From a virus, in the IMG/VR virus record IMGVR_UViG_3300045988_100207: DNA of 64,000 nt, one strand, 5' to 3'. The notes below the pieces were generated by a model. The model searched no databases. It was given only the letters and a program-made list of their open reading frames with translations, and was not told where the DNA came from. Made by a program: the position numbers and the translations under genes. Position 1 is the stretch's first letter. Every line of letters starts with the position of its first letter. Shown piece by piece: positions 1-64,000 of the stretch.

Positions 1-73
1 TTGCATCGTAATTAAGAAATAAAGGTTACTAATTAAAAATGGTGAGACACACCACAAAAACTGTAATAAGAAA

Positions 74-448
74 ATGAAAAAGTTTTTTGAAAACTTATCT
101 GAAAAGTTTAATGATGCGGCTTTTGAGGCGCAGCTTGATGATTTTACTTGCGAGTTTGATGCTATTAACAAACCTGCTGAAATCGTGGTGTCCGTTAAGA
201 GTAGAAAGGTTATCCATTCATATGGAAATATTTCTTCTTATCCATATTACAATGTAGATAAGATTAATATCTATAATGAAGACGGAGAAGACGTGTCTTC
301 AAAATATCCTTTGTTCTGCCAAAGAGTTAAGGATTGCGTGCCTTCTTATAAAGATGTAGAGAATGACTTGATGGAGGCAAATATGAGCGATACCGAGCTT
401 TATTTCGGCTCAGAGGATAATTATTTGCATTACAAGTACGGTAACTAA
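74..448 (+). CDS. hypothetical protein (small early-region ORF)
   Basis: 124-aa ATG ORF from track; first of a tightly packed same-strand array; no recognisable motif. Confidence 0.5.
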   Translation: MKKFFENLSEKFNDAAFEAQLDDFTCEFDAINKPAEIVVSVKSRKVIHSYGNISSYPYYNVDKINIYNEDGEDVSSKYPLFCQRVKDCVPSYKDVENDLMEANMSDTELYFGSEDNYLHYKYGN

Positions 449-606
449 ATGGTTTGGATATGGAGTACGAAAATAAGTTTGTAGGTCTTTCATCTGTAAT
501 GAGTCACGACCTTGAAATATTAAGGTATGAACTAGAGTATGGATGGAAATTGGCTCTTATACCAAATGATGTGTGGTACAACTAATTACTTTTAAAATTT
601 CAAATT

Positions 607-846
607 ATGGCAGAATATAAAGTTGAAGTAGATTTGTCGGACTTGTTCGATGATATGACCATCAACGAACAGAAGAACTTTTTAGTAGAAAAGTTCAGTT
701 CCTTACCTATAAACAAGATGGTTGAAGTAGCTGGAGAAATACTGGATAACCTTAATGGCGACCAAGTAGCTAAAGTTATAGAAGACGCTTTCGATAACTT
801 GCATGAGCAAGGTCAAGAGCAAGTAATCAACTATGTGAACGAATAA
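607..846 (+). CDS. hypothetical acidic protein
   Basis: 79-aa ORF, D/E-rich; no recognisable motif. Confidence 0.5.
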   Translation: MAEYKVEVDLSDLFDDMTINEQKNFLVEKFSSLPINKMVEVAGEILDNLNGDQVAKVIEDAFDNLHEQGQEQVINYVNE

Positions 847-850
847 GGCT

Positions 851-1051
851 ATGATGTCCGATAAACAATATAGAGTTGCTCGCAAGGGTGTTGTCGAGCA
901 ACTTAAATTAGCTCAGAGACTTCATTGCAAGCACATGGAGCAGAAGTATAAAGTGGCTTTGGAGAAGTTAGAGAAACGCTTCTTAAAGCCGGATGCAGTG
1001 GGATGCTTCGATTTGGGCGCAAGGGTATCAAATAGTTATTATCATCTTTAA
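851..1051 (+). CDS. hypothetical protein
   Basis: 66-aa ORF starting 4 nt after previous stop. Confidence 0.45.
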   Translation: MMSDKQYRVARKGVVEQLKLAQRLHCKHMEQKYKVALEKLEKRFLKPDAVGCFDLGARVSNSYYHL

Positions 1052-1219
1052 ATGGTTAAGGTTATGGAAAAGAAAGAATATTCTGTTGTCGAATTTATTC
1101 AATATCTCAAAGATAAGCCATATATTGAGCTTTATAAAGCTGCTCGTTTAGCTGAGATTTATATGAGAAGAGAAATGAGAGTATTGCGATATTCCCCGTT
1201 TTATTTAGATAGAGAATAA
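1052..1219 (+). CDS. hypothetical protein (55 aa, below track cutoff)
   Basis: Read by eye: ATG abuts previous stop (TAAATG); alternative ATG at 1064 in AAGGTTATGG context; stop TAA 1217-1219. Confidence 0.4.
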   Translation: MVKVMEKKEYSVVEFIQYLKDKPYIELYKAARLAEIYMRREMRVLRYSPFYLDRE

Positions 1220-1244
1220 ATGTATAAAGTATAAAATAAAGGTT

Positions 1245-1496
1245 ATGGCTACAGCAAATTTTGAAATTGGAAATAAAGAGTTTGAGGTACGTTTCATACG
1301 AGAATCAGGTTATCCTCCAACAAAGAATGAACGTGGTTCTTCATTGGTTGAGTATGATGTAACTACATACAAAGATAATCAGCCAATGATAAAGAAGTTC
1401 AATCAAAAGAGGCGTGTTTATTTTGACCTTGAAGGTAATGTTTATAAGGATAAGCAGAGCAACAAGGTATGGTTCAATCTATATAAAGCAAGCTAA
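1245..1496 (+). CDS. hypothetical protein
   Basis: 83-aa ORF; ATG in AAGGTTATGG start context. Confidence 0.5.
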   Translation: MATANFEIGNKEFEVRFIRESGYPPTKNERGSSLVEYDVTTYKDNQPMIKKFNQKRRVYFDLEGNVYKDKQSNKVWFNLYKAS

Positions 1497-1780
1497 TGGT
1501 TATGGGAACAAAAGTAGAAGTAAGAACTATTCCTTTGCATGGATTGTTCATCCATCGCAAGCAGGTTTGGCGTTCACTCGGTAAGCTGAGAGCAGAAAGC
1601 CATTCTACGACAGCGCAAAAGGTGTTTATGAATGAGCATGATACCGAGGTATCAACTGAGAATGCTGATTTCATTGATGGCTTGAAAGTCACTCCTTATG
1701 ATGGGGAGTTGCCAAAAATATCAAAAAACGTTGGTAGTATGAGTTACTACCAGTATTGTTTAACGCAAAAATTGGTTTAG
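1496..1780 (+). CDS. hypothetical protein
   Basis: 94-aa ORF; ATG overlaps previous stop (TAATG); alternative ATG at 1502. Confidence 0.4.
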   Translation: MVMGTKVEVRTIPLHGLFIHRKQVWRSLGKLRAESHSTTAQKVFMNEHDTEVSTENADFIDGLKVTPYDGELPKISKNVGSMSYYQYCLTQKLV

Positions 1781-1782
1781 TT

Positions 1783-2466
1783 ATGGAAACTGAGATTAAT
1801 ATAGTGGAAATCCTAAAGGATAAGCCAGCAAATACGAAGCTATATTCTCCTTTGTTTAGTGAAGTATTTTTTTCGCATGTAAGTGGCGGTTATATAGCTG
1901 TGGAACATCATGGAGGAACATCACTATTCTTAAGTAGTGGCAGATTCTATGATTACGATGGATCAGAGCCGTTATTATTCCCTTCTAAGGAAATGCGTGA
2001 TTGGAACAAATTTGCTTGGCAGAAGGGCGATATCTTGGTTAATGAGAATAATGCGCATATTATCTTCGAAAAGTTTACAGATGATACATATACAACCTTT
2101 ATAGGTAGACATTATCTTAATAAGAATTATAAAAATTATGTCCCAGGACGCTATACTTGTGTTACCCAACATTTTCATATTGAAGAAAGTAATGCTGCTC
2201 AAATCTATATATATAATATTGAGGAAAAAATTGGTGGCAAACTCGATCTTAAAACTTTGGAAATAGAAAAGCCTAAGTGTGAGTTTAAGACATTCGATAA
2301 AGTATTGGGGCGAAATGAGAAAGATGATGTATGGGAAGCTGACCTCTTTTCTCATTATAGAGAAGAATCACAATATCCTTTTCGGTGTATCGGATTTAGT
2401 CGTAAGTATTGTATTCCTTACGAAGGTAATGAACATCTTCTAGGCACAAGAAATAATCCTGAATAG
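1783..2466 (+). CDS. hypothetical protein (227 aa)
   Basis: Track ORF 1756-2466 trimmed to the ATG directly after the upstream stop (1780), in AGTTATGG context. Confidence 0.55.
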   Translation: METEINIVEILKDKPANTKLYSPLFSEVFFSHVSGGYIAVEHHGGTSLFLSSGRFYDYDGSEPLLFPSKEMRDWNKFAWQKGDILVNENNAHIIFEKFTDDTYTTFIGRHYLNKNYKNYVPGRYTCVTQHFHIEESNAAQIYIYNIEEKIGGKLDLKTLEIEKPKCEFKTFDKVLGRNEKDDVWEADLFSHYREESQYPFRCIGFSRKYCIPYEGNEHLLGTRNNPE

Positions 2467-2577
2467 TACAACCTCCACGACACAGAATGAGCGAAAGTAA
2501 GTTAAGGCTTTATGCCCATATACCTTCTTAGCCCCAGAACAATACTGGTCGTTGAGGTCACTATAAAACTTAAAAAT

Positions 2578-2940
2578 ATGATGGACGATAAGAAAATAGA
2601 AGAAGTTGCAAAAGTCTATATGATTGGTGAGTTTTATGATAGGGATGAAGCCGAATGGAATTATCCTATTACTAATGAAGAAAAACGTAATCAATGTATT
2701 ATAGATTTCAAGGCTGGTGCTAAGTGGGCTATCAATGAGTTCTTGAAGAATTTATGGCATCCTGCTAGTGAAGCACCAAAACGTAGATGCAACTATTTAT
2801 TGCTTCATTACAAAGACAAAGAAGAAGAATGTTTTGAAGCTGATGTCGTCGATACAAAGGCTTGGGATTGTTACATTAAAGGCTCATTAGTAGAATATAT
2901 CAATATTGATGATTTGTTCCCAAAAGGAGGTGAGCAATGA
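2578..2940 (+). CDS. hypothetical protein (120 aa)
   Basis: Track ORF 2512-2940 trimmed to internal ATG (MMDDKKIEE); upstream part looks non-coding. Confidence 0.5.
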   Translation: MMDDKKIEEVAKVYMIGEFYDRDEAEWNYPITNEEKRNQCIIDFKAGAKWAINEFLKNLWHPASEAPKRRCNYLLLHYKDKEEECFEADVVDTKAWDCYIKGSLVEYINIDDLFPKGGEQ

Positions 2941-3179
2941 AAGAGCTTAAAGTTGGAGAATATTTTAATTACTGTGGCAAAAAATACATTGTTGTTGAAG
3001 ATGCCACAGGAAATTGTTGGAATTGTGCGTTTGGGTGTTCCCATGGATGGTGCGCTAATAATACGCTGAAGTGTAAAAATCATAATTGGAACGCTTTGAA
3101 TAATCGACTATATTGGGAATGGACAATAAGAGAACGTTCTGATAATAAGTGTGTAATCTTTAAAGAAGTTAAGGAGTAA
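2937..3179 (+). CDS. Cys-rich small protein
   Basis: 80 aa; ATGA overlap with upstream ORF; AGGAGG 7 nt upstream; cluster CWNCAFGCSHGWCANNTLKCKNH suggests metal binding. Confidence 0.5.
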   Translation: MKELKVGEYFNYCGKKYIVVEDATGNCWNCAFGCSHGWCANNTLKCKNHNWNALNNRLYWEWTIRERSDNKCVIFKEVKE

Positions 3180-3184
3180 AGCGT

Positions 3185-3331
3185 ATGGGCGAAGTAAAAA
3201 ATGAAATTCTAGGAATTGCTTTCTGGATATTTTTAACGGTTTATTTTTTAATTTGTAGCGTTATAGCAGCATATCTATGTGGTTATTTCTCACCAGATTG
3301 GTATAAAAGATATAAGAAACTTAAAAAATAA
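3185..3331 (+). CDS. small membrane protein (48 aa)
   Basis: Read by eye; preceded by TAAAGCGTATG junction; one hydrophobic helix (ILGIAFWIFLTVYFLICSVIAAYLCGYF). Confidence 0.4.
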   Translation: MGEVKNEILGIAFWIFLTVYFLICSVIAAYLCGYFSPDWYKRYKKLKK

Positions 3332-3336
3332 AGCGT

Positions 3337-3489
3337 ATGTATTATGAATATAGAATAGTCAAGATTGAGAAAGGTTTGTTTCTCATCGAGTATAAGACCG
3401 GTCCTTATGGAGTTTGGCATGAAGTGAAAGATAAGAAGTTTAAGACTAAGCCAAAGGCTGAAGCTTGGGCTAGAAAGAACTTAGTTTAA
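3337..3489 (+). CDS. hypothetical protein (50 aa)
   Basis: Read by eye; preceded by identical TAAAGCGTATG junction. Confidence 0.4.
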   Translation: MYYEYRIVKIEKGLFLIEYKTGPYGVWHEVKDKKFKTKPKAEAWARKNLV

Positions 3490-3502
3490 TGAAGTAAAGC
3501 GT

Positions 3503-3907
3503 ATGGAAAAGTTAGAATATATTCCAGGAGATTTGATATTTGCCAGTGGAAAATTATGCAAAGTTGTAGACTATAGATTTGCGGATTCTGATTTAATTAA
3601 AGTCAGCGAATATGTACATGGTAGCTTCGGTAACAATGTATATATAATATCAAAAAGTCAAGAGGTGTATGGGATTCCTTTAACAGAGAAAATCCTTAAA
3701 GCAAATGATAAAATAATACATTATCTACAACCATACAATATATACATGATTGGTTGGGTAAGTTTGCATCCAGACATTGATGATTATAAAAACAGAATTT
3801 TTGTTGTGTGCGCAAATGGAGAAAAGATAATGCCACCTATCCAATTTGTTCATCAACTCCAGCACCTTCTCTTTGGGCTAGGACTTAACTCAGAAATGGA
3901 GGTGTAG
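3503..3907 (+). CDS. hypothetical protein
   Basis: 134-aa ORF; third copy of TAAAGCGTATG junction at its start. Confidence 0.55.
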   Translation: MEKLEYIPGDLIFASGKLCKVVDYRFADSDLIKVSEYVHGSFGNNVYIISKSQEVYGIPLTEKILKANDKIIHYLQPYNIYMIGWVSLHPDIDDYKNRIFVVCANGEKIMPPIQFVHQLQHLLFGLGLNSEMEV

Positions 3908-3908
3908 T

Positions 3909-4058
3909 ATGGAAGCATTCACAAACAATACTCAGGTTCTTTATTCTAGAGTGAAGAATGTGATATATAAATTAGCTGAAGAGAAGCCTTTTGGGACACC
4001 ACTTACCCATGGTGAGGTAATCGTTGCTCTTGAAGCTATTATAAAGCAGTTAAGCTAA
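3909..4058 (+). CDS. hypothetical protein (49 aa)
   Basis: Read by eye; ATG 2 nt after previous stop. Confidence 0.35.
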   Translation: MEAFTNNTQVLYSRVKNVIYKLAEEKPFGTPLTHGEVIVALEAIIKQLS

Positions 4059-4084
4059 CCGCCTTCTGGCATAAAAGATAGAAT

Positions 4085-4237
4085 ATGACAGTAGAAGAAT
4101 TGATTAACGAATTATCAAAGATTGAGGATAAGACTATGGAAGTCTGCTTCCCATATTCTCATGGTACACAAGAGAATGGGAACCCCATGAATGTTGATAG
4201 TGTATCAGTATTTGATGATTGTGTTGTGATTTATTAA
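4085..4237 (+). CDS. hypothetical protein (50 aa)
   Basis: Read by eye; followed by TTAACCATCC motif. Confidence 0.35.
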   Translation: MTVEELINELSKIEDKTMEVCFPYSHGTQENGNPMNVDSVSVFDDCVVIY

Positions 4238-4268
4238 CCATCCTGCAAAGGATATAAATAGATAGATT

Positions 4269-4436
4269 ATGAGTAATAGACATTCGTATGAAAGATACGA
4301 AATACCAGATATTAAAGGTCGCAAACATACAGTAGTTCTTTTTTCCGAAAATATAAGTGTGGTTCGGAACGGAATTCCTAGTACTACAATGGGATTTGTA
4401 GCTATTGATTTAGATGCAAATACTTATAAAGATTAA
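4269..4436 (+). CDS. hypothetical protein (55 aa)
   Basis: Read by eye; followed by second TTAACCATCC motif. Confidence 0.35.
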   Translation: MSNRHSYERYEIPDIKGRKHTVVLFSENISVVRNGIPSTTMGFVAIDLDANTYKD

Positions 4437-4467
4437 CCATCCCTTATGGGATTAAATATAAGTAATT

Positions 4468-4869
4468 ATGAAAAAGTATATTGGTACAAAGGTCATAAAG
4501 GCAGAACCTATGACTGTTACAGAAGCACAGAAAGTGCTAGGTAGAGAAATTAAGCCAGCAACCGTTGAGGAAGATGGCTACTTAGTAGAGTACAAGGACG
4601 GATATAAGTCTTGGTCTCCTAAGAGTGTGTTTGATGAAACTTACAAACCAGCCGAGACTTTTTTGGATAGACTAGCTGTAGAACAACAAGAACTGACAGA
4701 AAAGGTTGATAAGTTACGTAAATTCTTATCATTAGAGGACGCTCAAATGAAAGTGGGAAGTTTCCAGTTTGTAAGAATGACAGAACAGCTTGAAGCTATG
4801 GAAAAATACCTCAATATTCTAACTAGAAGAATTGAGGATTTAAAAGATGAAGGTACTACATGCAATTAA
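4468..4869 (+). CDS. hypothetical phage protein with C-terminal helical domain
   Basis: 133 aa; N-terminal GTKVIKAEPMT...GYLVEYKDGYKSWSPK, C-terminal coiled helical half; pattern resembles widespread small phage proteins (from memory, unverified). Confidence 0.55.
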   Translation: MKKYIGTKVIKAEPMTVTEAQKVLGREIKPATVEEDGYLVEYKDGYKSWSPKSVFDETYKPAETFLDRLAVEQQELTEKVDKLRKFLSLEDAQMKVGSFQFVRMTEQLEAMEKYLNILTRRIEDLKDEGTTCN

Positions 4870-4930
4870 CAGAGTAACTAACCACCCTCTCCTGTAAAAG
4901 GGAGAGGGTAAAAAAGAATAGAATATAGTT

Positions 4931-5089
4931 ATGACTTTAATGAATTTACAGAAAGAAATTGTTTCTATGATTGCTAAGTGTGGTTCAGAAACTCTTGTTG
5001 TTAGAACAGACAGCCAGAGTTGGATAAGAGATATAAAATGTCTAAAGCACGCTAATATTGATGGTAGAGAAATGGTAATCATTGATTGA
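4931..5089 (+). CDS. hypothetical protein (52 aa)
   Basis: Read by eye; ATG ORF filling gap in the same-strand array. Confidence 0.35.
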   Translation: MTLMNLQKEIVSMIAKCGSETLVVRTDSQSWIRDIKCLKHANIDGREMVIID

Positions 5090-5220
5090 GGAGGAATAGA
5101 TATGGATTTAGCAATATGTTTTGTGGCATTTGTTCTTATTGGAATAATGGTAAGTATTGACAATATAGCCAAAGAGCTTTCGAAAATAAGAAAAATATTA
5201 GAAGAAAAGGAGGAATAGTT

Positions 5221-5382
5221 ATGGCACAAGAAGGATGGATATGCCCTAGATGTGGAAAGGTAAACGCACCTTGGGTAATGCAATGTTCCTGCAATACGAA
5301 CACTCAGATATTACCTAAAGTCGGTGCTCCTTACTATGAAGGAGACCAAGCAACATGTAATCATATGGAGGATAAGCAATGA
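5221..5382 (+). CDS. zinc-ribbon-like small protein (53 aa)
   Basis: Read by eye; CPRCG...CSC pattern; AGGAGG upstream. Confidence 0.4.
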   Translation: MAQEGWICPRCGKVNAPWVMQCSCNTNTQILPKVGAPYYEGDQATCNHMEDKQ

Positions 5383-5623
5383 GTAAAGTAACTGCAATTA
5401 ATATAATTATTAAAAAGAAGAATCAATTAAGAAAGCATAAAGAGAGATATATTTCTTACATTAATATTGATGAAGTTCTTGTGTGGTTGAACGACATTCA
5501 AAAAGAGTTGGAGGACTAAGTTATGAACAGAAATCAAGCTAAAGAATTTTATCCTATCCTGCAAGCATTTGCAGAAGTTTGTTATCTTGTTCCAGAGAGT
5601 GAATTTGAAAAAGAAGAATTAGT

Positions 5624-5995
5624 ATGAAAAGAAATATCAAGTTTAAGGCTAAGAAACTTAATTCATGTGAATGGGTTGAAGGTGATTTAGTGCATATTGG
5701 AAATAGGGTATGCATAGGTGGAGACCACCTAAAAGATGGAATAACAGACGTTGACCCTTCTACCGTCTGCCAATTCACAGGGCTAAAAGACTGCAAAGGC
5801 AATGAAATTTGGGAAGGCGATATGATAAAAAGCCCACATCTTGGAAACGTAGCCATAGTAGAATGGGATGATTCTTTATGCGGTTTTAAATGTGTAGATG
5901 ATACTGGACGTATTAATTATTCTCTTAGAGCTATCGTTGAAAGCTCTGGGTGGTCTTTTATTGTCAATAAGTTTGATAGGAGAAGTAGCGTATGA
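5624..5995 (+). CDS. yopX: YopX-family protein
   Basis: KFKAK...W(V)EGDL...VCQFTGLKDCKGNEIWEGD matches the YopX signature (TxxQxTGLKDxxGxxIYEGD). Confidence 0.75.
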   Translation: MKRNIKFKAKKLNSCEWVEGDLVHIGNRVCIGGDHLKDGITDVDPSTVCQFTGLKDCKGNEIWEGDMIKSPHLGNVAIVEWDDSLCGFKCVDDTGRINYSLRAIVESSGWSFIVNKFDRRSSV

Positions 5996-6321
5996 AGATT
6001 AGATTGGCTAAGAAGATTTTGAAAATAATGAGAAGAAGTACGGATGCACGTTACTTCGATTCAGAATGTTCAATTAAGGAAGATAGTAGATTCTTACCTA
6101 GATTAAAGTATCTCTATAAGAAAGCGACTATCAGATGGAATAAAGCAAATTGGCCAAGTGTTAACGAAAGTTTGTTTCGTGCAATTTTGAGAAATTCAAA
6201 GGAGTGTGGTCGTTGTAAGCATTATAAAGGTAATGAGTTTATCGGCAGATGTATCAAACTTCATAATGATGTTGAAAGCAGCGACTGGTGTAGTGGAACA
6301 TTTTTTGTTAAAAATAAGTAG
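5992..6321 (+). CDS. small basic protein, MKxRLAKK family, Cys-rich C terminus
   Basis: 109 aa; ATGA overlap with yopX; N terminus MKIRLAKKIL shared with 62222, 63364 and 63512 ORFs; CGRCKH...C...C. Confidence 0.55.
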   Translation: MKIRLAKKILKIMRRSTDARYFDSECSIKEDSRFLPRLKYLYKKATIRWNKANWPSVNESLFRAILRNSKECGRCKHYKGNEFIGRCIKLHNDVESSDWCSGTFFVKNK

Positions 6322-6324
6322 CGT

Positions 6325-6792
6325 ATGAAAAAAAGAATATTAGATATGTGTTGCGGATCTCGTATGTTTTATTTCGACAAGCAGGACCCACAGGTACTTT
6401 TTACCGACATAAGAGAATATCACGACACATTATGTGATGGACGCAAATTAGACGTACAACCCGATATGATAGCCGATTGCACTAATTTGCCATTCGAAGA
6501 TGAGACATTTAATATGGTAGTTTTCGACCATCCTCATCTGTTAAAGGTAGGACAGAACTCTTGGTTATGCAAGAAATATGGTAAGCTGCCCGAAAATTGG
6601 CAAGCATTCATCAACGATTCTATCCATGAGGGCATGAGGGTGCTGAAAACAAACGGAACGCTCATTTTCAAGTGGAACGAGCAGCAGATAAAGGTTAGTG
6701 ATGTGCTAAAGGCTATCACCGATTACAAACCTATATTCGGGCACCGTACCACCATCAAGAACCAAACTATTTGGATGGCATTCATGAAATAA
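6325..6792 (+). CDS. SAM-dependent methyltransferase (possibly DNA MTase)
   Basis: Motif I-like ILDMCCGSR, acidic loop, NLPFEDETFNMVVFDHPH (DPPY-like motif IV variant DHPH). Confidence 0.6.
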   Translation: MKKRILDMCCGSRMFYFDKQDPQVLFTDIREYHDTLCDGRKLDVQPDMIADCTNLPFEDETFNMVVFDHPHLLKVGQNSWLCKKYGKLPENWQAFINDSIHEGMRVLKTNGTLIFKWNEQQIKVSDVLKAITDYKPIFGHRTTIKNQTIWMAFMK

Positions 6793-6803
6793 ATAACCCA
6801 CAA

Positions 6804-6843
6804 TCCCCACCCAGCTATCACAGCCGAGTGGGGATTTCTTTTT
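6804..6843 (+). terminator. rho-independent terminator closing the left + array
   Basis: TCCCCAC (6804-6810) pairs with GTGGGGA (6828-6834), followed by TTTCTTTTT. Confidence 0.6.
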
Positions 6844-6905
6844 GCAATGAAACAATCTACTTAAAACCTAATTAATACAACTAACTAAAAATAAAAAAGT
6901 AAAAT

Positions 6906-7217
6906 CTATACCAATCTATCTACATATTTATCTAAATCTTTTTCGTACCAAACCAGCTCGGTCCATCCTTTCCGCTTTTTACCCTTTGGCAGCCTGCCTT
7001 CTTTCACAAGGCGGTCAAAGGTAGCCCTAGAAACATGAACATAGCCGCATGCCTCAGCCTTGCTGATGGGCTCGTCTTTGTTGGCGATGCGGTGCAGAAA
7101 ATCTAACATGAAAGCATTTTGCTGTTTGTTAGTTAAGCATCTTCCGCTCTGAATCCGCTCATGAAATTCCATCAGGAGCGAATCAATCATCTGCAGTTCT
7201 TCGCTAATCTTCGCCAT
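6906..7217 (-). CDS. HTH DNA-binding protein (excisionase/MerR-like HTH_17 type)
   Basis: ISKAEACGYVHVSRATFDRLVKEGRLPKGKK...W...DLDKY pattern. Confidence 0.6.
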   Translation of the reverse strand: MAKISEELQMIDSLLMEFHERIQSGRCLTNKQQNAFMLDFLHRIANKDEPISKAEACGYVHVSRATFDRLVKEGRLPKGKKRKGWTELVWYEKDLDKYVDRLV

Positions 7218-7220
7218 AAG

Positions 7221-7661
7221 CTAGCACTTTTTGTTTCTGTACCAGAGAGTAAACCCAATCGCGCAAGCCGCCAGTATGAACAGAAAGGCGATATAGCATC
7301 TGCCCAGCGACATCAGCCTTTGCTCGTTCTTCGTCAGTTGTCGCTCTATAGGATAAGGCACGGCGACAGAATCCGTCTTGATGATCGTGTCCGTCTTCAC
7401 CTTATATATATTATGATACCGGTCCCGGTAAACCACCTTGTTATGGAAAACCGTATCACCTTTCTGAAAAACATATACCGAATCCTTCATGTAGATACTA
7501 TCCAACTTAGCAAAAGTATCAGTTCTGCATACGTATTCAGTTCTAACAGAAGGAACCTTGATATACTCCTTCGTCTTGCATCCTGTAAATGACAATAGGA
7601 TAATTCCAATCATCAAGCCGATGCAAGCCCATTTCCAAAACCTTATGTCATACCATTTCAT
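7221..7661 (-). CDS. unimolecular spanin-like lipoprotein
   Basis: N-terminal signal with lipobox-like LSFTGC, C-terminal TM helix (IAFLFILAACAIGFTLWY); immediately downstream of the endolysin. Confidence 0.55.
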   Translation of the reverse strand: MKWYDIRFWKWACIGLMIGIILLSFTGCKTKEYIKVPSVRTEYVCRTDTFAKLDSIYMKDSVYVFQKGDTVFHNKVVYRDRYHNIYKVKTDTIIKTDSVAVPYPIERQLTKNEQRLMSLGRCYIAFLFILAACAIGFTLWYRNKKC

Positions 7662-7664
7662 AAG

Positions 7665-8108
7665 CTATATCTCTTTGTATTCAACTTTAGCTTCAAAGCA
7701 AGGGCACTCCTTGATTCTCTCCCAAGGATCCACTACGCCATTATGGTTCTTGTCGGGCGAAATATCCCTGTGCCCTAAGATTTCAGCATACGGATATTTC
7801 TTCTTCAGCTGAGTGAGCAGAGTGATAAGTGATTTCTTCTGTTCCTCAGTTCTGTTGTCTACCGCCTTTCCCTTCTTGTTGATGCCGCCAACGTAAGCCA
7901 CATTGATAGCCGTAGCATTATATCCCTTCACACCGTTGCTAACCATTTCTACCGGAAGCATCTGGTGAATCCCACCATCAGCAGTAATCACGTAATGATA
8001 CCCTGGGTTATTCCAGCCTTTGCGCTTAAACTCGTCCCAAAGTTCCTTCACGCCCCATTTCTGAGAAGAGGCAGTACAATGAACAAAAATTCTCTTGATC
8101 AGTCTCAT
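7665..8108 (-). CDS. N-acetylmuramoyl-L-alanine amidase endolysin (Amidase_2 / T7-lysozyme-like)
   Basis: FVHCTA...GYHYVITADG...NATAINVAYVGG...LGHRDI...CPCF: Zn ligands His/His/Cys in canonical order. Confidence 0.85.
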   Translation of the reverse strand: MRLIKRIFVHCTASSQKWGVKELWDEFKRKGWNNPGYHYVITADGGIHQMLPVEMVSNGVKGYNATAINVAYVGGINKKGKAVDNRTEEQKKSLITLLTQLKKKYPYAEILGHRDISPDKNHNGVVDPWERIKECPCFEAKVEYKEI

Positions 8109-8548
8109 TTCTTCTCCTCCTTTCCCTGCTCCTTCATAATCTCAGCAAAAGCCCTAGCCAAGTCTTCTTTGTTCTCCAGAAGAATGCTTACTGTCTTCTC
8201 CTGCTTCCGTATCTCAGCCTTCTGCCAGCTCTTCTCTCTTACGCTTACAAATTCACAGAACACGCAATAGCCTGCCCATATCATAGAGAAGACAGGGAAG
8301 GGGAGAACCGTACAGGCTATCAGGTCTATGCAGACCGTCACCATGAAGGGAGAGAAGTATTTCCTCGCCTTGTCGCAAGTCTTCTTGAATCCTGTACTTG
8401 TCGTAGCCAGTCCGTTCTCTTTCGCTTTCTTGATGCCGAAGAACAGGTCCACGCCCATAGAAATAATAAGAGCACCCATGCAGATGGCAATAACCAATGC
8501 CGATCTGTACAGGTGCTCTTGTAAAAATGTATGTACTATCTCTGCCAT
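8105..8548 (-). CDS. holin (phi LC3 / holin_4-like)
   Basis: TM helices, DLFFGIKKAKENGLATTSTGFKKT motif, charged C-terminal tail; ATGA overlap with the endolysin. Confidence 0.7.
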   Translation of the reverse strand: MAEIVHTFLQEHLYRSALVIAICMGALIISMGVDLFFGIKKAKENGLATTSTGFKKTCDKARKYFSPFMVTVCIDLIACTVLPFPVFSMIWAGYCVFCEFVSVREKSWQKAEIRKQEKTVSILLENKEDLARAFAEIMKEQGKEEKK

Positions 8549-8574
8549 ATACCATTATTATTGATTAATGGCTA

Positions 8575-8616
8575 CAAAGATAAAAGGCTTTTCAATAGCT
8601 TTTGCCGTGTTCCAAC
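8575..8616 (-). promoter_or_regulatory. late promoter (lysis cassette): GTTGGAACACGGCAAAA-N17-TATCTTTG
   Basis: Element at 8600-8616 (complement), -7 box at 8575-8582 (complement), 26 nt upstream of the holin ATG. Confidence 0.6.
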
Positions 8617-9078
8617 TTAGCTATTCATGTACCACCAGATTTTATCTGTAGGGTGGTTTGTCGATTCGTCACAGAGGAAACTGATAGCCAGTTCCGAAAT
8701 TCTTTTTCTTGTGGTGTCTTTGTTCTTCGACCATTTGCCCACCACGTCTATATGGTCAGCATAAATCTTATTCATCGTTACTGCAAAATCCCAGAAGTTG
8801 TAGTCCGGTATGTTCCAAGATAGCCGGTCATAATCATCCTTCAACTCATCAAACCCGAAGTAAGGCGCATACTTTTTGTGAACATCGTCATCAAAATAAT
8901 AGATGTTGGCGATACAGGCTCTGCCCAGTTGTTCGTCAAAGTGATGCTTCCTTTCCATCCAGTACAGCAGATTCCTCTGCACAATCCTCTCTTCTTCCTC
9001 TGTAAACCCGCACTCATCGTTTCTTAGCATCCCGAAGGCAGATTCTGCTATTCGATAGAGCGATTTTGATAAATCCAT
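8617..9078 (-). CDS. hypothetical protein
   Basis: 153-aa ORF; start uncertain (65-nt overlap with upstream ORF; internal ATGs at 9030 and 8958). Confidence 0.45.
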   Translation of the reverse strand: MDLSKSLYRIAESAFGMLRNDECGFTEEEERIVQRNLLYWMERKHHFDEQLGRACIANIYYFDDDVHKKYAPYFGFDELKDDYDRLSWNIPDYNFWDFAVTMNKIYADHIDVVGKWSKNKDTTRKRISELAISFLCDESTNHPTDKIWWYMNS

Positions 9079-9346
9079 AAGCGTAAAGCATTAAAGTGAA
9101 TATGATAAACACATGGTGCATCTCTAACTGCTCGGGAGTGATGAACCAGTGCTGATAATACAATCTGATTGCGTTGATACCGAAAAAATAGAAGAACGGA
9201 ATACGGAAAATCCAGCAGTATCTGAAGAAGAAACTTACCGGTATCATGGTCAGTGGCATATAAATGTATGCCAGTACATAAATCCAGATGATGCAGTTCC
9301 CGTTGAAATCGGTATCTAATATTGTTGGTCTAGGGATAATGTCCAT
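9014..9346 (-). CDS. small multi-pass membrane protein
   Basis: 110 aa with about 3 hydrophobic helices rich in F/Y/W. Confidence 0.4.
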   Translation of the reverse strand: MDIIPRPTILDTDFNGNCIIWIYVLAYIYMPLTMIPVSFFFRYCWIFRIPFFYFFGINAIRLYYQHWFITPEQLEMHHVFIIFTLMLYAYGFIKIALSNSRICLRDAKKR

Positions 9347-9530
9347 AGTCCCATACGCCGTACCAGTGACCTAGCATCAATGGGATGGGTGCCCACTTTG
9401 ATAGAAGTTCATAGAACCTCCAAATCTTCCTACTCAATAAGCCTTCCATAACTAAGGCTTCCTCCTCTTCCGAGAGAGGCGATTCCTGTTTTGTTCTCAT
9501 TTTTGTTACGAATTTATGGTTTAATTTCAT
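9330..9530 (-). CDS. hypothetical protein
   Basis: 66-aa ORF, first gene after the leftward promoter at 9573-9580. Confidence 0.4.
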   Translation of the reverse strand: MKLNHKFVTKMRTKQESPLSEEEEALVMEGLLSRKIWRFYELLSKWAPIPLMLGHWYGVWDYGHYP

Positions 9531-9572
9531 CTTTTACTAACAAATATTAGAATATATATATTATTTTTGTTA

Positions 9573-9580
9573 CAAAGTTA
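9573..9580 (-). promoter_or_regulatory. candidate -7 box TAACTTTG (leftward)
   Basis: Complement of CAAAGTTA; 42 nt upstream of ATG 9530; no clear -33 TTTG. Confidence 0.4.
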
Positions 9581-9648
9581 AACTTTTTGTTTCGTAACAC
9601 CATGAAAACCAGCCTAATATTAAACTTATTTAAATCTTTATGCGCTTA

Positions 9649-9680
9649 TTTGGTCATATTCTAAATAATATGTATATTTG
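9649..9680 (+). promoter_or_regulatory. Bacteroidota sigma-A type promoter (TTTG-N20-TATATTTG)
   Basis: -33 TTTG at 9649-9652, -7 TATATTTG at 9673-9680, ATG at 9704; ATGCGCT operator half-site at 9640-9646. Confidence 0.6.
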
Positions 9681-9703
9681 CAACATCTTAATGTAGCATT
9701 TAT

Positions 9704-10159
9704 ATGGCAAGAGCAAATTACGAATTGATTGACAGACAGAGGGATGATCTGATGAAGGCGTATCGGGAGATAGCTCCTAATTGCCATTCTCAACAGGAGG
9801 CTTGGGAAAAGGTGGTTCATTCTCCTGCACCCAGATACTATGTTTCTCCCAAAAGAGCTTGGGATATACTCCGTAGAATGGCAGTCGGCGATTTCTCAAA
9901 GGTGGATAGTATGAAACCGATTCGTCAGAAGTTGTACTATACGCTGTTCAATAGGATGAACGAAATGACGCAGCGAAAGGAGTTCGTGGGCAAATCTTTA
10001 TGGTTTATCTGCCAGTTCCTTGTTTCTGAGCCTGCACCCGAGTTCTTTATCCAGCCAAGTAATCTCAAATTCATTTTCGCTTACTATAAGAAGTATGGAA
10101 AAAATTACAGAGAAATGGACCTTCGTAAGAAGAAACTTTCGAACAAAGCTGGTGCTTAG
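9704..10159 (+). CDS. hypothetical protein
   Basis: 151-aa ORF directly downstream of the promoter; no recognised motif. Confidence 0.5.
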   Translation: MARANYELIDRQRDDLMKAYREIAPNCHSQQEAWEKVVHSPAPRYYVSPKRAWDILRRMAVGDFSKVDSMKPIRQKLYYTLFNRMNEMTQRKEFVGKSLWFICQFLVSEPAPEFFIQPSNLKFIFAYYKKYGKNYREMDLRKKKLSNKAGA

Positions 10160-10601
10160 CATCATCTGCCTCGTTCTGTGTACTTGGCACGTCGGTTTCT
10201 ATCCCGGTTGCCCTTGGCAGAATCATATCCTGTATAGCTTCTTCCATGTCAACGGCTTTCATCTTGCCGTAAACCTTCTGGTGCTTTGGCAGATAAAGAA
10301 CGATATGAAACCAGTCACTTCTCTGGCTGTTGCCTCTGTCGCTAGTCTGCTGCCCATGTATGTTAGTCAGCCTACAATGGGGCTTTCCGGTTTCCTATTC
10401 GCTTCATTCGGTTTGATGTGGGGTAGGACAGGACGATGGAAAGAGGCATTAAAGAAAGCGATGCCGTTCATTATTTGCACAATGGCCGTGCCGAATGTCA
10501 ACGGACTTCTGCATCTTTGGTGCTTTTTTTTAGGTTATTGTTGCTCATTCTTATGGATTAAAATTATATATATATGGAAAAGGAAATATGGAAACCAATA
10601 A
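10095..10601 (+). CDS. rhomboid-family intramembrane serine protease (minimal 6-TM core)
   Basis: FHVNGFHLAVNLL (H-x4-H-x3-N as in GlpG TM2), GLSGFLFASFG (GxSG, TM4), NGLLHLWCFFLGY (TM6 His); six hydrophobic segments; start set at ATG 10095 (MEKITEKW). Confidence 0.65.
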   Translation: MEKITEKWTFVRRNFRTKLVLSIICLVLCTWHVGFYPGCPWQNHILYSFFHVNGFHLAVNLLVLWQIKNDMKPVTSLAVASVASLLPMYVSQPTMGLSGFLFASFGLMWGRTGRWKEALKKAMPFIICTMAVPNVNGLLHLWCFFLGYCCSFLWIKIIYIWKRKYGNQ

Positions 10602-11179
10602 AAGGATACGAAGGGCTTTACGATGTAAGCAATTTTGGCAGAGTCAAAATGCTAAAAAGAGTAACAGCTTTTGGTTGTTCCACAAAAATTTATCCAGAAG
10701 TGATAAAGAAGCAGTCTGATGATGGAGTTGGGTACAAGACAGTTACATTATCAAAGAACGGAAAGAGTAAAACGTATCGGGTTCACAGACTTGTAGCTGA
10801 AGCTTTCATTCCAAATCCAGAGAATAAACCACAAGTATCACATCTAGATGAGTCAAAAGATAATAATAAAGTAACTAATTTGCGTTGGGCGACTTGCAAA
10901 GAAAATATAAATATGCCGCTTCATAGAATTAGGGCTTCAATAAGCCACTCTGGAGAAAGATGTTGTAGATTTGGGAAGCGAGGCTATTTAAGCACAAATG
11001 GGAAAATTGTTATTCAATTAGATAAGAATGGTAATTTTATTGCAGAATTTGGCAGCCAACTAGAAGCAGCTAGAAGTGTTGGCTCTAAAGACTCTAGCGG
11101 TATTTCTGCTTGTTGCTTAGGAAAACAAGAAACTGCATACGGATTTAAATGGAAATATAAAGAAGAATCATGTTTTTAA
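10574..11179 (+). CDS. HNH homing endonuclease (NUMOD4 + HNH_3 + C-terminal NUMOD/IENR-like HTH)
   Basis: WKPIKGYEGLYDVSNFGRV; VHRLVAEAFIPNPENKPQVSHLDESKDNNKVTNLRWATCKEN; C-terminal FGSQLEAARSVG...AYGFKWKY. Confidence 0.85.
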   Translation: MEKEIWKPIKGYEGLYDVSNFGRVKMLKRVTAFGCSTKIYPEVIKKQSDDGVGYKTVTLSKNGKSKTYRVHRLVAEAFIPNPENKPQVSHLDESKDNNKVTNLRWATCKENINMPLHRIRASISHSGERCCRFGKRGYLSTNGKIVIQLDKNGNFIAEFGSQLEAARSVGSKDSSGISACCLGKQETAYGFKWKYKEESCF

Positions 11180-11202
11180 AAATGTATTTCATAACTCATT
11201 TT

Positions 11203-11237
11203 AAAGGCGACCACTCGTGATGAGCAGCCGCCTTTTT
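11203..11237. terminator. bidirectional hairpin between convergent genes
   Basis: AAAGGCG (11203-11209) pairs with CGCCTTT (11229-11235), T-run after it; lies between 11179(+) and 11270(-). Confidence 0.5.
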
Positions 11238-11269
11238 CATGTTATCATAAATTAGCGCGTATGAAAGAA

Positions 11270-14035
11270 TTATCTCATTTTGTCTTCTCGTCTGCTTTGT
11301 ACCTCCACTATACTGCCAGCAAAGGCATCAGCAGCCTTGAAGTTCTGCAGCGTATACTTGAAAGTAAAGTATTTCCAAGGCTTACCAGCCAAGCTTGGCA
11401 GCTTGCACCAGTGCTTGCAGTCGTTGCTTCCGTATATCTCCAGCCCAATCGTTCCTTCGTCCGAATCAAACAGATGCTTCACCGCTCTCAGCGATTTCAA
11501 CGTCATGCTGCCGCCCATCTTCAAAGGTCTGGTAGTAAATGATCCGCTATAGCTTTCCGTATCTTCGTTGATGTCTGGCTTTGCTGTAAGTGAATATACG
11601 TTTCCGTTAGTATCTTGTATCAGATTATCCGGATAGTCATTCACTACTGCCTGTGCCTCTATGCCGCTATTCACCATTGAGAAGGTCTTATCCACCATAT
11701 TATATATGTATTGGTATGATTTCCCTTTGCTGAATATTCTCAATATGGAGTCTCTGTAATCGTAGGCGATAAAGCAGTCTTTCAGAAAATCTAGGAACTT
11801 GCCTTCCCCGAAGGTTGCAAAGTTCCTCGGCGCTCTTCCCCTCATCTGTTCGCTCATGCAGGCTACGCTTCCACCGCTTGCCGCCATCAGTCCTTTCTTT
11901 GAAGCAAAGAACACAAGCCTGTCCGTCGGCACCAGTGGCGAATCCTCATTACATACCTCTCTTGATATTGGATAGGCTCTGCTATAGAGTCCTTCTGAGT
12001 TAACCGACAAGCCGTAGATACCTTCATCCGTAAATACCATCAATGGATATTGACCAAACTGACCTTGGCTTACCGCCTCCGTGTTGGCAATAATTCCGAG
12101 TATCTTTCCGGTTCCAACCGTATTATCTCCCGATGCCTCAAATACAAATGGGTTGTTGACTACTGATGTAAAAATCTGAGAGTTCAAATTTTCTTTATCG
12201 TTTACGCTTGTTACAATCTTTTGCAATTCGCTTTCACTGATTTCCGCAAATTCCTGTGGCTTATTTGGTGGAAGTACAGGAAATGTATAAGCGCCATTTA
12301 ATCTAGGGTGTTCCTTTAGACTAACTCTGATATATTTGCCTCCAGAGCTAAAAATAACCTCCGTAGCATTCGGGTCTGGGTAAAACAGCCATCCTTGCAG
12401 AAAATCTTCATCGGCAGTAGCACTTCTTACAGCCCATGTATCGCATTTATCTGAAACGATGTGTGTAAGCATAAGAAATGCGTCATCCTTAGAAGACCCG
12501 TCTTTTCCTACAAATTTGGCGAAACCAGCAAAAGGAGTTCGTGTTGCTCCAATAAGATTCAGTCTGCCATTATAATTGTATATAGATTCGGCACTCAAAG
12601 ATGCCCATCCGTAGTAATCGTCCACTTTCAGCTGCTCTTGCTCTTGAAGATTTTCCAAGGTTCCTTCACTAATAAATGCCGGTTCTCCACCCTGACCTGT
12701 AACTGTATAATGAAAATTATATCCACCCATATAACTTGCATTGATTGGAACGGTGAATAATTTGTAAAAAACTGTTTTTGTGAGTAATTCGGATATAATC
12801 TGATCATCACTCTTGTATTTTGGTAAAAGTTCGTCTTGTACCGCTCTGGTATATGAGGTGTATGTACCCGTAAAGCCACCCACGTCGTAATTAAATAGCT
12901 TTTCATCGTAAGTTTTATAGCCGAAATTAGCATAAGCATATTTCTTGTGCAATCCATTCGGACTTTCAAAATGCCAACCTTTATCTATATAGAATGGAAC
13001 TACTTGGTCTGACGCAAAAACTACAATCTCCTTGATGATGTCGCTCCAGTCACTGGATATTGATTCAAACCTGAATAGCAATTCTCTATATTCTATAAAA
13101 TAGAACATGTTTCCTAAACCCATCTGATGTAAATCCATATAGGAGTTGTGTGTACTATCAAATACAGCACCACTAAACATGCAGTTTTTATTTACAGTAG
13201 GGTAGCAGACTATTGGCGTGGTTATTCTGCAGTATGAACCATCAAACATGCGGAAAGCGCATCTTAGAAAGAATGGAAAAGCAAACATATTCTTGCTCTT
13301 TGCCCAGTTTATCGCTTGCGCTACATGTCCTTGGATGGTTTCTTGAAACTCTTTTTCATATCTAGAGTCTGGCGCCCCGTCCTTAACGCTGAATGTAGTA
13401 TACGATCTGGTTTCGCTACCATCGGGTTTTACTCCTCCTGCCTGAATAAATGTATGATTTAATGGGTTAAAGTAACTCTCTCCTTTACCACCATTCGATT
13501 CTACAGCATTCTCGGCATTACATAATGTTCTTCCGCTTTCTTCTTGGGTGTAGTTTTGTATCGGTCGCTCAAAAGTAAAATCGTAATCTAAACGAGGCAA
13601 ATCTTTACCCAGATTCTTGTATTTGTTTCCTTTGAAAAGCAAATAGTGAAGCCCTTCGCTGGTTGCACAAACCAAAGTATTGCCAATACTTTTTACATCA
13701 TAAACGGTTCCTACATTGAAACTTTTCGTTACTCCATCGGGTGGGCTTACGATATTTCCACTATCATCTTTGGTATACCAGTATATATTTTCCGTACCAT
13801 CATACGCAATGATATTCTCATAGTCTGCCATCTTGTGAACGTACATTATCTTATAAGGAACGTTGCCAATACTCACCCCATTCTGCACCGCCTTCATTTC
13901 TCCATCCTTAAAGATAAATCCGTCACTCTCCAGCAGTTCTGAATCATCTGAAAGCAAGTCGCTAGGCACATTCGTCATGCCCTTGCTAAAGCTCAAAGTT
14001 TGTCTTTCTAAGTTTCTTTCCATAAAATTTAACAC
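11270..14035 (-). CDS. large virion structural protein (tail/adaptor candidate)
   Basis: 921-aa ORF directly downstream of terL in the late operon; beta-rich composition; no catalytic motif recognised. Confidence 0.55.
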   Translation of the reverse strand: MLNFMERNLERQTLSFSKGMTNVPSDLLSDDSELLESDGFIFKDGEMKAVQNGVSIGNVPYKIMYVHKMADYENIIAYDGTENIYWYTKDDSGNIVSPPDGVTKSFNVGTVYDVKSIGNTLVCATSEGLHYLLFKGNKYKNLGKDLPRLDYDFTFERPIQNYTQEESGRTLCNAENAVESNGGKGESYFNPLNHTFIQAGGVKPDGSETRSYTTFSVKDGAPDSRYEKEFQETIQGHVAQAINWAKSKNMFAFPFFLRCAFRMFDGSYCRITTPIVCYPTVNKNCMFSGAVFDSTHNSYMDLHQMGLGNMFYFIEYRELLFRFESISSDWSDIIKEIVVFASDQVVPFYIDKGWHFESPNGLHKKYAYANFGYKTYDEKLFNYDVGGFTGTYTSYTRAVQDELLPKYKSDDQIISELLTKTVFYKLFTVPINASYMGGYNFHYTVTGQGGEPAFISEGTLENLQEQEQLKVDDYYGWASLSAESIYNYNGRLNLIGATRTPFAGFAKFVGKDGSSKDDAFLMLTHIVSDKCDTWAVRSATADEDFLQGWLFYPDPNATEVIFSSGGKYIRVSLKEHPRLNGAYTFPVLPPNKPQEFAEISESELQKIVTSVNDKENLNSQIFTSVVNNPFVFEASGDNTVGTGKILGIIANTEAVSQGQFGQYPLMVFTDEGIYGLSVNSEGLYSRAYPISREVCNEDSPLVPTDRLVFFASKKGLMAASGGSVACMSEQMRGRAPRNFATFGEGKFLDFLKDCFIAYDYRDSILRIFSKGKSYQYIYNMVDKTFSMVNSGIEAQAVVNDYPDNLIQDTNGNVYSLTAKPDINEDTESYSGSFTTRPLKMGGSMTLKSLRAVKHLFDSDEGTIGLEIYGSNDCKHWCKLPSLAGKPWKYFTFKYTLQNFKAADAFAGSIVEVQSRREDKMR

Positions 14036-14047
14036 TTAACATTTCCC

Positions 14048-16165
14048 CTAAATTTTCGCCGCCGTATGAACACCATCACCACCACGGCTTCTTCTTTCCG
14101 CTTTCTTCCAGCTAGGCTTCTCCATGTCCGTTAGACTCACAAAGAGACCGATGCCGGTACTCATTACCACATCGTCATGGTTTCCGTTACCAACGATATT
14201 ACCCAAGCTGCCATCATCATGTCGCTCATAGATGCGCAACTCATGATACATTTCCTTGTCTGGCTCCTCATACAGGTTATCATCAATAAACTCTTCCAAG
14301 TTATCAATCACCTGCTGCTTCGTCAGCTTGTTGGTTTGGAAACCATATTTCGCCAGCACGTTATCTTCCACATTCTCCGAACTGCTCGTTCTCTGATACA
14401 GATTATCGTAGTAGTCGGCTATCTCCTGCAGAATAGTCAGGAAGTGATCACCCTCCGTGTTGTTGTTCTTCTCTCGGTCGGCAGTATTACTCTCTATTAC
14501 CAGTAGCGCATCATCATAATAATGGGCTAGGGCAGCAGCCATCCATGCCAGTTTATCATGTCTAACATGTCCTCTGTATCTCGCTACTACCTTTGGCTTG
14601 CCCTTCACGGTAGGAATCATACCGAATCTGTCTATCACGGTCATAACGGTATAGTCCGATGTCGTACTCTTACCGCCAATATCCACGCTCACCAAGTATC
14701 TGTTCTCCACTTGCAGACAGTTTGGCACAGCCCAAATCTTCAAGTCTCCCTCTCCGTCGTCTCTCAGCTTTACCTTCGAGTTCGGAATGGTGTTATCATC
14801 CTTCACGCTGATGTTCACCACGATGTCGGCAGTAAACTTAGGATCTTGCTTATACAAAGCCTGCATGTCGTCTATAGAATAAGGATTGAATACCAGTCTA
14901 CCAGAGTTTCTGAACGCATCTTCCTCATCAATAGGAGCCTCGGTAGCACATGCCGCATGGGTAGTAAACTTGTTTCTATAATTTCTATACCATTCTATCG
15001 CCTCAAAGCAAGCACCCTTCTGCCACATTCGCCAGAAGAACTTTCCGGTCTCACGATATCCCTTCGGGCAGGTACTTCGGTCTCTGTTCTGCAAAAGCCA
15101 CTTGGCAAATGCTCTTCTGTTCTCTACAGGAGTCATATCCTTTTCGATGAAGAAACAAGGAATAAAGAGGAACGAATAAGCATCATTATTCTTTGGGTCC
15201 ATTGCCAACTGGCACTTGTCGTAGAAGAAACCAGAGTTACCTCTACCGGTACTCTCGAATATCTCCACGTTGTCTTCCAACGGGTCGATACCACCGGATA
15301 TAGAAGAAATCACACCCTCAGGATCATGCTCTGGTGTCTTCTTCCAATAGGCTACCTCCGAATAGTGGGCACAGTGGAAGTTGCTACCACGCACAGAATC
15401 GAAGTTCTCGAAGGATGCTACAGTCAGCGTACTTCGTCTGATTGCCTTCACACCATCCGTTACTTGGAAATCGTCAGGAGAATTTTCGTATGGCGAGAAC
15501 TGAAGTTTTGCGCCCGTATGCCCCACGGTCCACCCCGGCTGCCGCTCCAAAGCTTTTCGGTACATCGCCTTAATCTTCTTGGCGGTATTCTTCTGCTGGG
15601 CAAGCACAATAGCATTCCAACCATCGCGCCTGTAGTCTTGAATCCATTTGATGTAAAGCTGTGATAGGGTAGAGCCGCCCCACTGACGTGCTTTCAGAAT
15701 AACCACGAACACTGGTTTGTGGGCATTCCGCAGGTCCTCCATAATCTTCAGTAGTTTTCTTTGAGGATAATTCAGCTTGAAAGGAATCATCTTACCGGTC
15801 TTCTTATCCTCAATTTTATCGGTCACGTATAGGGCAAACTCGGGGTCTTCCATGAACCTCACTCTACAGATGGCAAAGGTAAGCATTTGGAAATGCTGGG
15901 CATCATCCTTCTGGTGCAACACATAGTTGATGTAGTCTTTCAGGCTGCCCATCTTTCTCAGACCTCTAAACAGAACAGATTTGGCGGTCTTCTTCGGAAC
16001 CCACATCTTAGGAATGAAGAAATCGGATAGTTCTATCTTCACACGATGCTCAAAGTTATAGCACCCTTCGCCCGTCATAGGGTCGTAGGGACCATAAATC
16101 TCATCGTATCGCTTATGATTTTCCGCTACGAGATTATCTATTTCCTGTTCAGTTACTAGAGCCAT
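14048..16165 (-). CDS. terL: terminase large subunit
   Basis: Walker A-like ILKARQWGGST, Walker B/coupling HCAHYSEVAYW, RNaseH-like nuclease acidic residues (VSVDIGG..., LLVIESN, NHDDVVMS); 705 aa. Confidence 0.85.
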   Translation of the reverse strand: MALVTEQEIDNLVAENHKRYDEIYGPYDPMTGEGCYNFEHRVKIELSDFFIPKMWVPKKTAKSVLFRGLRKMGSLKDYINYVLHQKDDAQHFQMLTFAICRVRFMEDPEFALYVTDKIEDKKTGKMIPFKLNYPQRKLLKIMEDLRNAHKPVFVVILKARQWGGSTLSQLYIKWIQDYRRDGWNAIVLAQQKNTAKKIKAMYRKALERQPGWTVGHTGAKLQFSPYENSPDDFQVTDGVKAIRRSTLTVASFENFDSVRGSNFHCAHYSEVAYWKKTPEHDPEGVISSISGGIDPLEDNVEIFESTGRGNSGFFYDKCQLAMDPKNNDAYSFLFIPCFFIEKDMTPVENRRAFAKWLLQNRDRSTCPKGYRETGKFFWRMWQKGACFEAIEWYRNYRNKFTTHAACATEAPIDEEDAFRNSGRLVFNPYSIDDMQALYKQDPKFTADIVVNISVKDDNTIPNSKVKLRDDGEGDLKIWAVPNCLQVENRYLVSVDIGGKSTTSDYTVMTVIDRFGMIPTVKGKPKVVARYRGHVRHDKLAWMAAALAHYYDDALLVIESNTADREKNNNTEGDHFLTILQEIADYYDNLYQRTSSSENVEDNVLAKYGFQTNKLTKQQVIDNLEEFIDDNLYEEPDKEMYHELRIYERHDDGSLGNIVGNGNHDDVVMSTGIGLFVSLTDMEKPSWKKAERRSRGGDGVHTAAKI

Positions 16166-16562
16166 CCGTTAAATCGTTTAGTTCCTCAAAATCTGCATCC
16201 TGTATCTCGGGTGCTTTGCTTATATCCAGTACGTCTGCCTCGTCTTCGTCCTCTACGGTTGTCATACCGAGTGCCATGAGCTGCTTGAAGTCTGCATCTA
16301 TTCCGTGGGTAACGCTTACTTCTGTCTGCTTTGGTATCATGTGCTTGGTAAGGTCTTTGTAGATGGTGACGTATGTCTTAGGATCATACTCTGCCAGTTG
16401 GTTCATACAATCCTCAAACTGCTCTTGGCTCCTTGCCAGCCAGTCACGTATATATTCCTTTTGGGCACTCTTTCTTGCAGGGAGAAGTTTCTTTACCTTC
16501 TCCTTCTTCTCTTTCTGTATCTCCCTTACAGACTTAAATCCATCCATTTCAAAATCTTCCAT
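16149..16562 (-). CDS. acidic protein upstream of terL (possible small terminase subunit)
   Basis: 137 aa, overlaps the terL start by 17 nt; basic N terminus, acidic tail; assignment by position only. Confidence 0.4.
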   Translation of the reverse strand: MEDFEMDGFKSVREIQKEKKEKVKKLLPARKSAQKEYIRDWLARSQEQFEDCMNQLAEYDPKTYVTIYKDLTKHMIPKQTEVSVTHGIDADFKQLMALGMTTVEDEDEADVLDISKAPEIQDADFEELNDLTDGSSN

Positions 16563-16577
16563 ACGCTCGCTTTTTTA

Positions 16578-17216
16578 TTATCCGAAGGGTTTCAGAGTAT
16601 GAATCATGCTGCCCGGTTTGGTTGAGTTGGCGCAGTCTATGATGTCTATCTCCAGTTCGTCCAGTTGGTTCATCTGGTCTATCGTCAGAGGGTCCTTGCT
16701 TGTCAATGTGCGCATAAAATATTCGTATAGCGCACCGGTCACGATATAGTCGTGTATCAGCTTGACGAGTGCATCATATTTGGTATCATCCCAGTAGTCT
16801 GGAAATTTCAGCCATATCTCCTTCTCATCCCATTCTCTCAGGGCATTATCTCTTACCCTTCCTTCTGGTTTCATTACATAGGCAGACAGATTCGCTTCCA
16901 CCTTATTAATATACTTGTCAAACCAACGGTAAAAGAGCGGGCGTTCCTGATCGTTCTCGCTTGTCGGAATATCTTCACCTTGCGCGTCCTTCATGTTCCG
17001 TCTTGCTCGTCCTACCATGTTGGTATTTGCATCTATATCATACCAGAGCTGGGTGGCATAGATAAAGATGTGTTTATCCCAATAGCCGTGCCCTGCTCTT
17101 CGTGGCTTCGGCAAGAAAGGATTTGGCTCGGGCTTCCATCCTCTCTCTCGGATAAAATGTGTTGGGTGTAATTTGTTAAACTCCGGATAGCTCATATCTT
17201 GATATTTTATATTCAA
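16578..17216 (-). CDS. hypothetical virion-module protein (connector/completion candidate)
   Basis: 212-aa ORF in the portal-terL operon. Confidence 0.45.
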   Translation of the reverse strand: MNIKYQDMSYPEFNKLHPTHFIRERGWKPEPNPFLPKPRRAGHGYWDKHIFIYATQLWYDIDANTNMVGRARRNMKDAQGEDIPTSENDQERPLFYRWFDKYINKVEANLSAYVMKPEGRVRDNALREWDEKEIWLKFPDYWDDTKYDALVKLIHDYIVTGALYEYFMRTLTSKDPLTIDQMNQLDELEIDIIDCANSTKPGSMIHTLKPFG

Positions 17217-17218
17217 TA

Positions 17219-18037
17219 TTACAAAACTCCTTCCTCCTCAGTTACGATGGCATCGCAAGTGAACACCAGTTTGTCGCTATGTCTTGACCATAGCTTCACC
17301 TTGCAGAAACCGGTATTTACCGGAACTAGAGTAAAGGATCGCCTATCCCTGCATCGGTGTATCTCTATGATACTTGGGTCTTCGCTTCTTGCCTCAATAT
17401 CATCAATCGCTCCATAATTGATCGAGTAGGATAGGGTAGCTTCCTCTCCCTTCTCTAGAGTTATCTCGCCTTCAACGCCCTCACCATTCACCTTTGCGGT
17501 CAGTTCGATTGGATAAGGAACGGTAGGGACCATCGGACAACTCATCACGAAGCACTTCCTAATGGCAATCTCATCTGATGCAAGTGTAGCTTGGTATGGC
17601 TCCGCTTGTTTCAGGTTTGTTGTTTTCAGCCACCACTGGTATATCATGTAGTCCTCCACGTATCTTGCTGACAGCCTTGCCAGTGCGTCGGTCAGCGTTC
17701 CGTTATAACGTCTTGATACTGATAGGGTGAACTCCACTATATCATCCGTTCCGCTTCCATAGTAGATGGCGTTGTCGCCAATAGTCTGAGGCGTTGGCAC
17801 AAGGTAGTCTACGAAGATGGTCTTCAATACTTCCAATGCTGTATCAAAGTCGTGGTTCAGCGTTCTTTCGTGAACCTCATCATCGCCGGCAGCCTCGTTA
17901 AAGCTTACTTTCGCTGCTTTTTCGTCTGCTGCAGTATCTATCTTTGCTTTCAGGTAGGTTGTCGACTTTACTGCCTCCATTACTACCGATTTGATAATTT
18001 GAAATTTTATGATCATAGCTTCTCCTTTTTTAGTCAA
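17219..18037 (-). CDS. structural protein with C-terminal Ig-like (Big_2-type) domain
   Basis: C-terminal ~85 aa beta-rich segment (ITLEKGEEATLSYSI...FTLVPVNTGFCKVKLWS...FTCDAIVTE) typical of phage Ig-like decoration domains. Confidence 0.5.
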   Translation of the reverse strand: MTKKGEAMIIKFQIIKSVVMEAVKSTTYLKAKIDTAADEKAAKVSFNEAAGDDEVHERTLNHDFDTALEVLKTIFVDYLVPTPQTIGDNAIYYGSGTDDIVEFTLSVSRRYNGTLTDALARLSARYVEDYMIYQWWLKTTNLKQAEPYQATLASDEIAIRKCFVMSCPMVPTVPYPIELTAKVNGEGVEGEITLEKGEEATLSYSINYGAIDDIEARSEDPSIIEIHRCRDRRSFTLVPVNTGFCKVKLWSRHSDKLVFTCDAIVTEEEGVL

Positions 18038-18524
18038 TGATTATTTCGCCTGTCATGTCTGCCAGACTCTTGTTGCTGCTTGCCGGTGGGGTCTTGTGAT
18101 AAATCAGCTTGATGGCCGCCGCTATATGGTTCACCATGTCCGCAGCATACTTCTGTGCCAGCTCTGCCTCAGTCATTCCCAATACCGCATTCGATACATA
18201 GGCTATCACATACCCCATGAAGTTGCCTTCAAACGGAACGGTAATACTGTCTTCTCCGTCTGCCCATCTGCTGTTTTCAAACTTAATCACCATCGCGTCC
18301 CCGTTCTTGTAATAGGTTACTTGTGGTGCCAGTTCTGCTACAAATGTTTCTGCCGCAGCGTTGATATACTGCTTCATGATACCTTTCTCTTCCGAAGAAG
18401 ATAGGGTAGTCTTGGCAAACATCGTATCTCCGTTCTTGTCTTTCAGGCGTTTTCCGATGAGAGCGAAGTGTTTGTTCACCTCACTCATCACCTTCTCCAT
18501 TTCTATAGTTATCTGTACTTCCAT
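18030..18524 (-). CDS. hypothetical virion-module protein
   Basis: 164-aa ORF immediately downstream of the portal-like gene. Confidence 0.45.
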   Translation of the reverse strand: MEVQITIEMEKVMSEVNKHFALIGKRLKDKNGDTMFAKTTLSSSEEKGIMKQYINAAAETFVAELAPQVTYYKNGDAMVIKFENSRWADGEDSITVPFEGNFMGYVIAYVSNAVLGMTEAELAQKYAADMVNHIAAAIKLIYHKTPPASSNKSLADMTGEIIID

Positions 18525-18527
18525 ACC

Positions 18528-20561
18528 TTATGCTACTCTGTTATATCCTAATGCACTCTGTGCCTGTGCTACTGCATTCTGGTCTGCACCCTGCACAATT
18601 CCGTTCTCTACCTGACCACCGCCTTGCTGCATAGCCATTGCCTGTTGCTGCTGATACATCTGTTCAAGCTGAGCCTGCTGCTCCTGTACGCTGGCAAGCA
18701 ACTTGTCTGCAAATGGTGCGTTGAGATTCTGCAGATACTGAATGATATTGATACCGCCCATTTCAAGAAGCTTGTCGAGCGTATCGTTTTGCATCGTGTT
18801 GAAGGCTGCCGTAGCTGCTGCATTCTTGATACTGATCTTGAAGTGAATATCTCTTGCCGAAAAACGGTCGTACTTGTAAACCGTATTGAAGTTCCGGTCG
18901 TAAACCCTTCTTCCGTCTTCGTAGTACTGCTGTATAGTCATGCACTTCTTGGTTGCCAGCTTCTCCGTGAACACGTCCATGTCGGCAAGGATGGTATACA
19001 GAGACGTGGTTGCATTCTGGCTTTCCTGTGCATATCTGGCTGCCGAAGTTCCTGCCGATGGGGTCTTACCCTGCAAAGCACCGCTCACGTTGGTAACCTC
19101 TCGAATCAGGTTCAGTTCTATCTGCAAGAGTTCATTGGTACCAATATTCACGGCATTCGATGTAATAATTTCTGGCTTCACATTCGGTGTCTTCACCGAT
19201 GGCTTGTAGAATATCCATCCGTCATACTCTACCGCCTCTTCCATAAACTGCTCTGGCGTTCTGCCGTTAAGCACATTCGTAGGAATCATCTTGAATCCCT
19301 TGAAACTGCTTCTGATGGCCATGTCGTTCATTACAATCAGTCGGTTGATGTATCGCTGCTGGTCTATGATGTTGGCAAGGAATGGATGAATCTCTCCGTT
19401 GATATACGGATAGAGTTTCATCGTGAAAGGATGGCTCTTATAATCGTATGGTGTTTCGCCCTGGCAGAGGATAGTTCCGTCTGGCGCCATGTAGGTATAA
19501 TACCAGTACTTATCTGCAATCTCTTCGCTAGTGATGTACGCTCTGTCTTCTTCCGCTATACCCATTTCGTCATACTGCTGCTTGCGCTTCATATTGTCGT
19601 TGCGCAGCTTCTGTATCATCGCAGTATCATCCAAATCTATGCGGAAGTAAGCACCGGTTCCTGTGGTCGCAATCGGGTCAAAGCATTGCAGTCTTGGCTT
19701 GGTTTCCGTGGTCCACACCTCAATCACTCTAGAGTAATGTCTTCCCTTGTTGCTATGGTCAAAACTGAGATTCTCCAACGCCTTCTCTTCGTTAAACTCA
19801 TAGCCGTAGCTGTTATCGTCCGAAGGATAAATATCAAAGATGGCGTTCAGATCTTCTTCTGTAAGCCCATATTCCTGTTTGGAAAACTTCTGATACAAGT
19901 CTTCTCGGCTCACGTCATGCAGCACACCGATAAGGCTCACGTCGTTGTGTCGTGGGTCGCTACCGCATTCAAAAAACATGTGGTCGGGTTCCATCGCGTC
20001 TGTCCATGAGTCGGGCATTTCAAGTTCCTTCGCCTCCCAACTCTCCCTGACAAACATCTGACCGCCCATCAGGTAGTCTTTAATGGCGTGGTTTAGCACA
20101 TCTTGCATGTACGTTGTCTGCCAGTTGCATTGCATCGTGGCACTCATCATGTCGCTCAGTTGTCGGGAGTCGCTGTCTCTTGCAAAGCAGACAGGTTCCG
20201 TTCCCTGCTTGGCATAAAGACCGGCAATAGATTCCAGAATGCTCACCATGATGTTGTTGCTCATAGGTGTCTGGTTGCGCTTCTCCATATAGGTACGCTC
20301 CGTCATTTCCTCCCAGTAGCCATGATGGTATACTCTGATGGTGTCGCTCCATTGGTCGCCCATACAGTAGCGCATCGTTCTCGCCCTCGTTTCTCGCACA
20401 CCGCTCAGGTTATTCCAAGCATTTCTGCATCGGCTGAGTAACTCCTCGTCCTTGCCGTGTTCTTGTCTTCGCTTGCGAGCCTTAACCGAGTCATACTTGT
20501 TATGTTGAGGCATCACTTTGCTAAGTGTCAGTATTCTTGCCTTTACCATTTTCTTATACAT
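18528..20561 (-). CDS. portal protein (putative)
   Basis: 677 aa, first gene of the late operon that contains terL; Q-rich C-terminal tail; assignment by size and position, no search possible. Confidence 0.55.
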   Translation of the reverse strand: MYKKMVKARILTLSKVMPQHNKYDSVKARKRRQEHGKDEELLSRCRNAWNNLSGVRETRARTMRYCMGDQWSDTIRVYHHGYWEEMTERTYMEKRNQTPMSNNIMVSILESIAGLYAKQGTEPVCFARDSDSRQLSDMMSATMQCNWQTTYMQDVLNHAIKDYLMGGQMFVRESWEAKELEMPDSWTDAMEPDHMFFECGSDPRHNDVSLIGVLHDVSREDLYQKFSKQEYGLTEEDLNAIFDIYPSDDNSYGYEFNEEKALENLSFDHSNKGRHYSRVIEVWTTETKPRLQCFDPIATTGTGAYFRIDLDDTAMIQKLRNDNMKRKQQYDEMGIAEEDRAYITSEEIADKYWYYTYMAPDGTILCQGETPYDYKSHPFTMKLYPYINGEIHPFLANIIDQQRYINRLIVMNDMAIRSSFKGFKMIPTNVLNGRTPEQFMEEAVEYDGWIFYKPSVKTPNVKPEIITSNAVNIGTNELLQIELNLIREVTNVSGALQGKTPSAGTSAARYAQESQNATTSLYTILADMDVFTEKLATKKCMTIQQYYEDGRRVYDRNFNTVYKYDRFSARDIHFKISIKNAAATAAFNTMQNDTLDKLLEMGGINIIQYLQNLNAPFADKLLASVQEQQAQLEQMYQQQQAMAMQQGGGQVENGIVQGADQNAVAQAQSALGYNRVA

Positions 20562-20576
20562 TATTAATTATAGGCG

Positions 20577-20618
20577 CAAAAATAGGCAAAAACATGGCTT
20601 TCTTTGCCGTGTTCCAAC
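20577..20618 (-). promoter_or_regulatory. late promoter (portal-terL operon): GTTGGAACACGGCAAAG-N17-TATTTTTG
   Basis: Element at 20602-20618 (complement), -7 box at 20577-20584 (complement), ATG at 20561. Confidence 0.6.
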
Positions 20619-20635
20619 CAACCGCCAAGCGCAAG

Positions 20636-20677
20636 GTTGGAGCACGGCAAAACTTCTTCAAATTATTTGCATTTTTG
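20636..20677 (+). promoter_or_regulatory. late promoter (scaffold-capsid-fibre operon): GTTGGAGCACGGCAAAA-N17-CATTTTTG
   Basis: Element at 20636-20652, -7-like box at 20670-20677, ATG at 20708. Confidence 0.55.
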
Positions 20678-20707
20678 CCGAAAAGTTTCAAACAGTATTA
20701 TAGAGAT

Positions 20708-21496
20708 ATGACAAAAGAAGAATTAGCACAGATGAATGAGGAAGGTGGCGCACAACAGGCTCCACCTGCTGAGGCTGCTACAGATGAAACGTCTGTAGAT
20801 GAGCGCCCTAATCGTACAGCTTTCTCCAAGCGCTTCTCTAATCGCCATTCTGACATCGACTTCGAAGACAAGGAAGCTCGTTATGCGGCAATGAATGATG
20901 ATGCTGATTTGCTCGGACGATACGAGGAAAGCGGTAAGGCGTTGTCTAAGGTATTCGATAAGCACAAGTGGCTCGCTGCTCTGGCGATGGATATGGAGAA
21001 GAATCCGGACGATAATCCGTTTGATGCGATGGCTCGCATGGGTATTGACGTTAAAACCTTGCTTGATGATCCTGAAGGCGGCAAGAAACTCGCTGAGATT
21101 CTCGCCAAGCACAACGAGGACGTGGCTGAACAGAATGAGGCTACCGAGAAGGTTACTGCCAACATGCGCAAGTCGCTTGAACGCCTGATGAAGCTCTATC
21201 CCGATGATGCACAGGATATGTGGTCCCAGATTTACGAGATTCACGACAAGGTAGAGAGTGGCGATATTTCAGATGATATTTGGAAGATGCTCCACAATGC
21301 CAACAACTACGATTCTGATATTTCCTCTGCCCGTGACGAGGCGGCTATGCAAGCCCGAAACGAAAAGATTCAGAATAAGGTTCGCTCTTCCAGCACAGAA
21401 GGTATTCCTCCTTCTCTTTCTAGTTCTGGCGCAGGAAATAAACCGGCAAAGAAACAGAAACGTGAAAGTTTCTTTGATGATATTAGAAGTAATTAA
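20708..21496 (+). CDS. scaffolding-like protein
   Basis: Track ORF trimmed to ATG 20708 (upstream part spans the promoters); 262 aa, acidic, helical, directly upstream of the capsid-like gene. Confidence 0.5.
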   Translation: MTKEELAQMNEEGGAQQAPPAEAATDETSVDERPNRTAFSKRFSNRHSDIDFEDKEARYAAMNDDADLLGRYEESGKALSKVFDKHKWLAALAMDMEKNPDDNPFDAMARMGIDVKTLLDDPEGGKKLAEILAKHNEDVAEQNEATEKVTANMRKSLERLMKLYPDDAQDMWSQIYEIHDKVESGDISDDIWKMLHNANNYDSDISSARDEAAMQARNEKIQNKVRSSSTEGIPPSLSSSGAGNKPAKKQKRESFFDDIRSN

Positions 21497-21507
21497 TCCA
21501 TTAATAT

Positions 21508-23217
21508 ATGTATAAAATGAAGAAAAATTGTTTTAAGAATTTTATGAGTGGTCAGTTCGTCTTTAAGATGATTCTGATGCTTCTTGCCGTAGTTACCGGT
21601 GGTGGCGTAATGGCAACGGCAGACCTTGTAGAGCCGCAGATTGGCAACGAGGGAGTAAATCCTGCAGACAAAGAGACTGTTGCCCAAAAAGAGCCAGTAG
21701 ACCCTAATGTTAACGACAGACTTAGCCCTGGTGGAAAAAAAGATGGTCAAGACCTTACAGGCTCCCAGGCTTCTAGTACACAGCTTCGTGAGGGTGGTCT
21801 GCTTGATAAGGAGTGGGATAGTGAGATAGTTAAGTTCTATCCTTTCAAGACACCGCTTCTTTCTATTGTTCGCCGTATGGCAAAAACAGTAAATATTAAG
21901 AACTGGTCAATCTCGCATCAGCGTGTTGGTGGCGAAACTCTTGATGGACAGACTATTCAGAGAATTGAAACTGCTGACACCATCGAGATTAATTCAACGA
22001 ACTTCTCTGGTTCTATTCGCCCATTCTATAAAGGCACTACTGTTTTTGCTTCTGGTGTTCCCGGTTATGCTGCTGGCTCACAGACCAAGACAGAGGGTAC
22101 ACTGATGCTTTATGTAATTGAGGCTAACGGTAAAAAAGCGGTTATGCAGGCTGTCAACGGAAAGCCGAAGGTTAGTGGAGACTCAAGAGACAATCTTGAC
22201 AACATGACTTGCCCGGAAATCCCTGTTGGAACAACGTTCCTTGCTGGTGCATCTGCAGCTTCTGAGTCTCAGCTCACCATTACACCAGAAAACTTCCAGC
22301 CACGCGAGAAAGAAGTGTATGTTCAGAAGAAACTCTTGAACATCGTATTTACAGATGACTACGAGAAGGTAAAGAAGGAGCAGCCTATTACAGTTGCCGA
22401 CTTAAAGACCGATGCTATCATCAAGTATAACCTACGTGCAGAGCGTACTTATTTGCTTGGATGCAAGTCTCGCTTCAAGGCAGAGACCGGCGACGGACAG
22501 ATTGAAGATGTCTATACCTCTGAGGGTATCATCAATCAGCTCACCAACACATACTCCATCGGTGATACTTATACGCTTGGCGATTTGATTGCTATTTCCA
22601 AACTCCAGTTCACGGAATTCTCCGAGAATGATCGTTGTTTTGCCTTCTGTGGTAAGAATGCTATCGAACGTTTGGAGAATATCAAGTTGGAGGGAAGCCA
22701 TCAGAACGACTTCATTAATCACAACGAGTTCGACCTTACCTTCAAGCGATTCAAAGACACCTTCGGCTCTATTGATTTTGTTTGGACTCAGACTCTCGAT
22801 CTCTTGGGTATGTCAGACTTTATGGTTATCTTCGACCCTAAGGCTTCTCGCCGATACGTCAAGATTGGCAAGAAGGAGCAGACCAATGATATGTCTAAGG
22901 GAGGTGGCGAGGTTCGTGACGCTAAGCGTTGGATTCATCAGGAGGCAGATAGTGTGGCACTTCGTGGTTACAACTCAATCTTGGTTGGTCCTGCTGATAA
23001 GATTGCTAAGATTGCCACAGAGTCACTTAATGCCATCATTTCTGCTAAGGAACTTCCTAAGAATCCATCAAAGGGTATGAAGGTTGCGCTCACGCAAAAC
23101 TACACCTTAAAGGGTACTAATTCTCCTACTGATGATGTCAAGTATGAGGCAGGTACAGTTTTATACTACACTGGCACCGCTTGGGCTATCTATGCTGGTC
23201 AAGATACAGCGCAGTAA
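21508..23217 (+). CDS. major capsid protein (putative)
   Basis: 569 aa following the scaffold-like gene and followed by a strong hairpin terminator; assignment positional. Confidence 0.55.
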   Translation: MYKMKKNCFKNFMSGQFVFKMILMLLAVVTGGGVMATADLVEPQIGNEGVNPADKETVAQKEPVDPNVNDRLSPGGKKDGQDLTGSQASSTQLREGGLLDKEWDSEIVKFYPFKTPLLSIVRRMAKTVNIKNWSISHQRVGGETLDGQTIQRIETADTIEINSTNFSGSIRPFYKGTTVFASGVPGYAAGSQTKTEGTLMLYVIEANGKKAVMQAVNGKPKVSGDSRDNLDNMTCPEIPVGTTFLAGASAASESQLTITPENFQPREKEVYVQKKLLNIVFTDDYEKVKKEQPITVADLKTDAIIKYNLRAERTYLLGCKSRFKAETGDGQIEDVYTSEGIINQLTNTYSIGDTYTLGDLIAISKLQFTEFSENDRCFAFCGKNAIERLENIKLEGSHQNDFINHNEFDLTFKRFKDTFGSIDFVWTQTLDLLGMSDFMVIFDPKASRRYVKIGKKEQTNDMSKGGGEVRDAKRWIHQEADSVALRGYNSILVGPADKIAKIATESLNAIISAKELPKNPSKGMKVALTQNYTLKGTNSPTDDVKYEAGTVLYYTGTAWAIYAGQDTAQ

Positions 23218-23237
23218 ATTATCACTATAAACCATCG

Positions 23238-23266
23238 GTGGGCAGGTGCATCTTGCTCTGCCCACC
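23238..23266 (+). terminator. hairpin terminator/attenuator after the capsid-like gene
   Basis: GGTGGGCAG (23238-23246) pairs with CTGCCCACC (23258-23266), then ATTTAT. Confidence 0.6.
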
Positions 23267-23283
23267 ATTTATAAAGAATAAAT

Positions 23284-23745
23284 ATGATTAAGACATATAA
23301 AGCACGAGTAAATCAAAATAGCATTAGCTATCTGCTTTCAGGTAAGCAGGGTAATCAGGTTCGCTATCCTTTCGCAAATGGTAATGTAATTATAAACAAA
23401 TATCCTTCACTTACGTTGCGAAACCGATACTGTCAGGAACTTCTTGAGTCTAGCTTGCTTTTTGCCAACAATACTATTATTCTCGACCATGAGGAAGAAG
23501 AGTACCCTGGCGAAAAGGCTAAACTTGAAGAGGAAAAGAATGCCGCATTAAAGTCAACCGTAGATGAGCCGGAAAAGAAGACTACAAAAAAGTCACAGAA
23601 AGAGGAGGTAGCAGGCATCCGTACAGCGGAAGAAGTTATTAATTACATAAACAACCGTTTTGACAAGGATTGCAGAACCCTTGAAACTGCCATGAAGCAT
23701 GCAGACAAGGCTGGTCTTATTTTCCCTGATTACGGCAAGCAGTAA
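23284..23745 (+). CDS. hypothetical structural-module protein
   Basis: 153 aa with central E/K-rich linker. Confidence 0.5.
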   Translation: MIKTYKARVNQNSISYLLSGKQGNQVRYPFANGNVIINKYPSLTLRNRYCQELLESSLLFANNTIILDHEEEEYPGEKAKLEEEKNAALKSTVDEPEKKTTKKSQKEEVAGIRTAEEVINYINNRFDKDCRTLETAMKHADKAGLIFPDYGKQ

Positions 23746-23762
23746 TATATAATAAGGTGTAA

Positions 23763-24422
23763 ATGAGTATAGAGGAAATCATAAAGGCAGTTCGTTGGTG
23801 CATAGACGAGGAATCCAACAACACATCGGAAATCACCGATGAGAAGGATGATTTGTATATGGACAACATCATCAAGTCGAAGATAAACGATGCGCTGCAT
23901 TGGATAGCTATTACTGCTGCATCTTCGCCTGTCCTGTCCGATTCCAAGAGTATAGGCTCGACTTCCGACACAATTCAGGTGTCCGATTTTGATTCTAATC
24001 GTAACATCGGTGTTATCACCATGCCTTCCAATATGGAGATTATTACCATCAACCGCATTCGTGGCGCTTCTTGGTATAAGGCAGTCGCCCCAGTAGAGGA
24101 CACCGATGACGAAGCTCTTATGATGTACGACGATACCGCAAATGGTACCATTGATCGCCCACAGGCTGCCATCATGCGAGAGAATCCAATCAAGATCCTC
24201 ATGCAGCCCAAGACTTCAACGGCGGTTATTACCTATGTGGGCGTACCTAAGTCTGTGAGCACAGACGCTTCCACAACAGATGTTTCCATTCCGGACAAAC
24301 TAAAGAATGCTTTCATCTATTATATCGCCTTTCTGCTCCTCTCAGCCTACGATGATACCAAGGCCAGCCAGATGTACACCATCGCCCTGCAACAGCTAGG
24401 CGTAAATCAAACCTCAAAATAA
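23763..24422 (+). CDS. head-tail connector/completion-like protein
   Basis: 219 aa; helical N- and C-terminal segments (AFIYYIAFLLLSAYDD...) resembling gp6-like connectors; weak. Confidence 0.4.
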   Translation: MSIEEIIKAVRWCIDEESNNTSEITDEKDDLYMDNIIKSKINDALHWIAITAASSPVLSDSKSIGSTSDTIQVSDFDSNRNIGVITMPSNMEIITINRIRGASWYKAVAPVEDTDDEALMMYDDTANGTIDRPQAAIMRENPIKILMQPKTSTAVITYVGVPKSVSTDASTTDVSIPDKLKNAFIYYIAFLLLSAYDDTKASQMYTIALQQLGVNQTSK

Positions 24423-24429
24423 AGACGAT

Positions 24430-24708
24430 ATGGAGAATGTAACAGCCACATACGATGCCAATGAACTTGCGTGGGTAACTCCAATCCTTACTCTTCGCCG
24501 TGATATTTTCCTAAGAATCACGCTAAGGGAAAAAGGAAAGGTGGTTATCCGTCAGTCAGATGATAAGGGAAATTTCCCTCGCGTCCCGATACGTCGCCAC
24601 AAGGACACCCAGTCCTTCGAGTTCCGTATCTCGGTCATTCCCGATACCGTCCAAATTCAAATATTCACTTCTACAGAACCAAAAGAAATAAAATATGCCT
24701 ACATTTAG
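24430..24708 (+). CDS. hypothetical structural-module protein
   Basis: 92-aa ORF overlapping the fibre gene start by 14 nt. Confidence 0.45.
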   Translation: MENVTATYDANELAWVTPILTLRRDIFLRITLREKGKVVIRQSDDKGNFPRVPIRRHKDTQSFEFRISVIPDTVQIQIFTSTEPKEIKYAYI

Positions 24709-27700
24709 ACAAGATAATAAGTTAGGAGATTCCGTTCCTTTGATTAAAACTCCAGACATTGGAGACAAACAAGTTACGGAAAGAAAACTTGCTGATGGTT
24801 CAGTAACATCAAGCAAGTTGAGTACAGAGATAGCAAATATGTTATCTCTGCTTACTACACGTATATCGGCATTCAAGGTAGCAGATAATCTTTCTTCTTT
24901 GCCAACAGAAGAAAATACAATAGGCTGGCTCGTCGATAACCATCTTTATGTTTACGTTGGTAATGGCTCGACTCCAGAGTCAGGTATGTATCAAGATTGT
25001 GGTGAGTTGCGTGGTCCGCAAGGAATCCAAGGAGAGCAAGGCTTGTCTGGTCTAAACGGAAAGTCTGCTTATGATATTTGGACTGAGCAGCCTGGCAATG
25101 AAGATAAATCTGAAATCGATTTCTTGGAGTTCACCAGAGGAAGCAAAGGTGATAAGGGCGATCAAGGTGAACGTGGCTATGATATTTCAAATATTGAACA
25201 GATTGTTAAATCCACAGAGGATGGAGGAAAGAACATTATCCGTGTCACTCGTTCTGACGGATGGAGTAAAGTCTTTGAAATTTTCAATGGATCGAAAGGT
25301 TCAAAGGGTGATAAGGGAACATCTATTGTTAAGTTAGAGCAGACAAGAAAAACTACAGAATCTTCTGGTCTCAATACAATAGAGGCAACACTAGGTGATG
25401 GTACTAAAGAATCCTTCGAAATATACAATGGCGCAAAGGGAGAACAAGGCAACAAAGGAGAAAAAGGAGACAAGGGTGATCAAGGCGAAATCGGACCTCA
25501 GGGCAATAGTGGTATCGCTGATGCGAGCAACAAGACCCTAGTCAATGATGCTATAACTGGTGGAGAGACCGACTTTCTTTCAGCCGAGGTAGGCAAGCTA
25601 GGCATCCTAACCTACGACTGCTCAAAAGGTGGAACCGTAACCCATACTACTCTCCAAGATGCCATCAACTCGGTTCCTACCACATTTCAGAAGGTAGGTC
25701 TCACCATCACCTACAAATCAGGTAATACCATCTACCGCTATACTTTAAAGGCAAATACATGGTCAGCAGACCCAGCAAACTGGTTTTCTGTAGAAGATAA
25801 ACTCAACGACTTAGAAACCAAGGCAGTTTCTTTCATCGAAAAAAAAGGTGCAGTATCTGCTAGAACAGGTGCGATACAAGAGGCTTATTTAACATATCGT
25901 TATGTTGAAATTGATGTTAGTCAAATACGCAAGCTTCGCCTTAAAGGAAAAAACACAAATGGTGCATTAGGATATGCAGTTTTTGATGCTGAAGATAATT
26001 ATATAAAAGCTGAAGGAGATACATATAATTTATCGACTTTCTCTGATCTTGATATAACATTCTCAGACGAAGCAAAAAAACTAAGGGTTTGCTATGATGT
26101 TAATGGAGTTAAAGAAAATCAGAAAATAAACATACTGGAAACAAAAAATGATTCCTTAACAGATGTAATAAACCAATCAGCAAAGCAGTCATTTTCTTTA
26201 GGAAGCATCGCTGATACTATTAAAGGCAAATTTATTAATTCGTCAGGAGTGTTGTCTGATAATCAATCATACGACACAAAGTACTTTGCTGTAAAAAAAG
26301 GAGATAAAGTTCAAATTGAAAATTATGTAAAAGGAAATACTGGTAATTCACCTATTTCGTTTGTTTTAAACAAAGAGGTGTTGTTACATACTTCTTCTGT
26401 ACTTAATATCAATGCGGCTAACTCAACTAATTATGTTGCAGCTCCACAGGATTGCCTTTGTTATATTCCAAGATATAACTCATCTGATAGCGGTGAAGCA
26501 ATAGTTAATATAATTCATTCTTCACTTGTTGATTTCGTTGAAGATGTGCAGAAAGACAATATATCAGATATAGCATTAATCAAAGATAATTCTTTGTCTC
26601 TTGATAATAGGTATCAATACAAAGTAGGAAAGAGAATTGTAAATGGAATATTAGTTGCAGGCAATACCTTAACTTTCTATGATGATACCTTTTATAAGGC
26701 TAAAAAGGGGGAGGTTCTTTCGTTTAAGGATGTATATAACAGTAATATTTCTATAGATTTAGTTTCTATATATTCAAATGCTACAGAGGACTCTTATATT
26801 AAGTCTTTATATGTTATAAAAGCGAATAGCACTCAATCAAAGCAGTCTGATGTTAGAATAGAAATACCACAAGATTGTTTCTTTAGAATAGCTACAGCTT
26901 CAAATACACAGGCAGAATGCCCACTAAAAGTATATAGAACTGTCCCACTTTATGATGTAGTAAGTGCTGTTAATAAAGAGTTAAATGGATTTGAAGATAC
27001 ATATAAAGAAGAAAAGACTATTCAGATTCCACTGGTAGTTGAAACTAATCATATATCTAAGTACTACAAGTGCTCGGATAAATGCTTGATTATCTGTGAC
27101 GATTTTACGCATAATAATAATGTTTTAAGATACCATACTATTAAAGATGACTCCGCTTCTATACAAACCATAAATATAGGGGTAAGAGGTCATTTTGAGT
27201 ACACCCCACCTCAGAATGCAAAATATTTTTCAATAAAATTAACAGAAAGGTTAGACAGTGAAACCGGCAAGGTAAAAGTAATAGTACCAAGTAATTTTTA
27301 TTATACTGAACTTGGAGAGGCAGATGGGGCAGCAGCAAAGCCTATAGTTATAAGTGGAGACTCTGTTGCTGGTAATTTGCAGAGTAAATTTGTTTCAACT
27401 CTTATAAATGGAGAAACTTCTATTTTTGGCAAGGCAGTAGGTTCTGAGGGTCCTTGGAGTACAATGATGAGAATGGGATGGGCACCATGTATGGTATTCC
27501 CATTTACTATTCCTGCAAGCAATAAATATGGTGTTAATGTTGATATGATTTGCAATATGCACTATAAGCCAGCAATCAAAGCAGATGGTACAAGTGGATT
27601 CACTATTACAGATAGAATGACACAGGTAGATTTTCTTGTATCAATATGGAAAACTACGACAGACGGTAAGCCTTACATATCTTTTGCTGGATTTGACTGC

Positions 27701-28411
27701 GAGATTAATGGTGTACAAGGCACTCTTGGCACATCATCTGGTGTAATCATAGATAAAGATGGCAATTTGGTGAATCCAGATAATCCAAGTGATAGACTGG
27801 TTACTATTTTTCAGAGAAAAAACGAGGGAGATGAAGTTGTAATCAATTCCCCAGTCTTAGCTAAACCTTTGGATGCAGAAACATTTGCAAATGCCTATCA
27901 TATTAATTTCATGGGTCAGAATAGAGGTGTCAGGGATGTAGATAATGATTTCTTTATTGCTGATACCCAAGATACACCAGGAGTTGACTTTGCTGAGGTG
28001 TTCTTCAATATGCAGAAGCTATGCTTTAATGCCGCTGCAGGAAACTATATGATAATAGGCTGCCTCTTTTACGGCTATACAGAGGATAATTTTCAAAAGG
28101 GATTCAGAGGTAAATACGAGAGACTTTGTGAGAAAGAGTTTGGTGCAAAATTTGTCAATCTGAGACAATACATGTTAACACAAGCTCATCTGGCTTGTGG
28201 AAGAACTTTGTCACAAGAAGATAAAGATATGATAAAAACGGGGCAATTACCTCCTTATCTTGGCAATGTTCATCTTAATGAATTGGGACAAGAATTAGCT
28301 TCAAATCTTGTAGCCGAAAGATGTTATGAATTAGGTTGGATAAAGAACAAGCCTAATTACTATGATGTTGTAGCAACTCGCACAAGGTTGGAGACTGATG
28401 GTACTATTTAA
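24695..28411 (+). CDS. tail fibre/spike with collagen-like repeats and C-terminal SGNH-esterase-like domain
   Basis: N-terminal fibre motif (DKQVTERKLADGSVTSSKL); G-X-Y runs at 25013-25066, 25136-25177 and 25430-25513; GDS at 27356-27364; later GQN and HLNELG blocks. Confidence 0.8.
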   Translation: MPTFRQDNKLGDSVPLIKTPDIGDKQVTERKLADGSVTSSKLSTEIANMLSLLTTRISAFKVADNLSSLPTEENTIGWLVDNHLYVYVGNGSTPESGMYQDCGELRGPQGIQGEQGLSGLNGKSAYDIWTEQPGNEDKSEIDFLEFTRGSKGDKGDQGERGYDISNIEQIVKSTEDGGKNIIRVTRSDGWSKVFEIFNGSKGSKGDKGTSIVKLEQTRKTTESSGLNTIEATLGDGTKESFEIYNGAKGEQGNKGEKGDKGDQGEIGPQGNSGIADASNKTLVNDAITGGETDFLSAEVGKLGILTYDCSKGGTVTHTTLQDAINSVPTTFQKVGLTITYKSGNTIYRYTLKANTWSADPANWFSVEDKLNDLETKAVSFIEKKGAVSARTGAIQEAYLTYRYVEIDVSQIRKLRLKGKNTNGALGYAVFDAEDNYIKAEGDTYNLSTFSDLDITFSDEAKKLRVCYDVNGVKENQKINILETKNDSLTDVINQSAKQSFSLGSIADTIKGKFINSSGVLSDNQSYDTKYFAVKKGDKVQIENYVKGNTGNSPISFVLNKEVLLHTSSVLNINAANSTNYVAAPQDCLCYIPRYNSSDSGEAIVNIIHSSLVDFVEDVQKDNISDIALIKDNSLSLDNRYQYKVGKRIVNGILVAGNTLTFYDDTFYKAKKGEVLSFKDVYNSNISIDLVSIYSNATEDSYIKSLYVIKANSTQSKQSDVRIEIPQDCFFRIATASNTQAECPLKVYRTVPLYDVVSAVNKELNGFEDTYKEEKTIQIPLVVETNHISKYYKCSDKCLIICDDFTHNNNVLRYHTIKDDSASIQTINIGVRGHFEYTPPQNAKYFSIKLTERLDSETGKVKVIVPSNFYYTELGEADGAAAKPIVISGDSVAGNLQSKFVSTLINGETSIFGKAVGSEGPWSTMMRMGWAPCMVFPFTIPASNKYGVNVDMICNMHYKPAIKADGTSGFTITDRMTQVDFLVSIWKTTTDGKPYISFAGFDCEINGVQGTLGTSSGVIIDKDGNLVNPDNPSDRLVTIFQRKNEGDEVVINSPVLAKPLDAETFANAYHINFMGQNRGVRDVDNDFFIADTQDTPGVDFAEVFFNMQKLCFNAAAGNYMIIGCLFYGYTEDNFQKGFRGKYERLCEKEFGAKFVNLRQYMLTQAHLACGRTLSQEDKDMIKTGQLPPYLGNVHLNELGQELASNLVAERCYELGWIKNKPNYYDVVATRTRLETDGTI
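27330..28411 (+). other. SGNH/GDSL hydrolase-like domain of the tail fibre
   Basis: Block I VISGDSVAGN, block III-like MGQNRG, block V-like GNVHLNELG in canonical order. Confidence 0.55.
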
Positions 28412-28450
28412 AAGCCGAACTCTAAGTCGCTGACTTTATAGATAAAGAAG

Positions 28451-28476
28451 AAGGGTGAGTCGAATGATTCACCCTT
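28451..28476. terminator. hairpin between convergent genes
   Basis: AAGGGTGA (28451-28458) pairs with TCACCCTT (28469-28476). Confidence 0.5.
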
Positions 28477-28508
28477 TACTTATTTACTTACTTCAATCAA
28501 TAGAGATA

Positions 28509-28772
28509 TTACTCCTTCTTTGTTAATTCTAAAGCATCAGACTCATATACGCATTCTTGGCAAAAGCATTCTGTTGCAGGGTAGTATTTAAAGGAACTTA
28601 CCTTTTCTATTGTGTACCCATTCTTGATTTTTGAGCAAGAGCTGCTTGTATGGATAACCAGTTGGCGATTGGGAAGATCACGCTCGATAAAAACGTTATC
28701 TCCTAAACTTGTTTTACTGCAGGATATAACAATCGCAGAGATAGCACCTAAAAACAATACTATTCTTTTCAT
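28509..28772 (-). CDS. small lipoprotein with His/Cys motif
   Basis: Signal plus lipobox (AIVISC); IHTSSSC...CFCQEC (H-x4-C...C-x2-C). Confidence 0.55.
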   Translation of the reverse strand: MKRIVLFLGAISAIVISCSKTSLGDNVFIERDLPNRQLVIHTSSSCSKIKNGYTIEKVSSFKYYPATECFCQECVYESDALELTKKE

Positions 28773-28838
28773 ATCAACCCAATATTGCCATCAGTATCGT
28801 GAATAAGAAGATAAAGAGCACGAACCATTCCTGTTTAC

Positions 28839-29582
28839 TCATTTGATTATATTGAAAGCGTCCAACATATTATCAATATTTTCATCCTTTACGAAAAGAC
28901 TTCCCATGTTTTGAGAAATTGTAATCGTAATAGAAGAATCGTTCTGACTTGCAAATTTGTGATAAATCCACCTTCGTATGTCGTTAGCCGTAGCTACTAT
29001 ATATTTATTACGATCACCTCTAGCAACAATAACATAGAAGCAATTACCACCATTGTACCTATCGAAACTTTTACTGCTTATACGAACAGAAAAGTTACCG
29101 TCAGAAGTAATCTGGATGGTTTTCACTTGAATATAAAAAGTCTTGTTATTCTTCATTGCTACAATATCAATACCATCATCAACAGGCATCCTTGCAACAT
29201 TGTATTCTCTAAAAAGAAGCTCGCTACAAACAGCCATTTCTCCGGCAGTACCTGCAAACATTCTGTTTTCCGTAGCTTTTACCTTTGGCTCTAATGGCTT
29301 TATTGCAGGTTTGGGCTTGCGTTCTTTCTTAGGCTTACGAAGTTTGTAATAACCTTTTTTGTTACCACCTCTTCCATTTTTAACACGTTCGTAAATAGAA
29401 TCCTTTTTCTTTGTATCATTTGCCAGATAGCGTGAAACCTGATTCTTTAATTCATCCGCATTTGAGTTTTTAAACTCCTCGTACTTATATACCAATTCTA
29501 GTGCAATATCTGTTACGCTCATTTCTGGGTAATCTACACCTTGAATCATAAATACATTATTAACAGCTTCTTTTATATCCAT
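28839..29582 (-). CDS. HARE-HTH + PD-(D/E)xK nuclease-fold protein
   Basis: N-terminal winged-helix ending YERVKNGRGGNKKGYYKLRK; basic linker; C-terminal GEMAVCSELL...PVDDGIDIVAM...FYIQVKT (D...QxK). Confidence 0.6.
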   Translation of the reverse strand: MDIKEAVNNVFMIQGVDYPEMSVTDIALELVYKYEEFKNSNADELKNQVSRYLANDTKKKDSIYERVKNGRGGNKKGYYKLRKPKKERKPKPAIKPLEPKVKATENRMFAGTAGEMAVCSELLFREYNVARMPVDDGIDIVAMKNNKTFYIQVKTIQITSDGNFSVRISSKSFDRYNGGNCFYVIVARGDRNKYIVATANDIRRWIYHKFASQNDSSITITISQNMGSLFVKDENIDNMLDAFNIIK

Positions 29583-29797
29583 AAAATTATTGTTTAGTTT
29601 TATTAAAGCGTTATTTTTCCTGCAAAAGTAGCAAAAATATCAATAGGTTGTACCGTTAATCAACGACTTTCTTCTTAGTTTAGATTAAAGCTAAATAATT
29701 GAGCATCACATTACTCATCATAAATCTCTGAAAAACAGCTTTCTAACCCATGAAAACTTTATTTTGAGCATAGTTAGGCAGAGCCTAATCTTCTTCG

Positions 29798-29805
29798 TAA
29801 CTTTG
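29798..29805 (+). promoter_or_regulatory. candidate -7 box TAACTTTG
   Basis: 42 nt upstream of ATG 29848; no well-spaced -33 box. Confidence 0.4.
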
Positions 29806-29847
29806 CACCAAGTTCAATAGTGAACGAAACGAATAAACTATTTTATT

Positions 29848-30846
29848 ATGAGTGAGTCAAAAACTTACGTATTCGGGGAGAACGGAACCAGCCAGGGTGG
29901 TGGTTTCAATAGCATTCTAGCTATGCTCCCAGCACTTATGCAGCGACAGGGTGTAGATCCAAGTTTGTTTGCTCTCTGCAACGGCAAGGGCAATGGAAAC
30001 GGATGGGGTGATGGCTTGTTTGCCATCTTGCTTCTCTTCCTTCTTATGGGTAGAGGTAACTTCTTCGGTGGAAATAATGGCGGTTGCTTGATGCCTAACG
30101 GACAGGGTGGCGTTATGCTCAATAACGATGCCAATACGGCTGTTATCATGCAGGCAGTTCAGCGCAATGGTTACGATGTTCAGTCGCTTGCTACTGCTCT
30201 CAACACTACTACCGGTAACGTTATCGCTGCCATCAACGGTGTAAGCAAGGAGATTTGCGGTGTCGGCAACCAGATGGGCATGACTGCTAATCAGGTATTG
30301 ACCGCCATCATGCAGGGTAACAACGCTATCGCTACTCAGTTGGCAGAATGCTGCTGCAAGACCAACAACAACATTACCGCCATGGACGGCAATATCAAGT
30401 TGGCGATGTGCCAGCAGACTGGTACCTTACAGAATGCCATCAATAATGTGGCAGTAGGTCAGGAGCGTGGCTTCTCTAACGTAGCTTACGAAACCCAGCG
30501 CCAGACTTGCGATTTGCATAACGCCATCAAGGAAAGCACTCAGACCATCGTTGACGGTCAGAAGCAGGCTGAGATGCGCGAAATGCAGAATAAGATTGAT
30601 TCTCTGCGTGAGGAGAACAGTACCTTCAAGGCTTCCGCAATGACTTCACAAATCGTGGGTCAGGCTGTAGCACCTATCAATCAAGTATTGGCTGGTCTGC
30701 AGAACGAGGTAGCTGGTATCAAGTGTAAGCTGCCGGAGACAGTAACCACCCCTTACAGCCCATTTACTGCGGTTCCTAACTGCGTGGCCTATCAAGCAGG
30801 TTTGTATGGTTTGAATGCTGCCAACAATGCAGGATTCTGGGGTTAA
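29848..30846 (+). CDS. hypothetical membrane-associated protein
   Basis: 332 aa; Gly/Asn-rich N terminus, one TM (LFAILLLFLLMG), Q/N/A-rich helical region with several Cys (CCC). Confidence 0.55.
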   Translation: MSESKTYVFGENGTSQGGGFNSILAMLPALMQRQGVDPSLFALCNGKGNGNGWGDGLFAILLLFLLMGRGNFFGGNNGGCLMPNGQGGVMLNNDANTAVIMQAVQRNGYDVQSLATALNTTTGNVIAAINGVSKEICGVGNQMGMTANQVLTAIMQGNNAIATQLAECCCKTNNNITAMDGNIKLAMCQQTGTLQNAINNVAVGQERGFSNVAYETQRQTCDLHNAIKESTQTIVDGQKQAEMREMQNKIDSLREENSTFKASAMTSQIVGQAVAPINQVLAGLQNEVAGIKCKLPETVTTPYSPFTAVPNCVAYQAGLYGLNAANNAGFWG

Positions 30847-30861
30847 AGAAAGGAGGCTGCT

Positions 30862-31206
30862 ATGTTATGGTTAAGACCTTATACATGGGTGAATCGTAAC
30901 GGTTCGGCGGCTATCGCTTCTACTGGCGTGAAGGTGAATACTGCCGATGTGGTGTTCACCTTTAAAAACCACGCCTTCGTGAATGCCAGCTACAGAGGAA
31001 CGATTTTCGTTAATCTGCGTCAGGCTATTCCGACTGGAACGACTGGTACGCTGCCTATCCTTTTCGAGACCAACGGAGCAACCCAAGCTGTAACCAAATT
31101 CAATGGTGATGCTTTGACGGTTGCAGACGTGCCGGGAACTGGAGTGGTTCAGCTCTGGTTTGAGAGAGACACTAACACCCTTCAGCTAATGACGGGTATT
31201 GTTTAA
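30862..31206 (+). CDS. hypothetical beta-rich protein
   Basis: 114 aa; AGGAGG at 30851-30856 upstream of the ATG. Confidence 0.5.
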   Translation: MLWLRPYTWVNRNGSAAIASTGVKVNTADVVFTFKNHAFVNASYRGTIFVNLRQAIPTGTTGTLPILFETNGATQAVTKFNGDALTVADVPGTGVVQLWFERDTNTLQLMTGIV

Positions 31207-31236
31207 CAAACAGAATAGATAATAGGAGATTACATT

Positions 31237-31737
31237 ATGTTTCAAGGTTTAAGAACAAATTCTTTATTCTATGTCCTAGATAAGGGCGAAAACCCGAACT
31301 TGCAGATTGGTCAGGTTGTTTCGGTCAGCAATCCTCAGACAAAATACCCTACCTTCAATAATGGCTTCACGCCTCAGCCTATGGAAACTGTGGTTGATGT
31401 GAAGGTGAAGCTGAACGACGAGGAGGTGGATTTCAAGCAGCTACCTGCCAACGGACAGATAGCGAACGACAAGAATCTCGTTGTGAGCGACAACAAGGAA
31501 GCCATGAGTGCAGAGGTCGATACCATGCTGAGACAATCCAAGGCGATACTGGAGAGCGTAGATTACCACAAGAAAGTTGTAGATTCTTGTGAGGGAATGC
31601 TATTGCAACTCAACCCCCAGATAGCCAAGGAGAGGGAGCAGACTGAGAAGATCAGCAAGCTGGAAGGCAAGGTTTCTGGCATGGAGGGCAAGCTCGACAA
31701 GATGATGGGATTGCTCCAACAGGCGATAAACAAGTAA
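31237..31737 (+). CDS. hypothetical protein with C-terminal coiled coil
   Basis: 166-aa ORF. Confidence 0.5.
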   Translation: MFQGLRTNSLFYVLDKGENPNLQIGQVVSVSNPQTKYPTFNNGFTPQPMETVVDVKVKLNDEEVDFKQLPANGQIANDKNLVVSDNKEAMSAEVDTMLRQSKAILESVDYHKKVVDSCEGMLLQLNPQIAKEREQTEKISKLEGKVSGMEGKLDKMMGLLQQAINK

Positions 31738-31771
31738 TCTCCTATCTATTCACTTTAAAAATCTTAGAATT

Positions 31772-32047
31772 ATGATAATGGTTGAGATTACAGAAGACAA
31801 GTTTGATGGCTTGTATGAGAACGTGGAGAAGGGTTTGCGCTACTTGGATAAGGCGATGAACTGCCTAGGCGAAATGAAGCGTGAAGGCAGACGTGACCGA
31901 TATGGCGAGCGCAACCGCATGCCCGATTACAGAGGTCGTGGAGGCAGAAGTGGTATGCGAGAGCATGAAGAGTACGAAGACATGCGCCAACGTGACGACA
32001 GAGACCGTGGAGAACGTGATTATCGAAGCTACGGCGACGAGTATTAA
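31772..32047 (+). CDS. Arg/Asp/Glu/Gly-rich low-complexity protein
   Basis: 91 aa; C-terminal half RRDRYGERNRMPDYRGRGGRSGMREHEEYEDMRQRDDRDRGERDYRSYGDEY. Confidence 0.5.
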   Translation: MIMVEITEDKFDGLYENVEKGLRYLDKAMNCLGEMKREGRRDRYGERNRMPDYRGRGGRSGMREHEEYEDMRQRDDRDRGERDYRSYGDEY

Positions 32048-32054
32048 CTAACTT

Positions 32055-32096
32055 GGGGTTTGGTAGTGAAACAGATTTCGTTACCAAACCCTTTTT
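32055..32096 (+). terminator. rho-independent terminator
   Basis: GGGTTTGGTA (32056-32065) pairs with TACCAAACCC (32082-32091), followed by TTTTT. Confidence 0.7.
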
Positions 32097-32111
32097 AATA
32101 TCAGAAAGATT

Positions 32112-32525
32112 ATGGAAAGAAAATACAGACAATCTTTGAACGCCTACGATTATCAGCCGGAGGAAATGAGGGCTTACCTTCGCTACAATGGTTGGCACTT
32201 CAATAAGAAAATGTGTGAGTGGGCAGTAAAGCAGATGCGGAAGAACGGTAAGCCTATCCGCATGATGAGCAAGGATGATATTGAGGAAATCTTGAAAAAG
32301 AACAACATCGTGCTGGAGAATAATGTGGGCTATGATGCGGTTTACATCGCACACATGTGTCTGGCAGACTTCTACGGCTCGTCTATCACGGAAGAAAAGC
32401 AGATGGCCCAGTTCATCAAAGACTACGTAGATGATGAGGATCAGCAGGACGGTTTCATCTTCAACCGCTTCTATGCAGATACATCTTTCAATGGCATAGG
32501 CATACCTTGGGAAGAGATATTGTAG
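32112..32525 (+). CDS. hypothetical protein
   Basis: 137-aa ORF. Confidence 0.55.
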   Translation: MERKYRQSLNAYDYQPEEMRAYLRYNGWHFNKKMCEWAVKQMRKNGKPIRMMSKDDIEEILKKNNIVLENNVGYDAVYIAHMCLADFYGSSITEEKQMAQFIKDYVDDEDQQDGFIFNRFYADTSFNGIGIPWEEIL

Positions 32526-32530
32526 TTGAT

Positions 32531-32558
32531 AGTTTAAAGTTTAAAGTTTATAGTTTTG
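32531..32558. repeat. heptamer tandem repeat (AGTTTAA)x2, AGTTTAT, AGTTTTG
   Basis: Read directly; lies in the gap between 32525 and the next ORF. Confidence 0.7.
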
Positions 32559-32942
32559 ACTGAGCAGGAGATATATTTGGAAAGGTATGACTGGACGGTA
32601 CATGTAATGTACGATGTCCACTCAAAGGATGCCATGAAGGTAAGAAGGCATCTTCGGGATTTGGGATGCGCCGGCATTCCTCTCGAAGATGCCTGTAATC
32701 TCGTGCTCGAAGGTCAGCCCAACAAAGGGATAACCTATTCCAATATAGGCACCAGAAAAACGATAGTAGTAATAGGTTGGACCACCTCAAAAGGGGAGTA
32801 CACGAATAGCCTAACCCACGAAATGCTCCATGTAGTTCAGCACATATCCGAACAGTTCCTTATAAATATGTACACCGAAGAACCCTGCTATCTTCTAGGT
32901 TCCCTCTGTCAAGCCGCCGCCAGCAAGAAAAGCCCCCTCTAG
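32556..32942 (+). CDS. small HExxH protein (putative zinc metallopeptidase)
   Basis: LTHEMLHVVQH motif; track start is TTG, true start uncertain. Confidence 0.45.
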   Translation: MTEQEIYLERYDWTVHVMYDVHSKDAMKVRRHLRDLGCAGIPLEDACNLVLEGQPNKGITYSNIGTRKTIVVIGWTTSKGEYTNSLTHEMLHVVQHISEQFLINMYTEEPCYLLGSLCQAAASKKSPL

Positions 32943-32951
32943 CCCCCGTTC

Positions 32952-33009
32952 CTCAGCATTTTATGCTGAGTCAAAAAAAAGGAGTGAGCCTTGCGCCCAC
33001 TCCTTTTTT
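32952..33009. terminator. tandem hairpins; bidirectional terminator between convergent operons
   Basis: CTCAGCAT/ATGCTGAG (32952-32970), then A8-GGAGTG...CACTCC-T6 (32973-33009); giant ORF stop at 33012. Confidence 0.65.
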
Positions 33010-33011
33010 AT

Positions 33012-36000
33012 TTATTCCAATCTATCCAGTTCATCCACCGCATCCATCATGATTCTGTCAATATTCTGATTAGCGAAGTTGATGCTCTCGGTATCAGAAG
33101 ACTTATCTCTGAGTTTCTTCCAGCGCTTCATCTGTTTCTCTGCCAACTCGATGATTCTAACCTTGGCAGCCTCCTTGGAGTTTTGGAAGTGGAAATACTC
33201 ACCTATATTCGTGATTCTCTTATCAATCGGAACGTTCTTCGATTTCAGGCGGTCCACGTTGGCCATGGTCTTTTCCATTTCGTCCTTGTAGTTATACCAC
33301 TTGCTCTTGGTTCGCTGCAAGCTGCTCTGCTCATTTGGCGTATAGAGTAGTGAGCGAAGGAAAGGAATATCCTTGGTTTCCGTGTCGCTTCCGTGCTTAA
33401 TAACACCGATAGCACGCTCAGTAAAGGTAGCCGCACCACCACCTATGCCACCGATGTAGTGATTCAGCATACTAGGGTTTGTTACCATATCCAGGAAACT
33501 ATTACCCAGCATATCTTCATTACCCTTGGCTACATCGTTAGTCTGAGCATTCACCCATTTATTCACAGCCATATATCCGTCAGGCACACCCCTGTAGGCT
33601 CTCTGCCAAGCAGGGGAATTTTCATTCCAGTCACCACGTCTTTCAATCGGCGCACCCTTCCAGTCGGTATTTAGCTCCCATTCCACGAAAGGAGATAGGG
33701 CAGAAGGAGAGATAGCTTTGATCGTCTCATTCAATGGCTCCTTGCCAGCCGAAGAGTTACCGAGATAGTCCATCACCGGCACAAGCTGCGACATACAGCC
33801 CACGGCATCCAAGGCAGGATTCTTCTGTCCGCTTACGTTTGGCGAGAAGGTCAAGCCAGCCGCCAAGTCACCCAAACCATAGAAGGCTCTCAACTCGATG
33901 GCAAGCGGAATAGTAATAAACTGTCCGCCACCTTTATATATACAGAGATTGTTTCTTCTCACGTAGTCAGGCAACTCGCCGTATGGGTCCTTCACACCCT
34001 TTCTGTCCTTCTCGTCCTCACTCGCAATCAGCACATTGTTACCTAGTGCAGCCAACGCACCGAGAGCAAAAGGAATGGCAAGCATATTGATAGAAGTACC
34101 CACAGGATGATTCTTCAAGTTCTTCACAAGAAGATTTGTACTCTGAATACCGGCATTGAAGAACATAGAACAATGTCTCAGATAGCTAGCCGTAAATCCG
34201 TAAGTCCATCTTGCAGCCGCCTTGCCGCCAGTCATTTCTCCGTTCTTGAAACTCTTGATGGCATCACCGCTACCATGGCGGTTGAAGTTGGTAGATACCT
34301 CCTTCGCATCATAGACCGAACGGATGATAGAGCGGTTACTGTCTCGGCTCGCACAATAGGTAGCAAATCGGGCGATATTCTCAGCCACCTCGTTGATGTT
34401 CGCCAGATTTCCGAAGAAGAAGTCACGAAGGACAGCACCGCCCTTGTCAATCTTGCTTCTTTCGCCCTTCACATCTTTTTTGTATTCCTTGGTCCAATCC
34501 TGCATGTTCTTGATCTGAACCCAACCGGTTTCGCCGCCGTTCTCCATGAACTCCTTGAAATATCGCTGAACCTTGTCGCTCATATCAAGTGTTCCGTTAC
34601 GATACTTGGCAAATAAGCCCAAGCCAGTAGTTCCGCTCAAATCCTTGAAGCTGATATTCGATGCACCCTTATACAAGCCCAACTGCGCATAGTACTTCGC
34701 CCATAGCGCACCATATCTTGCACCCTCCTTGGAAGTAACGTTGCTCGATGCAAACTCCGCATCACGCATGATGTTTCGCATCACGAACTCAGGGTTATAA
34801 GATGTACACAACTGCGCCATCATTCTTGAAATAGAACTCAATGGTTTCATGATTCCCTTGGCACCCGAGTTCTCCAGCAATCCATTCAGAGCCTGCGCCG
34901 CTCTAGGATTTCCGTTGATAATAAAGGTATGGGTCCTTCCGGCAATCTTCACATCTACGATATGCTGCGATTTATTCTCCGCTCTTTGGAACTTATAACC
35001 AATCTTGTCTCTGCGATAAACCTTGTATGCCATACCCTGTGATTCCTTCATCTTCATATCCTTATTGAAGTCTGAAACAATCTGGTTGATTTCGTCGGCC
35101 GTAGCATCCTCAGGAATATCAGGGTAGCGCTCATAGACGATGTTCACCACTGGGTCCTTCTCATACCAGACGCTTGTTTCGGTAATCAGATTATTGCCCG
35201 AATTGTTTCTCGCGAATCTTGCAAATGCCTGACGGATAGCATTCATACCACCGTTCTTGATGGCTCTGTTACCCATCGCACCAATCTGCGCCAGTACGTT
35301 AGTTTCACTCAGATACTTGTGTCCTCTCGCTCTCATAATCGTGCTTCCGATGTAACTCTTCGGGTCACCCTGCTCAGTAATGTATCCATAAGTATCTTCT
35401 GCCGTAGCCTCATCATACTTTCTCAAAGGCACATACCAGTTGAACATATTCGATACATGACCATGCAATTCCTTGCTGATGATGCCATTCTTGTAGTCGC
35501 TGTCAATAGAATACTGGGTAGCAGCCTTCACCTTATCCCAATAGTCCTTTACAGCTCCCTTCTTGATGCTCTCCATCTTCGCTTCCGAATCCATCACGCT
35601 CTGAATAGCCTCGGCATCATTGTAAGGGTCAGAAGATTTCGTCACCTCCTGTATAGCGTGCATACCAGAATAGTCATGCTCGCCAGCCTCGAAGTCTGCA
35701 TCAAAGTGATTTCTGATACTCTCGTCCAACTGTCTGTAGTACTCCTTCAGGTCGATGTTGCCAGCCTTCAACTCGTTGTCAAGATACTCCTTATCGCTAT
35801 AATAACTGTTTTCCAAGAAGTCGGCATCCTGCTTTTTCTGCTCGTCCATCCTCATATTTCTAAGGAAATCACGCACAAAGAACTCTCTGTTTCGCTCCAA
35901 ACCATGCTTGGTAATCATGTAGAGATTGAAGTTGCGAATCTTCTCATCATCCTTCTTTCCGTCGAAAGCATCCAGCACATCGGCCATGGCCTTGTCAAGA

Positions 36001-39000
36001 GGCTTCATCACGTTGCGCTCAAACATCTGAGCCGCATCACTCATCGCGCCCTGCATGGTGTTCTGCAGTATATAAGGATTCTCCGAAGAGGCAATATCCT
36101 CAATCTTCTTGTCTGGCACAATCGCATTCATCAACTTCTTCAACGAAAGCATATTGTCCATATAGCTCTCTGTGAACATATAGCCGTGCTCGTCAAGTGA
36201 ACGGTGGTATCTGTCAAGTGCCGTGCCGGCAGATGGGGTAGTACGGAAGTGAATCTCACCATCTGTAGCCTCATTCCACTCAGCCTTGGTAAGATTATCC
36301 ATACTTCTAACCTTTCCGTCATTTCCGTAGAACATGCCATCATGCGCCACGACAGCAGGCATACGCTCATGGTCGAGACGGTATTTCACCGCCTCGGCTC
36401 TCATCTTCCAATAAGGATCATCCGGATTCTTCTGCAAGTTCTTGCTCAACCAGAGCAAGTACTTCACATCTTTAGTATTAGGAGCAACACGATAACCGAT
36501 TTCGTGAAGGAAATCAGATACCTTGTTTTTGATACCATTCCAGAAGCCCGGTTCACCCTTGCCATCCTCGGCGAGTCGGGCGATACCTTCCTCAATGGCA
36601 TCATAGATATTCAGAGGATTGAACTTTCTCTCCTCATCCACCAGCTTCTTCAAAGCCGCATTCTCAGGCTTATCCAAGTCGTACCATACTTCACGAAGGA
36701 ACTTGTCGAATCGTTCATCACCAAACAACTCGCTCATTCCCTTGTGTCCAACCACCTCATGCCAGATGGTCTTCTCGGCAGTATATCTATCGTGGATATT
36801 AGGCATGTAAAGATGCACCTCGCCAGTCTTCTCGTCATACCAGCCAGTAATCTTTCTACCTTCCTCAATAGCAGCCTTAGCCGCCTTGTTGGTGATTTCA
36901 TCAACCGATGAAACCATGTTCACCTTTGCACCAGTCTTCTGAACCACCTTTTCGATATGGCTCTCAACAGATGAAGTGGGGTAGTTGCCATCGCCGTGGT
37001 CCGTGCGGAACTTGATGCCGCCATCCTTGCCCCATACATTGAAGGCATCCTTTGTCATTTTCACGTTGACGAACTTAGCCTGAGGGAACTCCTGTTCCAG
37101 TTCAGCCATCTGCTTCAAGAACTTCTCCTTTGTTTCAGGGTTCTGTCTGCCTTGCTCTACGGTAGTGATAGGCACACCAAGTTTTACAAGCTCTCTCAAC
37201 TGGTTAGGGGTAACTACGTTCCAAGGGATAGCCAATCCTGTTCCTCTCAGTTGGTCGGCGATTTTCTCAGCAACCTCCTCGTCAGGCAATATTCTTACTG
37301 CCTTTCTCCATCTAGAGAGCATCACGCTTCTCTGTCTGTCCTTTGGCAGGAGGCTGTTTACTGTTCCAGAAGTCCAAGGCACCAAGCCCACAGAGTTCTT
37401 CGCGCCCTCGGCGTGATAGCCGCTAGTCTTCTCGCTCTCAGGAATCTCCCATTCCACAACCTTGATATTGCCTCTAGCGTAAGCGCCAGAGAACTGATCG
37501 TTCATCACCGAAGTGGAAGTGTGCATATAAGGGTTATAAGCCGCTGGTACTGGTCCTTCTCCTGCCCCAGGGTTCTTGTCGGTCTTTACAAGTTGGAACT
37601 TACCGTTCTTCACAAGGTCAGGTCGCTCGTCTGCGCCCATCCAAGCACCAATCTCTGTAGCATCAGTACGCTTTCCGTCAATGATAGCAGCCATAGGGGA
37701 GTAGAGCTTACCGTCCACCTCCTGCATTCCGCTATACATTCTGAAAGTCTTCTCCTTGTTGAGGCGGTCCAGTTCATCCTTGTCGGTAACTCTGTAGGCA
37801 TAGCCGTTTTCCTCAATGTCATTCATGGCAATATCATCAATCTTTTCATTGAAATCATCCATGATGTCATTGAGAGCCTTATCCATCTTGCTTTTATCCG
37901 AAATCTCAAAGAGTTTATGCCAAGCGTTCTTTACAGCTTGCCACAAGGAGTTATCGCCTCGGTTGCGCAATTCGTTAACTGCGTTCATGATTCGCTCACC
38001 TAAAGAAAGGCCAAGTATCTTTCTCTGCTTTCCACCTGCCATTTCAGCAGCAAATTCATACTCATCCTTACCACCATAGTTACGTCTCTTTCCTTCCTCC
38101 CAAACAATTCTACCATCAGCCTTAACCTTATTGTAAATATCAATAACAGTCTTTACAGCTTCAATCTGCTTAGGAGTAAGCATACCTTCTGCCTTTCCGT
38201 CCTTTACAAGGTGGATGGCACCCATAGTAGCCTGATGAATTAACTCATGCAGAATGGTATGAGCCGCCTCTTTAGGGTTTGTGTATGTTCTAGAAAGAGT
38301 ATCAATAAAGAGATTAATGTTTCTTTCTGGTGTAGCTTCACCAACATTGCCTCTCTCGTCACCCTCGTCCATGCCACCAAACTCAACTCCGAGTCGCTTG
38401 GCTATATCGCGCGCCTTCTCAAAGAGTCTTCTTGTGCCTTCTTCTTTTGCTTGATTTGTCGCCTCAAAGAGTCTAGATATATCTGCAAAAGAGGCTTTAG
38501 CTCCTCTTCGCAATCCATAGCCATCTGCGAGAGCTTTGGCTCGAACTTCTCGATAGTCCATTTCTCTCCTTGCGGCAGTTTTGGCAGCTTCAAGTTCAGC
38601 TCTTTTAAGTTGCACAAGATGCGTTCTACCTGCTTTCTCTCGGTTTCCAAAAGTTCGTCCCCAGAATCTAACTTCATCTTCTAGTCCATTTAAAGTGTAA
38701 GTAATTTCAGAAGCCTTGTATCTAGAAAATTCTGAGGTATAATAGTCAAGATGTCTGTTAAACTCGGCTTTATCCTCATTCGACAAGTCCTTAGTCAACT
38801 CGTCAACTCTATCATCAAACTTCTTTTCAATCTGCGAAGATACATTTTTATCTACATCTTCCGGAATGATTCTACTATTCTTAACATCTTTTGTATCTGT
38901 TTTAGAATACTGGAAGCCTCGGTCCTCACGGAAGTGGGTGCCTTCATCCTCAGAAGTATTGCGCTCCTCCTGTACCTTCACGCCCATTTTAGACAGACGG

Positions 39001-42000
39001 TCAAGTACTGGCTTCAACTGCTCTGGCTTGAACTCAGCAAGCATATTGTTGCCTCTGGTCTCGAAGTTATTGCCATTAACCAGTTTCAGTAAATCTTCAT
39101 CCATGAAGTACTTGCCGCCCTTCGCCTTGCTCTTCGGTACACGAAGTTCATAGTAGTAGCCACGATTGTTGTCTATGCGTTTCACCTTTACTTCACCATC
39201 CGATGAAGTAACCTCGTCAATACCACCGTGCCAAGATGAAAGTTCAAACTTCTCAGCTACGCTGTTGATAGGCGCATCCGTAGTCAAGCCCTTAGGGTCG
39301 AATCGGTCCGGCATCAAGATACCAGTCTTCACCTCGCCAGTATCAGTAGTATATTTTACCAGCTGACCGCCCAATCCCTGATCCTTGCTGTCAACCAAAG
39401 CCTGCATCAGGTTACCGGTCACGATATAGCCATTCTTGCGGCTCTCATTGCTAGTCAGTCTATCCCAGTTATCAAAGTTTTGGTTCAATACTCTGAGATG
39501 GCTGTCTCCCATACTGATTGCCTGCTTAGTCATGTTGTCGATGGCACTGATAACATCTATATTGCCTTCACCTGCGCCTACCTTACCCACGATAGGGAAT
39601 GTAATCTTTCTTCTGCCATCCAAGGTAGCGAAGGAAACAGAAGAGGCGTTAGGCGAGTAGTTATCAGTAATCTTGATGTCAATAAGTCTACCGTAACTGT
39701 TACCGAATCCGCTCAACTCATTAGGGTTATTCATATCCGTAGGCAGAGCGAAAGTTTGGTTTGTATCGAAGGTATCAAGCACACGCTCAAACATTTCAGC
39801 CTTGGCTTTCAGGTTCTTCATCACATCGTTCAGCTTATCTTTCTCCTGCTTGTAGATGTTGTCATACTGATAGCCAGCCATCTTCTCAATCTGCTCATCG
39901 CTCATGCCCGAATCCTTCTGACCCTTCTTAGCATCCTTGATATACTTCTCCTTAGCCTTGGTTGCAGCCTTCACGGCACGCTCCTCATACTTCTGAGTCT
40001 CGTCCGCAATCTTCTGGTCGAAGTATTCCTTCACGGCAGCCTTCTTCTCGGTCTTGTATTCATCCCAAGTCTTACCGCCAGTCAAACCATCCTGCGAAGC
40101 CTTCACCTCAGAAGCCTTCATAGGTTTCTTCAAGATGGCCATGTTCACCTTTTCTATATAGGTATTGTCTGCAAAGGCGTTATCGCCGCCCGGCTCTGCA
40201 CCCTGCTTCCAAACTTCCTTGTGGAGAGTCTTAGCCTTCAGAGGCAGCTCGGTAATCTCCAAGTCATTCTCGCCCATTTCGTTGAGTCGCTGAATCTCGT
40301 TGGCATAAAGCTCGCCAATCTCCTGCAACATCTTCTCCTGCTCAGAAACTCTCAGCAGAGCCATACGCCCAAGTAACTTGCTTGCATCGGCACCAGCTTC
40401 GCCATCGCCAACACCGCCACCGCTTGCAACAAGCGTCTGTGGGTCGATTCTAGACAAATCATCACCATGACTCTTTTCCCATCCGAATGGGTCTGCCATG
40501 CGAGCATAAAGGTCAAGATGCTCTGCCATATACTCACGAACTACCTTATCACCATATTTATTGGTAATATCGGCAACTTCCATTTCGTTGAACTTACTCT
40601 TCTGTGAAGATGTAGTATTAGCATCAAGAGATTTCAACTTAGCCTTAAACATCATCAGCAGTCGCTGCTCGGCAGGGATAAGGGAAACCACATACTCGTA
40701 TGCACCTCTAGCCACCTGACCGGTTCGGTCGATACGCCCACGCATCTGAACCTCATCGTTTACGTCGAGCTGCTGCTGCGCCACGATCATCACACGCTTT
40801 TTCTGGTCCTTATACTTGCTCGAAGCATGAAGGGAAATACCGGTTGCTGCACTCTTATTGAGAATAAGCGCATCAATCTTGCCATCGTTAAAGTCGCGCG
40901 CGAGTTTCTTCTTGTCTGTATCAGCACGCTTCACCTTGGTAACAGTTCCGTTGTCGTTATAAACAAACTCGGTCTGTCTACCGGTCAGCTCGCCAACCTT
41001 ATAGCCAGCCTTCTGCAGTTCGTTCTTGATAACATCAATAGGGGAGAGTGAAAGACCGGTACTTGTCTGCTCAATCTTCTTTTCCAGTTCGTGATAAGCC
41101 TCAACTGCCTCATCGCCCAAATCCGAAAGCTTGATGTAGCCGCTTTCACTATTATCCTTTGCGTCCTTCTGAGTATAGCGAAGTGTACCCTCCAGACCCT
41201 TCTTCAAAGATGTGCCCAAGTCTGGTGCGTCCATTTCCTCACCAAGCGCAAGGTTGCCAGTCTGCGATTCGTTGGTATTGTTCAACGCAATCACAGGCTT
41301 CATACCCTGCTTCAAATAGTCGATTGCACGTTCTGCAGCAGACTTCGCTTTCAGGGAGAGAAGAACCTGCTGAACGGTATTGAATGCCTTGCTGGCAAAT
41401 GGCTGATTCTTGATACCCAGGGCAGCCGTTCCCTTCTTGATTCCCATAGTAGACTGAATGGCAGCCAGCTCGTCATTACGCTCATCCACGTAACTTGAAA
41501 CATATTTCTTTTGGAAATTGATAATATCATTAAACAATCCGATGATACTATCATACTGCTCTCGCTGTTCCTGCACTCGCTCAGGATCATCAATCGCCTT
41601 CCAGTCGATGGTTACGCCTGTCATATCTCGCTCACGGCGAATCATCTGACCGCATTGCGTCAAGGTCTGGCTCATAATCTCCTGCAAGGTGGCACCACCA
41701 CGCTTCACCGCATCAATCAAGTCGGATGATTTCATACCGCCCTCGTTCATGGCAGTACGCAAAGCGTAGATAGGCATGTTGTCTGGTCTCTTGGCAAAGG
41801 TTGCAGAGAAGAAGGTAACGTTCTTTGCCTTCTGAATAATGTGTTGGAAATAGTTGCCCTGACCGCTATTACCACCAGCCGTGTGGCTTTCGTCAAGGAT
41901 AAGATAGGCGTTGTCCATCAGTTTTTCAATAGCATCACGTCTTCTTTGTCCGCTAAGGGCAGCAGCACCGAATGTCTTACCCTTCGCAAGTTTCTTCTCT

Positions 42001-45000
42001 TTTCGGGCACCATTCTCGTCAAACTCATACACACCGTTGCTTACTTGGCTGTAAGTAGTCAATACATAGTCGTATTCCTCTGGCAGTTTTCCGTTCTTTT
42101 CGATGTAGTCGAGCACACGCTTCACCTCGCTCTTCGATGGCAAAGCAAATACTACATTTCCGTCTGAGTCAGTAATGGCAGCTTCCTTGGCACTACCGAA
42201 TACAAATGGTCTTAGGTCTGGGCTGCCAATATCCACCAAGTCACGGTAAACATCACTCAGCAATCCTGCTGTCTTGGTGAAATATACAGGAACCTGACCC
42301 TGCTTCTTGGCGTATCTGATAAGCGAAGCAGCCTGTCTTCCCTTACCGATACCAGTCATATCTCCAATGATAAAGGCGTTGCCCTTCTTTGCCTGCTGCA
42401 AGGCAAGGGCTACAGAGTCAACCTGCTCTGCAGCAAGATGAGAATACAAATCATCCTTATCATTATAGCCCAGCTCGTCAACAAGGAACTGGTCGGCATC
42501 GCCCAACTTTTCAAGGTTCTTGTTTACCGCCTCCTGCTGGTCGGCAGGCATCACGGCTTTCAGAGTGAATGGATTTCCACTCTTAGGGGTATAGGTAACT
42601 TTCTCGGTGCTTAATCCACGTACGGATTTGTCCACCCGCTGTAGTTGTCCCCGTGGTCCGCTTCCGCTCCCGGTGCTGGCAGGTTCATCAGCATTTGGCT
42701 GAGCGTCATTCCGTCCAGCTCCTCCTGATCCATTTCCTCGCTGCTCGTTGGTTCCAGTGGTTGGTTCTTTGCTTGGAGAAGGCTCTGTCCCTGTTCCGTC
42801 TGTTCTACTATCTCCATCAGAAAGTCTTCCATCTTCTCTTGGCTCGGTTCCTCGTTGATTTTCCAAGTCATCATGGGTTCCTGATACGGAAGTGGAGTCA
42901 AATAGGTCAGACTCTCGCTTACCATCTGGTTCGCTTCCTCCTCGTTTTCCTGCTCGTACTCCCTCTTTAGGAGTACCAGTAGCGCCTTGTTTATCAAGTT
43001 CTGGTTGAGCACTTCTTGTTTCTTCTCCGATGGAAGAATCCATCCGTTCACCTCGTAGTATATCATCTTCAATTCGTTTATAAAGTTCGTCATAATCTTT
43101 CACGGTCTCGGCTCTAGCCTTATCCTTTACTGGTGGAAAGGCATTCTCGTTCAAGCGTCTTCCGTTTATTAATATAATACGTGTAGGGTAGCTGGTTCCC
43201 TGCTTTGCATACAGACCACCATCCACATTAATCACGTCCTCCACATTATAGTGGCTATAGAGATAACCAAGGAAAGCCTTATCCTTCGGATTCAGACTTC
43301 CGTTCTTGGCGTATTCAGTCTTGCCGCCGATGATAATGGCAGCACGACCATCGTCCTTCATGCTCTCCAAGGCATTGATAGCCATCTGTCCTTCCAAAGA
43401 AGAAATCTTGTAGCCGTCATACTCCTTAGTGGTAGCACTACCGAATGGTGGGTTTGTCACCACCACGTCAACGTCCTTGTCTGCAAAAGGCTGAGTTCCG
43501 TCCTGACTGGTCACGTTCTTGAAGCCCTGTCTTCTCAGGTTCGCCAATCGCTGTGCATCAATATCGTTAACATGTACCTTATCCATTGGCAAGCCGATGG
43601 TAAGCATACCGTTGCCGGCACTTGGTTCAAGGGCACTGTCAATCACCTTACCTTTGCCCTTCACATACATATCCGCAAGGAAAGCATAAGGGGCAGGAGT
43701 AGAGTACTGCTGCTTCATCACTCGCTCAGAATCTCTCTGGTTGAGGCTAGGCTGATTCTCATAGAGTGTCTTGATGCGTTCAAACTTCACGGCATCGTTG
43801 GTTGATTCAGAAGAAGCAATACCTCTTGCACGCTTAACAATGGCTGTTTCAGCAAGCTCCTGAAGGTCTGTATCCTTAATATCCTTCAAACCAACTCTCT
43901 CAGCTATCTTTCTCAGTTCAACGATACCGTTAAACTTATGTTTGAAGCCCAACTGTAGGTTCACGGTATCAATAAACTTCTTCTCAGCCAGCTTCCTCTC
44001 CTCGGCAGTCTTGGAGTCACCCACCAGATTCTCCTGATGCTTAGGTGAAGTCTTCTCGTAGTAGTCAGCCCATTCCTTCAAGCTCATGCGCTGCTCACCA
44101 TCACGATAGCGGATATTCATCATCTGCTCATAGATAGCATCCACGTCTTCCTTCTTAAAGAGCTTGGCAGCAGGGGCAAACTCCTTGCGCATTTCCTTCA
44201 CCACGTCTTCAAGATTGTGCATACCTCTCTTGATTCTCAGATAAGCATTCTCGGCCATGGCGCTCACCAGCTTAGGCAATACCTCCAGCTGTCTAGAGTT
44301 AAGACCAACAAACGAAGCAGATATTTCATCCTTGCCGGCATTCTTGAGCATATCCCAAAGGTCATTAACTTTCTTGTTTGAAGCCGCTACTGCTGCATCG
44401 TCAGCAGTTTGCTGAGGCTTCTTTTCGGTTTTTGCTTTCTTCTCCTTCTCGAATCCTTCTGCTGCATTCTTGATTCCTTCCATAGGGTCAGCAGATGGTT
44501 CCGCTTTAGGAGTCTCAACCTTTGGTTCAGTTTTCTGCCCTCTGGTCTTGGCAAAGATGCTTTCATAGATAGCACGGTGCAAATCATCCGTCACCTCACC
44601 ATTAAGATAATCAAGAGCAATATCCTTGGATAAATCATCCACGTCAGCCTTCATGATCTCCTCCTCAGTCAGAGGATGCTCCTTCTTGAATTCCTGGGCG
44701 GCCGCCGCAATCGGGTCAAAAGTAGGGTCTGGCTTCTCTTCTTTAGGAAGGAGTGGGAGACCGCCTTCTTTAGACGTTTCACCATTCAGCTTCTTCATGT
44801 ACTCAATTCCGTCATGAATGAATTTCTCGGTTTCTGCAATATCGTCAGGATGCAGACGCATCAAATTATCATCCAATCCCTTGATATTTCCGATAAGCCA
44901 AGTTGCCTGTTTCTTATTCAGCTTCACACCTTCAAGAAGTTTTCTTGTTGTAGGATCGTCAGAGGTCAGACGTTCAAGATAACTCAACTGCTTTTCAGTA

Positions 45001-48000
45001 GCAGGCTCAACTGGCTCATTCTTGATTCTGTCTAGCGCATTTCTTGCCATGCTGAGAATGCCAGCAATCGTATTACTACGAGAAGGTTCTGGTTTCCACT
45101 CATCATGAGGAATGCCCAGATAATCATCAAGTAAGTCTTCTGCCTTGTAGAGAAGCTGAAAAGCATCATCCTTCTTCTTGATTCCACCTTTCTCAATCTC
45201 TTCAAGCAAAGCCTTCTTACGGTCATAGATAGTACCTTTCGGCATTTCTTCCGAACTGGTTTCGGTCTTATCGTCAATTCGCTCCAACACACCATTCAGG
45301 TCACCAAACTTCTTGCCATCATACTCGTAGTATGAACCAGTGTATTCGCCCTTCTCGTTTGGCTCATCAACCTTGATAACCTCCTTGTCTCCATCAATCA
45401 GAATCTTCTGCTTCATGATAGGACCATTCTTTGATGGAGTCTCGGTTTCCTCGTCCGTCACTTCAATACGACTTTCGAGTTCCTTGTTTACCAAATCGTC
45501 AGGTTCCTCTACTCTTCGTCGCTCTGCTTCTGCTGGTTCATTTCCTCCTGATGCTTCTTGTTGAGGTTCTTCAACGCCTGAAACATCATGGCCTCCTTCA
45601 ATTTCTGAATGTCCTGTTCCATAATCTTGCCATTTTTTAAAGTTCAAATACTCATTAATTAACTCTTCCTTGGTAGGAGCTGCTTCAAACATATTGCCCT
45701 CGCCAGTATTTCTAGCCTTAGCGATGCGGTTGTATTCGTCAAGTAAATCTCTGAAATCAGAAACCTTGCCCTCCAAGGCTAAAGCCATCATCTGAGAGAT
45801 AGAAGGGTAGCGCTTAGCTGCATCCTCACCGAACATGGATGGTGTTCTCAGCAGCGTATCAACCTTATTGCCGCCCTGTCTTGCCTCATAGAGCAACTGG
45901 ATAGCCTGATCTATCTCATCACGAAGAGAGAACTCGCCCAACTTCATATTATCCATTACCGAGCGGATAGCGTTGATAGCCTTGTTCTTCACCGTAGAGT
46001 CGATGCCCAGCATTCTGATAGTCTCTGGCTTGAAGATTGAACCCAAAAGAAGGTTCTTCACATACTCCCTGCCTTGTGCAGAAAGTCGCTCAGGACTATC
46101 CATCATCTGCGCCACCTCGTTCTGTCCGATGATGCCTTTATCTACTAACGTCTTTACCAAGTCATTTATTGCCTTGGAATTGTTAAAGAAAGCATCAAGA
46201 GAGCCATTTCCCTCAATCTCGGCAACAATCGCACCTACCTCGTCAGAAGTCAAGGTCTTAGCCTTGGCAACCGCCTGTTCGGTATTACTCTGAGTCTTCT
46301 TCTCGTTTCGGTTAAACTTAGCGAAGGTAGCTGCATCGTATGGCAATCTCTCATCCGTCACCAACACCAGACGTGGATGCTCGATTCCGCTCTGCTCAAT
46401 CTGCTCTTTGGTAAAGCCGAAGTTCTCGGCATTCTCCAAGAGATCGTTGATGTATTCTGCGTCCGTGCCTTCCTTTGCAGCCTTCTGTCCTGCCATCGTT
46501 CTACCGTTACCATCATAAACGATGCCCTCGTCAGACACCACTGGCACCTGCTCGATAGCCATACCGTTATACTTTCGGGCTATCTGGTCCGTATTCTGCT
46601 GAGCTGCCTTGTCGTGCTCATAGTCACGATCGTTCACGGTTCTGCCCTCAGCATCGGTAGGGAATCCCTCAGATTTCTTATAGTCGTTATTCACATCATG
46701 AGAAGGAGTAAGACTTTCTGCCGGAACAATCTCATAGTGTCCCTTAATCTTTGTCTCTCCGTCAGGCAGCATTCTTGTGCGCTTGTTGCCTACAAGTCTA
46801 GGTGCATTCACAAACTTCTGTGCAGCCACGCTGCCAGCCTCATGAGCGCCCTCAGTCTGTTCAGTACTGCCAACAGTCTCGGCAACCTTCTTGGCAGTCA
46901 TAGTCTTCTTGATATTCTGAGCGTGCTCTAGCTGCTTCTTGGCAGCTTCAATAGTCTGATTCTTCAAAGCCTCCTGCTCCATGATGTCGTTAGGCTCGGC
47001 GGTATAGTCCACCTTCATCTTCTCGGCATCCTTCAAAGCATTCTCAGCTTTCTTAATCTGTCCGTCCACCACCTTCTCGGCATTCTCCCCGAAATCCTCA
47101 GTAAGAATCTCCGCACTCTGCTCAGGAGTCATGCTAGCATAGTCAGGCGTAGGTCTTCCCTTGCTGTCCGTAGCCATAGGAACATCTGTACCATCGGCAA
47201 ACTTACGGGTCTGCTGAGGCTGCTCTACTTGTTGAACTGAGGCATCGCCTTCGCTAGCATTTTCCTCTGCTTCTCCATCACTTCCACTATTGGCATTGTC
47301 GCCTTTTCGAATTTTTCCATCTGTTTCATTGTTACTAATCTCTTCATTTTTATTTTCTTTAGGTTGAACTTCCTGCTGCGCCTTGGCTGCATCCTGCATC
47401 GCCTGCTCCTGTGCCGCCTGATTGTAAGGCTCAGAGTTCTTCATCTGCAATCTCTGACGATATTCTGCAGCAAACTGGTCGATAGGCTGGTTTTGGAGCA
47501 GAGTAACCTCGTCTGCCTTCACGTAAACCATTTCCTTTGTATTAGGATCTAAGCAGACGAGCATATCGCCGCTGCCTTCCTTGGCTCTACCTGTAGTCTG
47601 GTCGAAGGCAACATCACCCGAACCAACAAGAAGTGTTCTTCCGTTGCTGTCTTGAACATACAGAGCCTGCTCGCCATTCATCGCCTGACCGTTCAAGGTT
47701 CCGTGATAGCTCCAATCTGAAATAAAGCTCTTCACGTTTTCCTCTATAGCGTCGGCAGTAGCCTGCTGCATACCCTGCACTCTGGCATTCGCATTAATAT
47801 ATTGGGCAAGTGGGGTCAACTCTTCTTGTATCAATCCATTCTGAATGAGTGCATCGTAAATCTGTGCCGGCGTTAAGCCCTGCTGGTGCAATTGCTCAAA
47901 GGTTTGCTTGAACACATCGTTGCTATCCATCGCTGCATCAAGGGCTTGCTCTGCGTTGCGAAGATTGCGCAACTCATCAACTACCACGCCGCTATCCGGG

Positions 48001-50819
48001 TTGTCCGTTCCCAGACTATGCTCCTCGGCAACCGTCTTACCTTGGCTGGCAGACTGGTCTGCGTGTGGCCTCCAGCTAGGGAAAAGCTCATCTTCGAGTG
48101 CTCTCTTCACATGATAGAAGATTCTGTTCTCCTCATCAGTACGCTTCATCGGGTCCTTGCGCATGATTTTGTCAATATCAATAACAATGCTTCCTTCTTT
48201 ACCAAGAAGTTCTTTGATAGAAGCCATGAAGTTATTAGTATAACCTTTGCTTTCTGATCTGAGGTAGCCAAGCAAACCGTTCTTATCTGCATACTTCGTC
48301 CAATCAAGATAGAGCGCACTCTTCTGGTTGTGCAAGTCATTAATCAGTCGGGCATTATTCGGGTCTGTAATATCCTTATTCTCGTCATATCCGTTTTCTT
48401 TAAGGAATCTAAACGCTAGATTAGTGACAGTTCCATCATCATCTATGAACTGCATATCCTTCATCCTTGCGTAGCCCATCAGCGACATCATATCGTCATT
48501 ATCACGATAAAGCTTCTGCTTGTAAAGAATAGCTCTGCGTTCATCGGCATTCTTATAAGATGTACGTGTAAGCAGCGTTCCATTCTTTGTGTATTCAAGA
48601 ATCTGCTTATTCTTCACGTCGTTCACGCTTCGGTAGCTTTTGCCTCTTGTCGTGTTAAACAGTCCCATGGCCGCATTCACCTTCTCTTTGGTGCTCTGAG
48701 AAACGTCAGGGTCGTTCATGAAATCCGTGTAAGCAGTCTTATACTTCGGATCTCTTGGTGCTGTCTTCGATGCACGGTCCACCTTCACGAAAGCATCCAT
48801 CAGATTCTTGCCAGATGCAGAAGAAATCAATTCATTCTTCTCGTCAGGAGTCAGACGAATATCCACGGCAATAGGAGAGCCATTGGCATTCTTTCCAATC
48901 ACGAAATTACCACCGCTATTATGAGTAAGATGATGCAGAATATTGCCCATCTTCACGAAGTTACTAGACTCGCCAGCCTTGAATGCGCCAACCATCACAA
49001 CATCTTCCAGCCAAGTGCCGAATGAAATATCCTTATCACCGGTCACGTTGTCGGCAACCATCATGGTTCCAGCCTCAACGCCCAGTCCGGCGGCCGTAGC
49101 ACCAAACTTCTGCGCGCCATGAAGCAACCGCTCGCCAGTACTCTTCTCCATACCTGTAATACCGAACTTGGAAACCCAAGGAGACATGATTGCGCCCGAA
49201 ACTCCAAACATCGCACCCGTTACCGCACCATGCTCAGCACCTTTCAGACCAGCCTCACCGATAGCCTGCAGCGAAGTATCATCGCCAGTAGAAGCCTGAT
49301 TCAAAGCAGTAGTCACACCCGAATATCCTGCAAGGTTCAGCGCACCTGTTGCCGTTCTGGTTCCCAATCCCGACATGATTTTCTGTGCCGTAGTCATGTT
49401 GGCCACCTTGAAAGCCATCTGCTGGGCGGTAAGCTTCTGTGCTGCCTTCATCACGCCAGCCTTCACCAGTCCGTTAGTCAGAACTCGGGTTCCAGTATTC
49501 ACGGCAGCACTTGCGCCGGCACCGATTACGGCGAGCGGACCAGAATCAGCAGCCATGTTTACTGCAGTAGAAGCGAATCTCGTACCGATTCCCGAGCGAT
49601 AGGTTTCATCCTTGTGTCCGGCAACCTTCTGAATCTCCGCATCACCATCTGCAATGGCAATACCTTCCTGCAATCTCTGTCTTGTATCTCTAGACATAAC
49701 AGATGGAGCCACCACCATACCGATAATAGAGTTACTGAGGTTCTTGACAATATAGTCAAGCGCACCATGAGGCATGATTTCCTCCTGGTTGCGCATCGTC
49801 AGAGCCTTCTGAGCATAGTTCATAATCTCTGGAGTAACGTATTTGTCCACGTATTCCTCTACACTCATGTTCAGTTTCTCTGCGCTCTCGGCAATATGGC
49901 GCTGCATTCCCTTCTGCGAATAAATCTCGTTGATTTTGCTGCTCAGATTGTTCATCAGAACGTTCTGTCGGTTCACTTGCTCCTGTGTCTGTGCATCACG
50001 GAAAGCCTGTTCCTTTACTGACTGAGGCGCATAGATGCCGCCCATCTTGTCAAGGTTCTGCTGATACTGCTGACGTGTCAATTCCTGTGCCTCATTCATG
50101 GAAGAATCTACCAGTTCGAGCAGATCATTACCCAAAATACCTTTGGACTGGCCGTCATTTCTTACGAACTTGTTACCCTCCACCTCATACTGGGCGAATG
50201 CTCTAGCATCGTCCTCTCTCTGCTGCTTGGCTCTAGCCCTGCGAGCTTCAGGAGTAGAAAGCTGCTGCATCGTCTCGTTGAAGTTCTTGGCAGTAGGGGT
50301 TATTCTGCTTCTGCTGATAGGGGTAGCTCTCTGCTGCTCCTGACGTGCTGACTGCTCTTGTGCTCTTTGCATGCGTGCGCGCGCATTACTAGCCTGCGCC
50401 TGCTGCATCGGGTTCATCTGGTCGTTACGCATGTGCATCAACCGCCAGTTCTGCATGTAGTCTGTACCAGAAGTAGTAGCCGTTCTAGGCTGCTGAGCCT
50501 TCTGCTGCCTTGGCTTCCGATACTGAGCTGCGACTTCCTGCGCTCTCTGCTTCATCGTCAGCTTCTTGACAGGCTGAACTGGCTTCTGCTGCTGAGGCTT
50601 CGGATTTACTGCGTGAAGTCCGAGTCGCTGCGCAAACTCCTCATACGAACTACTGGAAACAGCACCGTCTGCATGAAGCGCATCATAGAGCTGCTTTCTG
50701 TTATGATAGCCCTGCTTGCCAGGCGCATACACGAACTGTCTGAAATGTTCTCTAGTTCCCGATACTGCGCCATCGGCTTTCAAGGCGTTATAAAGTTGGT
50801 CAAATTTATCTCCAGCCAT
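33012..50819 (-). CDS. giant multidomain polyvalent protein (5,935 aa)
   Basis: Uninterrupted 17,808-nt ORF. Motifs: DGNGRTMAG (ParB-like), EPSAGNG + NPPF (N6-MTase), GIGKGRQ / DESH / QMRGRIDRTGQ (helicase), HELIH, HEVVGH. Also Gly/Ala-rich hydrophobic segments. Confidence 0.9.
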   Translation of the reverse strand: MAGDKFDQLYNALKADGAVSGTREHFRQFVYAPGKQGYHNRKQLYDALHADGAVSSSSYEEFAQRLGLHAVNPKPQQQKPVQPVKKLTMKQRAQEVAAQYRKPRQQKAQQPRTATTSGTDYMQNWRLMHMRNDQMNPMQQAQASNARARMQRAQEQSARQEQQRATPISRSRITPTAKNFNETMQQLSTPEARRARAKQQREDDARAFAQYEVEGNKFVRNDGQSKGILGNDLLELVDSSMNEAQELTRQQYQQNLDKMGGIYAPQSVKEQAFRDAQTQEQVNRQNVLMNNLSSKINEIYSQKGMQRHIAESAEKLNMSVEEYVDKYVTPEIMNYAQKALTMRNQEEIMPHGALDYIVKNLSNSIIGMVVAPSVMSRDTRQRLQEGIAIADGDAEIQKVAGHKDETYRSGIGTRFASTAVNMAADSGPLAVIGAGASAAVNTGTRVLTNGLVKAGVMKAAQKLTAQQMAFKVANMTTAQKIMSGLGTRTATGALNLAGYSGVTTALNQASTGDDTSLQAIGEAGLKGAEHGAVTGAMFGVSGAIMSPWVSKFGITGMEKSTGERLLHGAQKFGATAAGLGVEAGTMMVADNVTGDKDISFGTWLEDVVMVGAFKAGESSNFVKMGNILHHLTHNSGGNFVIGKNANGSPIAVDIRLTPDEKNELISSASGKNLMDAFVKVDRASKTAPRDPKYKTAYTDFMNDPDVSQSTKEKVNAAMGLFNTTRGKSYRSVNDVKNKQILEYTKNGTLLTRTSYKNADERRAILYKQKLYRDNDDMMSLMGYARMKDMQFIDDDGTVTNLAFRFLKENGYDENKDITDPNNARLINDLHNQKSALYLDWTKYADKNGLLGYLRSESKGYTNNFMASIKELLGKEGSIVIDIDKIMRKDPMKRTDEENRIFYHVKRALEDELFPSWRPHADQSASQGKTVAEEHSLGTDNPDSGVVVDELRNLRNAEQALDAAMDSNDVFKQTFEQLHQQGLTPAQIYDALIQNGLIQEELTPLAQYINANARVQGMQQATADAIEENVKSFISDWSYHGTLNGQAMNGEQALYVQDSNGRTLLVGSGDVAFDQTTGRAKEGSGDMLVCLDPNTKEMVYVKADEVTLLQNQPIDQFAAEYRQRLQMKNSEPYNQAAQEQAMQDAAKAQQEVQPKENKNEEISNNETDGKIRKGDNANSGSDGEAEENASEGDASVQQVEQPQQTRKFADGTDVPMATDSKGRPTPDYASMTPEQSAEILTEDFGENAEKVVDGQIKKAENALKDAEKMKVDYTAEPNDIMEQEALKNQTIEAAKKQLEHAQNIKKTMTAKKVAETVGSTEQTEGAHEAGSVAAQKFVNAPRLVGNKRTRMLPDGETKIKGHYEIVPAESLTPSHDVNNDYKKSEGFPTDAEGRTVNDRDYEHDKAAQQNTDQIARKYNGMAIEQVPVVSDEGIVYDGNGRTMAGQKAAKEGTDAEYINDLLENAENFGFTKEQIEQSGIEHPRLVLVTDERLPYDAATFAKFNRNEKKTQSNTEQAVAKAKTLTSDEVGAIVAEIEGNGSLDAFFNNSKAINDLVKTLVDKGIIGQNEVAQMMDSPERLSAQGREYVKNLLLGSIFKPETIRMLGIDSTVKNKAINAIRSVMDNMKLGEFSLRDEIDQAIQLLYEARQGGNKVDTLLRTPSMFGEDAAKRYPSISQMMALALEGKVSDFRDLLDEYNRIAKARNTGEGNMFEAAPTKEELINEYLNFKKWQDYGTGHSEIEGGHDVSGVEEPQQEASGGNEPAEAERRRVEEPDDLVNKELESRIEVTDEETETPSKNGPIMKQKILIDGDKEVIKVDEPNEKGEYTGSYYEYDGKKFGDLNGVLERIDDKTETSSEEMPKGTIYDRKKALLEEIEKGGIKKKDDAFQLLYKAEDLLDDYLGIPHDEWKPEPSRSNTIAGILSMARNALDRIKNEPVEPATEKQLSYLERLTSDDPTTRKLLEGVKLNKKQATWLIGNIKGLDDNLMRLHPDDIAETEKFIHDGIEYMKKLNGETSKEGGLPLLPKEEKPDPTFDPIAAAAQEFKKEHPLTEEEIMKADVDDLSKDIALDYLNGEVTDDLHRAIYESIFAKTRGQKTEPKVETPKAEPSADPMEGIKNAAEGFEKEKKAKTEKKPQQTADDAAVAASNKKVNDLWDMLKNAGKDEISASFVGLNSRQLEVLPKLVSAMAENAYLRIKRGMHNLEDVVKEMRKEFAPAAKLFKKEDVDAIYEQMMNIRYRDGEQRMSLKEWADYYEKTSPKHQENLVGDSKTAEERKLAEKKFIDTVNLQLGFKHKFNGIVELRKIAERVGLKDIKDTDLQELAETAIVKRARGIASSESTNDAVKFERIKTLYENQPSLNQRDSERVMKQQYSTPAPYAFLADMYVKGKGKVIDSALEPSAGNGMLTIGLPMDKVHVNDIDAQRLANLRRQGFKNVTSQDGTQPFADKDVDVVVTNPPFGSATTKEYDGYKISSLEGQMAINALESMKDDGRAAIIIGGKTEYAKNGSLNPKDKAFLGYLYSHYNVEDVINVDGGLYAKQGTSYPTRIILINGRRLNENAFPPVKDKARAETVKDYDELYKRIEDDILRGERMDSSIGEETRSAQPELDKQGATGTPKEGVRAGKRGGSEPDGKRESDLFDSTSVSGTHDDLENQRGTEPREDGRLSDGDSRTDGTGTEPSPSKEPTTGTNEQRGNGSGGAGRNDAQPNADEPASTGSGSGPRGQLQRVDKSVRGLSTEKVTYTPKSGNPFTLKAVMPADQQEAVNKNLEKLGDADQFLVDELGYNDKDDLYSHLAAEQVDSVALALQQAKKGNAFIIGDMTGIGKGRQAASLIRYAKKQGQVPVYFTKTAGLLSDVYRDLVDIGSPDLRPFVFGSAKEAAITDSDGNVVFALPSKSEVKRVLDYIEKNGKLPEEYDYVLTTYSQVSNGVYEFDENGARKEKKLAKGKTFGAAALSGQRRRDAIEKLMDNAYLILDESHTAGGNSGQGNYFQHIIQKAKNVTFFSATFAKRPDNMPIYALRTAMNEGGMKSSDLIDAVKRGGATLQEIMSQTLTQCGQMIRRERDMTGVTIDWKAIDDPERVQEQREQYDSIIGLFNDIINFQKKYVSSYVDERNDELAAIQSTMGIKKGTAALGIKNQPFASKAFNTVQQVLLSLKAKSAAERAIDYLKQGMKPVIALNNTNESQTGNLALGEEMDAPDLGTSLKKGLEGTLRYTQKDAKDNSESGYIKLSDLGDEAVEAYHELEKKIEQTSTGLSLSPIDVIKNELQKAGYKVGELTGRQTEFVYNDNGTVTKVKRADTDKKKLARDFNDGKIDALILNKSAATGISLHASSKYKDQKKRVMIVAQQQLDVNDEVQMRGRIDRTGQVARGAYEYVVSLIPAEQRLLMMFKAKLKSLDANTTSSQKSKFNEMEVADITNKYGDKVVREYMAEHLDLYARMADPFGWEKSHGDDLSRIDPQTLVASGGGVGDGEAGADASKLLGRMALLRVSEQEKMLQEIGELYANEIQRLNEMGENDLEITELPLKAKTLHKEVWKQGAEPGGDNAFADNTYIEKVNMAILKKPMKASEVKASQDGLTGGKTWDEYKTEKKAAVKEYFDQKIADETQKYEERAVKAATKAKEKYIKDAKKGQKDSGMSDEQIEKMAGYQYDNIYKQEKDKLNDVMKNLKAKAEMFERVLDTFDTNQTFALPTDMNNPNELSGFGNSYGRLIDIKITDNYSPNASSVSFATLDGRRKITFPIVGKVGAGEGNIDVISAIDNMTKQAISMGDSHLRVLNQNFDNWDRLTSNESRKNGYIVTGNLMQALVDSKDQGLGGQLVKYTTDTGEVKTGILMPDRFDPKGLTTDAPINSVAEKFELSSWHGGIDEVTSSDGEVKVKRIDNNRGYYYELRVPKSKAKGGKYFMDEDLLKLVNGNNFETRGNNMLAEFKPEQLKPVLDRLSKMGVKVQEERNTSEDEGTHFREDRGFQYSKTDTKDVKNSRIIPEDVDKNVSSQIEKKFDDRVDELTKDLSNEDKAEFNRHLDYYTSEFSRYKASEITYTLNGLEDEVRFWGRTFGNREKAGRTHLVQLKRAELEAAKTAARREMDYREVRAKALADGYGLRRGAKASFADISRLFEATNQAKEEGTRRLFEKARDIAKRLGVEFGGMDEGDERGNVGEATPERNINLFIDTLSRTYTNPKEAAHTILHELIHQATMGAIHLVKDGKAEGMLTPKQIEAVKTVIDIYNKVKADGRIVWEEGKRRNYGGKDEYEFAAEMAGGKQRKILGLSLGERIMNAVNELRNRGDNSLWQAVKNAWHKLFEISDKSKMDKALNDIMDDFNEKIDDIAMNDIEENGYAYRVTDKDELDRLNKEKTFRMYSGMQEVDGKLYSPMAAIIDGKRTDATEIGAWMGADERPDLVKNGKFQLVKTDKNPGAGEGPVPAAYNPYMHTSTSVMNDQFSGAYARGNIKVVEWEIPESEKTSGYHAEGAKNSVGLVPWTSGTVNSLLPKDRQRSVMLSRWRKAVRILPDEEVAEKIADQLRGTGLAIPWNVVTPNQLRELVKLGVPITTVEQGRQNPETKEKFLKQMAELEQEFPQAKFVNVKMTKDAFNVWGKDGGIKFRTDHGDGNYPTSSVESHIEKVVQKTGAKVNMVSSVDEITNKAAKAAIEEGRKITGWYDEKTGEVHLYMPNIHDRYTAEKTIWHEVVGHKGMSELFGDERFDKFLREVWYDLDKPENAALKKLVDEERKFNPLNIYDAIEEGIARLAEDGKGEPGFWNGIKNKVSDFLHEIGYRVAPNTKDVKYLLWLSKNLQKNPDDPYWKMRAEAVKYRLDHERMPAVVAHDGMFYGNDGKVRSMDNLTKAEWNEATDGEIHFRTTPSAGTALDRYHRSLDEHGYMFTESYMDNMLSLKKLMNAIVPDKKIEDIASSENPYILQNTMQGAMSDAAQMFERNVMKPLDKAMADVLDAFDGKKDDEKIRNFNLYMITKHGLERNREFFVRDFLRNMRMDEQKKQDADFLENSYYSDKEYLDNELKAGNIDLKEYYRQLDESIRNHFDADFEAGEHDYSGMHAIQEVTKSSDPYNDAEAIQSVMDSEAKMESIKKGAVKDYWDKVKAATQYSIDSDYKNGIISKELHGHVSNMFNWYVPLRKYDEATAEDTYGYITEQGDPKSYIGSTIMRARGHKYLSETNVLAQIGAMGNRAIKNGGMNAIRQAFARFARNNSGNNLITETSVWYEKDPVVNIVYERYPDIPEDATADEINQIVSDFNKDMKMKESQGMAYKVYRRDKIGYKFQRAENKSQHIVDVKIAGRTHTFIINGNPRAAQALNGLLENSGAKGIMKPLSSISRMMAQLCTSYNPEFVMRNIMRDAEFASSNVTSKEGARYGALWAKYYAQLGLYKGASNISFKDLSGTTGLGLFAKYRNGTLDMSDKVQRYFKEFMENGGETGWVQIKNMQDWTKEYKKDVKGERSKIDKGGAVLRDFFFGNLANINEVAENIARFATYCASRDSNRSIIRSVYDAKEVSTNFNRHGSGDAIKSFKNGEMTGGKAAARWTYGFTASYLRHCSMFFNAGIQSTNLLVKNLKNHPVGTSINMLAIPFALGALAALGNNVLIASEDEKDRKGVKDPYGELPDYVRRNNLCIYKGGGQFITIPLAIELRAFYGLGDLAAGLTFSPNVSGQKNPALDAVGCMSQLVPVMDYLGNSSAGKEPLNETIKAISPSALSPFVEWELNTDWKGAPIERRGDWNENSPAWQRAYRGVPDGYMAVNKWVNAQTNDVAKGNEDMLGNSFLDMVTNPSMLNHYIGGIGGGAATFTERAIGVIKHGSDTETKDIPFLRSLLYTPNEQSSLQRTKSKWYNYKDEMEKTMANVDRLKSKNVPIDKRITNIGEYFHFQNSKEAAKVRIIELAEKQMKRWKKLRDKSSDTESINFANQNIDRIMMDAVDELDRLE
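36744..36761 (-). other. HExxGH motif 2 (HEVVGH) within the giant ORF
   Basis: EKTIWHEVVGHKGMSELFG. Confidence 0.5.
38235..38249 (-). other. HExxH motif 1 (HELIH) within the giant ORF
   Basis: AAHTILHELIHQATMGA. Confidence 0.5.
40680..42420 (-). other. strawberry-notch/SNF2-like helicase domain within the giant ORF
   Basis: IIGDMTGIGKGRQ (about 42340-42360), LILDESH (41883-41894), QMRGRIDRTGQ (40716-40748). Confidence 0.7.
43140..43712 (-). other. N6-adenine DNA methyltransferase-like domain within the giant ORF
   Basis: Motif I LEPSAGNG (43611-43631), motif IV VVVTNPPFG (NPPF at 43443-43454). Confidence 0.75.
46380..46640 (-). other. ParB/Srx-like domain within the giant ORF
   Basis: HYEIVPAESLTPSHD ... 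VPVVSDEGIVYDGNGRTMAGQKA (DGNGR at 46500-46514). Confidence 0.5.
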
Positions 50820-50836
50820 ATATTATATATTAATGT

Positions 50837-52255
50837 TTATAATCCAAGTTTCTTTGTATTTTTATAGCCGTTCTTCGACTTGCCGGCAGGCTTTGGTCTG
50901 TTTCTCGCATTCCTAGCCGCATTCTGCGAAGCTGCTGCCTGACTGGTAACAGATGCACCCTTTCTTCTTGTGGTGGTCGTTACCTCTGCGCCAGTCTTCG
51001 GATTGATGGTCTTTGTACTGGTAGAAGTAGAAGTCTCGCCCTGCGGAAGCTTGCCGTATTCACGGTAGTACTCCTGTTCCCACATGGTCTTGTTAGGCTG
51101 ATAGCGCATCTTGCCGTTCTTATCCTCAAACCAGTACTTGGCTCCCGAGCCGCTACCGCTCCTGCCTGACCGTCCACCGCCGCCACGCCCCTTATGGGTT
51201 GCGTTATACTGCTGAATAGCCAGACGCTGCCTAGCCTGCTCATCCTTCACCTTGTCACGCTCCTTCTTATACTCGAAGTCACGCTTATCCTTATCCTTCT
51301 TATACTGGGCAGCAGCCTCATCCTTTCCCTTTCGGTACTCAAACTTATCCTTGGCAAGCTGATTACCCTCACCACGAAGACCCATAAGATACTCCTTATA
51401 AACCTGATCAGCCTGTGCTTTTCGGTTATCTAGGTCGAAGTTTGCCTGCTTATAGGCAGCATCCGCATCAAGGGCAGCCTGTCTCTGTCTCTGAGCCTTG
51501 CGGTTTTGATAACCCTGTTCCATCATGGCAGTAGGGTCGTTGAACACCTGCAGAGGCGCACCCTTCGAAGTGTTGATGATGTTTCCCATGTGACGGATAG
51601 CATCTGCAAAGGCTGCAATACGCTCTCGGTTGGTAGTGATTCTGCGGTCATATTCGTCAGGAGTCTCGCCATCACGCATTCCCGGTCTACTCTTCGGTAT
51701 AACCTTGCCGAGCCAACTGAAAAAGCCGCCATCCCTTTTTTTAGGGTCAGCCTCAAACTCTGGAACCTGCTGTTCCTGCGGCATCTGAAAGCCGCTCAGA
51801 GCAGTAGAAAGCGTATCATAGCGAGGTGTTCCGTCAGCATTCCAACCTGTAGAAGGCTGCGGCATTCCCTCAAAATTGCTCTGAGGCTGAGGAGTATTCT
51901 CTGCTGCATCGCCCATGTAAGGAGTCTGTACTGGTCCCAAGGCTGGGTTAGCATTACCACTTCCCTGCGGAACGAACTCTTCCTGCTTAGGCATCTGGGT
52001 GAAGTCTGTAATTGGTGCTGCGCCAGTCTGAACAGGCTGAGCCTCAAACTTACCGGTAGCACCGCCCCCATTCCCGAAGAAGTTAACGCCAGCACCGCCA
52101 TTTACCCCCGCGGCTCCTCCGTTGCCTCCATTCATCACCTGATCATAATCGGGATATTTCGCCCTCATCAGGTCATGCACAGCCTCAGGATAGCCGCCGA
52201 TAGTTACCGGCTTCTTCCTAGGCTGCTGCGTATTCTGATTATTGTTTACTACCAT
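50837..52255 (-). CDS. disordered Gly/Gln/Lys-Arg-rich protein (internal virion or DNA-binding candidate)
   Basis: 472 aa; Gly/Asn runs, K/R/D/E helical middle, GRGGGGRSGRSGSGSG, basic C terminus; immediately upstream of the giant ORF. Confidence 0.55.
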   Translation of the reverse strand: MVVNNNQNTQQPRKKPVTIGGYPEAVHDLMRAKYPDYDQVMNGGNGGAAGVNGGAGVNFFGNGGGATGKFEAQPVQTGAAPITDFTQMPKQEEFVPQGSGNANPALGPVQTPYMGDAAENTPQPQSNFEGMPQPSTGWNADGTPRYDTLSTALSGFQMPQEQQVPEFEADPKKRDGGFFSWLGKVIPKSRPGMRDGETPDEYDRRITTNRERIAAFADAIRHMGNIINTSKGAPLQVFNDPTAMMEQGYQNRKAQRQRQAALDADAAYKQANFDLDNRKAQADQVYKEYLMGLRGEGNQLAKDKFEYRKGKDEAAAQYKKDKDKRDFEYKKERDKVKDEQARQRLAIQQYNATHKGRGGGGRSGRSGSGSGAKYWFEDKNGKMRYQPNKTMWEQEYYREYGKLPQGETSTSTSTKTINPKTGAEVTTTTRRKGASVTSQAAASQNAARNARNRPKPAGKSKNGYKNTKKLGL

Positions 52256-53487
52256 AAGTGTTGCATATTCTTAAATAAGTCTATAACATCATCACCAAAT
52301 AGCCTAACCGTAACCTTTAAGCTTGGAGAAATATCTTTCTGGTTTGTAACGTCTCCATTAGAATTGTCATCTTTGACAGGAGAAAGTTTCTTATCCTCTT
52401 CCTCGCTTAAATCAGGAAGCTGAGGGTTGAAACTGTAGCCATTCGCTAAGCGGCGATATTCTTTGAAGTCTTCTGAACAAATGGGTTTTTCGCAAACTAT
52501 AGCCTTTGCCATCTTCCGAATCATCTTTACAGCTTCAATACCGTATTCACGATACTCCTTAGAGTATTTACGAACCTCTTCAACCAGCTTGGTCTTCTCC
52601 TCCAACTCCTTCTTGGTAGCCGCCAGTTCATTGCCCAAGTCGGCAATTACCTCGTCCTTCTCTGCAATCACCTTCTCTTTATAAGCGAGAGCACTCTCGG
52701 CACTCTTCAAAGCCCGAGCATCAATCTCGTCAACAATCTTGTCTGCAAGCTTCTTCTTCAACTTCTCGTTCTCCCCAACATACTTAAGACCTAACTCGGC
52801 AAGATTCTTCTCACGAATCTTTGTAAGGCGAAGTTCCTCGTTTTTATTGTGGATAATCTTGTTAAGTCGTGTAATCTCCTTGCCGAGATGCTTAATCTTC
52901 TTTCCCTGCTCAGCAATGGTTTGCTTGGAAGAACTAGCAATTTCCAATATGTCGAGCTTTTCATGCTCCAACTTCTTGATCTTCTCAGTCTGTTCGTCAA
53001 CCAAGGCTTTATCGAAGTATCTCGCAGGAATCTCACCTTTTTTCAAATCCTCATTTTCCTTCTCCAGAACTGATTTTTCATAATAGAGTCGGCTGATACT
53101 GTTCTCCTTCTTCTCTACAAGCGAAAGCAAACGAGTAATCTCTTTATTCTGCTCGTCAATCTGCTTTGCCTGCTCATCCAACAAGGCATCGTTGAACTGG
53201 GAAGCTGCTTCTTTAAGGGCAGGGTTGCCTTTCTTTGCTTTCTCTTTACCAGAGACAGGTGCGTTAGCATGCTCTTCAAGCTCCTTCTTCAAGCGAGCCT
53301 CTCGCTCATACCATTCAATAGGAGACAAACCAACAGTCCATCTATTGGCATTGGCTACCTTTATGGCTTCGCAAACTTCTGGCTTCTCAAATTCTCTTAT
53401 CGCACCATTCTGGTATATGACTTTATTCGCTAAAACCATGTGAAAACCTTCCTTCTTCAATATCTTCTTTGCTTCTTCAAATGTCAT
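52249..53487 (-). CDS. coiled-coil protein
   Basis: 412 aa; small N-terminal domain followed by ~300 aa of heptad-like E/K/L-rich sequence. Confidence 0.55.
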   Translation of the reverse strand: MTFEEAKKILKKEGFHMVLANKVIYQNGAIREFEKPEVCEAIKVANANRWTVGLSPIEWYEREARLKKELEEHANAPVSGKEKAKKGNPALKEAASQFNDALLDEQAKQIDEQNKEITRLLSLVEKKENSISRLYYEKSVLEKENEDLKKGEIPARYFDKALVDEQTEKIKKLEHEKLDILEIASSSKQTIAEQGKKIKHLGKEITRLNKIIHNKNEELRLTKIREKNLAELGLKYVGENEKLKKKLADKIVDEIDARALKSAESALAYKEKVIAEKDEVIADLGNELAATKKELEEKTKLVEEVRKYSKEYREYGIEAVKMIRKMAKAIVCEKPICSEDFKEYRRLANGYSFNPQLPDLSEEEDKKLSPVKDDNSNGDVTNQKDISPSLKVTVRLFGDDVIDLFKNMQHLW

Positions 53488-53490
53488 AAT

Positions 53491-53817
53491 CTATTTTGTT
53501 TTATGTTTTAAAAACAGGTTTATAATATCGTGGTATGATGCAGGAATAATGCCGTTATCTGTCTCTTTGTAATAGTAGAATTTAGAACCCCACTCATCAG
53601 ATTCTTTCTTGCTTTCTACCACTTGCACATTTCGGACTTTTCCATCCTTGCATATCAACCGAGCACAATACTCTCTTCTAGTATTTACTCTATGGTTATA
53701 CTGCTCGTCCATTTCTTTTAAGAACTTCCTTAAATCATCTAGCGTTATCTTATTATTGCTAGACTCGAATGGCTTTTCTGTCTGAGACAAAAGACCTTTT
53801 CCTATCTTTACTTCCAT
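53491..53817 (-). CDS. hypothetical protein
   Basis: 108-aa ORF. Confidence 0.5.
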   Translation of the reverse strand: MEVKIGKGLLSQTEKPFESSNNKITLDDLRKFLKEMDEQYNHRVNTRREYCARLICKDGKVRNVQVVESKKESDEWGSKFYYYKETDNGIIPASYHDIINLFLKHKTK

Positions 53818-53859
53818 ATTATTTATATTTAATCATTTTAACACTTCCCGAAAATTTAA

Positions 53860-53981
53860 GGGTGGGGGAAATCGGAAAACCGAAATCCAGAAAAAGGGGG
53901 TGGGGGGAGGCAGAATTTCTTTATTTGTATTATTCTACTATAATTTGCAACGGTGGTCAAAGGGGGTGGGGGTCTTGGGGG
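53860..53981. repeat. three GGGGGTGGGGG-type G-tracts (C-tracts on the transcribed strand)
   Basis: GGGTGGGGG 53860-53868; GGGGGTGGGGGG 53896-53907; GGGGGTGGGGG 53962-53972, then TCTTGGGGG. Confidence 0.7.
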
Positions 53982-54037
53982 CGCCTGTTGTGCCTCGTCC
54001 ACCTTGCCTGTCGCTCGTCCGCTCCACCTCCTAGCTG

Positions 54038-54805
54038 CTACCCAAGCCCCGACAAGCCAACTGCCTTCTTCAAGCGGTATTGGTTCTTCTCCTCGGGAGT
54101 CATCATGCTCTCAGCCAAATGGTCGCTTGCAGCAGAACGAGCGGTCTCATTCATGGTGTGTGATACATTTGTGTTATCAATTGGCTTTTCATTTGAGCCT
54201 AAAGCGTTGGCTTTCACCCCTTTAGCACCTTCGAGTTCTGACCCCAATTGGTTCACACCGAAATTGAACATAGCATTTGACGCATTTTGAGCCGCATCAC
54301 TAGTGGCTTGCGCCTTCTGCTGCTCGATTTGCTGACGTTCTCTAGACAACTGCTGAGTGTTCTGAAGGTGAGCATCCTCCACATGCTGCTTGCGAGCCGT
54401 GTCCTGTGCCGCTACGTTGGCTATCGTATCGCCCATAGCCTTGTTAGCTGCTTCTTTTGCCATCGCAACGCTTGCAGCAGTTCCACCGCCAACGGCAGCA
54501 GCACCATCAGCCTTGCGGACGTACTCATCCTGTACCTCCTTCGCCCTTCTCATGAGGTTCTGACCCGCTTTCGTATCAAGGTAGTCCGTGTTGTAGTTCT
54601 TGTCGTACCAAGCCTTCTCAGCGTTCGTTCTGTACGTGTTCTCCGCTTGTGCCCTTCTAGCCGCCTTCTTCGCCTTGTTTGCACCAAAGAGAGAAGACGC
54701 AACACCGCCCGCCAAGGCAGCAGCACCTAATATCCACTCCTTTTTGTCCGTGAGTACAGGACAAGAGGTCAAATGCTTTGGGATTTTTGATAATATTTCC
54801 GTCAT
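54038..54805 (-). CDS. membrane-anchored helical protein, first gene of the giant-ORF operon
   Basis: Start moved to ATG 54805 because the late promoter lies inside the longer track ORF; one TM (ILGAAALAGGVASSLFG), A/Q/K-rich helical remainder. Confidence 0.55.
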   Translation of the reverse strand: MTEILSKIPKHLTSCPVLTDKKEWILGAAALAGGVASSLFGANKAKKAARRAQAENTYRTNAEKAWYDKNYNTDYLDTKAGQNLMRRAKEVQDEYVRKADGAAAVGGGTAASVAMAKEAANKAMGDTIANVAAQDTARKQHVEDAHLQNTQQLSRERQQIEQQKAQATSDAAQNASNAMFNFGVNQLGSELEGAKGVKANALGSNEKPIDNTNVSHTMNETARSAASDHLAESMMTPEEKNQYRLKKAVGLSGLG

Positions 54806-54832
54806 AATTGCAATTATTTGATGTTTCGAGGG

Positions 54833-54874
54833 CAAATATATAATATTTGAAGTTCCGTTTTGCCGTGTTCCAAC
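54833..54874 (-). promoter_or_regulatory. late promoter (giant-ORF operon): GTTGGAACACGGCAAAA-N17-TATATTTG
   Basis: Element at 54858-54874 (complement), -7 box at 54833-54840 (complement), ATG at 54805. Confidence 0.6.
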
Positions 54875-55289
54875 CTCGTTCAAAATCGCCCCAAATCCCA
54901 CAAATTTCTTTCTCGGGGCGCAACTCACCCCTTCTTCTCCTCTCTCTTTGCCCTCTAGAAAACCCATTTTGTAAACATACGTGATTATTGTAAAGAAAAG
55001 ACAAGTGACTAAATATAAGCAAGTTAGTTTCAGTTGTTCCCGATGGAGAATAAAGCCGTGATGTAAAGAAAGTTCTTATTTCATAAAAGAAGATTCTTTG
55101 CAAACAAAAAAGGATGTTTGCATTAATAGGTACGCACGCACGCAAGGAGTTCGTTAGCAAACTTTAACTAGGCGCATTCAACCTTCTTGAATGGTTTTCA
55201 CCCACAATCAACGCTAAACTCGCCCATTTCTGAAGATTTTTGCGATTTTCGGGCAGTTGGTCGGGATTTTTCCCAAATTCGTGAGTTTT

Positions 55290-55326
55290 GAGCCGTTTAA
55301 GAGCCATTTGCAAGCAGATTAGAGCC
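55290..55326. repeat. three GAGCC(N)TTT motifs phased 11 and 21 nt apart
   Basis: GAGCC at 55290, 55301 and 55322, amid five GATTT(T) motifs. Confidence 0.5.
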
Positions 55327-55421
55327 GATTTTGTGGGTTTTTCGTAGATTTCATGGTTTTGTGCAAGATAATGCGCTCATCTAGGATTAAGGCTTTTTGA
55401 AGATGATTTAGGCGGTTTTTA

Positions 55422-55462
55422 TTTTCCTAGTTGGAGAAATATTTTTTCCTAGTTAGGGAAAT
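55422..55462. repeat. 19-nt direct repeat TTTTCCTAGTTRGRGAAAT x2, period 22 nt
   Basis: 55422-55440 and 55444-55462, 17/19 identical. Confidence 0.7.
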
Positions 55463-55542
55463 TGTTTTCTTTGGTTGTGTGGTCTCCTGTACTCTCTCTT
55501 CTCTTGTGTGTTCTCCTTATGGGTGAGAGTGAAGAATCCTCG

Positions 55543-55589
55543 GGGGAGATAAGGGGGCAGCGCCCCCACGGGCGCAAGCGCCCTCCCCA
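55543..55589. repeat. 47-nt GC-rich structured element, copy 1
   Basis: GGGGAGATAAGGGGGCAGCGCCCCCACGGGCGCAAGCGCCCTCCCCA; two stem-loops enclosed by an outer stem. Confidence 0.75.
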
Positions 55590-55613
55590 TGCCCTGTGGG
55601 GCTGACGCCCTCA

Positions 55614-55931
55614 CTACTCTGCACAAAAGTGGCAAGGCTCGAACCCCTCGTTCTCTGCCTTATAAAGTGGCATTCTTTCAGTCATATCATCGTGTACTCC
55701 TTTGCAGTTGTAATCGAAGTGATAGTAGTATGTATCATAATCTGCAAAAACTTCCATTTCCTCATACTCCCTATGATACTCTTCTTTTTGTTCTTCTTGT
55801 TTACGCTCAACGTCTTCGTTCACGTTGTGAAAGAACGTACTTTTGAAGGAGTACACCAAGACAACCGCAACAAAGCAGAATCCAAGCAAACCGCCTAAGA
55901 ATGTGCCAACCTTACTTAAAAACTTCTTCAT
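55614..55931 (-). CDS. small membrane-anchored protein with His/Cys motif
   Basis: N-terminal TM (VGTFLGGLLGFCFVAVVLVY); acidic linker; YHFDYNC...PCHFC (H-x4-C...C-x2-C). Confidence 0.55.
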   Translation of the reverse strand: MKKFLSKVGTFLGGLLGFCFVAVVLVYSFKSTFFHNVNEDVERKQEEQKEEYHREYEEMEVFADYDTYYYHFDYNCKGVHDDMTERMPLYKAENEGFEPCHFCAE

Positions 55932-56230
55932 CTTGCTATAATCTTTAATTCATCAACTTGCTTGAAGAACTCCTCCAATGTATCGGCAGTATAATGGATG
56001 CCATTATAGCGTATAAACGATGCAAAGTCACTCTTATCACTCTCCTCGAAGAGTTCGGACACCTTGCAGCCGATTATCTCTGCCATTTGTTCTAACTTGT
56101 CTAGTCCAATCTTTCTACGTCTAAGTAGCTGATTTAGACTTGTAACATGCTCATAACCCATCTGTGTGGCTAACTCTGAAACTAATATATTGTGCTCTTT
56201 GCAGCACTCTTTTATTCGTAATTCTATCAT
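55928..56230 (-). CDS. XRE/Cro-CI family HTH transcriptional regulator
   Basis: LRIKECCKEHNILVSELATQMGYEHVTSLNQLLRRRKIGLDKLEQMAEIIGCKVSELF. Confidence 0.75.
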   Translation of the reverse strand: MIELRIKECCKEHNILVSELATQMGYEHVTSLNQLLRRRKIGLDKLEQMAEIIGCKVSELFEESDKSDFASFIRYNGIHYTADTLEEFFKQVDELKIIAR

Positions 56231-56250
56231 AATAATCTAATTTAATGGCG

Positions 56251-56258
56251 CAAAGATA
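56251..56258 (-). promoter_or_regulatory. -7 box TATCTTTG for the regulator operon
   Basis: Complement of CAAAGATA, 21 nt upstream of ATG 56230; no -33 TTTG. Confidence 0.45.
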
Positions 56259-56309
56259 CGAAATTATTTTGATAATAGCGCATTTTTGAGAAACTTTTTA
56301 TTTTTATTA

Positions 56310-56326
56310 AGCGCAGAAATGCGCTA
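56310..56326. promoter_or_regulatory. operator O1: AGCGCAGAAATGCGCTA (GCGCA-N4-TGCGC palindrome)
   Basis: Perfect 5-bp inverted half-sites spaced by 4 nt. Confidence 0.55.
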
Positions 56327-56350
56327 TTAATTGTTAAATTCTTTAAGGCT

Positions 56351-56367
56351 TTCGCATAAATGCGCTA
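56351..56367. promoter_or_regulatory. operator O2: TTCGCATAAATGCGCTA
   Basis: 16/17 identical to O3. Confidence 0.55.
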
Positions 56368-56414
56368 CTTTTTGGTTAAATAGCGTGAAAATAAGAAAGA
56401 AATATCGCAGAACA

Positions 56415-56446
56415 TTTGGAACTTTCGCAGAAATGCGCTATATTTG
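56415..56446 (+). promoter_or_regulatory. Bacteroidota sigma-A type promoter (TTTG-N20-TATATTTG), rightward
   Basis: -33 TTTG at 56415-56418, -7 box at 56439-56446. Confidence 0.65.
56424..56440. promoter_or_regulatory. operator O3: TTCGCAGAAATGCGCTA, overlapping the rightward -7 box
   Basis: Last two bases are the TA of TATATTTG. Confidence 0.55.
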
Positions 56447-56803
56447 CACCCGAAATCAAGTTGGTTTGATTTCAAGAGGAACGATGGCACGTTTAGAACT
56501 TCACGTTTAACTACCTCTATAAAAGTACAGATTAGTCGGGAAAGTCAGAGAGATAGAACTCTTCAAACTTCAAAGGAAAATGCGACCGAGTTAGTTGCCA
56601 CTCTAAAAAGCAACAAGACAAAGAAGTCTCAAACACTCATCACGCAAGATGTAAAAACGCTAGTCGTGTTAGACTAGAGAAACATCGAAACACGTCAACC
56701 CACGGACGTTAAACGAAGGGAGTTAGGTCACATATAACTTGTGAACGTTGGGCGCAAACGTACACCTGCACTTTGTATGTATAACATTTTAACAACAACG
56801 ACA

Positions 56804-56971
56804 ATGGAAACAACAAAGATGTGTTTATTAGAATTGACTAAGGCTGAGGCTATGGTAATAGCAAACACGCTTAGAAGAACTGCAAACGAGAATCCATTTC
56901 ATTGGAAGGGTAGCAGCGTTAAGAAGACAAGAGACCTGTACGATAACGTACTCACTCAGTTGTACGACTAA
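56804..56971 (+). CDS. hypothetical protein
   Basis: Track ORF (GTG 56741) trimmed to ATG 56804 (METTKMCLLEL); ATG 56777 also possible. Confidence 0.4.
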   Translation: METTKMCLLELTKAEAMVIANTLRRTANENPFHWKGSSVKKTRDLYDNVLTQLYD

Positions 56972-56984
56972 AATATTAAAGACT

Positions 56985-57383
56985 ATGGCAAAGTTAGCAG
57001 ATTATTACATTTGTGACCTTCGATATACCGAAGAAGGTTACGTAATTTTAGACGAAGATGAGGTTCAACCTCAAGGATATGAAGACAATGATGAGTACAT
57101 CAAAGAGTTTTGGGGAGAATATCCGTTTATCGGGAAGTATCCTGTAATGTACAGAGGTAAACTTGTTGATGTACTTGTGTTCAAAGATTACGAACAATAC
57201 TTTGGAGTGTTCAAAGATGAAGGCAAGTGCATGAAGGACTACATAGTTGTGAAAGACTACATTTGCGAACCCGACAGGAAACCCGAAGTTGTTGCACAAT
57301 TCGACACAAGAGAAAAGGCAGAAGAGTACTCCTTACAACATGAAGGTGTATATTGGGTGTATGAAATGAGTAAGGAATGGTAA
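56985..57383 (+). CDS. hypothetical protein
   Basis: 132-aa ORF; AAGACTATGG start context. Confidence 0.55.
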   Translation: MAKLADYYICDLRYTEEGYVILDEDEVQPQGYEDNDEYIKEFWGEYPFIGKYPVMYRGKLVDVLVFKDYEQYFGVFKDEGKCMKDYIVVKDYICEPDRKPEVVAQFDTREKAEEYSLQHEGVYWVYEMSKEW

Positions 57384-57393
57384 GTAACAATGT

Positions 57394-57440
57394 GGGGAGA
57401 TAAGGGGGCAGCGCCCCCACGGGGCGTACGCCCCTCCCCA
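57394..57440. repeat. 47-nt GC-rich structured element, copy 2
   Basis: GGGGAGATAAGGGGGCAGCGCCCCCACGGGGCGTACGCCCCTCCCCA; first 30 nt identical to copy 1, hairpin 2 differs by compensatory changes. Confidence 0.75.
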
Positions 57441-57460
57441 CGCCAAACAGACAAAAGATT

Positions 57461-57724
57461 ATGGGAAAATATTTGGTAAACACGTACAGCACTATCAGAA
57501 AAACAAACGGAGATACATTTCGGTATGAAGGTTTCACAAAAGTGCTTAGCGAGAATGTAGTAAAAATCGCAAAACAAGCTAACAAGGAAGTTGGCTACAA
57601 GTACGTAGGACGTTTCAAAGATACACACGGACGCTATTACACTAGGTATGAGCGCATGGCTGAGGAGTTATCTAACTCGGAACGTGAAGTTATCTACTTC
57701 GTAACAATAACAACATTAAAATAA
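57461..57724 (+). CDS. hypothetical protein, paralog of 57879-58136
   Basis: Shared K..GYKY.GR..D...Y.T.Y....E.L...E...Y...IT.LK pattern and identical C-terminal LK. Confidence 0.5.
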   Translation: MGKYLVNTYSTIRKTNGDTFRYEGFTKVLSENVVKIAKQANKEVGYKYVGRFKDTHGRYYTRYERMAEELSNSEREVIYFVTITTLK

Positions 57725-57728
57725 GACT

Positions 57729-57860
57729 ATGGCTAAAGAAGTTCATGTTATATTGAAGGGCGATTGCTATTCTATGAACACATATTGCAGCACCATCAAA
57801 GATTTTTTGGAAATGAGACACCTCAAGAGAAGTGACGTTTCCGATTGGTGGAAAGAATAA
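57729..57860 (+). CDS. hypothetical protein (43 aa)
   Basis: Read by eye; AAGACTATGG start context. Confidence 0.3.
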   Translation: MAKEVHVILKGDCYSMNTYCSTIKDFLEMRHLKRSDVSDWWKE

Positions 57861-57878
57861 TTATTAAAGTTAAGAGTT

Positions 57879-58136
57879 ATGGCAAATAATATCGTAGAGT
57901 TCAGTATAGTTAGAATACCCGCTGAAGGAGGAGTAAAAGTTGAACCGATTTCCTGTAAGATATGCACTGATAATCGTGTGAAGGAAATCAAGAAACAGAT
58001 GAAGAAGTTAGGCTACAAGTACAAAGGACGTGACAGGGATATGTACGACAACATTTTCACGAAGTATATAAAGCTAAGTGAAATCCTTCCCGAGGAAAAA
58101 GTATTCTATAAGTATCAAATAACAAGATTAAAATAA
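57879..58136 (+). CDS. hypothetical protein, paralog of 57461-57724
   Basis: See 57461-57724. Confidence 0.5.
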   Translation: MANNIVEFSIVRIPAEGGVKVEPISCKICTDNRVKEIKKQMKKLGYKYKGRDRDMYDNIFTKYIKLSEILPEEKVFYKYQITRLK

Positions 58137-58142
58137 ACGATT

Positions 58143-58310
58143 ATGGAAAAGACAATAACGCTTTCGGGCGATGAGATATACAATATCACATCAGCTATTA
58201 ACGACAGAATAATCCTTCTAGAGGAATGTATTTCAAGCCACGATGATACTCCTATAACGCACAAGCGATTGAAGGAGTTCAAAGAGATTAAAGCAAAGTT
58301 GAACAATTAA
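58143..58310 (+). CDS. hypothetical protein (55 aa), paralog of 58323-58505
   Basis: Read by eye; N terminus MEKTITLSGDEI vs MEKTITLTSDEI; both end in K(A)KLN. Confidence 0.45.
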   Translation: MEKTITLSGDEIYNITSAINDRIILLEECISSHDDTPITHKRLKEFKEIKAKLNN

Positions 58311-58322
58311 AACGATAAGAAA

Positions 58323-58505
58323 ATGGAGAAGACAATAACACTTACGAGCGATGAGATTTCAAGCATCACTCTCGCTATATACGACAAGGTAATGAACCTT
58401 TCACAAGCAGTTCTTATTTGTGGTGCGGAACTCACACCGAATGCACAACAGAGAATTGAGAACTTAAAGGCAATCGCCCTTAAATTGAATGGTATAGAAT
58501 CTTAA
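58323..58505 (+). CDS. hypothetical protein, paralog of 58143-58310
   Basis: 60-aa track ORF. Confidence 0.5.
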   Translation: MEKTITLTSDEISSITLAIYDKVMNLSQAVLICGAELTPNAQQRIENLKAIALKLNGIES

Positions 58506-58522
58506 AGATAGGAGATAAGAAT

Positions 58523-58768
58523 ATGAGAAAGAACAAAACTTACGAGCAGCAGAAGAAGTTCTATGACAAGAACAACGCCTACGAGAGTTTAGGGGCATTA
58601 TTCTTCGAATGGCTTACTAGCGGTTATATGACCGCAAAGCAGATGCAAGATGTGTACAGAGAAGGAACAAAGGAATGCAAGGAGTACATCTTTGAAGACT
58701 TGTTTCACCTTGTAGGACACAAAACCTTCTATCAGTTCGTTAGAATCTTCAACTTTGGCAAGAAGTAA
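58523..58768 (+). CDS. hypothetical protein
   Basis: 81-aa ORF. Confidence 0.5.
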   Translation: MRKNKTYEQQKKFYDKNNAYESLGALFFEWLTSGYMTAKQMQDVYREGTKECKEYIFEDLFHLVGHKTFYQFVRIFNFGKK

Positions 58769-58854
58769 CATGGAGCGGTCAGCGAATAGAGAAGCACATC
58801 ACGTTCAAGCCGTGAGACCGCACAAGTATAACAATTAAAAGAAAGGAAATTGAT

Positions 58855-59085
58855 ATGAAAGTACATCACATTGCACATTACGAGTATGGCAGTAGACCGC
58901 ACTCGGAAATGAGAGAAAAGGAGTTCCCTACACGTTGGGAGGCCGAGAAGTTTTGTGAGGAATGGAGAAAAGAACATTGGTATTTTGGCGGTGCAGCATG
59001 GGCAGAAAGCATAACAGAGCCGAGACCTATAACCGCTAACGATGTTCTCGCAGCCGCAGTAATCAAAAAGATTTTAAGATATTAA
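58855..59085 (+). CDS. hypothetical protein
   Basis: 76-aa ORF. Confidence 0.5.
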   Translation: MKVHHIAHYEYGSRPHSEMREKEFPTRWEAEKFCEEWRKEHWYFGGAAWAESITEPRPITANDVLAAAVIKKILRY

Positions 59086-59189
59086 GGAGGTTTAAGTTAT
59101 GGACATCACAATTTATGTATTAATCTTCTTAGTTGGCAGTCTTACAGGCTACAGACTGAGAGCAGCAAAAGACATGGAGGACGAGTAAT

Positions 59190-59507
59190 ATGAAAAAGAG
59201 AATTAAGATAGTTTTGGTAGTGGCAACGATAGTTGCCCTACCTCTTATGGGAGCCGGAATGCAGCAGAGCAAGAGCGAGGAGAAATCTTTGCTAGTAGAC
59301 TTCATCGAGTATTGCAAGACATGTGAGAATCTTAGGCAAGTTGATCCTAACAAGGACTACACCCAAGCAACACTCCATGAGCTGAAGAATGCAGCACGTT
59401 TCTATGAGGGACAGGAGAACTTTGCCGACTGCACAGATTATCAGCAGCAAGCAAAGATAGATAAGATTATCGGCAGAACTTATGATGCTAAAGTCATTAA
59501 CAAGTAA
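59190..59507 (+). CDS. secreted or membrane-anchored small protein
   Basis: N-terminal signal-like MKKRIKIVLVVATIVALPLMGAG. Confidence 0.5.
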   Translation: MKKRIKIVLVVATIVALPLMGAGMQQSKSEEKSLLVDFIEYCKTCENLRQVDPNKDYTQATLHELKNAARFYEGQENFADCTDYQQQAKIDKIIGRTYDAKVINK

Positions 59508-59512
59508 AGACT

Positions 59513-59659
59513 ATGAGCGCAGATGATTTACAGAAGTTAAGTGACCTTCTTCTAGCTTTCAGCAACGAGGAGGCCACAAAAGGAGAACGTATCGCCATAT
59601 CAAGGGCACAAGCAATCGTTTTCCGATATTATTTATCAAAGAAATACGGAGCAATTTAA
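59513..59659 (+). CDS. hypothetical protein (48 aa)
   Basis: Read by eye; AAGACTATG start context. Confidence 0.35.
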   Translation: MSADDLQKLSDLLLAFSNEEATKGERIAISRAQAIVFRYYLSKKYGAI

Positions 59660-59677
59660 ATTATAGGAGATAAAATT

Positions 59678-60172
59678 ATGAAGACAACTAAGGCAGTTAG
59701 ATTGAGTAACAATTTTGTAGGAGTTGAGATTAACACCATACAAGACGTAGTAAAGGCACAGGCAGCCGGACTCAAACTTGTAGACAAGGAAGGTTGGGAA
59801 TATAGTATTTACACCATCGATGATGAAGAGACCGGAGAAGAGCGAGAGCCAACAGAACAGGAAATCTTCGAGCACATCACCAAAGACCTCTCAGAAGGCA
59901 AGGAAGTGTACGCATGTATGGAATTATCGTCTGATTGGGAAGTACAGGAACGAGCAAAGACGTGTCTTAAAACCAACTTCTATGTTGGTCAGCAGGTTTT
60001 CATTATGCGTGATAACAAGATAGCTGAGAAGACGATTACTCGCGTCATCCTTGAAGACAGCAAAGACAAGGAATGTTGTAAACTTTTATTACAACATGAT
60101 AATGCATACACCAATGGTGTAGACGTCTTTGCCACAAAGGAAGAACTTGTAGAAAGTCTGATGAAGGAGTAA
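59678..60172 (+). CDS. hypothetical protein
   Basis: 164-aa ORF, followed by hairpin GAGGGAGA/TCTCCCTC (60182-60201). Confidence 0.55.
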   Translation: MKTTKAVRLSNNFVGVEINTIQDVVKAQAAGLKLVDKEGWEYSIYTIDDEETGEEREPTEQEIFEHITKDLSEGKEVYACMELSSDWEVQERAKTCLKTNFYVGQQVFIMRDNKIAEKTITRVILEDSKDKECCKLLLQHDNAYTNGVDVFATKEELVESLMKE

Positions 60173-60217
60173 GTTTAACCCGAGGGAGAGAAATCTCCCT
60201 CATAAACCATTTCAAGT

Positions 60218-60457
60218 ATGATTAATTCAGTTGTTAGAAATCTGTTGGATAAAAAGGATTGGAGCAGAATCATTTTCCGCTTTCCTACATCAAGCTATAC
60301 TTTGTTCAATAGCGAAAAGTACGAGATAGATAGTTTCTGCATCTATATTTACGATACGTCCAGAGAGTACAAGGAAACGAAAGTTCTAGACATAAGCAGT
60401 CTGATTTCCATGGAGATTAAGAAGAAGAGTTTTGAAGATATTGTAGAGGAGATGTAA
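60218..60457 (+). CDS. hypothetical protein
   Basis: 79-aa ORF. Confidence 0.45.
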   Translation: MINSVVRNLLDKKDWSRIIFRFPTSSYTLFNSEKYEIDSFCIYIYDTSREYKETKVLDISSLISMEIKKKSFEDIVEEM

Positions 60458-60462
60458 GCAAT

Positions 60463-60645
60463 ATGACGATAATTATAAAATTTTTCAAGGGAGCCATCTA
60501 CGTTGACAAGTTCGGACGGAGATACAGGGCAAGTACAACGTTCATCATCAAGCAGACCTCATTTACTGAGAGGTTCTTTCTGCCGAACGGAATGCAAGTA
60601 GACAAGAGCACTTGTCTTGAGAAGATAAACGAGAAGAGAAAATAG
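60463..60645 (+). CDS. hypothetical protein
   Basis: 60-aa ORF. Confidence 0.4.
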   Translation: MTIIIKFFKGAIYVDKFGRRYRASTTFIIKQTSFTERFFLPNGMQVDKSTCLEKINEKRK

Positions 60646-60749
60646 TTGTTGTTGTTATATATAGGGCGAATGCGGTATTCAAGCCGCTACAGATGGTTGC
60701 AACGTACCATCCGCCCACCAAGTTTAATTTTAAAAGAAAGGATTTGATT

Positions 60750-60923
60750 ATGAAGAAGTATGTAGTAGAAATCGTGGAGAGAATCACCTACAAGGTATCT
60801 CTAGACGCAGCATCATCCGAAGACGCAGAGAATGCCGCAAGACGTTTGTACGATTTGGGTTGTTTGGAGAATGGCGAGTTGGAAAGTGTTTCGTTTGATG
60901 TAGAAGAGAAGGAGGGCGAGTAA
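60750..60923 (+). CDS. hypothetical acidic protein
   Basis: Track ORF 60693 trimmed to ATG 60750 (MKKYVVEIVE). Confidence 0.45.
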   Translation: MKKYVVEIVERITYKVSLDAASSEDAENAARRLYDLGCLENGELESVSFDVEEKEGE

Positions 60924-60924
60924 G

Positions 60925-61197
60925 ATGAAGAAACAGAAAGTATTTGTGTTGATTAAGCACGGAGCAGACAATCAAGACTATTCGGGCGTTAATATTATTG
61001 GAGTATATCGCACCAAGACCGCAGCCAAGGAGCGGATGACAGAAGAGGAGGATAATATCCTAGACTTCTACAAGGAGGAATATCCCGATAACTATGAAGT
61101 GTCTGAAGACAAGGACGAATCATCATGGAGCTGCTCATGCAAGGATAGTATTATGTTTGATGAGTTGTTAATAACAGAAAGTGAAATGGAATCATGA
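60925..61197 (+). CDS. hypothetical protein
   Basis: 90-aa ORF. Confidence 0.5.
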   Translation: MKKQKVFVLIKHGADNQDYSGVNIIGVYRTKTAAKERMTEEEDNILDFYKEEYPDNYEVSEDKDESSWSCSCKDSIMFDELLITESEMES

Positions 61198-61568
61198 TAA
61201 AGAAATTTCTATTCAATGAGTTCGGTGTATGCACGAATCCTGATAAGACAGAAATCGGCAGCGGAATCCCCCATATCGAAATATCCACAGCTTATGTTAG
61301 AGGAAAGTGGACGTATGGAGTGATGTATATGCTTGCTGATAGAGGAGGGTCGTTTGGAACGAACCTCAGCAACACGAATTGGTTCAAGACACAGGAAGAT
61401 GCCATTGAGCATGCTTTGAATTGGGCAAAGCATTGGCTTAACGTACAGATAGAGAAAGAGCGCAACCGGAATAGTTCTGTTTGCAAGAGCGCAGCTAAGA
61501 TACTGAAGGAGACAGAAAATCTACTCCCGAAGAAGAGATATGTACAACTAGAATTATTTGAGTTTTAA
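61194..61568 (+). CDS. hypothetical protein
   Basis: 124-aa ORF, ATGA overlap with upstream ORF. Confidence 0.55.
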   Translation: MIKKFLFNEFGVCTNPDKTEIGSGIPHIEISTAYVRGKWTYGVMYMLADRGGSFGTNLSNTNWFKTQEDAIEHALNWAKHWLNVQIEKERNRNSSVCKSAAKILKETENLLPKKRYVQLELFEF

Positions 61569-61572
61569 GAAT

Positions 61573-61845
61573 ATGAATAAGCAAGAATTTATCTTCGTCT
61601 TCCCTCAGTCGGGTGAGACGATAACAAAGAAAATGAATCCTTTGGCGGTGAAGGATGCAGCCGTGAAGTATCTGAAAACGCAGAATGAGGTAAGAGGAGA
61701 CATCTGTATCATCAAGAACGCACATGAAGATGTTGTGGCAATGGCCTACGTGAGCGACATGATGAAGGTTTCCTTCTTTACCGAGGACGAAAGTGTGAAC
61801 GACATCAAACCGATAGGAGTAATCGAGGAAGGAGGGGAGAAATGA
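61573..61845 (+). CDS. hypothetical protein
   Basis: Track ORF (TTG 61558) trimmed to ATG 61573. Confidence 0.5.
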   Translation: MNKQEFIFVFPQSGETITKKMNPLAVKDAAVKYLKTQNEVRGDICIIKNAHEDVVAMAYVSDMMKVSFFTEDESVNDIKPIGVIEEGGEK

Positions 61846-62225
61846 GCGAAATCAATTTCAAGGCAATACGAGTAAGAACAGGTTCGTGGGTTGATTGTTC
61901 CCCTACTATCAGAAATAGCGAAGTTTTTTCTAAACATAAAGAACTTGGTGTAATAAACTCATATTTGATTGACACCAACACACTCTGCCAATTTACAGGT
62001 GCACGGGATTGTAACGGATTTCCTATCTATGAGCATGATTTGCTCAGACAATACGAGGATACAGGCAGCATCTATGAAGTAGTTTGGAATCAAGGCAACA
62101 CTAGTTTTAGTTTGGTCGATACAGAACACCCTGTTCTCTACCCAAATACTTTAGGGAGAATGTTGCGTAATAGGCAACTAAAAATTGTCGGCAATAAATT
62201 CGATAAGAAAGGAGGTAAGCAATGA
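61842..62225 (+). CDS. yopX: YopX-family protein (second copy)
   Basis: FKAIRV...W...TLCQFTGARDCNGFPIYEHD matches the YopX signature. Confidence 0.7.
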   Translation: MSEINFKAIRVRTGSWVDCSPTIRNSEVFSKHKELGVINSYLIDTNTLCQFTGARDCNGFPIYEHDLLRQYEDTGSIYEVVWNQGNTSFSLVDTEHPVLYPNTLGRMLRNRQLKIVGNKFDKKGGKQ

Positions 62226-62392
62226 AAGCAAGACTAGCAAGGAAGATACTTCTAGGTTCAGAAAAGAAGAAACGATATTGGACGAAACGAGTGATTAAAA
62301 CTTCTTTTGGTTGGAAAGAAGACCACAGAGTTATTAAAGCACTTCAAATTTATCATCGCAAGAGAAGAAGAAAGGAGGTAAGCTATGAGTAA
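62222..62392 (+). CDS. small basic protein, MKxRLAKK family (56 aa)
   Basis: Read by eye; ATGA overlap with yopX; MKARLARKIL...; C-terminal RKRRRKEVSYE. Confidence 0.45.
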   Translation: MKARLARKILLGSEKKKRYWTKRVIKTSFGWKEDHRVIKALQIYHRKRRRKEVSYE

Positions 62393-62457
62393 ACAGGAAT
62401 GGTTCGTGCTCTTTATCTTCTTATTCACGATACTGATGGCAATATTAGGTTGAGAAT

Positions 62458-62874
62458 ATGGAAAGGGCAAGAATCATAATCTACGATGATTGGGCGATAC
62501 TCGATGAGACAGAGACCTTCTTCAAGGATAAAGCCTATCTTATCGGCATCGCCAAATCTACACTTCAGCAGACGCCCGATGCGGTAATTGCTGAAGTTTG
62601 GGTAAATGACCGGCTGAAAATGAAGTTCCGCATCAATAGCAAGGGCAAGGTTCAGCAATGCAAGGTCAGTCAGCATCCAGGGTGGGGTGGTCGCAGAGAG
62701 CGAGCCGGAGCACCGAGCAAGGGCGCAGCTGCCCTCATCTACAGGGTTGTGACGCATGTAAACGAAGAAACGTTTGAGTTTTGCGAATCCATAGGACGCA
62801 ACAAAGGCGCGTGGATCAGACAGGCTATAGCCGAGAAACGAGAACGTGAAGACAAGGAAAAAGCAGGGCACTAG
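62458..62874 (+). CDS. protein with C-terminal ribbon-helix-helix-like domain
   Basis: C terminus YRVVTHVNEETFEFCESIGRNKGAWIRQAIAEK resembles CopG/Arc RHH. Confidence 0.45.
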   Translation: MERARIIIYDDWAILDETETFFKDKAYLIGIAKSTLQQTPDAVIAEVWVNDRLKMKFRINSKGKVQQCKVSQHPGWGGRRERAGAPSKGAAALIYRVVTHVNEETFEFCESIGRNKGAWIRQAIAEKREREDKEKAGH

Positions 62875-62886
62875 GCTCTGCTTTTT
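62858..62886. terminator. bidirectional hairpin between convergent genes
   Basis: AAAAAGCAG (62858-62866) pairs with CTGCTTTTT (62878-62886). Confidence 0.5.
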
Positions 62887-62889
62887 CTG

Positions 62890-63165
62890 TTACCATGTTA
62901 TCATTCGGTCGTATTGTCTATGCCACATATAGGCAAGTTGTTTCTTATATTCTTTTATAATTTTAAAACGTGCCTTTTGTTTCCACTTGGTACGTCTACC
63001 TAATATTACATACTTAACATTCTCGGTATAGATGTATGCATGACCAACGGCTGTGTCCTTCTCTTCAGTCTTTGGGTATACACGTCTTTCAATACCATAC
63101 TTCGCAGACTTCTTTAGCTTGCGAGGAATGCGAGCCTTATAGAATCTAAAGAATCTTCTTTTCAT
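62890..63165 (-). CDS. small basic protein
   Basis: 91 aa, K/R-rich; start overlaps the upstream ORF at the conserved CGAGGTAAGCATGAA junction. Confidence 0.45.
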   Translation of the reverse strand: MKRRFFRFYKARIPRKLKKSAKYGIERRVYPKTEEKDTAVGHAYIYTENVKYVILGRRTKWKQKARFKIIKEYKKQLAYMWHRQYDRMITW

Positions 63166-63364
63166 GCTTACCTCGCTTTCTTCTTGACTTTATCCGGATA
63201 GGAAAGTGATTTTGTATTCGCCCATCCATATTAACAAAACTATACCATAAATAATAACCTCTTGGAAAGAATGAAATCTTAGCCTTGCGCCTAAACCTGT
63301 AACCTTGACTTTCCCAATACGGACGAGCCTTCTTCATTTGTTTCTTAGCCAGTCTAACCTTCAT
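63146..63364 (-). CDS. small basic protein, MKxRLAKK family
   Basis: MKVRLAKKQMKK...; C-terminal RRKRGKHE. Confidence 0.45.
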   Translation of the reverse strand: MKVRLAKKQMKKARPYWESQGYRFRRKAKISFFPRGYYLWYSFVNMDGRIQNHFPIRIKSRRKRGKHEKKIL

Positions 63365-63512
63365 GCTTACCTCGCTTTCTCTTTCTTAAATACCTATTTA
63401 ATCTTGTTATAACTTTTTTCAATACATAAATTTTATCCCCATAAGCAAGATGATAAGTTGGACGCAAATCTTTATCATGATGCGCTATCTTCTTTGCTAA
63501 TCTAATCTTCAT
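63354..63512 (-). CDS. small basic protein, MKxRLAKK family (52 aa)
   Basis: Read by eye: MKIRLAKKIAHHD...RKRKRGKHEG; 32/34 nt around the start identical to 5984-6017 (+). Confidence 0.4.
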   Translation of the reverse strand: MKIRLAKKIAHHDKDLRPTYHLAYGDKIYVLKKVITRLNRYLRKRKRGKHEG

Positions 63513-63966
63513 ACGCTACTCCTTTTTTGTTCAACAAATAATCCAAGCACTCCTTACCGATAGTACTTTCTGCCTTGGAATATTCATCATCGTATAACGA
63601 TTCGTTACCATCATACCTAGAAAGGTATTTCATTCGTTTCCTGTCTGCATCAGACATGATTTTAAGCTTTGCGACAATCACTTCATTACTGATTACCTTG
63701 TCAAGAAACCACAACAGGTTAGTTAACGCTAATTTGTTTGGTTCATAATCGTCAACATTTGATAATTCTGACAGCCTTCCTTGAGTATATTTCGTAAGTC
63801 TATCTTTGTAATTCATACATTTCTCAAAATAGAATACGATAGGCTTGTTGAAAGAAGGAGTAAGCAGACCATAAGCGATACTCATACTTACTTGGAACTT
63901 TGCAGCACCTGTTAGCAGACCTTTCGCCTGTTCCTTTATAGATTCACGGAATAGTTCGATACCCAT
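63502..63966 (-). CDS. hypothetical protein
   Basis: 154-aa ORF. Confidence 0.5.
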   Translation of the reverse strand: MGIELFRESIKEQAKGLLTGAAKFQVSMSIAYGLLTPSFNKPIVFYFEKCMNYKDRLTKYTQGRLSELSNVDDYEPNKLALTNLLWFLDKVISNEVIVAKLKIMSDADRKRMKYLSRYDGNESLYDDEYSKAESTIGKECLDYLLNKKGVAYED

Positions 63967-64000
63967 ATCACGCTTTCTAAAGTTACAGGCGCGGCAAGAA

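Follow-up and report, generated by a model that had tools for sequence, protein, structure and literature searches.

We describe a short GC-rich element that stands twice in the early regulatory region of an uncultured tailed phage. In our best reading, it is a structured boundary element specific to one phage family and modular in build, in which an invariant 11-nt motif is joined to covarying hairpins. We tentatively propose, with a confidence somewhat short of even, that the element acts as a transcription gate or insulator and as a transcript-end structure delimiting an immediate-early module, and that it also serves as a recombination joint. The initial annotation had listed a terminator or insulator and an RNA stability or processing element among the candidate roles; judged from position and structure, these remain the best readings.

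The window (the whole 64-kb stretch of DNA that was analysed) leaves about 11 kb of the phage genome outside. Portal, terminase, tail fibre and amidase genes show that it derives from a tailed phage, and the family is one of uncultured, ~75-kb phages of gut Bacteroidota. The host of the window phage is a member of the Bacteroidota, an assignment that is indirect: Segatella copri, one of the three MAG bins containing the phage, gives a hint of the host only. A DNA similarity search with the window retrieved no cultured phage, and the nearest cultured relatives of the portal protein belong to the Bacteroides phages BS-TP4, BKO1-TP3 and BF1-TP2 (31–36% identity). A giant ORF (33012–50819, − strand) encodes 5,935 aa with ddrB-ParB, methyltransferase, Strawberry-notch helicase and LPD38 domains, and is a giant polyvalent protein, a class described previously (PMC5512222). 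Its BS-TP4 counterpart (5,391 aa) adjoins the portal gene; in BS-TP4 a comparable GC hairpin or motif was not found, and a functional replacement could not be read from the sequence. Literature searches returned no description of the element or of its phage family, and a tRNA and tmRNA search of the window was negative. The window also contains a free-standing HNH homing endonuclease gene (NUMOD4, HNH_3, NUMOD1; 10574–11179, + strand) amid structural genes, and a 69-nt inverted repeat (28774–28842 and 62385–62453) with arms that are 99% complementary and 33.5 kb apart, one at the junction of the + early block and a − block (62.4 kb) and the other just past the tail-fibre operon. The features on which the analysis rests are the following.

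55543–55593, + strand: copy 1 (site A), whole conserved extent with the 3′ tail TCCCCATGCC (sequence, repeat and model search)
55544–55554, + strand: invariant motif GGGAGATAAGG of copy 1, the sole part kept in all lineages
55553–55567, + strand: hairpin 1 of copy 1, GGGGGC-AGC-GCCCCC (hairpin scan)
55570–55583, + strand: hairpin 2 of copy 1, GGGCG[CAAG]CGCCC (hairpin scan and covariation)
55598–55611, + strand: hairpin 3, GGGGC-TGAC-GCCC, at site A only, adjoining the stop codon (55614–55616) of a − strand gene
55614–56230, − strand: leftward genes, putatively immediate-early, ending at copy 1 (ORFs and domain search)
56251–56446, no strand assigned: divergent promoter/operator region (Bacteroidota promoter consensus and palindrome)
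56985–57383, + strand: conserved early gene, stop codon 10 nt before copy 2 (ORFs and relatives)
57394–57444, + strand: copy 2 (site B), whole conserved extent with TCCCCACGCC (sequence, repeat and model search)
57395–57405, + strand: invariant motif GGGAGATAAGG of copy 2 (sequence)
57404–57418, + strand: hairpin 1 of copy 2 (hairpin scan)
57421–57434, + strand: hairpin 2 of copy 2, GGGGC[GTAC]GCCCC (hairpin scan and covariation)

Read 5′ to 3′ on the + strand, the element consists of (G/T)GGGAGATAAGG, hairpin 1, one or two variable spacer bases, hairpin 2 and the tail TCCCCA(C/T)GCC; at site A alone, hairpin 3 follows the tail. Two 47-nt copies (55543–55589 and 57394–57440) had been annotated, and both were recovered with exactly the sequence, position and + orientation given, although the similarity between them reaches 51 nt (55543–55593 and 57394–57444). 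That the element is present twice was borne out by a filter-off covariance model search over the 64 kb, which returned these two copies only. The first 27 nt are the same in both copies (two occurrences in the window vs 0.00 expected in shuffles), and all of the perfect all-GC hairpins in the window with a stem of at least 5 bp lie inside the two elements, which are GC islands in AT-richer DNA as described (78% GC against 38–46% around). Hairpin 3, which the first reading had omitted, occurs among relatives in variants that include GGGGC-TAGC-GCC and GGGGC-TGGC-GCC.

The two side-by-side hairpins proposed at first are real, and comparative data favour that fold. Hairpin 2 was reported as GGGCGC-AA-GCGCCC in copy 1 and GGGGCG-TA-CGCCCC in copy 2, and three stem positions do differ on both sides. 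The innermost of these pairs would close a 2-nt loop, so that in RNA hairpin 2 is a 5-bp stem with a tetraloop, and the copies therefore differ by two true pair swaps and a different tetraloop. Compensatory change was confirmed in relatives: three of the five pairs have changed on both sides, none on one side only, and 99% of the cells are paired. The 26 cells changed on both sides, a value reached in 0/500 shuffles, were counted on 42 distinct sequences in an alignment fitted to the two-hairpin covariance model, and the independent substitution events among them are few; the seed of the model comprised 13 sequences, with one spacer base inserted in three of them for register, and the counts come from the real sequences. 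Five types of hairpin 2 stem were found (GGGCG/CGCCC, GGGGC/GCCCC, GCGGC/GCCGC, GTGGC/GCCAC and GTGCG/CGCAC), all perfectly paired by G-C and A-T pairs only. The stem of hairpin 1 is invariant in the main clades, with loops AGC, AAC, ACT or AA, and is lost in the L272 and L333 lineages. The outer stem GGGGA(G)/(C)TCCCC of the initial annotation did not survive this comparison, as it shows no covariation, has eight uncompensated breaks and is missing in diverged lineages. For both window copies, the minimum-free-energy fold is a long hairpin, 0.8–1.0 kcal/mol better than the two-hairpin fold; it was rejected on the comparative counts, being without compensation and broken by the variation of hairpin 2.

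The pairing had been taken to argue for selection on structure rather than on sequence. The first half of this statement is supported by the covariation of hairpin 2; the second half is not. The motif GGGAGATAAGG at the 5′ edge, overlooked in the first reading, is the only part of the element conserved in every lineage, and in a site-A alignment anchored on the neighbouring protein, not on the element, the columns of the 5′ half are at least 98% identical, compared to 50–90% in the flanks. Sequence as well as structure is therefore under selection. In the diverged lineages (L272, L274, L387; L333 and relatives), hairpin 1 and the outer stem are gone; the motif is kept, followed in most copies by CAACG and then by one or two hairpins of the form GGGGC-T(N)NC-GCC. 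The universal core thus reduces to the 11-nt motif and at least one GC hairpin. A 15-nt scan with GGAGATAAGGCAACG gave mostly chance matches, and 11 of its 14 GC-rich matches belong to the family. A terminator-like hairpin near the site-B position of L272 was dismissed as it lies inside an ORF. In six related loci (L333, L351, L389, L396, L399 and L400), a degenerate second copy of motif plus left flank (CCTTTGGATATAAGG) lies ~47–50 nt upstream of the site-B element, inside the end of the preceding gene and just upstream of the true element CCTTGGGGAGATAAGG.

How widely the element is distributed was assessed in several ways. The exact 27-mer is found in 94 stretches of IMG/VR contigs (37–79 kb), typically twice, 1.3–2.4 kb apart and on one strand, and in all ~115 related viral contigs carry the element, with two or three copies per genome. 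A sample independent of the element was gathered through the first protein of the late operon (54038–54805), for which the protein collection gave 1,417 homologues, those listed (120) all being at least 85% identical to it; this yielded 117 relatives, taken as two sets of 80 loci. Further searches for more distant relatives with the neighbouring protein led back to the same family only. All 147 model hits lie on the same strand relative to the 54038–54805 gene, with no opposite hit in the second set. Site A, ~700 nt upstream of that gene, is present in all family loci with enough upstream sequence. Two copies were found in 65 of the 80 loci and three in a few; the additional sites are a third copy in L148, L149 and L158 and an extra copy in L143. 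Site B follows the stop codon of the 56985–57383 gene in 34 of 36 relatives and is missing in ~8 of 73 genomes, where a 1.3-kb stretch (window 56817–58123) is absent. This stretch, which holds four small early genes and copy 2, is absent for example in L179, L198, L203 and L204; the deletion was probably made by recombination between paralogous gene heads, its junction falling at the similar starts ATGGAAA.GACAA. Paralogous tandem genes are also found at 58143–58310 and 58323–58505.

Both sites lie at a boundary between conserved and exchanged DNA: their left flanks form one dominant cluster and their right flanks 11–14 unrelated clusters. Amid this mosaic DNA, the element is thus shown to be an island of identity and a joint for the exchange of unrelated gene alleles, this being a side effect. 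The same observations bear on whether it is more than a selfish or neutral GC-rich palindromic repeat (cf. mitochondrial GC clusters, REP-like repeats), kept uniform by gene conversion and with recombination as its only effect, in which the complementarity of the arms would come from template-switch "correction" of quasi-palindromes and not from selection. We consider this improbable. The mosaic breakpoints at the element, the extra copies at new intergenic sites in some lineages, and the loss of hairpin 2 in ~5% of copies by slippage between GCCCC runs are what such a repeat would leave behind, and a complete lack of one-sided changes is also expected from template switching. Hairpin 2 alleles are moreover common to sites A and B. 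The commonest allele is GGGCG[CAAG]CGCCC at site A (66 of 79) and GGGGC[GTAC]GCCCC at site B. Nevertheless, the two copies of a genome are identical in only 6 of 65 cases and differ in 59. The most conserved part of the element is the non-palindromic 11-nt motif, which conversion of the arms does not explain; positions are fixed in ~115 genomes, with two or three copies each, and no empty site with a clean footprint was found, site B being lost through larger deletions. Two earlier suggestions of this kind fared poorly as well. A REP-like host repeat is contradicted by a search of 185,579 species genomes with the 22-nt core, which gave four hits (three two-copy phage loci binned into MAGs and one chance match) and no host copies. 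A miniature mobile repeat finds little support in two or three fixed sites per genome, and no transposase-like domain or RAYT was detected in the window ORFs scanned.

The copies are always intergenic and lie at the edges of the early regulatory region, where in the window they bracket divergent promoters of the Bacteroidota type. The − strand promoter carries the −7 box TATCTTTG (56258–56251) and the + strand promoter reads TTTG-N20-TATATTTG (56415–56446), both matched to the published sigma-ABfr consensus (PMC7366714). An operator-like palindrome, GCGCAGAAATGCGC, is present at 56311–56324, and a near copy (56426–56438) fills the spacer of the rightward promoter; these palindromes are probably binding sites of the adjacent HTH regulator. 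Leftward from the promoters come the regulator gene, a small gene, hairpin 3, copy 1, ~700 nt of conserved non-coding DNA and the 22-kb late operon. Copy 1 does lie downstream of a − strand operon, as annotated: it follows the genes 55928–56230, which encodes a Cro/CI-type HTH regulator, and 55614–55931, which encodes a protein of 105 aa with a hydrophobic segment at its N-terminus. Among relatives, the 3′ part of this 55614–56230 block comes in many alleles. Rightward, two small genes precede copy 2, beyond which small early genes form a mosaic array. The placement of copy 2 inside a + strand operon, between the ORFs 56985–57383 and 57461–57724, was likewise correct. In this operon most sites other than site A show a regular spacing, i.e., stop codon, ~10 nt, element, ~20 nt and start codon. 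The small early ORFs gave no family hits.

Several other features of this region were recorded. Two direct repeats, TTTTCCTAGTTGGAGAAA (55422–55439) and TTTTCCTAGTTAGGGAAA (55444–55461), which may be a regulator binding site, lie in the conserved non-coding DNA that separates copy 1 from the late operon. To the left of copy 1, a 49-aa ORF (55164–55313, − strand) has recognisable counterparts in L143 and L149 and may be the real first gene of the late operon. An intergenic stretch within the late operon (53860–53981) has long + strand G runs, GGGTGGGGG, GGGGGTGGGGGGAGG and GGGGGTGGGGGTCTTGGGGG, with potential for a G-quadruplex or a C-rich RNA; similar G runs lie just left of site A in L143 and L002.

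Hairpins with 5–6 bp stems and 3–4 nt loops, in one orientation just upstream of early genes, in a phage that encodes a giant virion-type protein, recall the N4 hairpin promoters, from which a virion RNA polymerase would drive the early genes just downstream of the copies. We regard this as highly improbable, and the virion RNA polymerase was rejected as a candidate: the giant protein has polyvalent domains only and no DxDGD-type RNA polymerase catalytic motif. In addition, a host-type promoter already drives the early operon, and RNA begun at site A would be antisense to the regulator genes.

The arrangement of promoters, genes and copies suggests how the preferred gate could work. Host RNA polymerase would start at the divergent promoters (56.25–56.45 kb). 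The leftward polymerase would pass the HTH regulator gene and the small gene and then reach copy 1, and the rightward one would pass two small genes before copy 2, with a third copy further on in some clades. At each gate the transcript would gain one to three very stable all-GC hairpins beside the invariant 11-nt motif; these may pause or stop the polymerase and shield the 3′ ends of immediate-early RNAs, and the gates would keep immediate-early transcription out of the long late operon to the left and out of the delayed-early genes to the right. Since all stem pairs are Watson-Crick, the hairpins would form from either transcribed strand, and one DNA orientation could thus serve both directions. 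A conserved factor, from the phage or the host, probably binds the invariant motif and would set the tightness of the gate. That transcription or RNA stability is affected, and that such a factor exists, is what we infer from position and structure; to our knowledge, nothing is known of the timing of gene expression in such phages.

In our best reading, the evidence for a gate comprises the position of the copies, the covariation of hairpin 2, the failure of the competing fold to show compensation, the contrast between element and flanks, UUAUCU after hairpin 1 on the − strand, and loop sequences and folding energies (described below) that never favour the + strand. On the same reading, the following points count against it: (i) the phage uses textbook terminators elsewhere, which a plain terminator at the gates ought to resemble; (ii) the hairpins have no U-tract behind them on the + strand; (iii) an invariant 11-nt motif exceeds what a U-tract needs; (iv) all copies share one DNA strand whatever the local transcription, for which a role at the DNA level is the simpler account; and (v) site B is dispensable, and hairpin 2 can be deleted.

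The first of these points was examined through the terminators of the window. The textbook A-tract/hairpin/T-tract terminators of the phage lie at 32975–33011, 6802–6845, 28450–28477 and 32055–32092, with T5–T6 tracts; the one at 32975–33011, with A8, a 12-bp stem and T6, is bidirectional and separates the giant gene from the tail operon convergent with it. As such terminators stand at other operon ends, the element is not of the ordinary terminator type of this phage. Neither element is listed by the terminator scan, which found no canonical terminator at the end of the leftward operon (site A). The initial annotation had noted that no T-run follows the copies. This holds for the + strand, where the hairpins are followed by UCCCCACGCC and no U-tract, so that copy 2 is not a canonical intrinsic terminator; it does not hold for the − strand, where hairpin 1 is followed by TTATCT. 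The − strand sequence after the hairpins is UUAUCUCC, with four Ts in eight positions, which is below the criterion of the scan. The element nevertheless shares with intrinsic terminators a stem of 5–6 G-C pairs and, at site A, a position adjoining a stop codon.

An alternative that also works through RNA is a + strand regulatory site of the early operon, acting in nut/put-like antitermination or in RNase processing of the polycistronic RNA, with the motif GGGAGAUAAGG as the single-stranded recognition part and the hairpins as the structural part. Three of the four site types (site B, the third copy of L148, L149 and L158, and the extra copy of L143) fall within the + early operon and point the same way; copy 2 comes after the first genes of the rightward operon, in the place of lambda nutR. 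By analogy, a 15-nt GC hairpin after a conserved single-stranded motif would recall boxA-boxB, and the 1–2 nt between the two hairpins would resemble HK022 put. However, site A, the sole universal site, lies antisense to the transcripts that run leftward there, the early ORFs yielded no recognisable antiterminator, N-like or other, and an Rfam 15 cmscan gave no hit in the window at gathering thresholds and none on the elements at E up to 10. The loop sequences described below also favour the other strand. We give this alternative a low probability.

The loops of hairpins 2 and 3 that are closed by a C-G pair nearly always read T..C on the + strand, i.e., G..A on the − strand, with variable middle bases; only the GTAC loop, which is self-complementary, and a few rare variants depart from this. 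Known stable loop motifs include C(GNNA)G, C(GNA)G and G(CUUG)C, and in DNA the GNNA and GNA mini-hairpins are stable as well. Nearest-neighbour energies never favour the + strand, and favour the − strand by 0.9 (RNA) or 0.4 kcal/mol (DNA) in seven of 15 variants. These features are among those that would fit a site acting at the DNA level, in which hairpins of the single-stranded − strand, or a cruciform, are recognised together with the motif by a conserved protein such as a replication-priming or origin factor, a recombination or structure-specific nuclease, or the ParB-like domain of the 5,935-aa protein. Through such a site, the early region would be singled out for replication or recombination, or for a partition-like loading or silencing. 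It would account for the use of one DNA strand by all copies regardless of the direction of transcription and for stems made of Watson-Crick pairs only, with no G-T intermediates. A fixed linear motif beside variable hairpins is the pattern of proteins that read sequence plus structure, a ddrB-ParB domain is present in the giant protein, and the element is unlike the ordinary terminators of the phage. On the other hand, the stop-element-start spacing in the + operon points to mRNA, the half-sites and spacing of hairpin 2 are too variable for a dimer site on duplex DNA, and a shared orientation is weak evidence with three to four independent sites (a chance of about 1 in 8). Among the scanned ORFs of the window, which covers all but ~11 kb of the genome, no HUH nuclease or transposase, primase, resolvase or integron integrase was detected. 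On balance, we consider a DNA-level role doubtful, though a serious competitor of the gate. A more specific version, which we rate as unlikely, is an orientation-locked site that is recognised in the form of folded single-stranded DNA or of a cruciform, with GGGAGATAAGG giving specificity and the hairpins giving shape; it could be read by a conserved phage machinery, for example by the ParB-like module of the injected 5,935-aa polyvalent protein, which would mark or clamp the early region as the genome enters. Were this so, phages would have a cis site of a new kind, through which an injected giant protein would control the first genes expressed.

We compared the element with known systems. 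The promoter-early stem-loops (PeSL) of T4-type phages (PMC2839356, PMC4122927) are also short, conserved and repeated intergenic stem-loops that act as exchange points in plastic early regions, between conserved and unrelated genes, and the junction of conserved left and diverse right flanks seen at both sites is of this type. However, a PeSL joins a terminator stem-loop to an early promoter, whereas no Bacteroidota −7 box lies within 60 nt of the elements (the nearest TAnnTTTG boxes are coding and >100 nt off). The element also differs in its two or three copies instead of many, its invariant 11-nt motif, which is not a promoter, and its tandem all-GC hairpins. The lambdoid tL1/tR1, nutL/nutR and HK022 put sites are likewise paired after the first genes of divergent early operons, combine ~15-nt GC hairpins with an adjacent conserved single-stranded motif and gate delayed expression. 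They are mutually inverted and give the same RNA in each transcript; here both copies are on the + strand, including the one at the end of a − strand operon (site A), there is no + strand U-tract, and no N-like or Q-like protein was recognised.

Intrinsic terminators, like the element, place a GC-rich hairpin directly behind a stop codon where a transcription unit ends, and in the element UUAUCU follows hairpin 1 on the − strand. What sets the element apart is that its hairpins are in tandem and flanked by an invariant motif, and that the terminators of this phage have long A and T tracts. REP/BIME sequences are GC-rich imperfect palindromes too, intergenic or intercistronic and often in tandem, and they stabilise upstream mRNA and attenuate transcription. 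They differ from the element, which is restricted to phage, has two or three copies, starts with GGGGAGATAA and has no RAYT in the ORFs scanned: REPs have tens to hundreds of copies on host chromosomes, begin with a GTAG or CGTC head and are mobilised by RAYTs (PMC3733652). The RNase III sites of the T7 early mRNA offer a looser parallel, as ~50-nt structured sites conserved in one phage and co-oriented between early cistrons. Those are single irregular hairpins of about two helical turns; the element would present two 5–6 bp hairpins side by side, and its site A is not co-oriented with local transcription. By analogy, the element may function most like the PeSL motifs and the lambdoid paired early-operon gates, with some REP features. 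Each of these systems has defining features that it lacks.

The element is the most conserved non-coding sequence of the regulatory region of this family, and shows at nucleotide resolution where mosaic exchange takes place in these genomes. As a 50-nt part, it can be used in Bacteroides reporter tests as a terminator, an insulator or a protein-binding site. We know of no well-characterised orientation-tolerant insulators in Bacteroidota; if the element is one, it would be a useful genetic part for this phylum. For the phages themselves, a family that human gut metagenomes contain in abundance, it probably offers a way into the study of the early-to-late switch.
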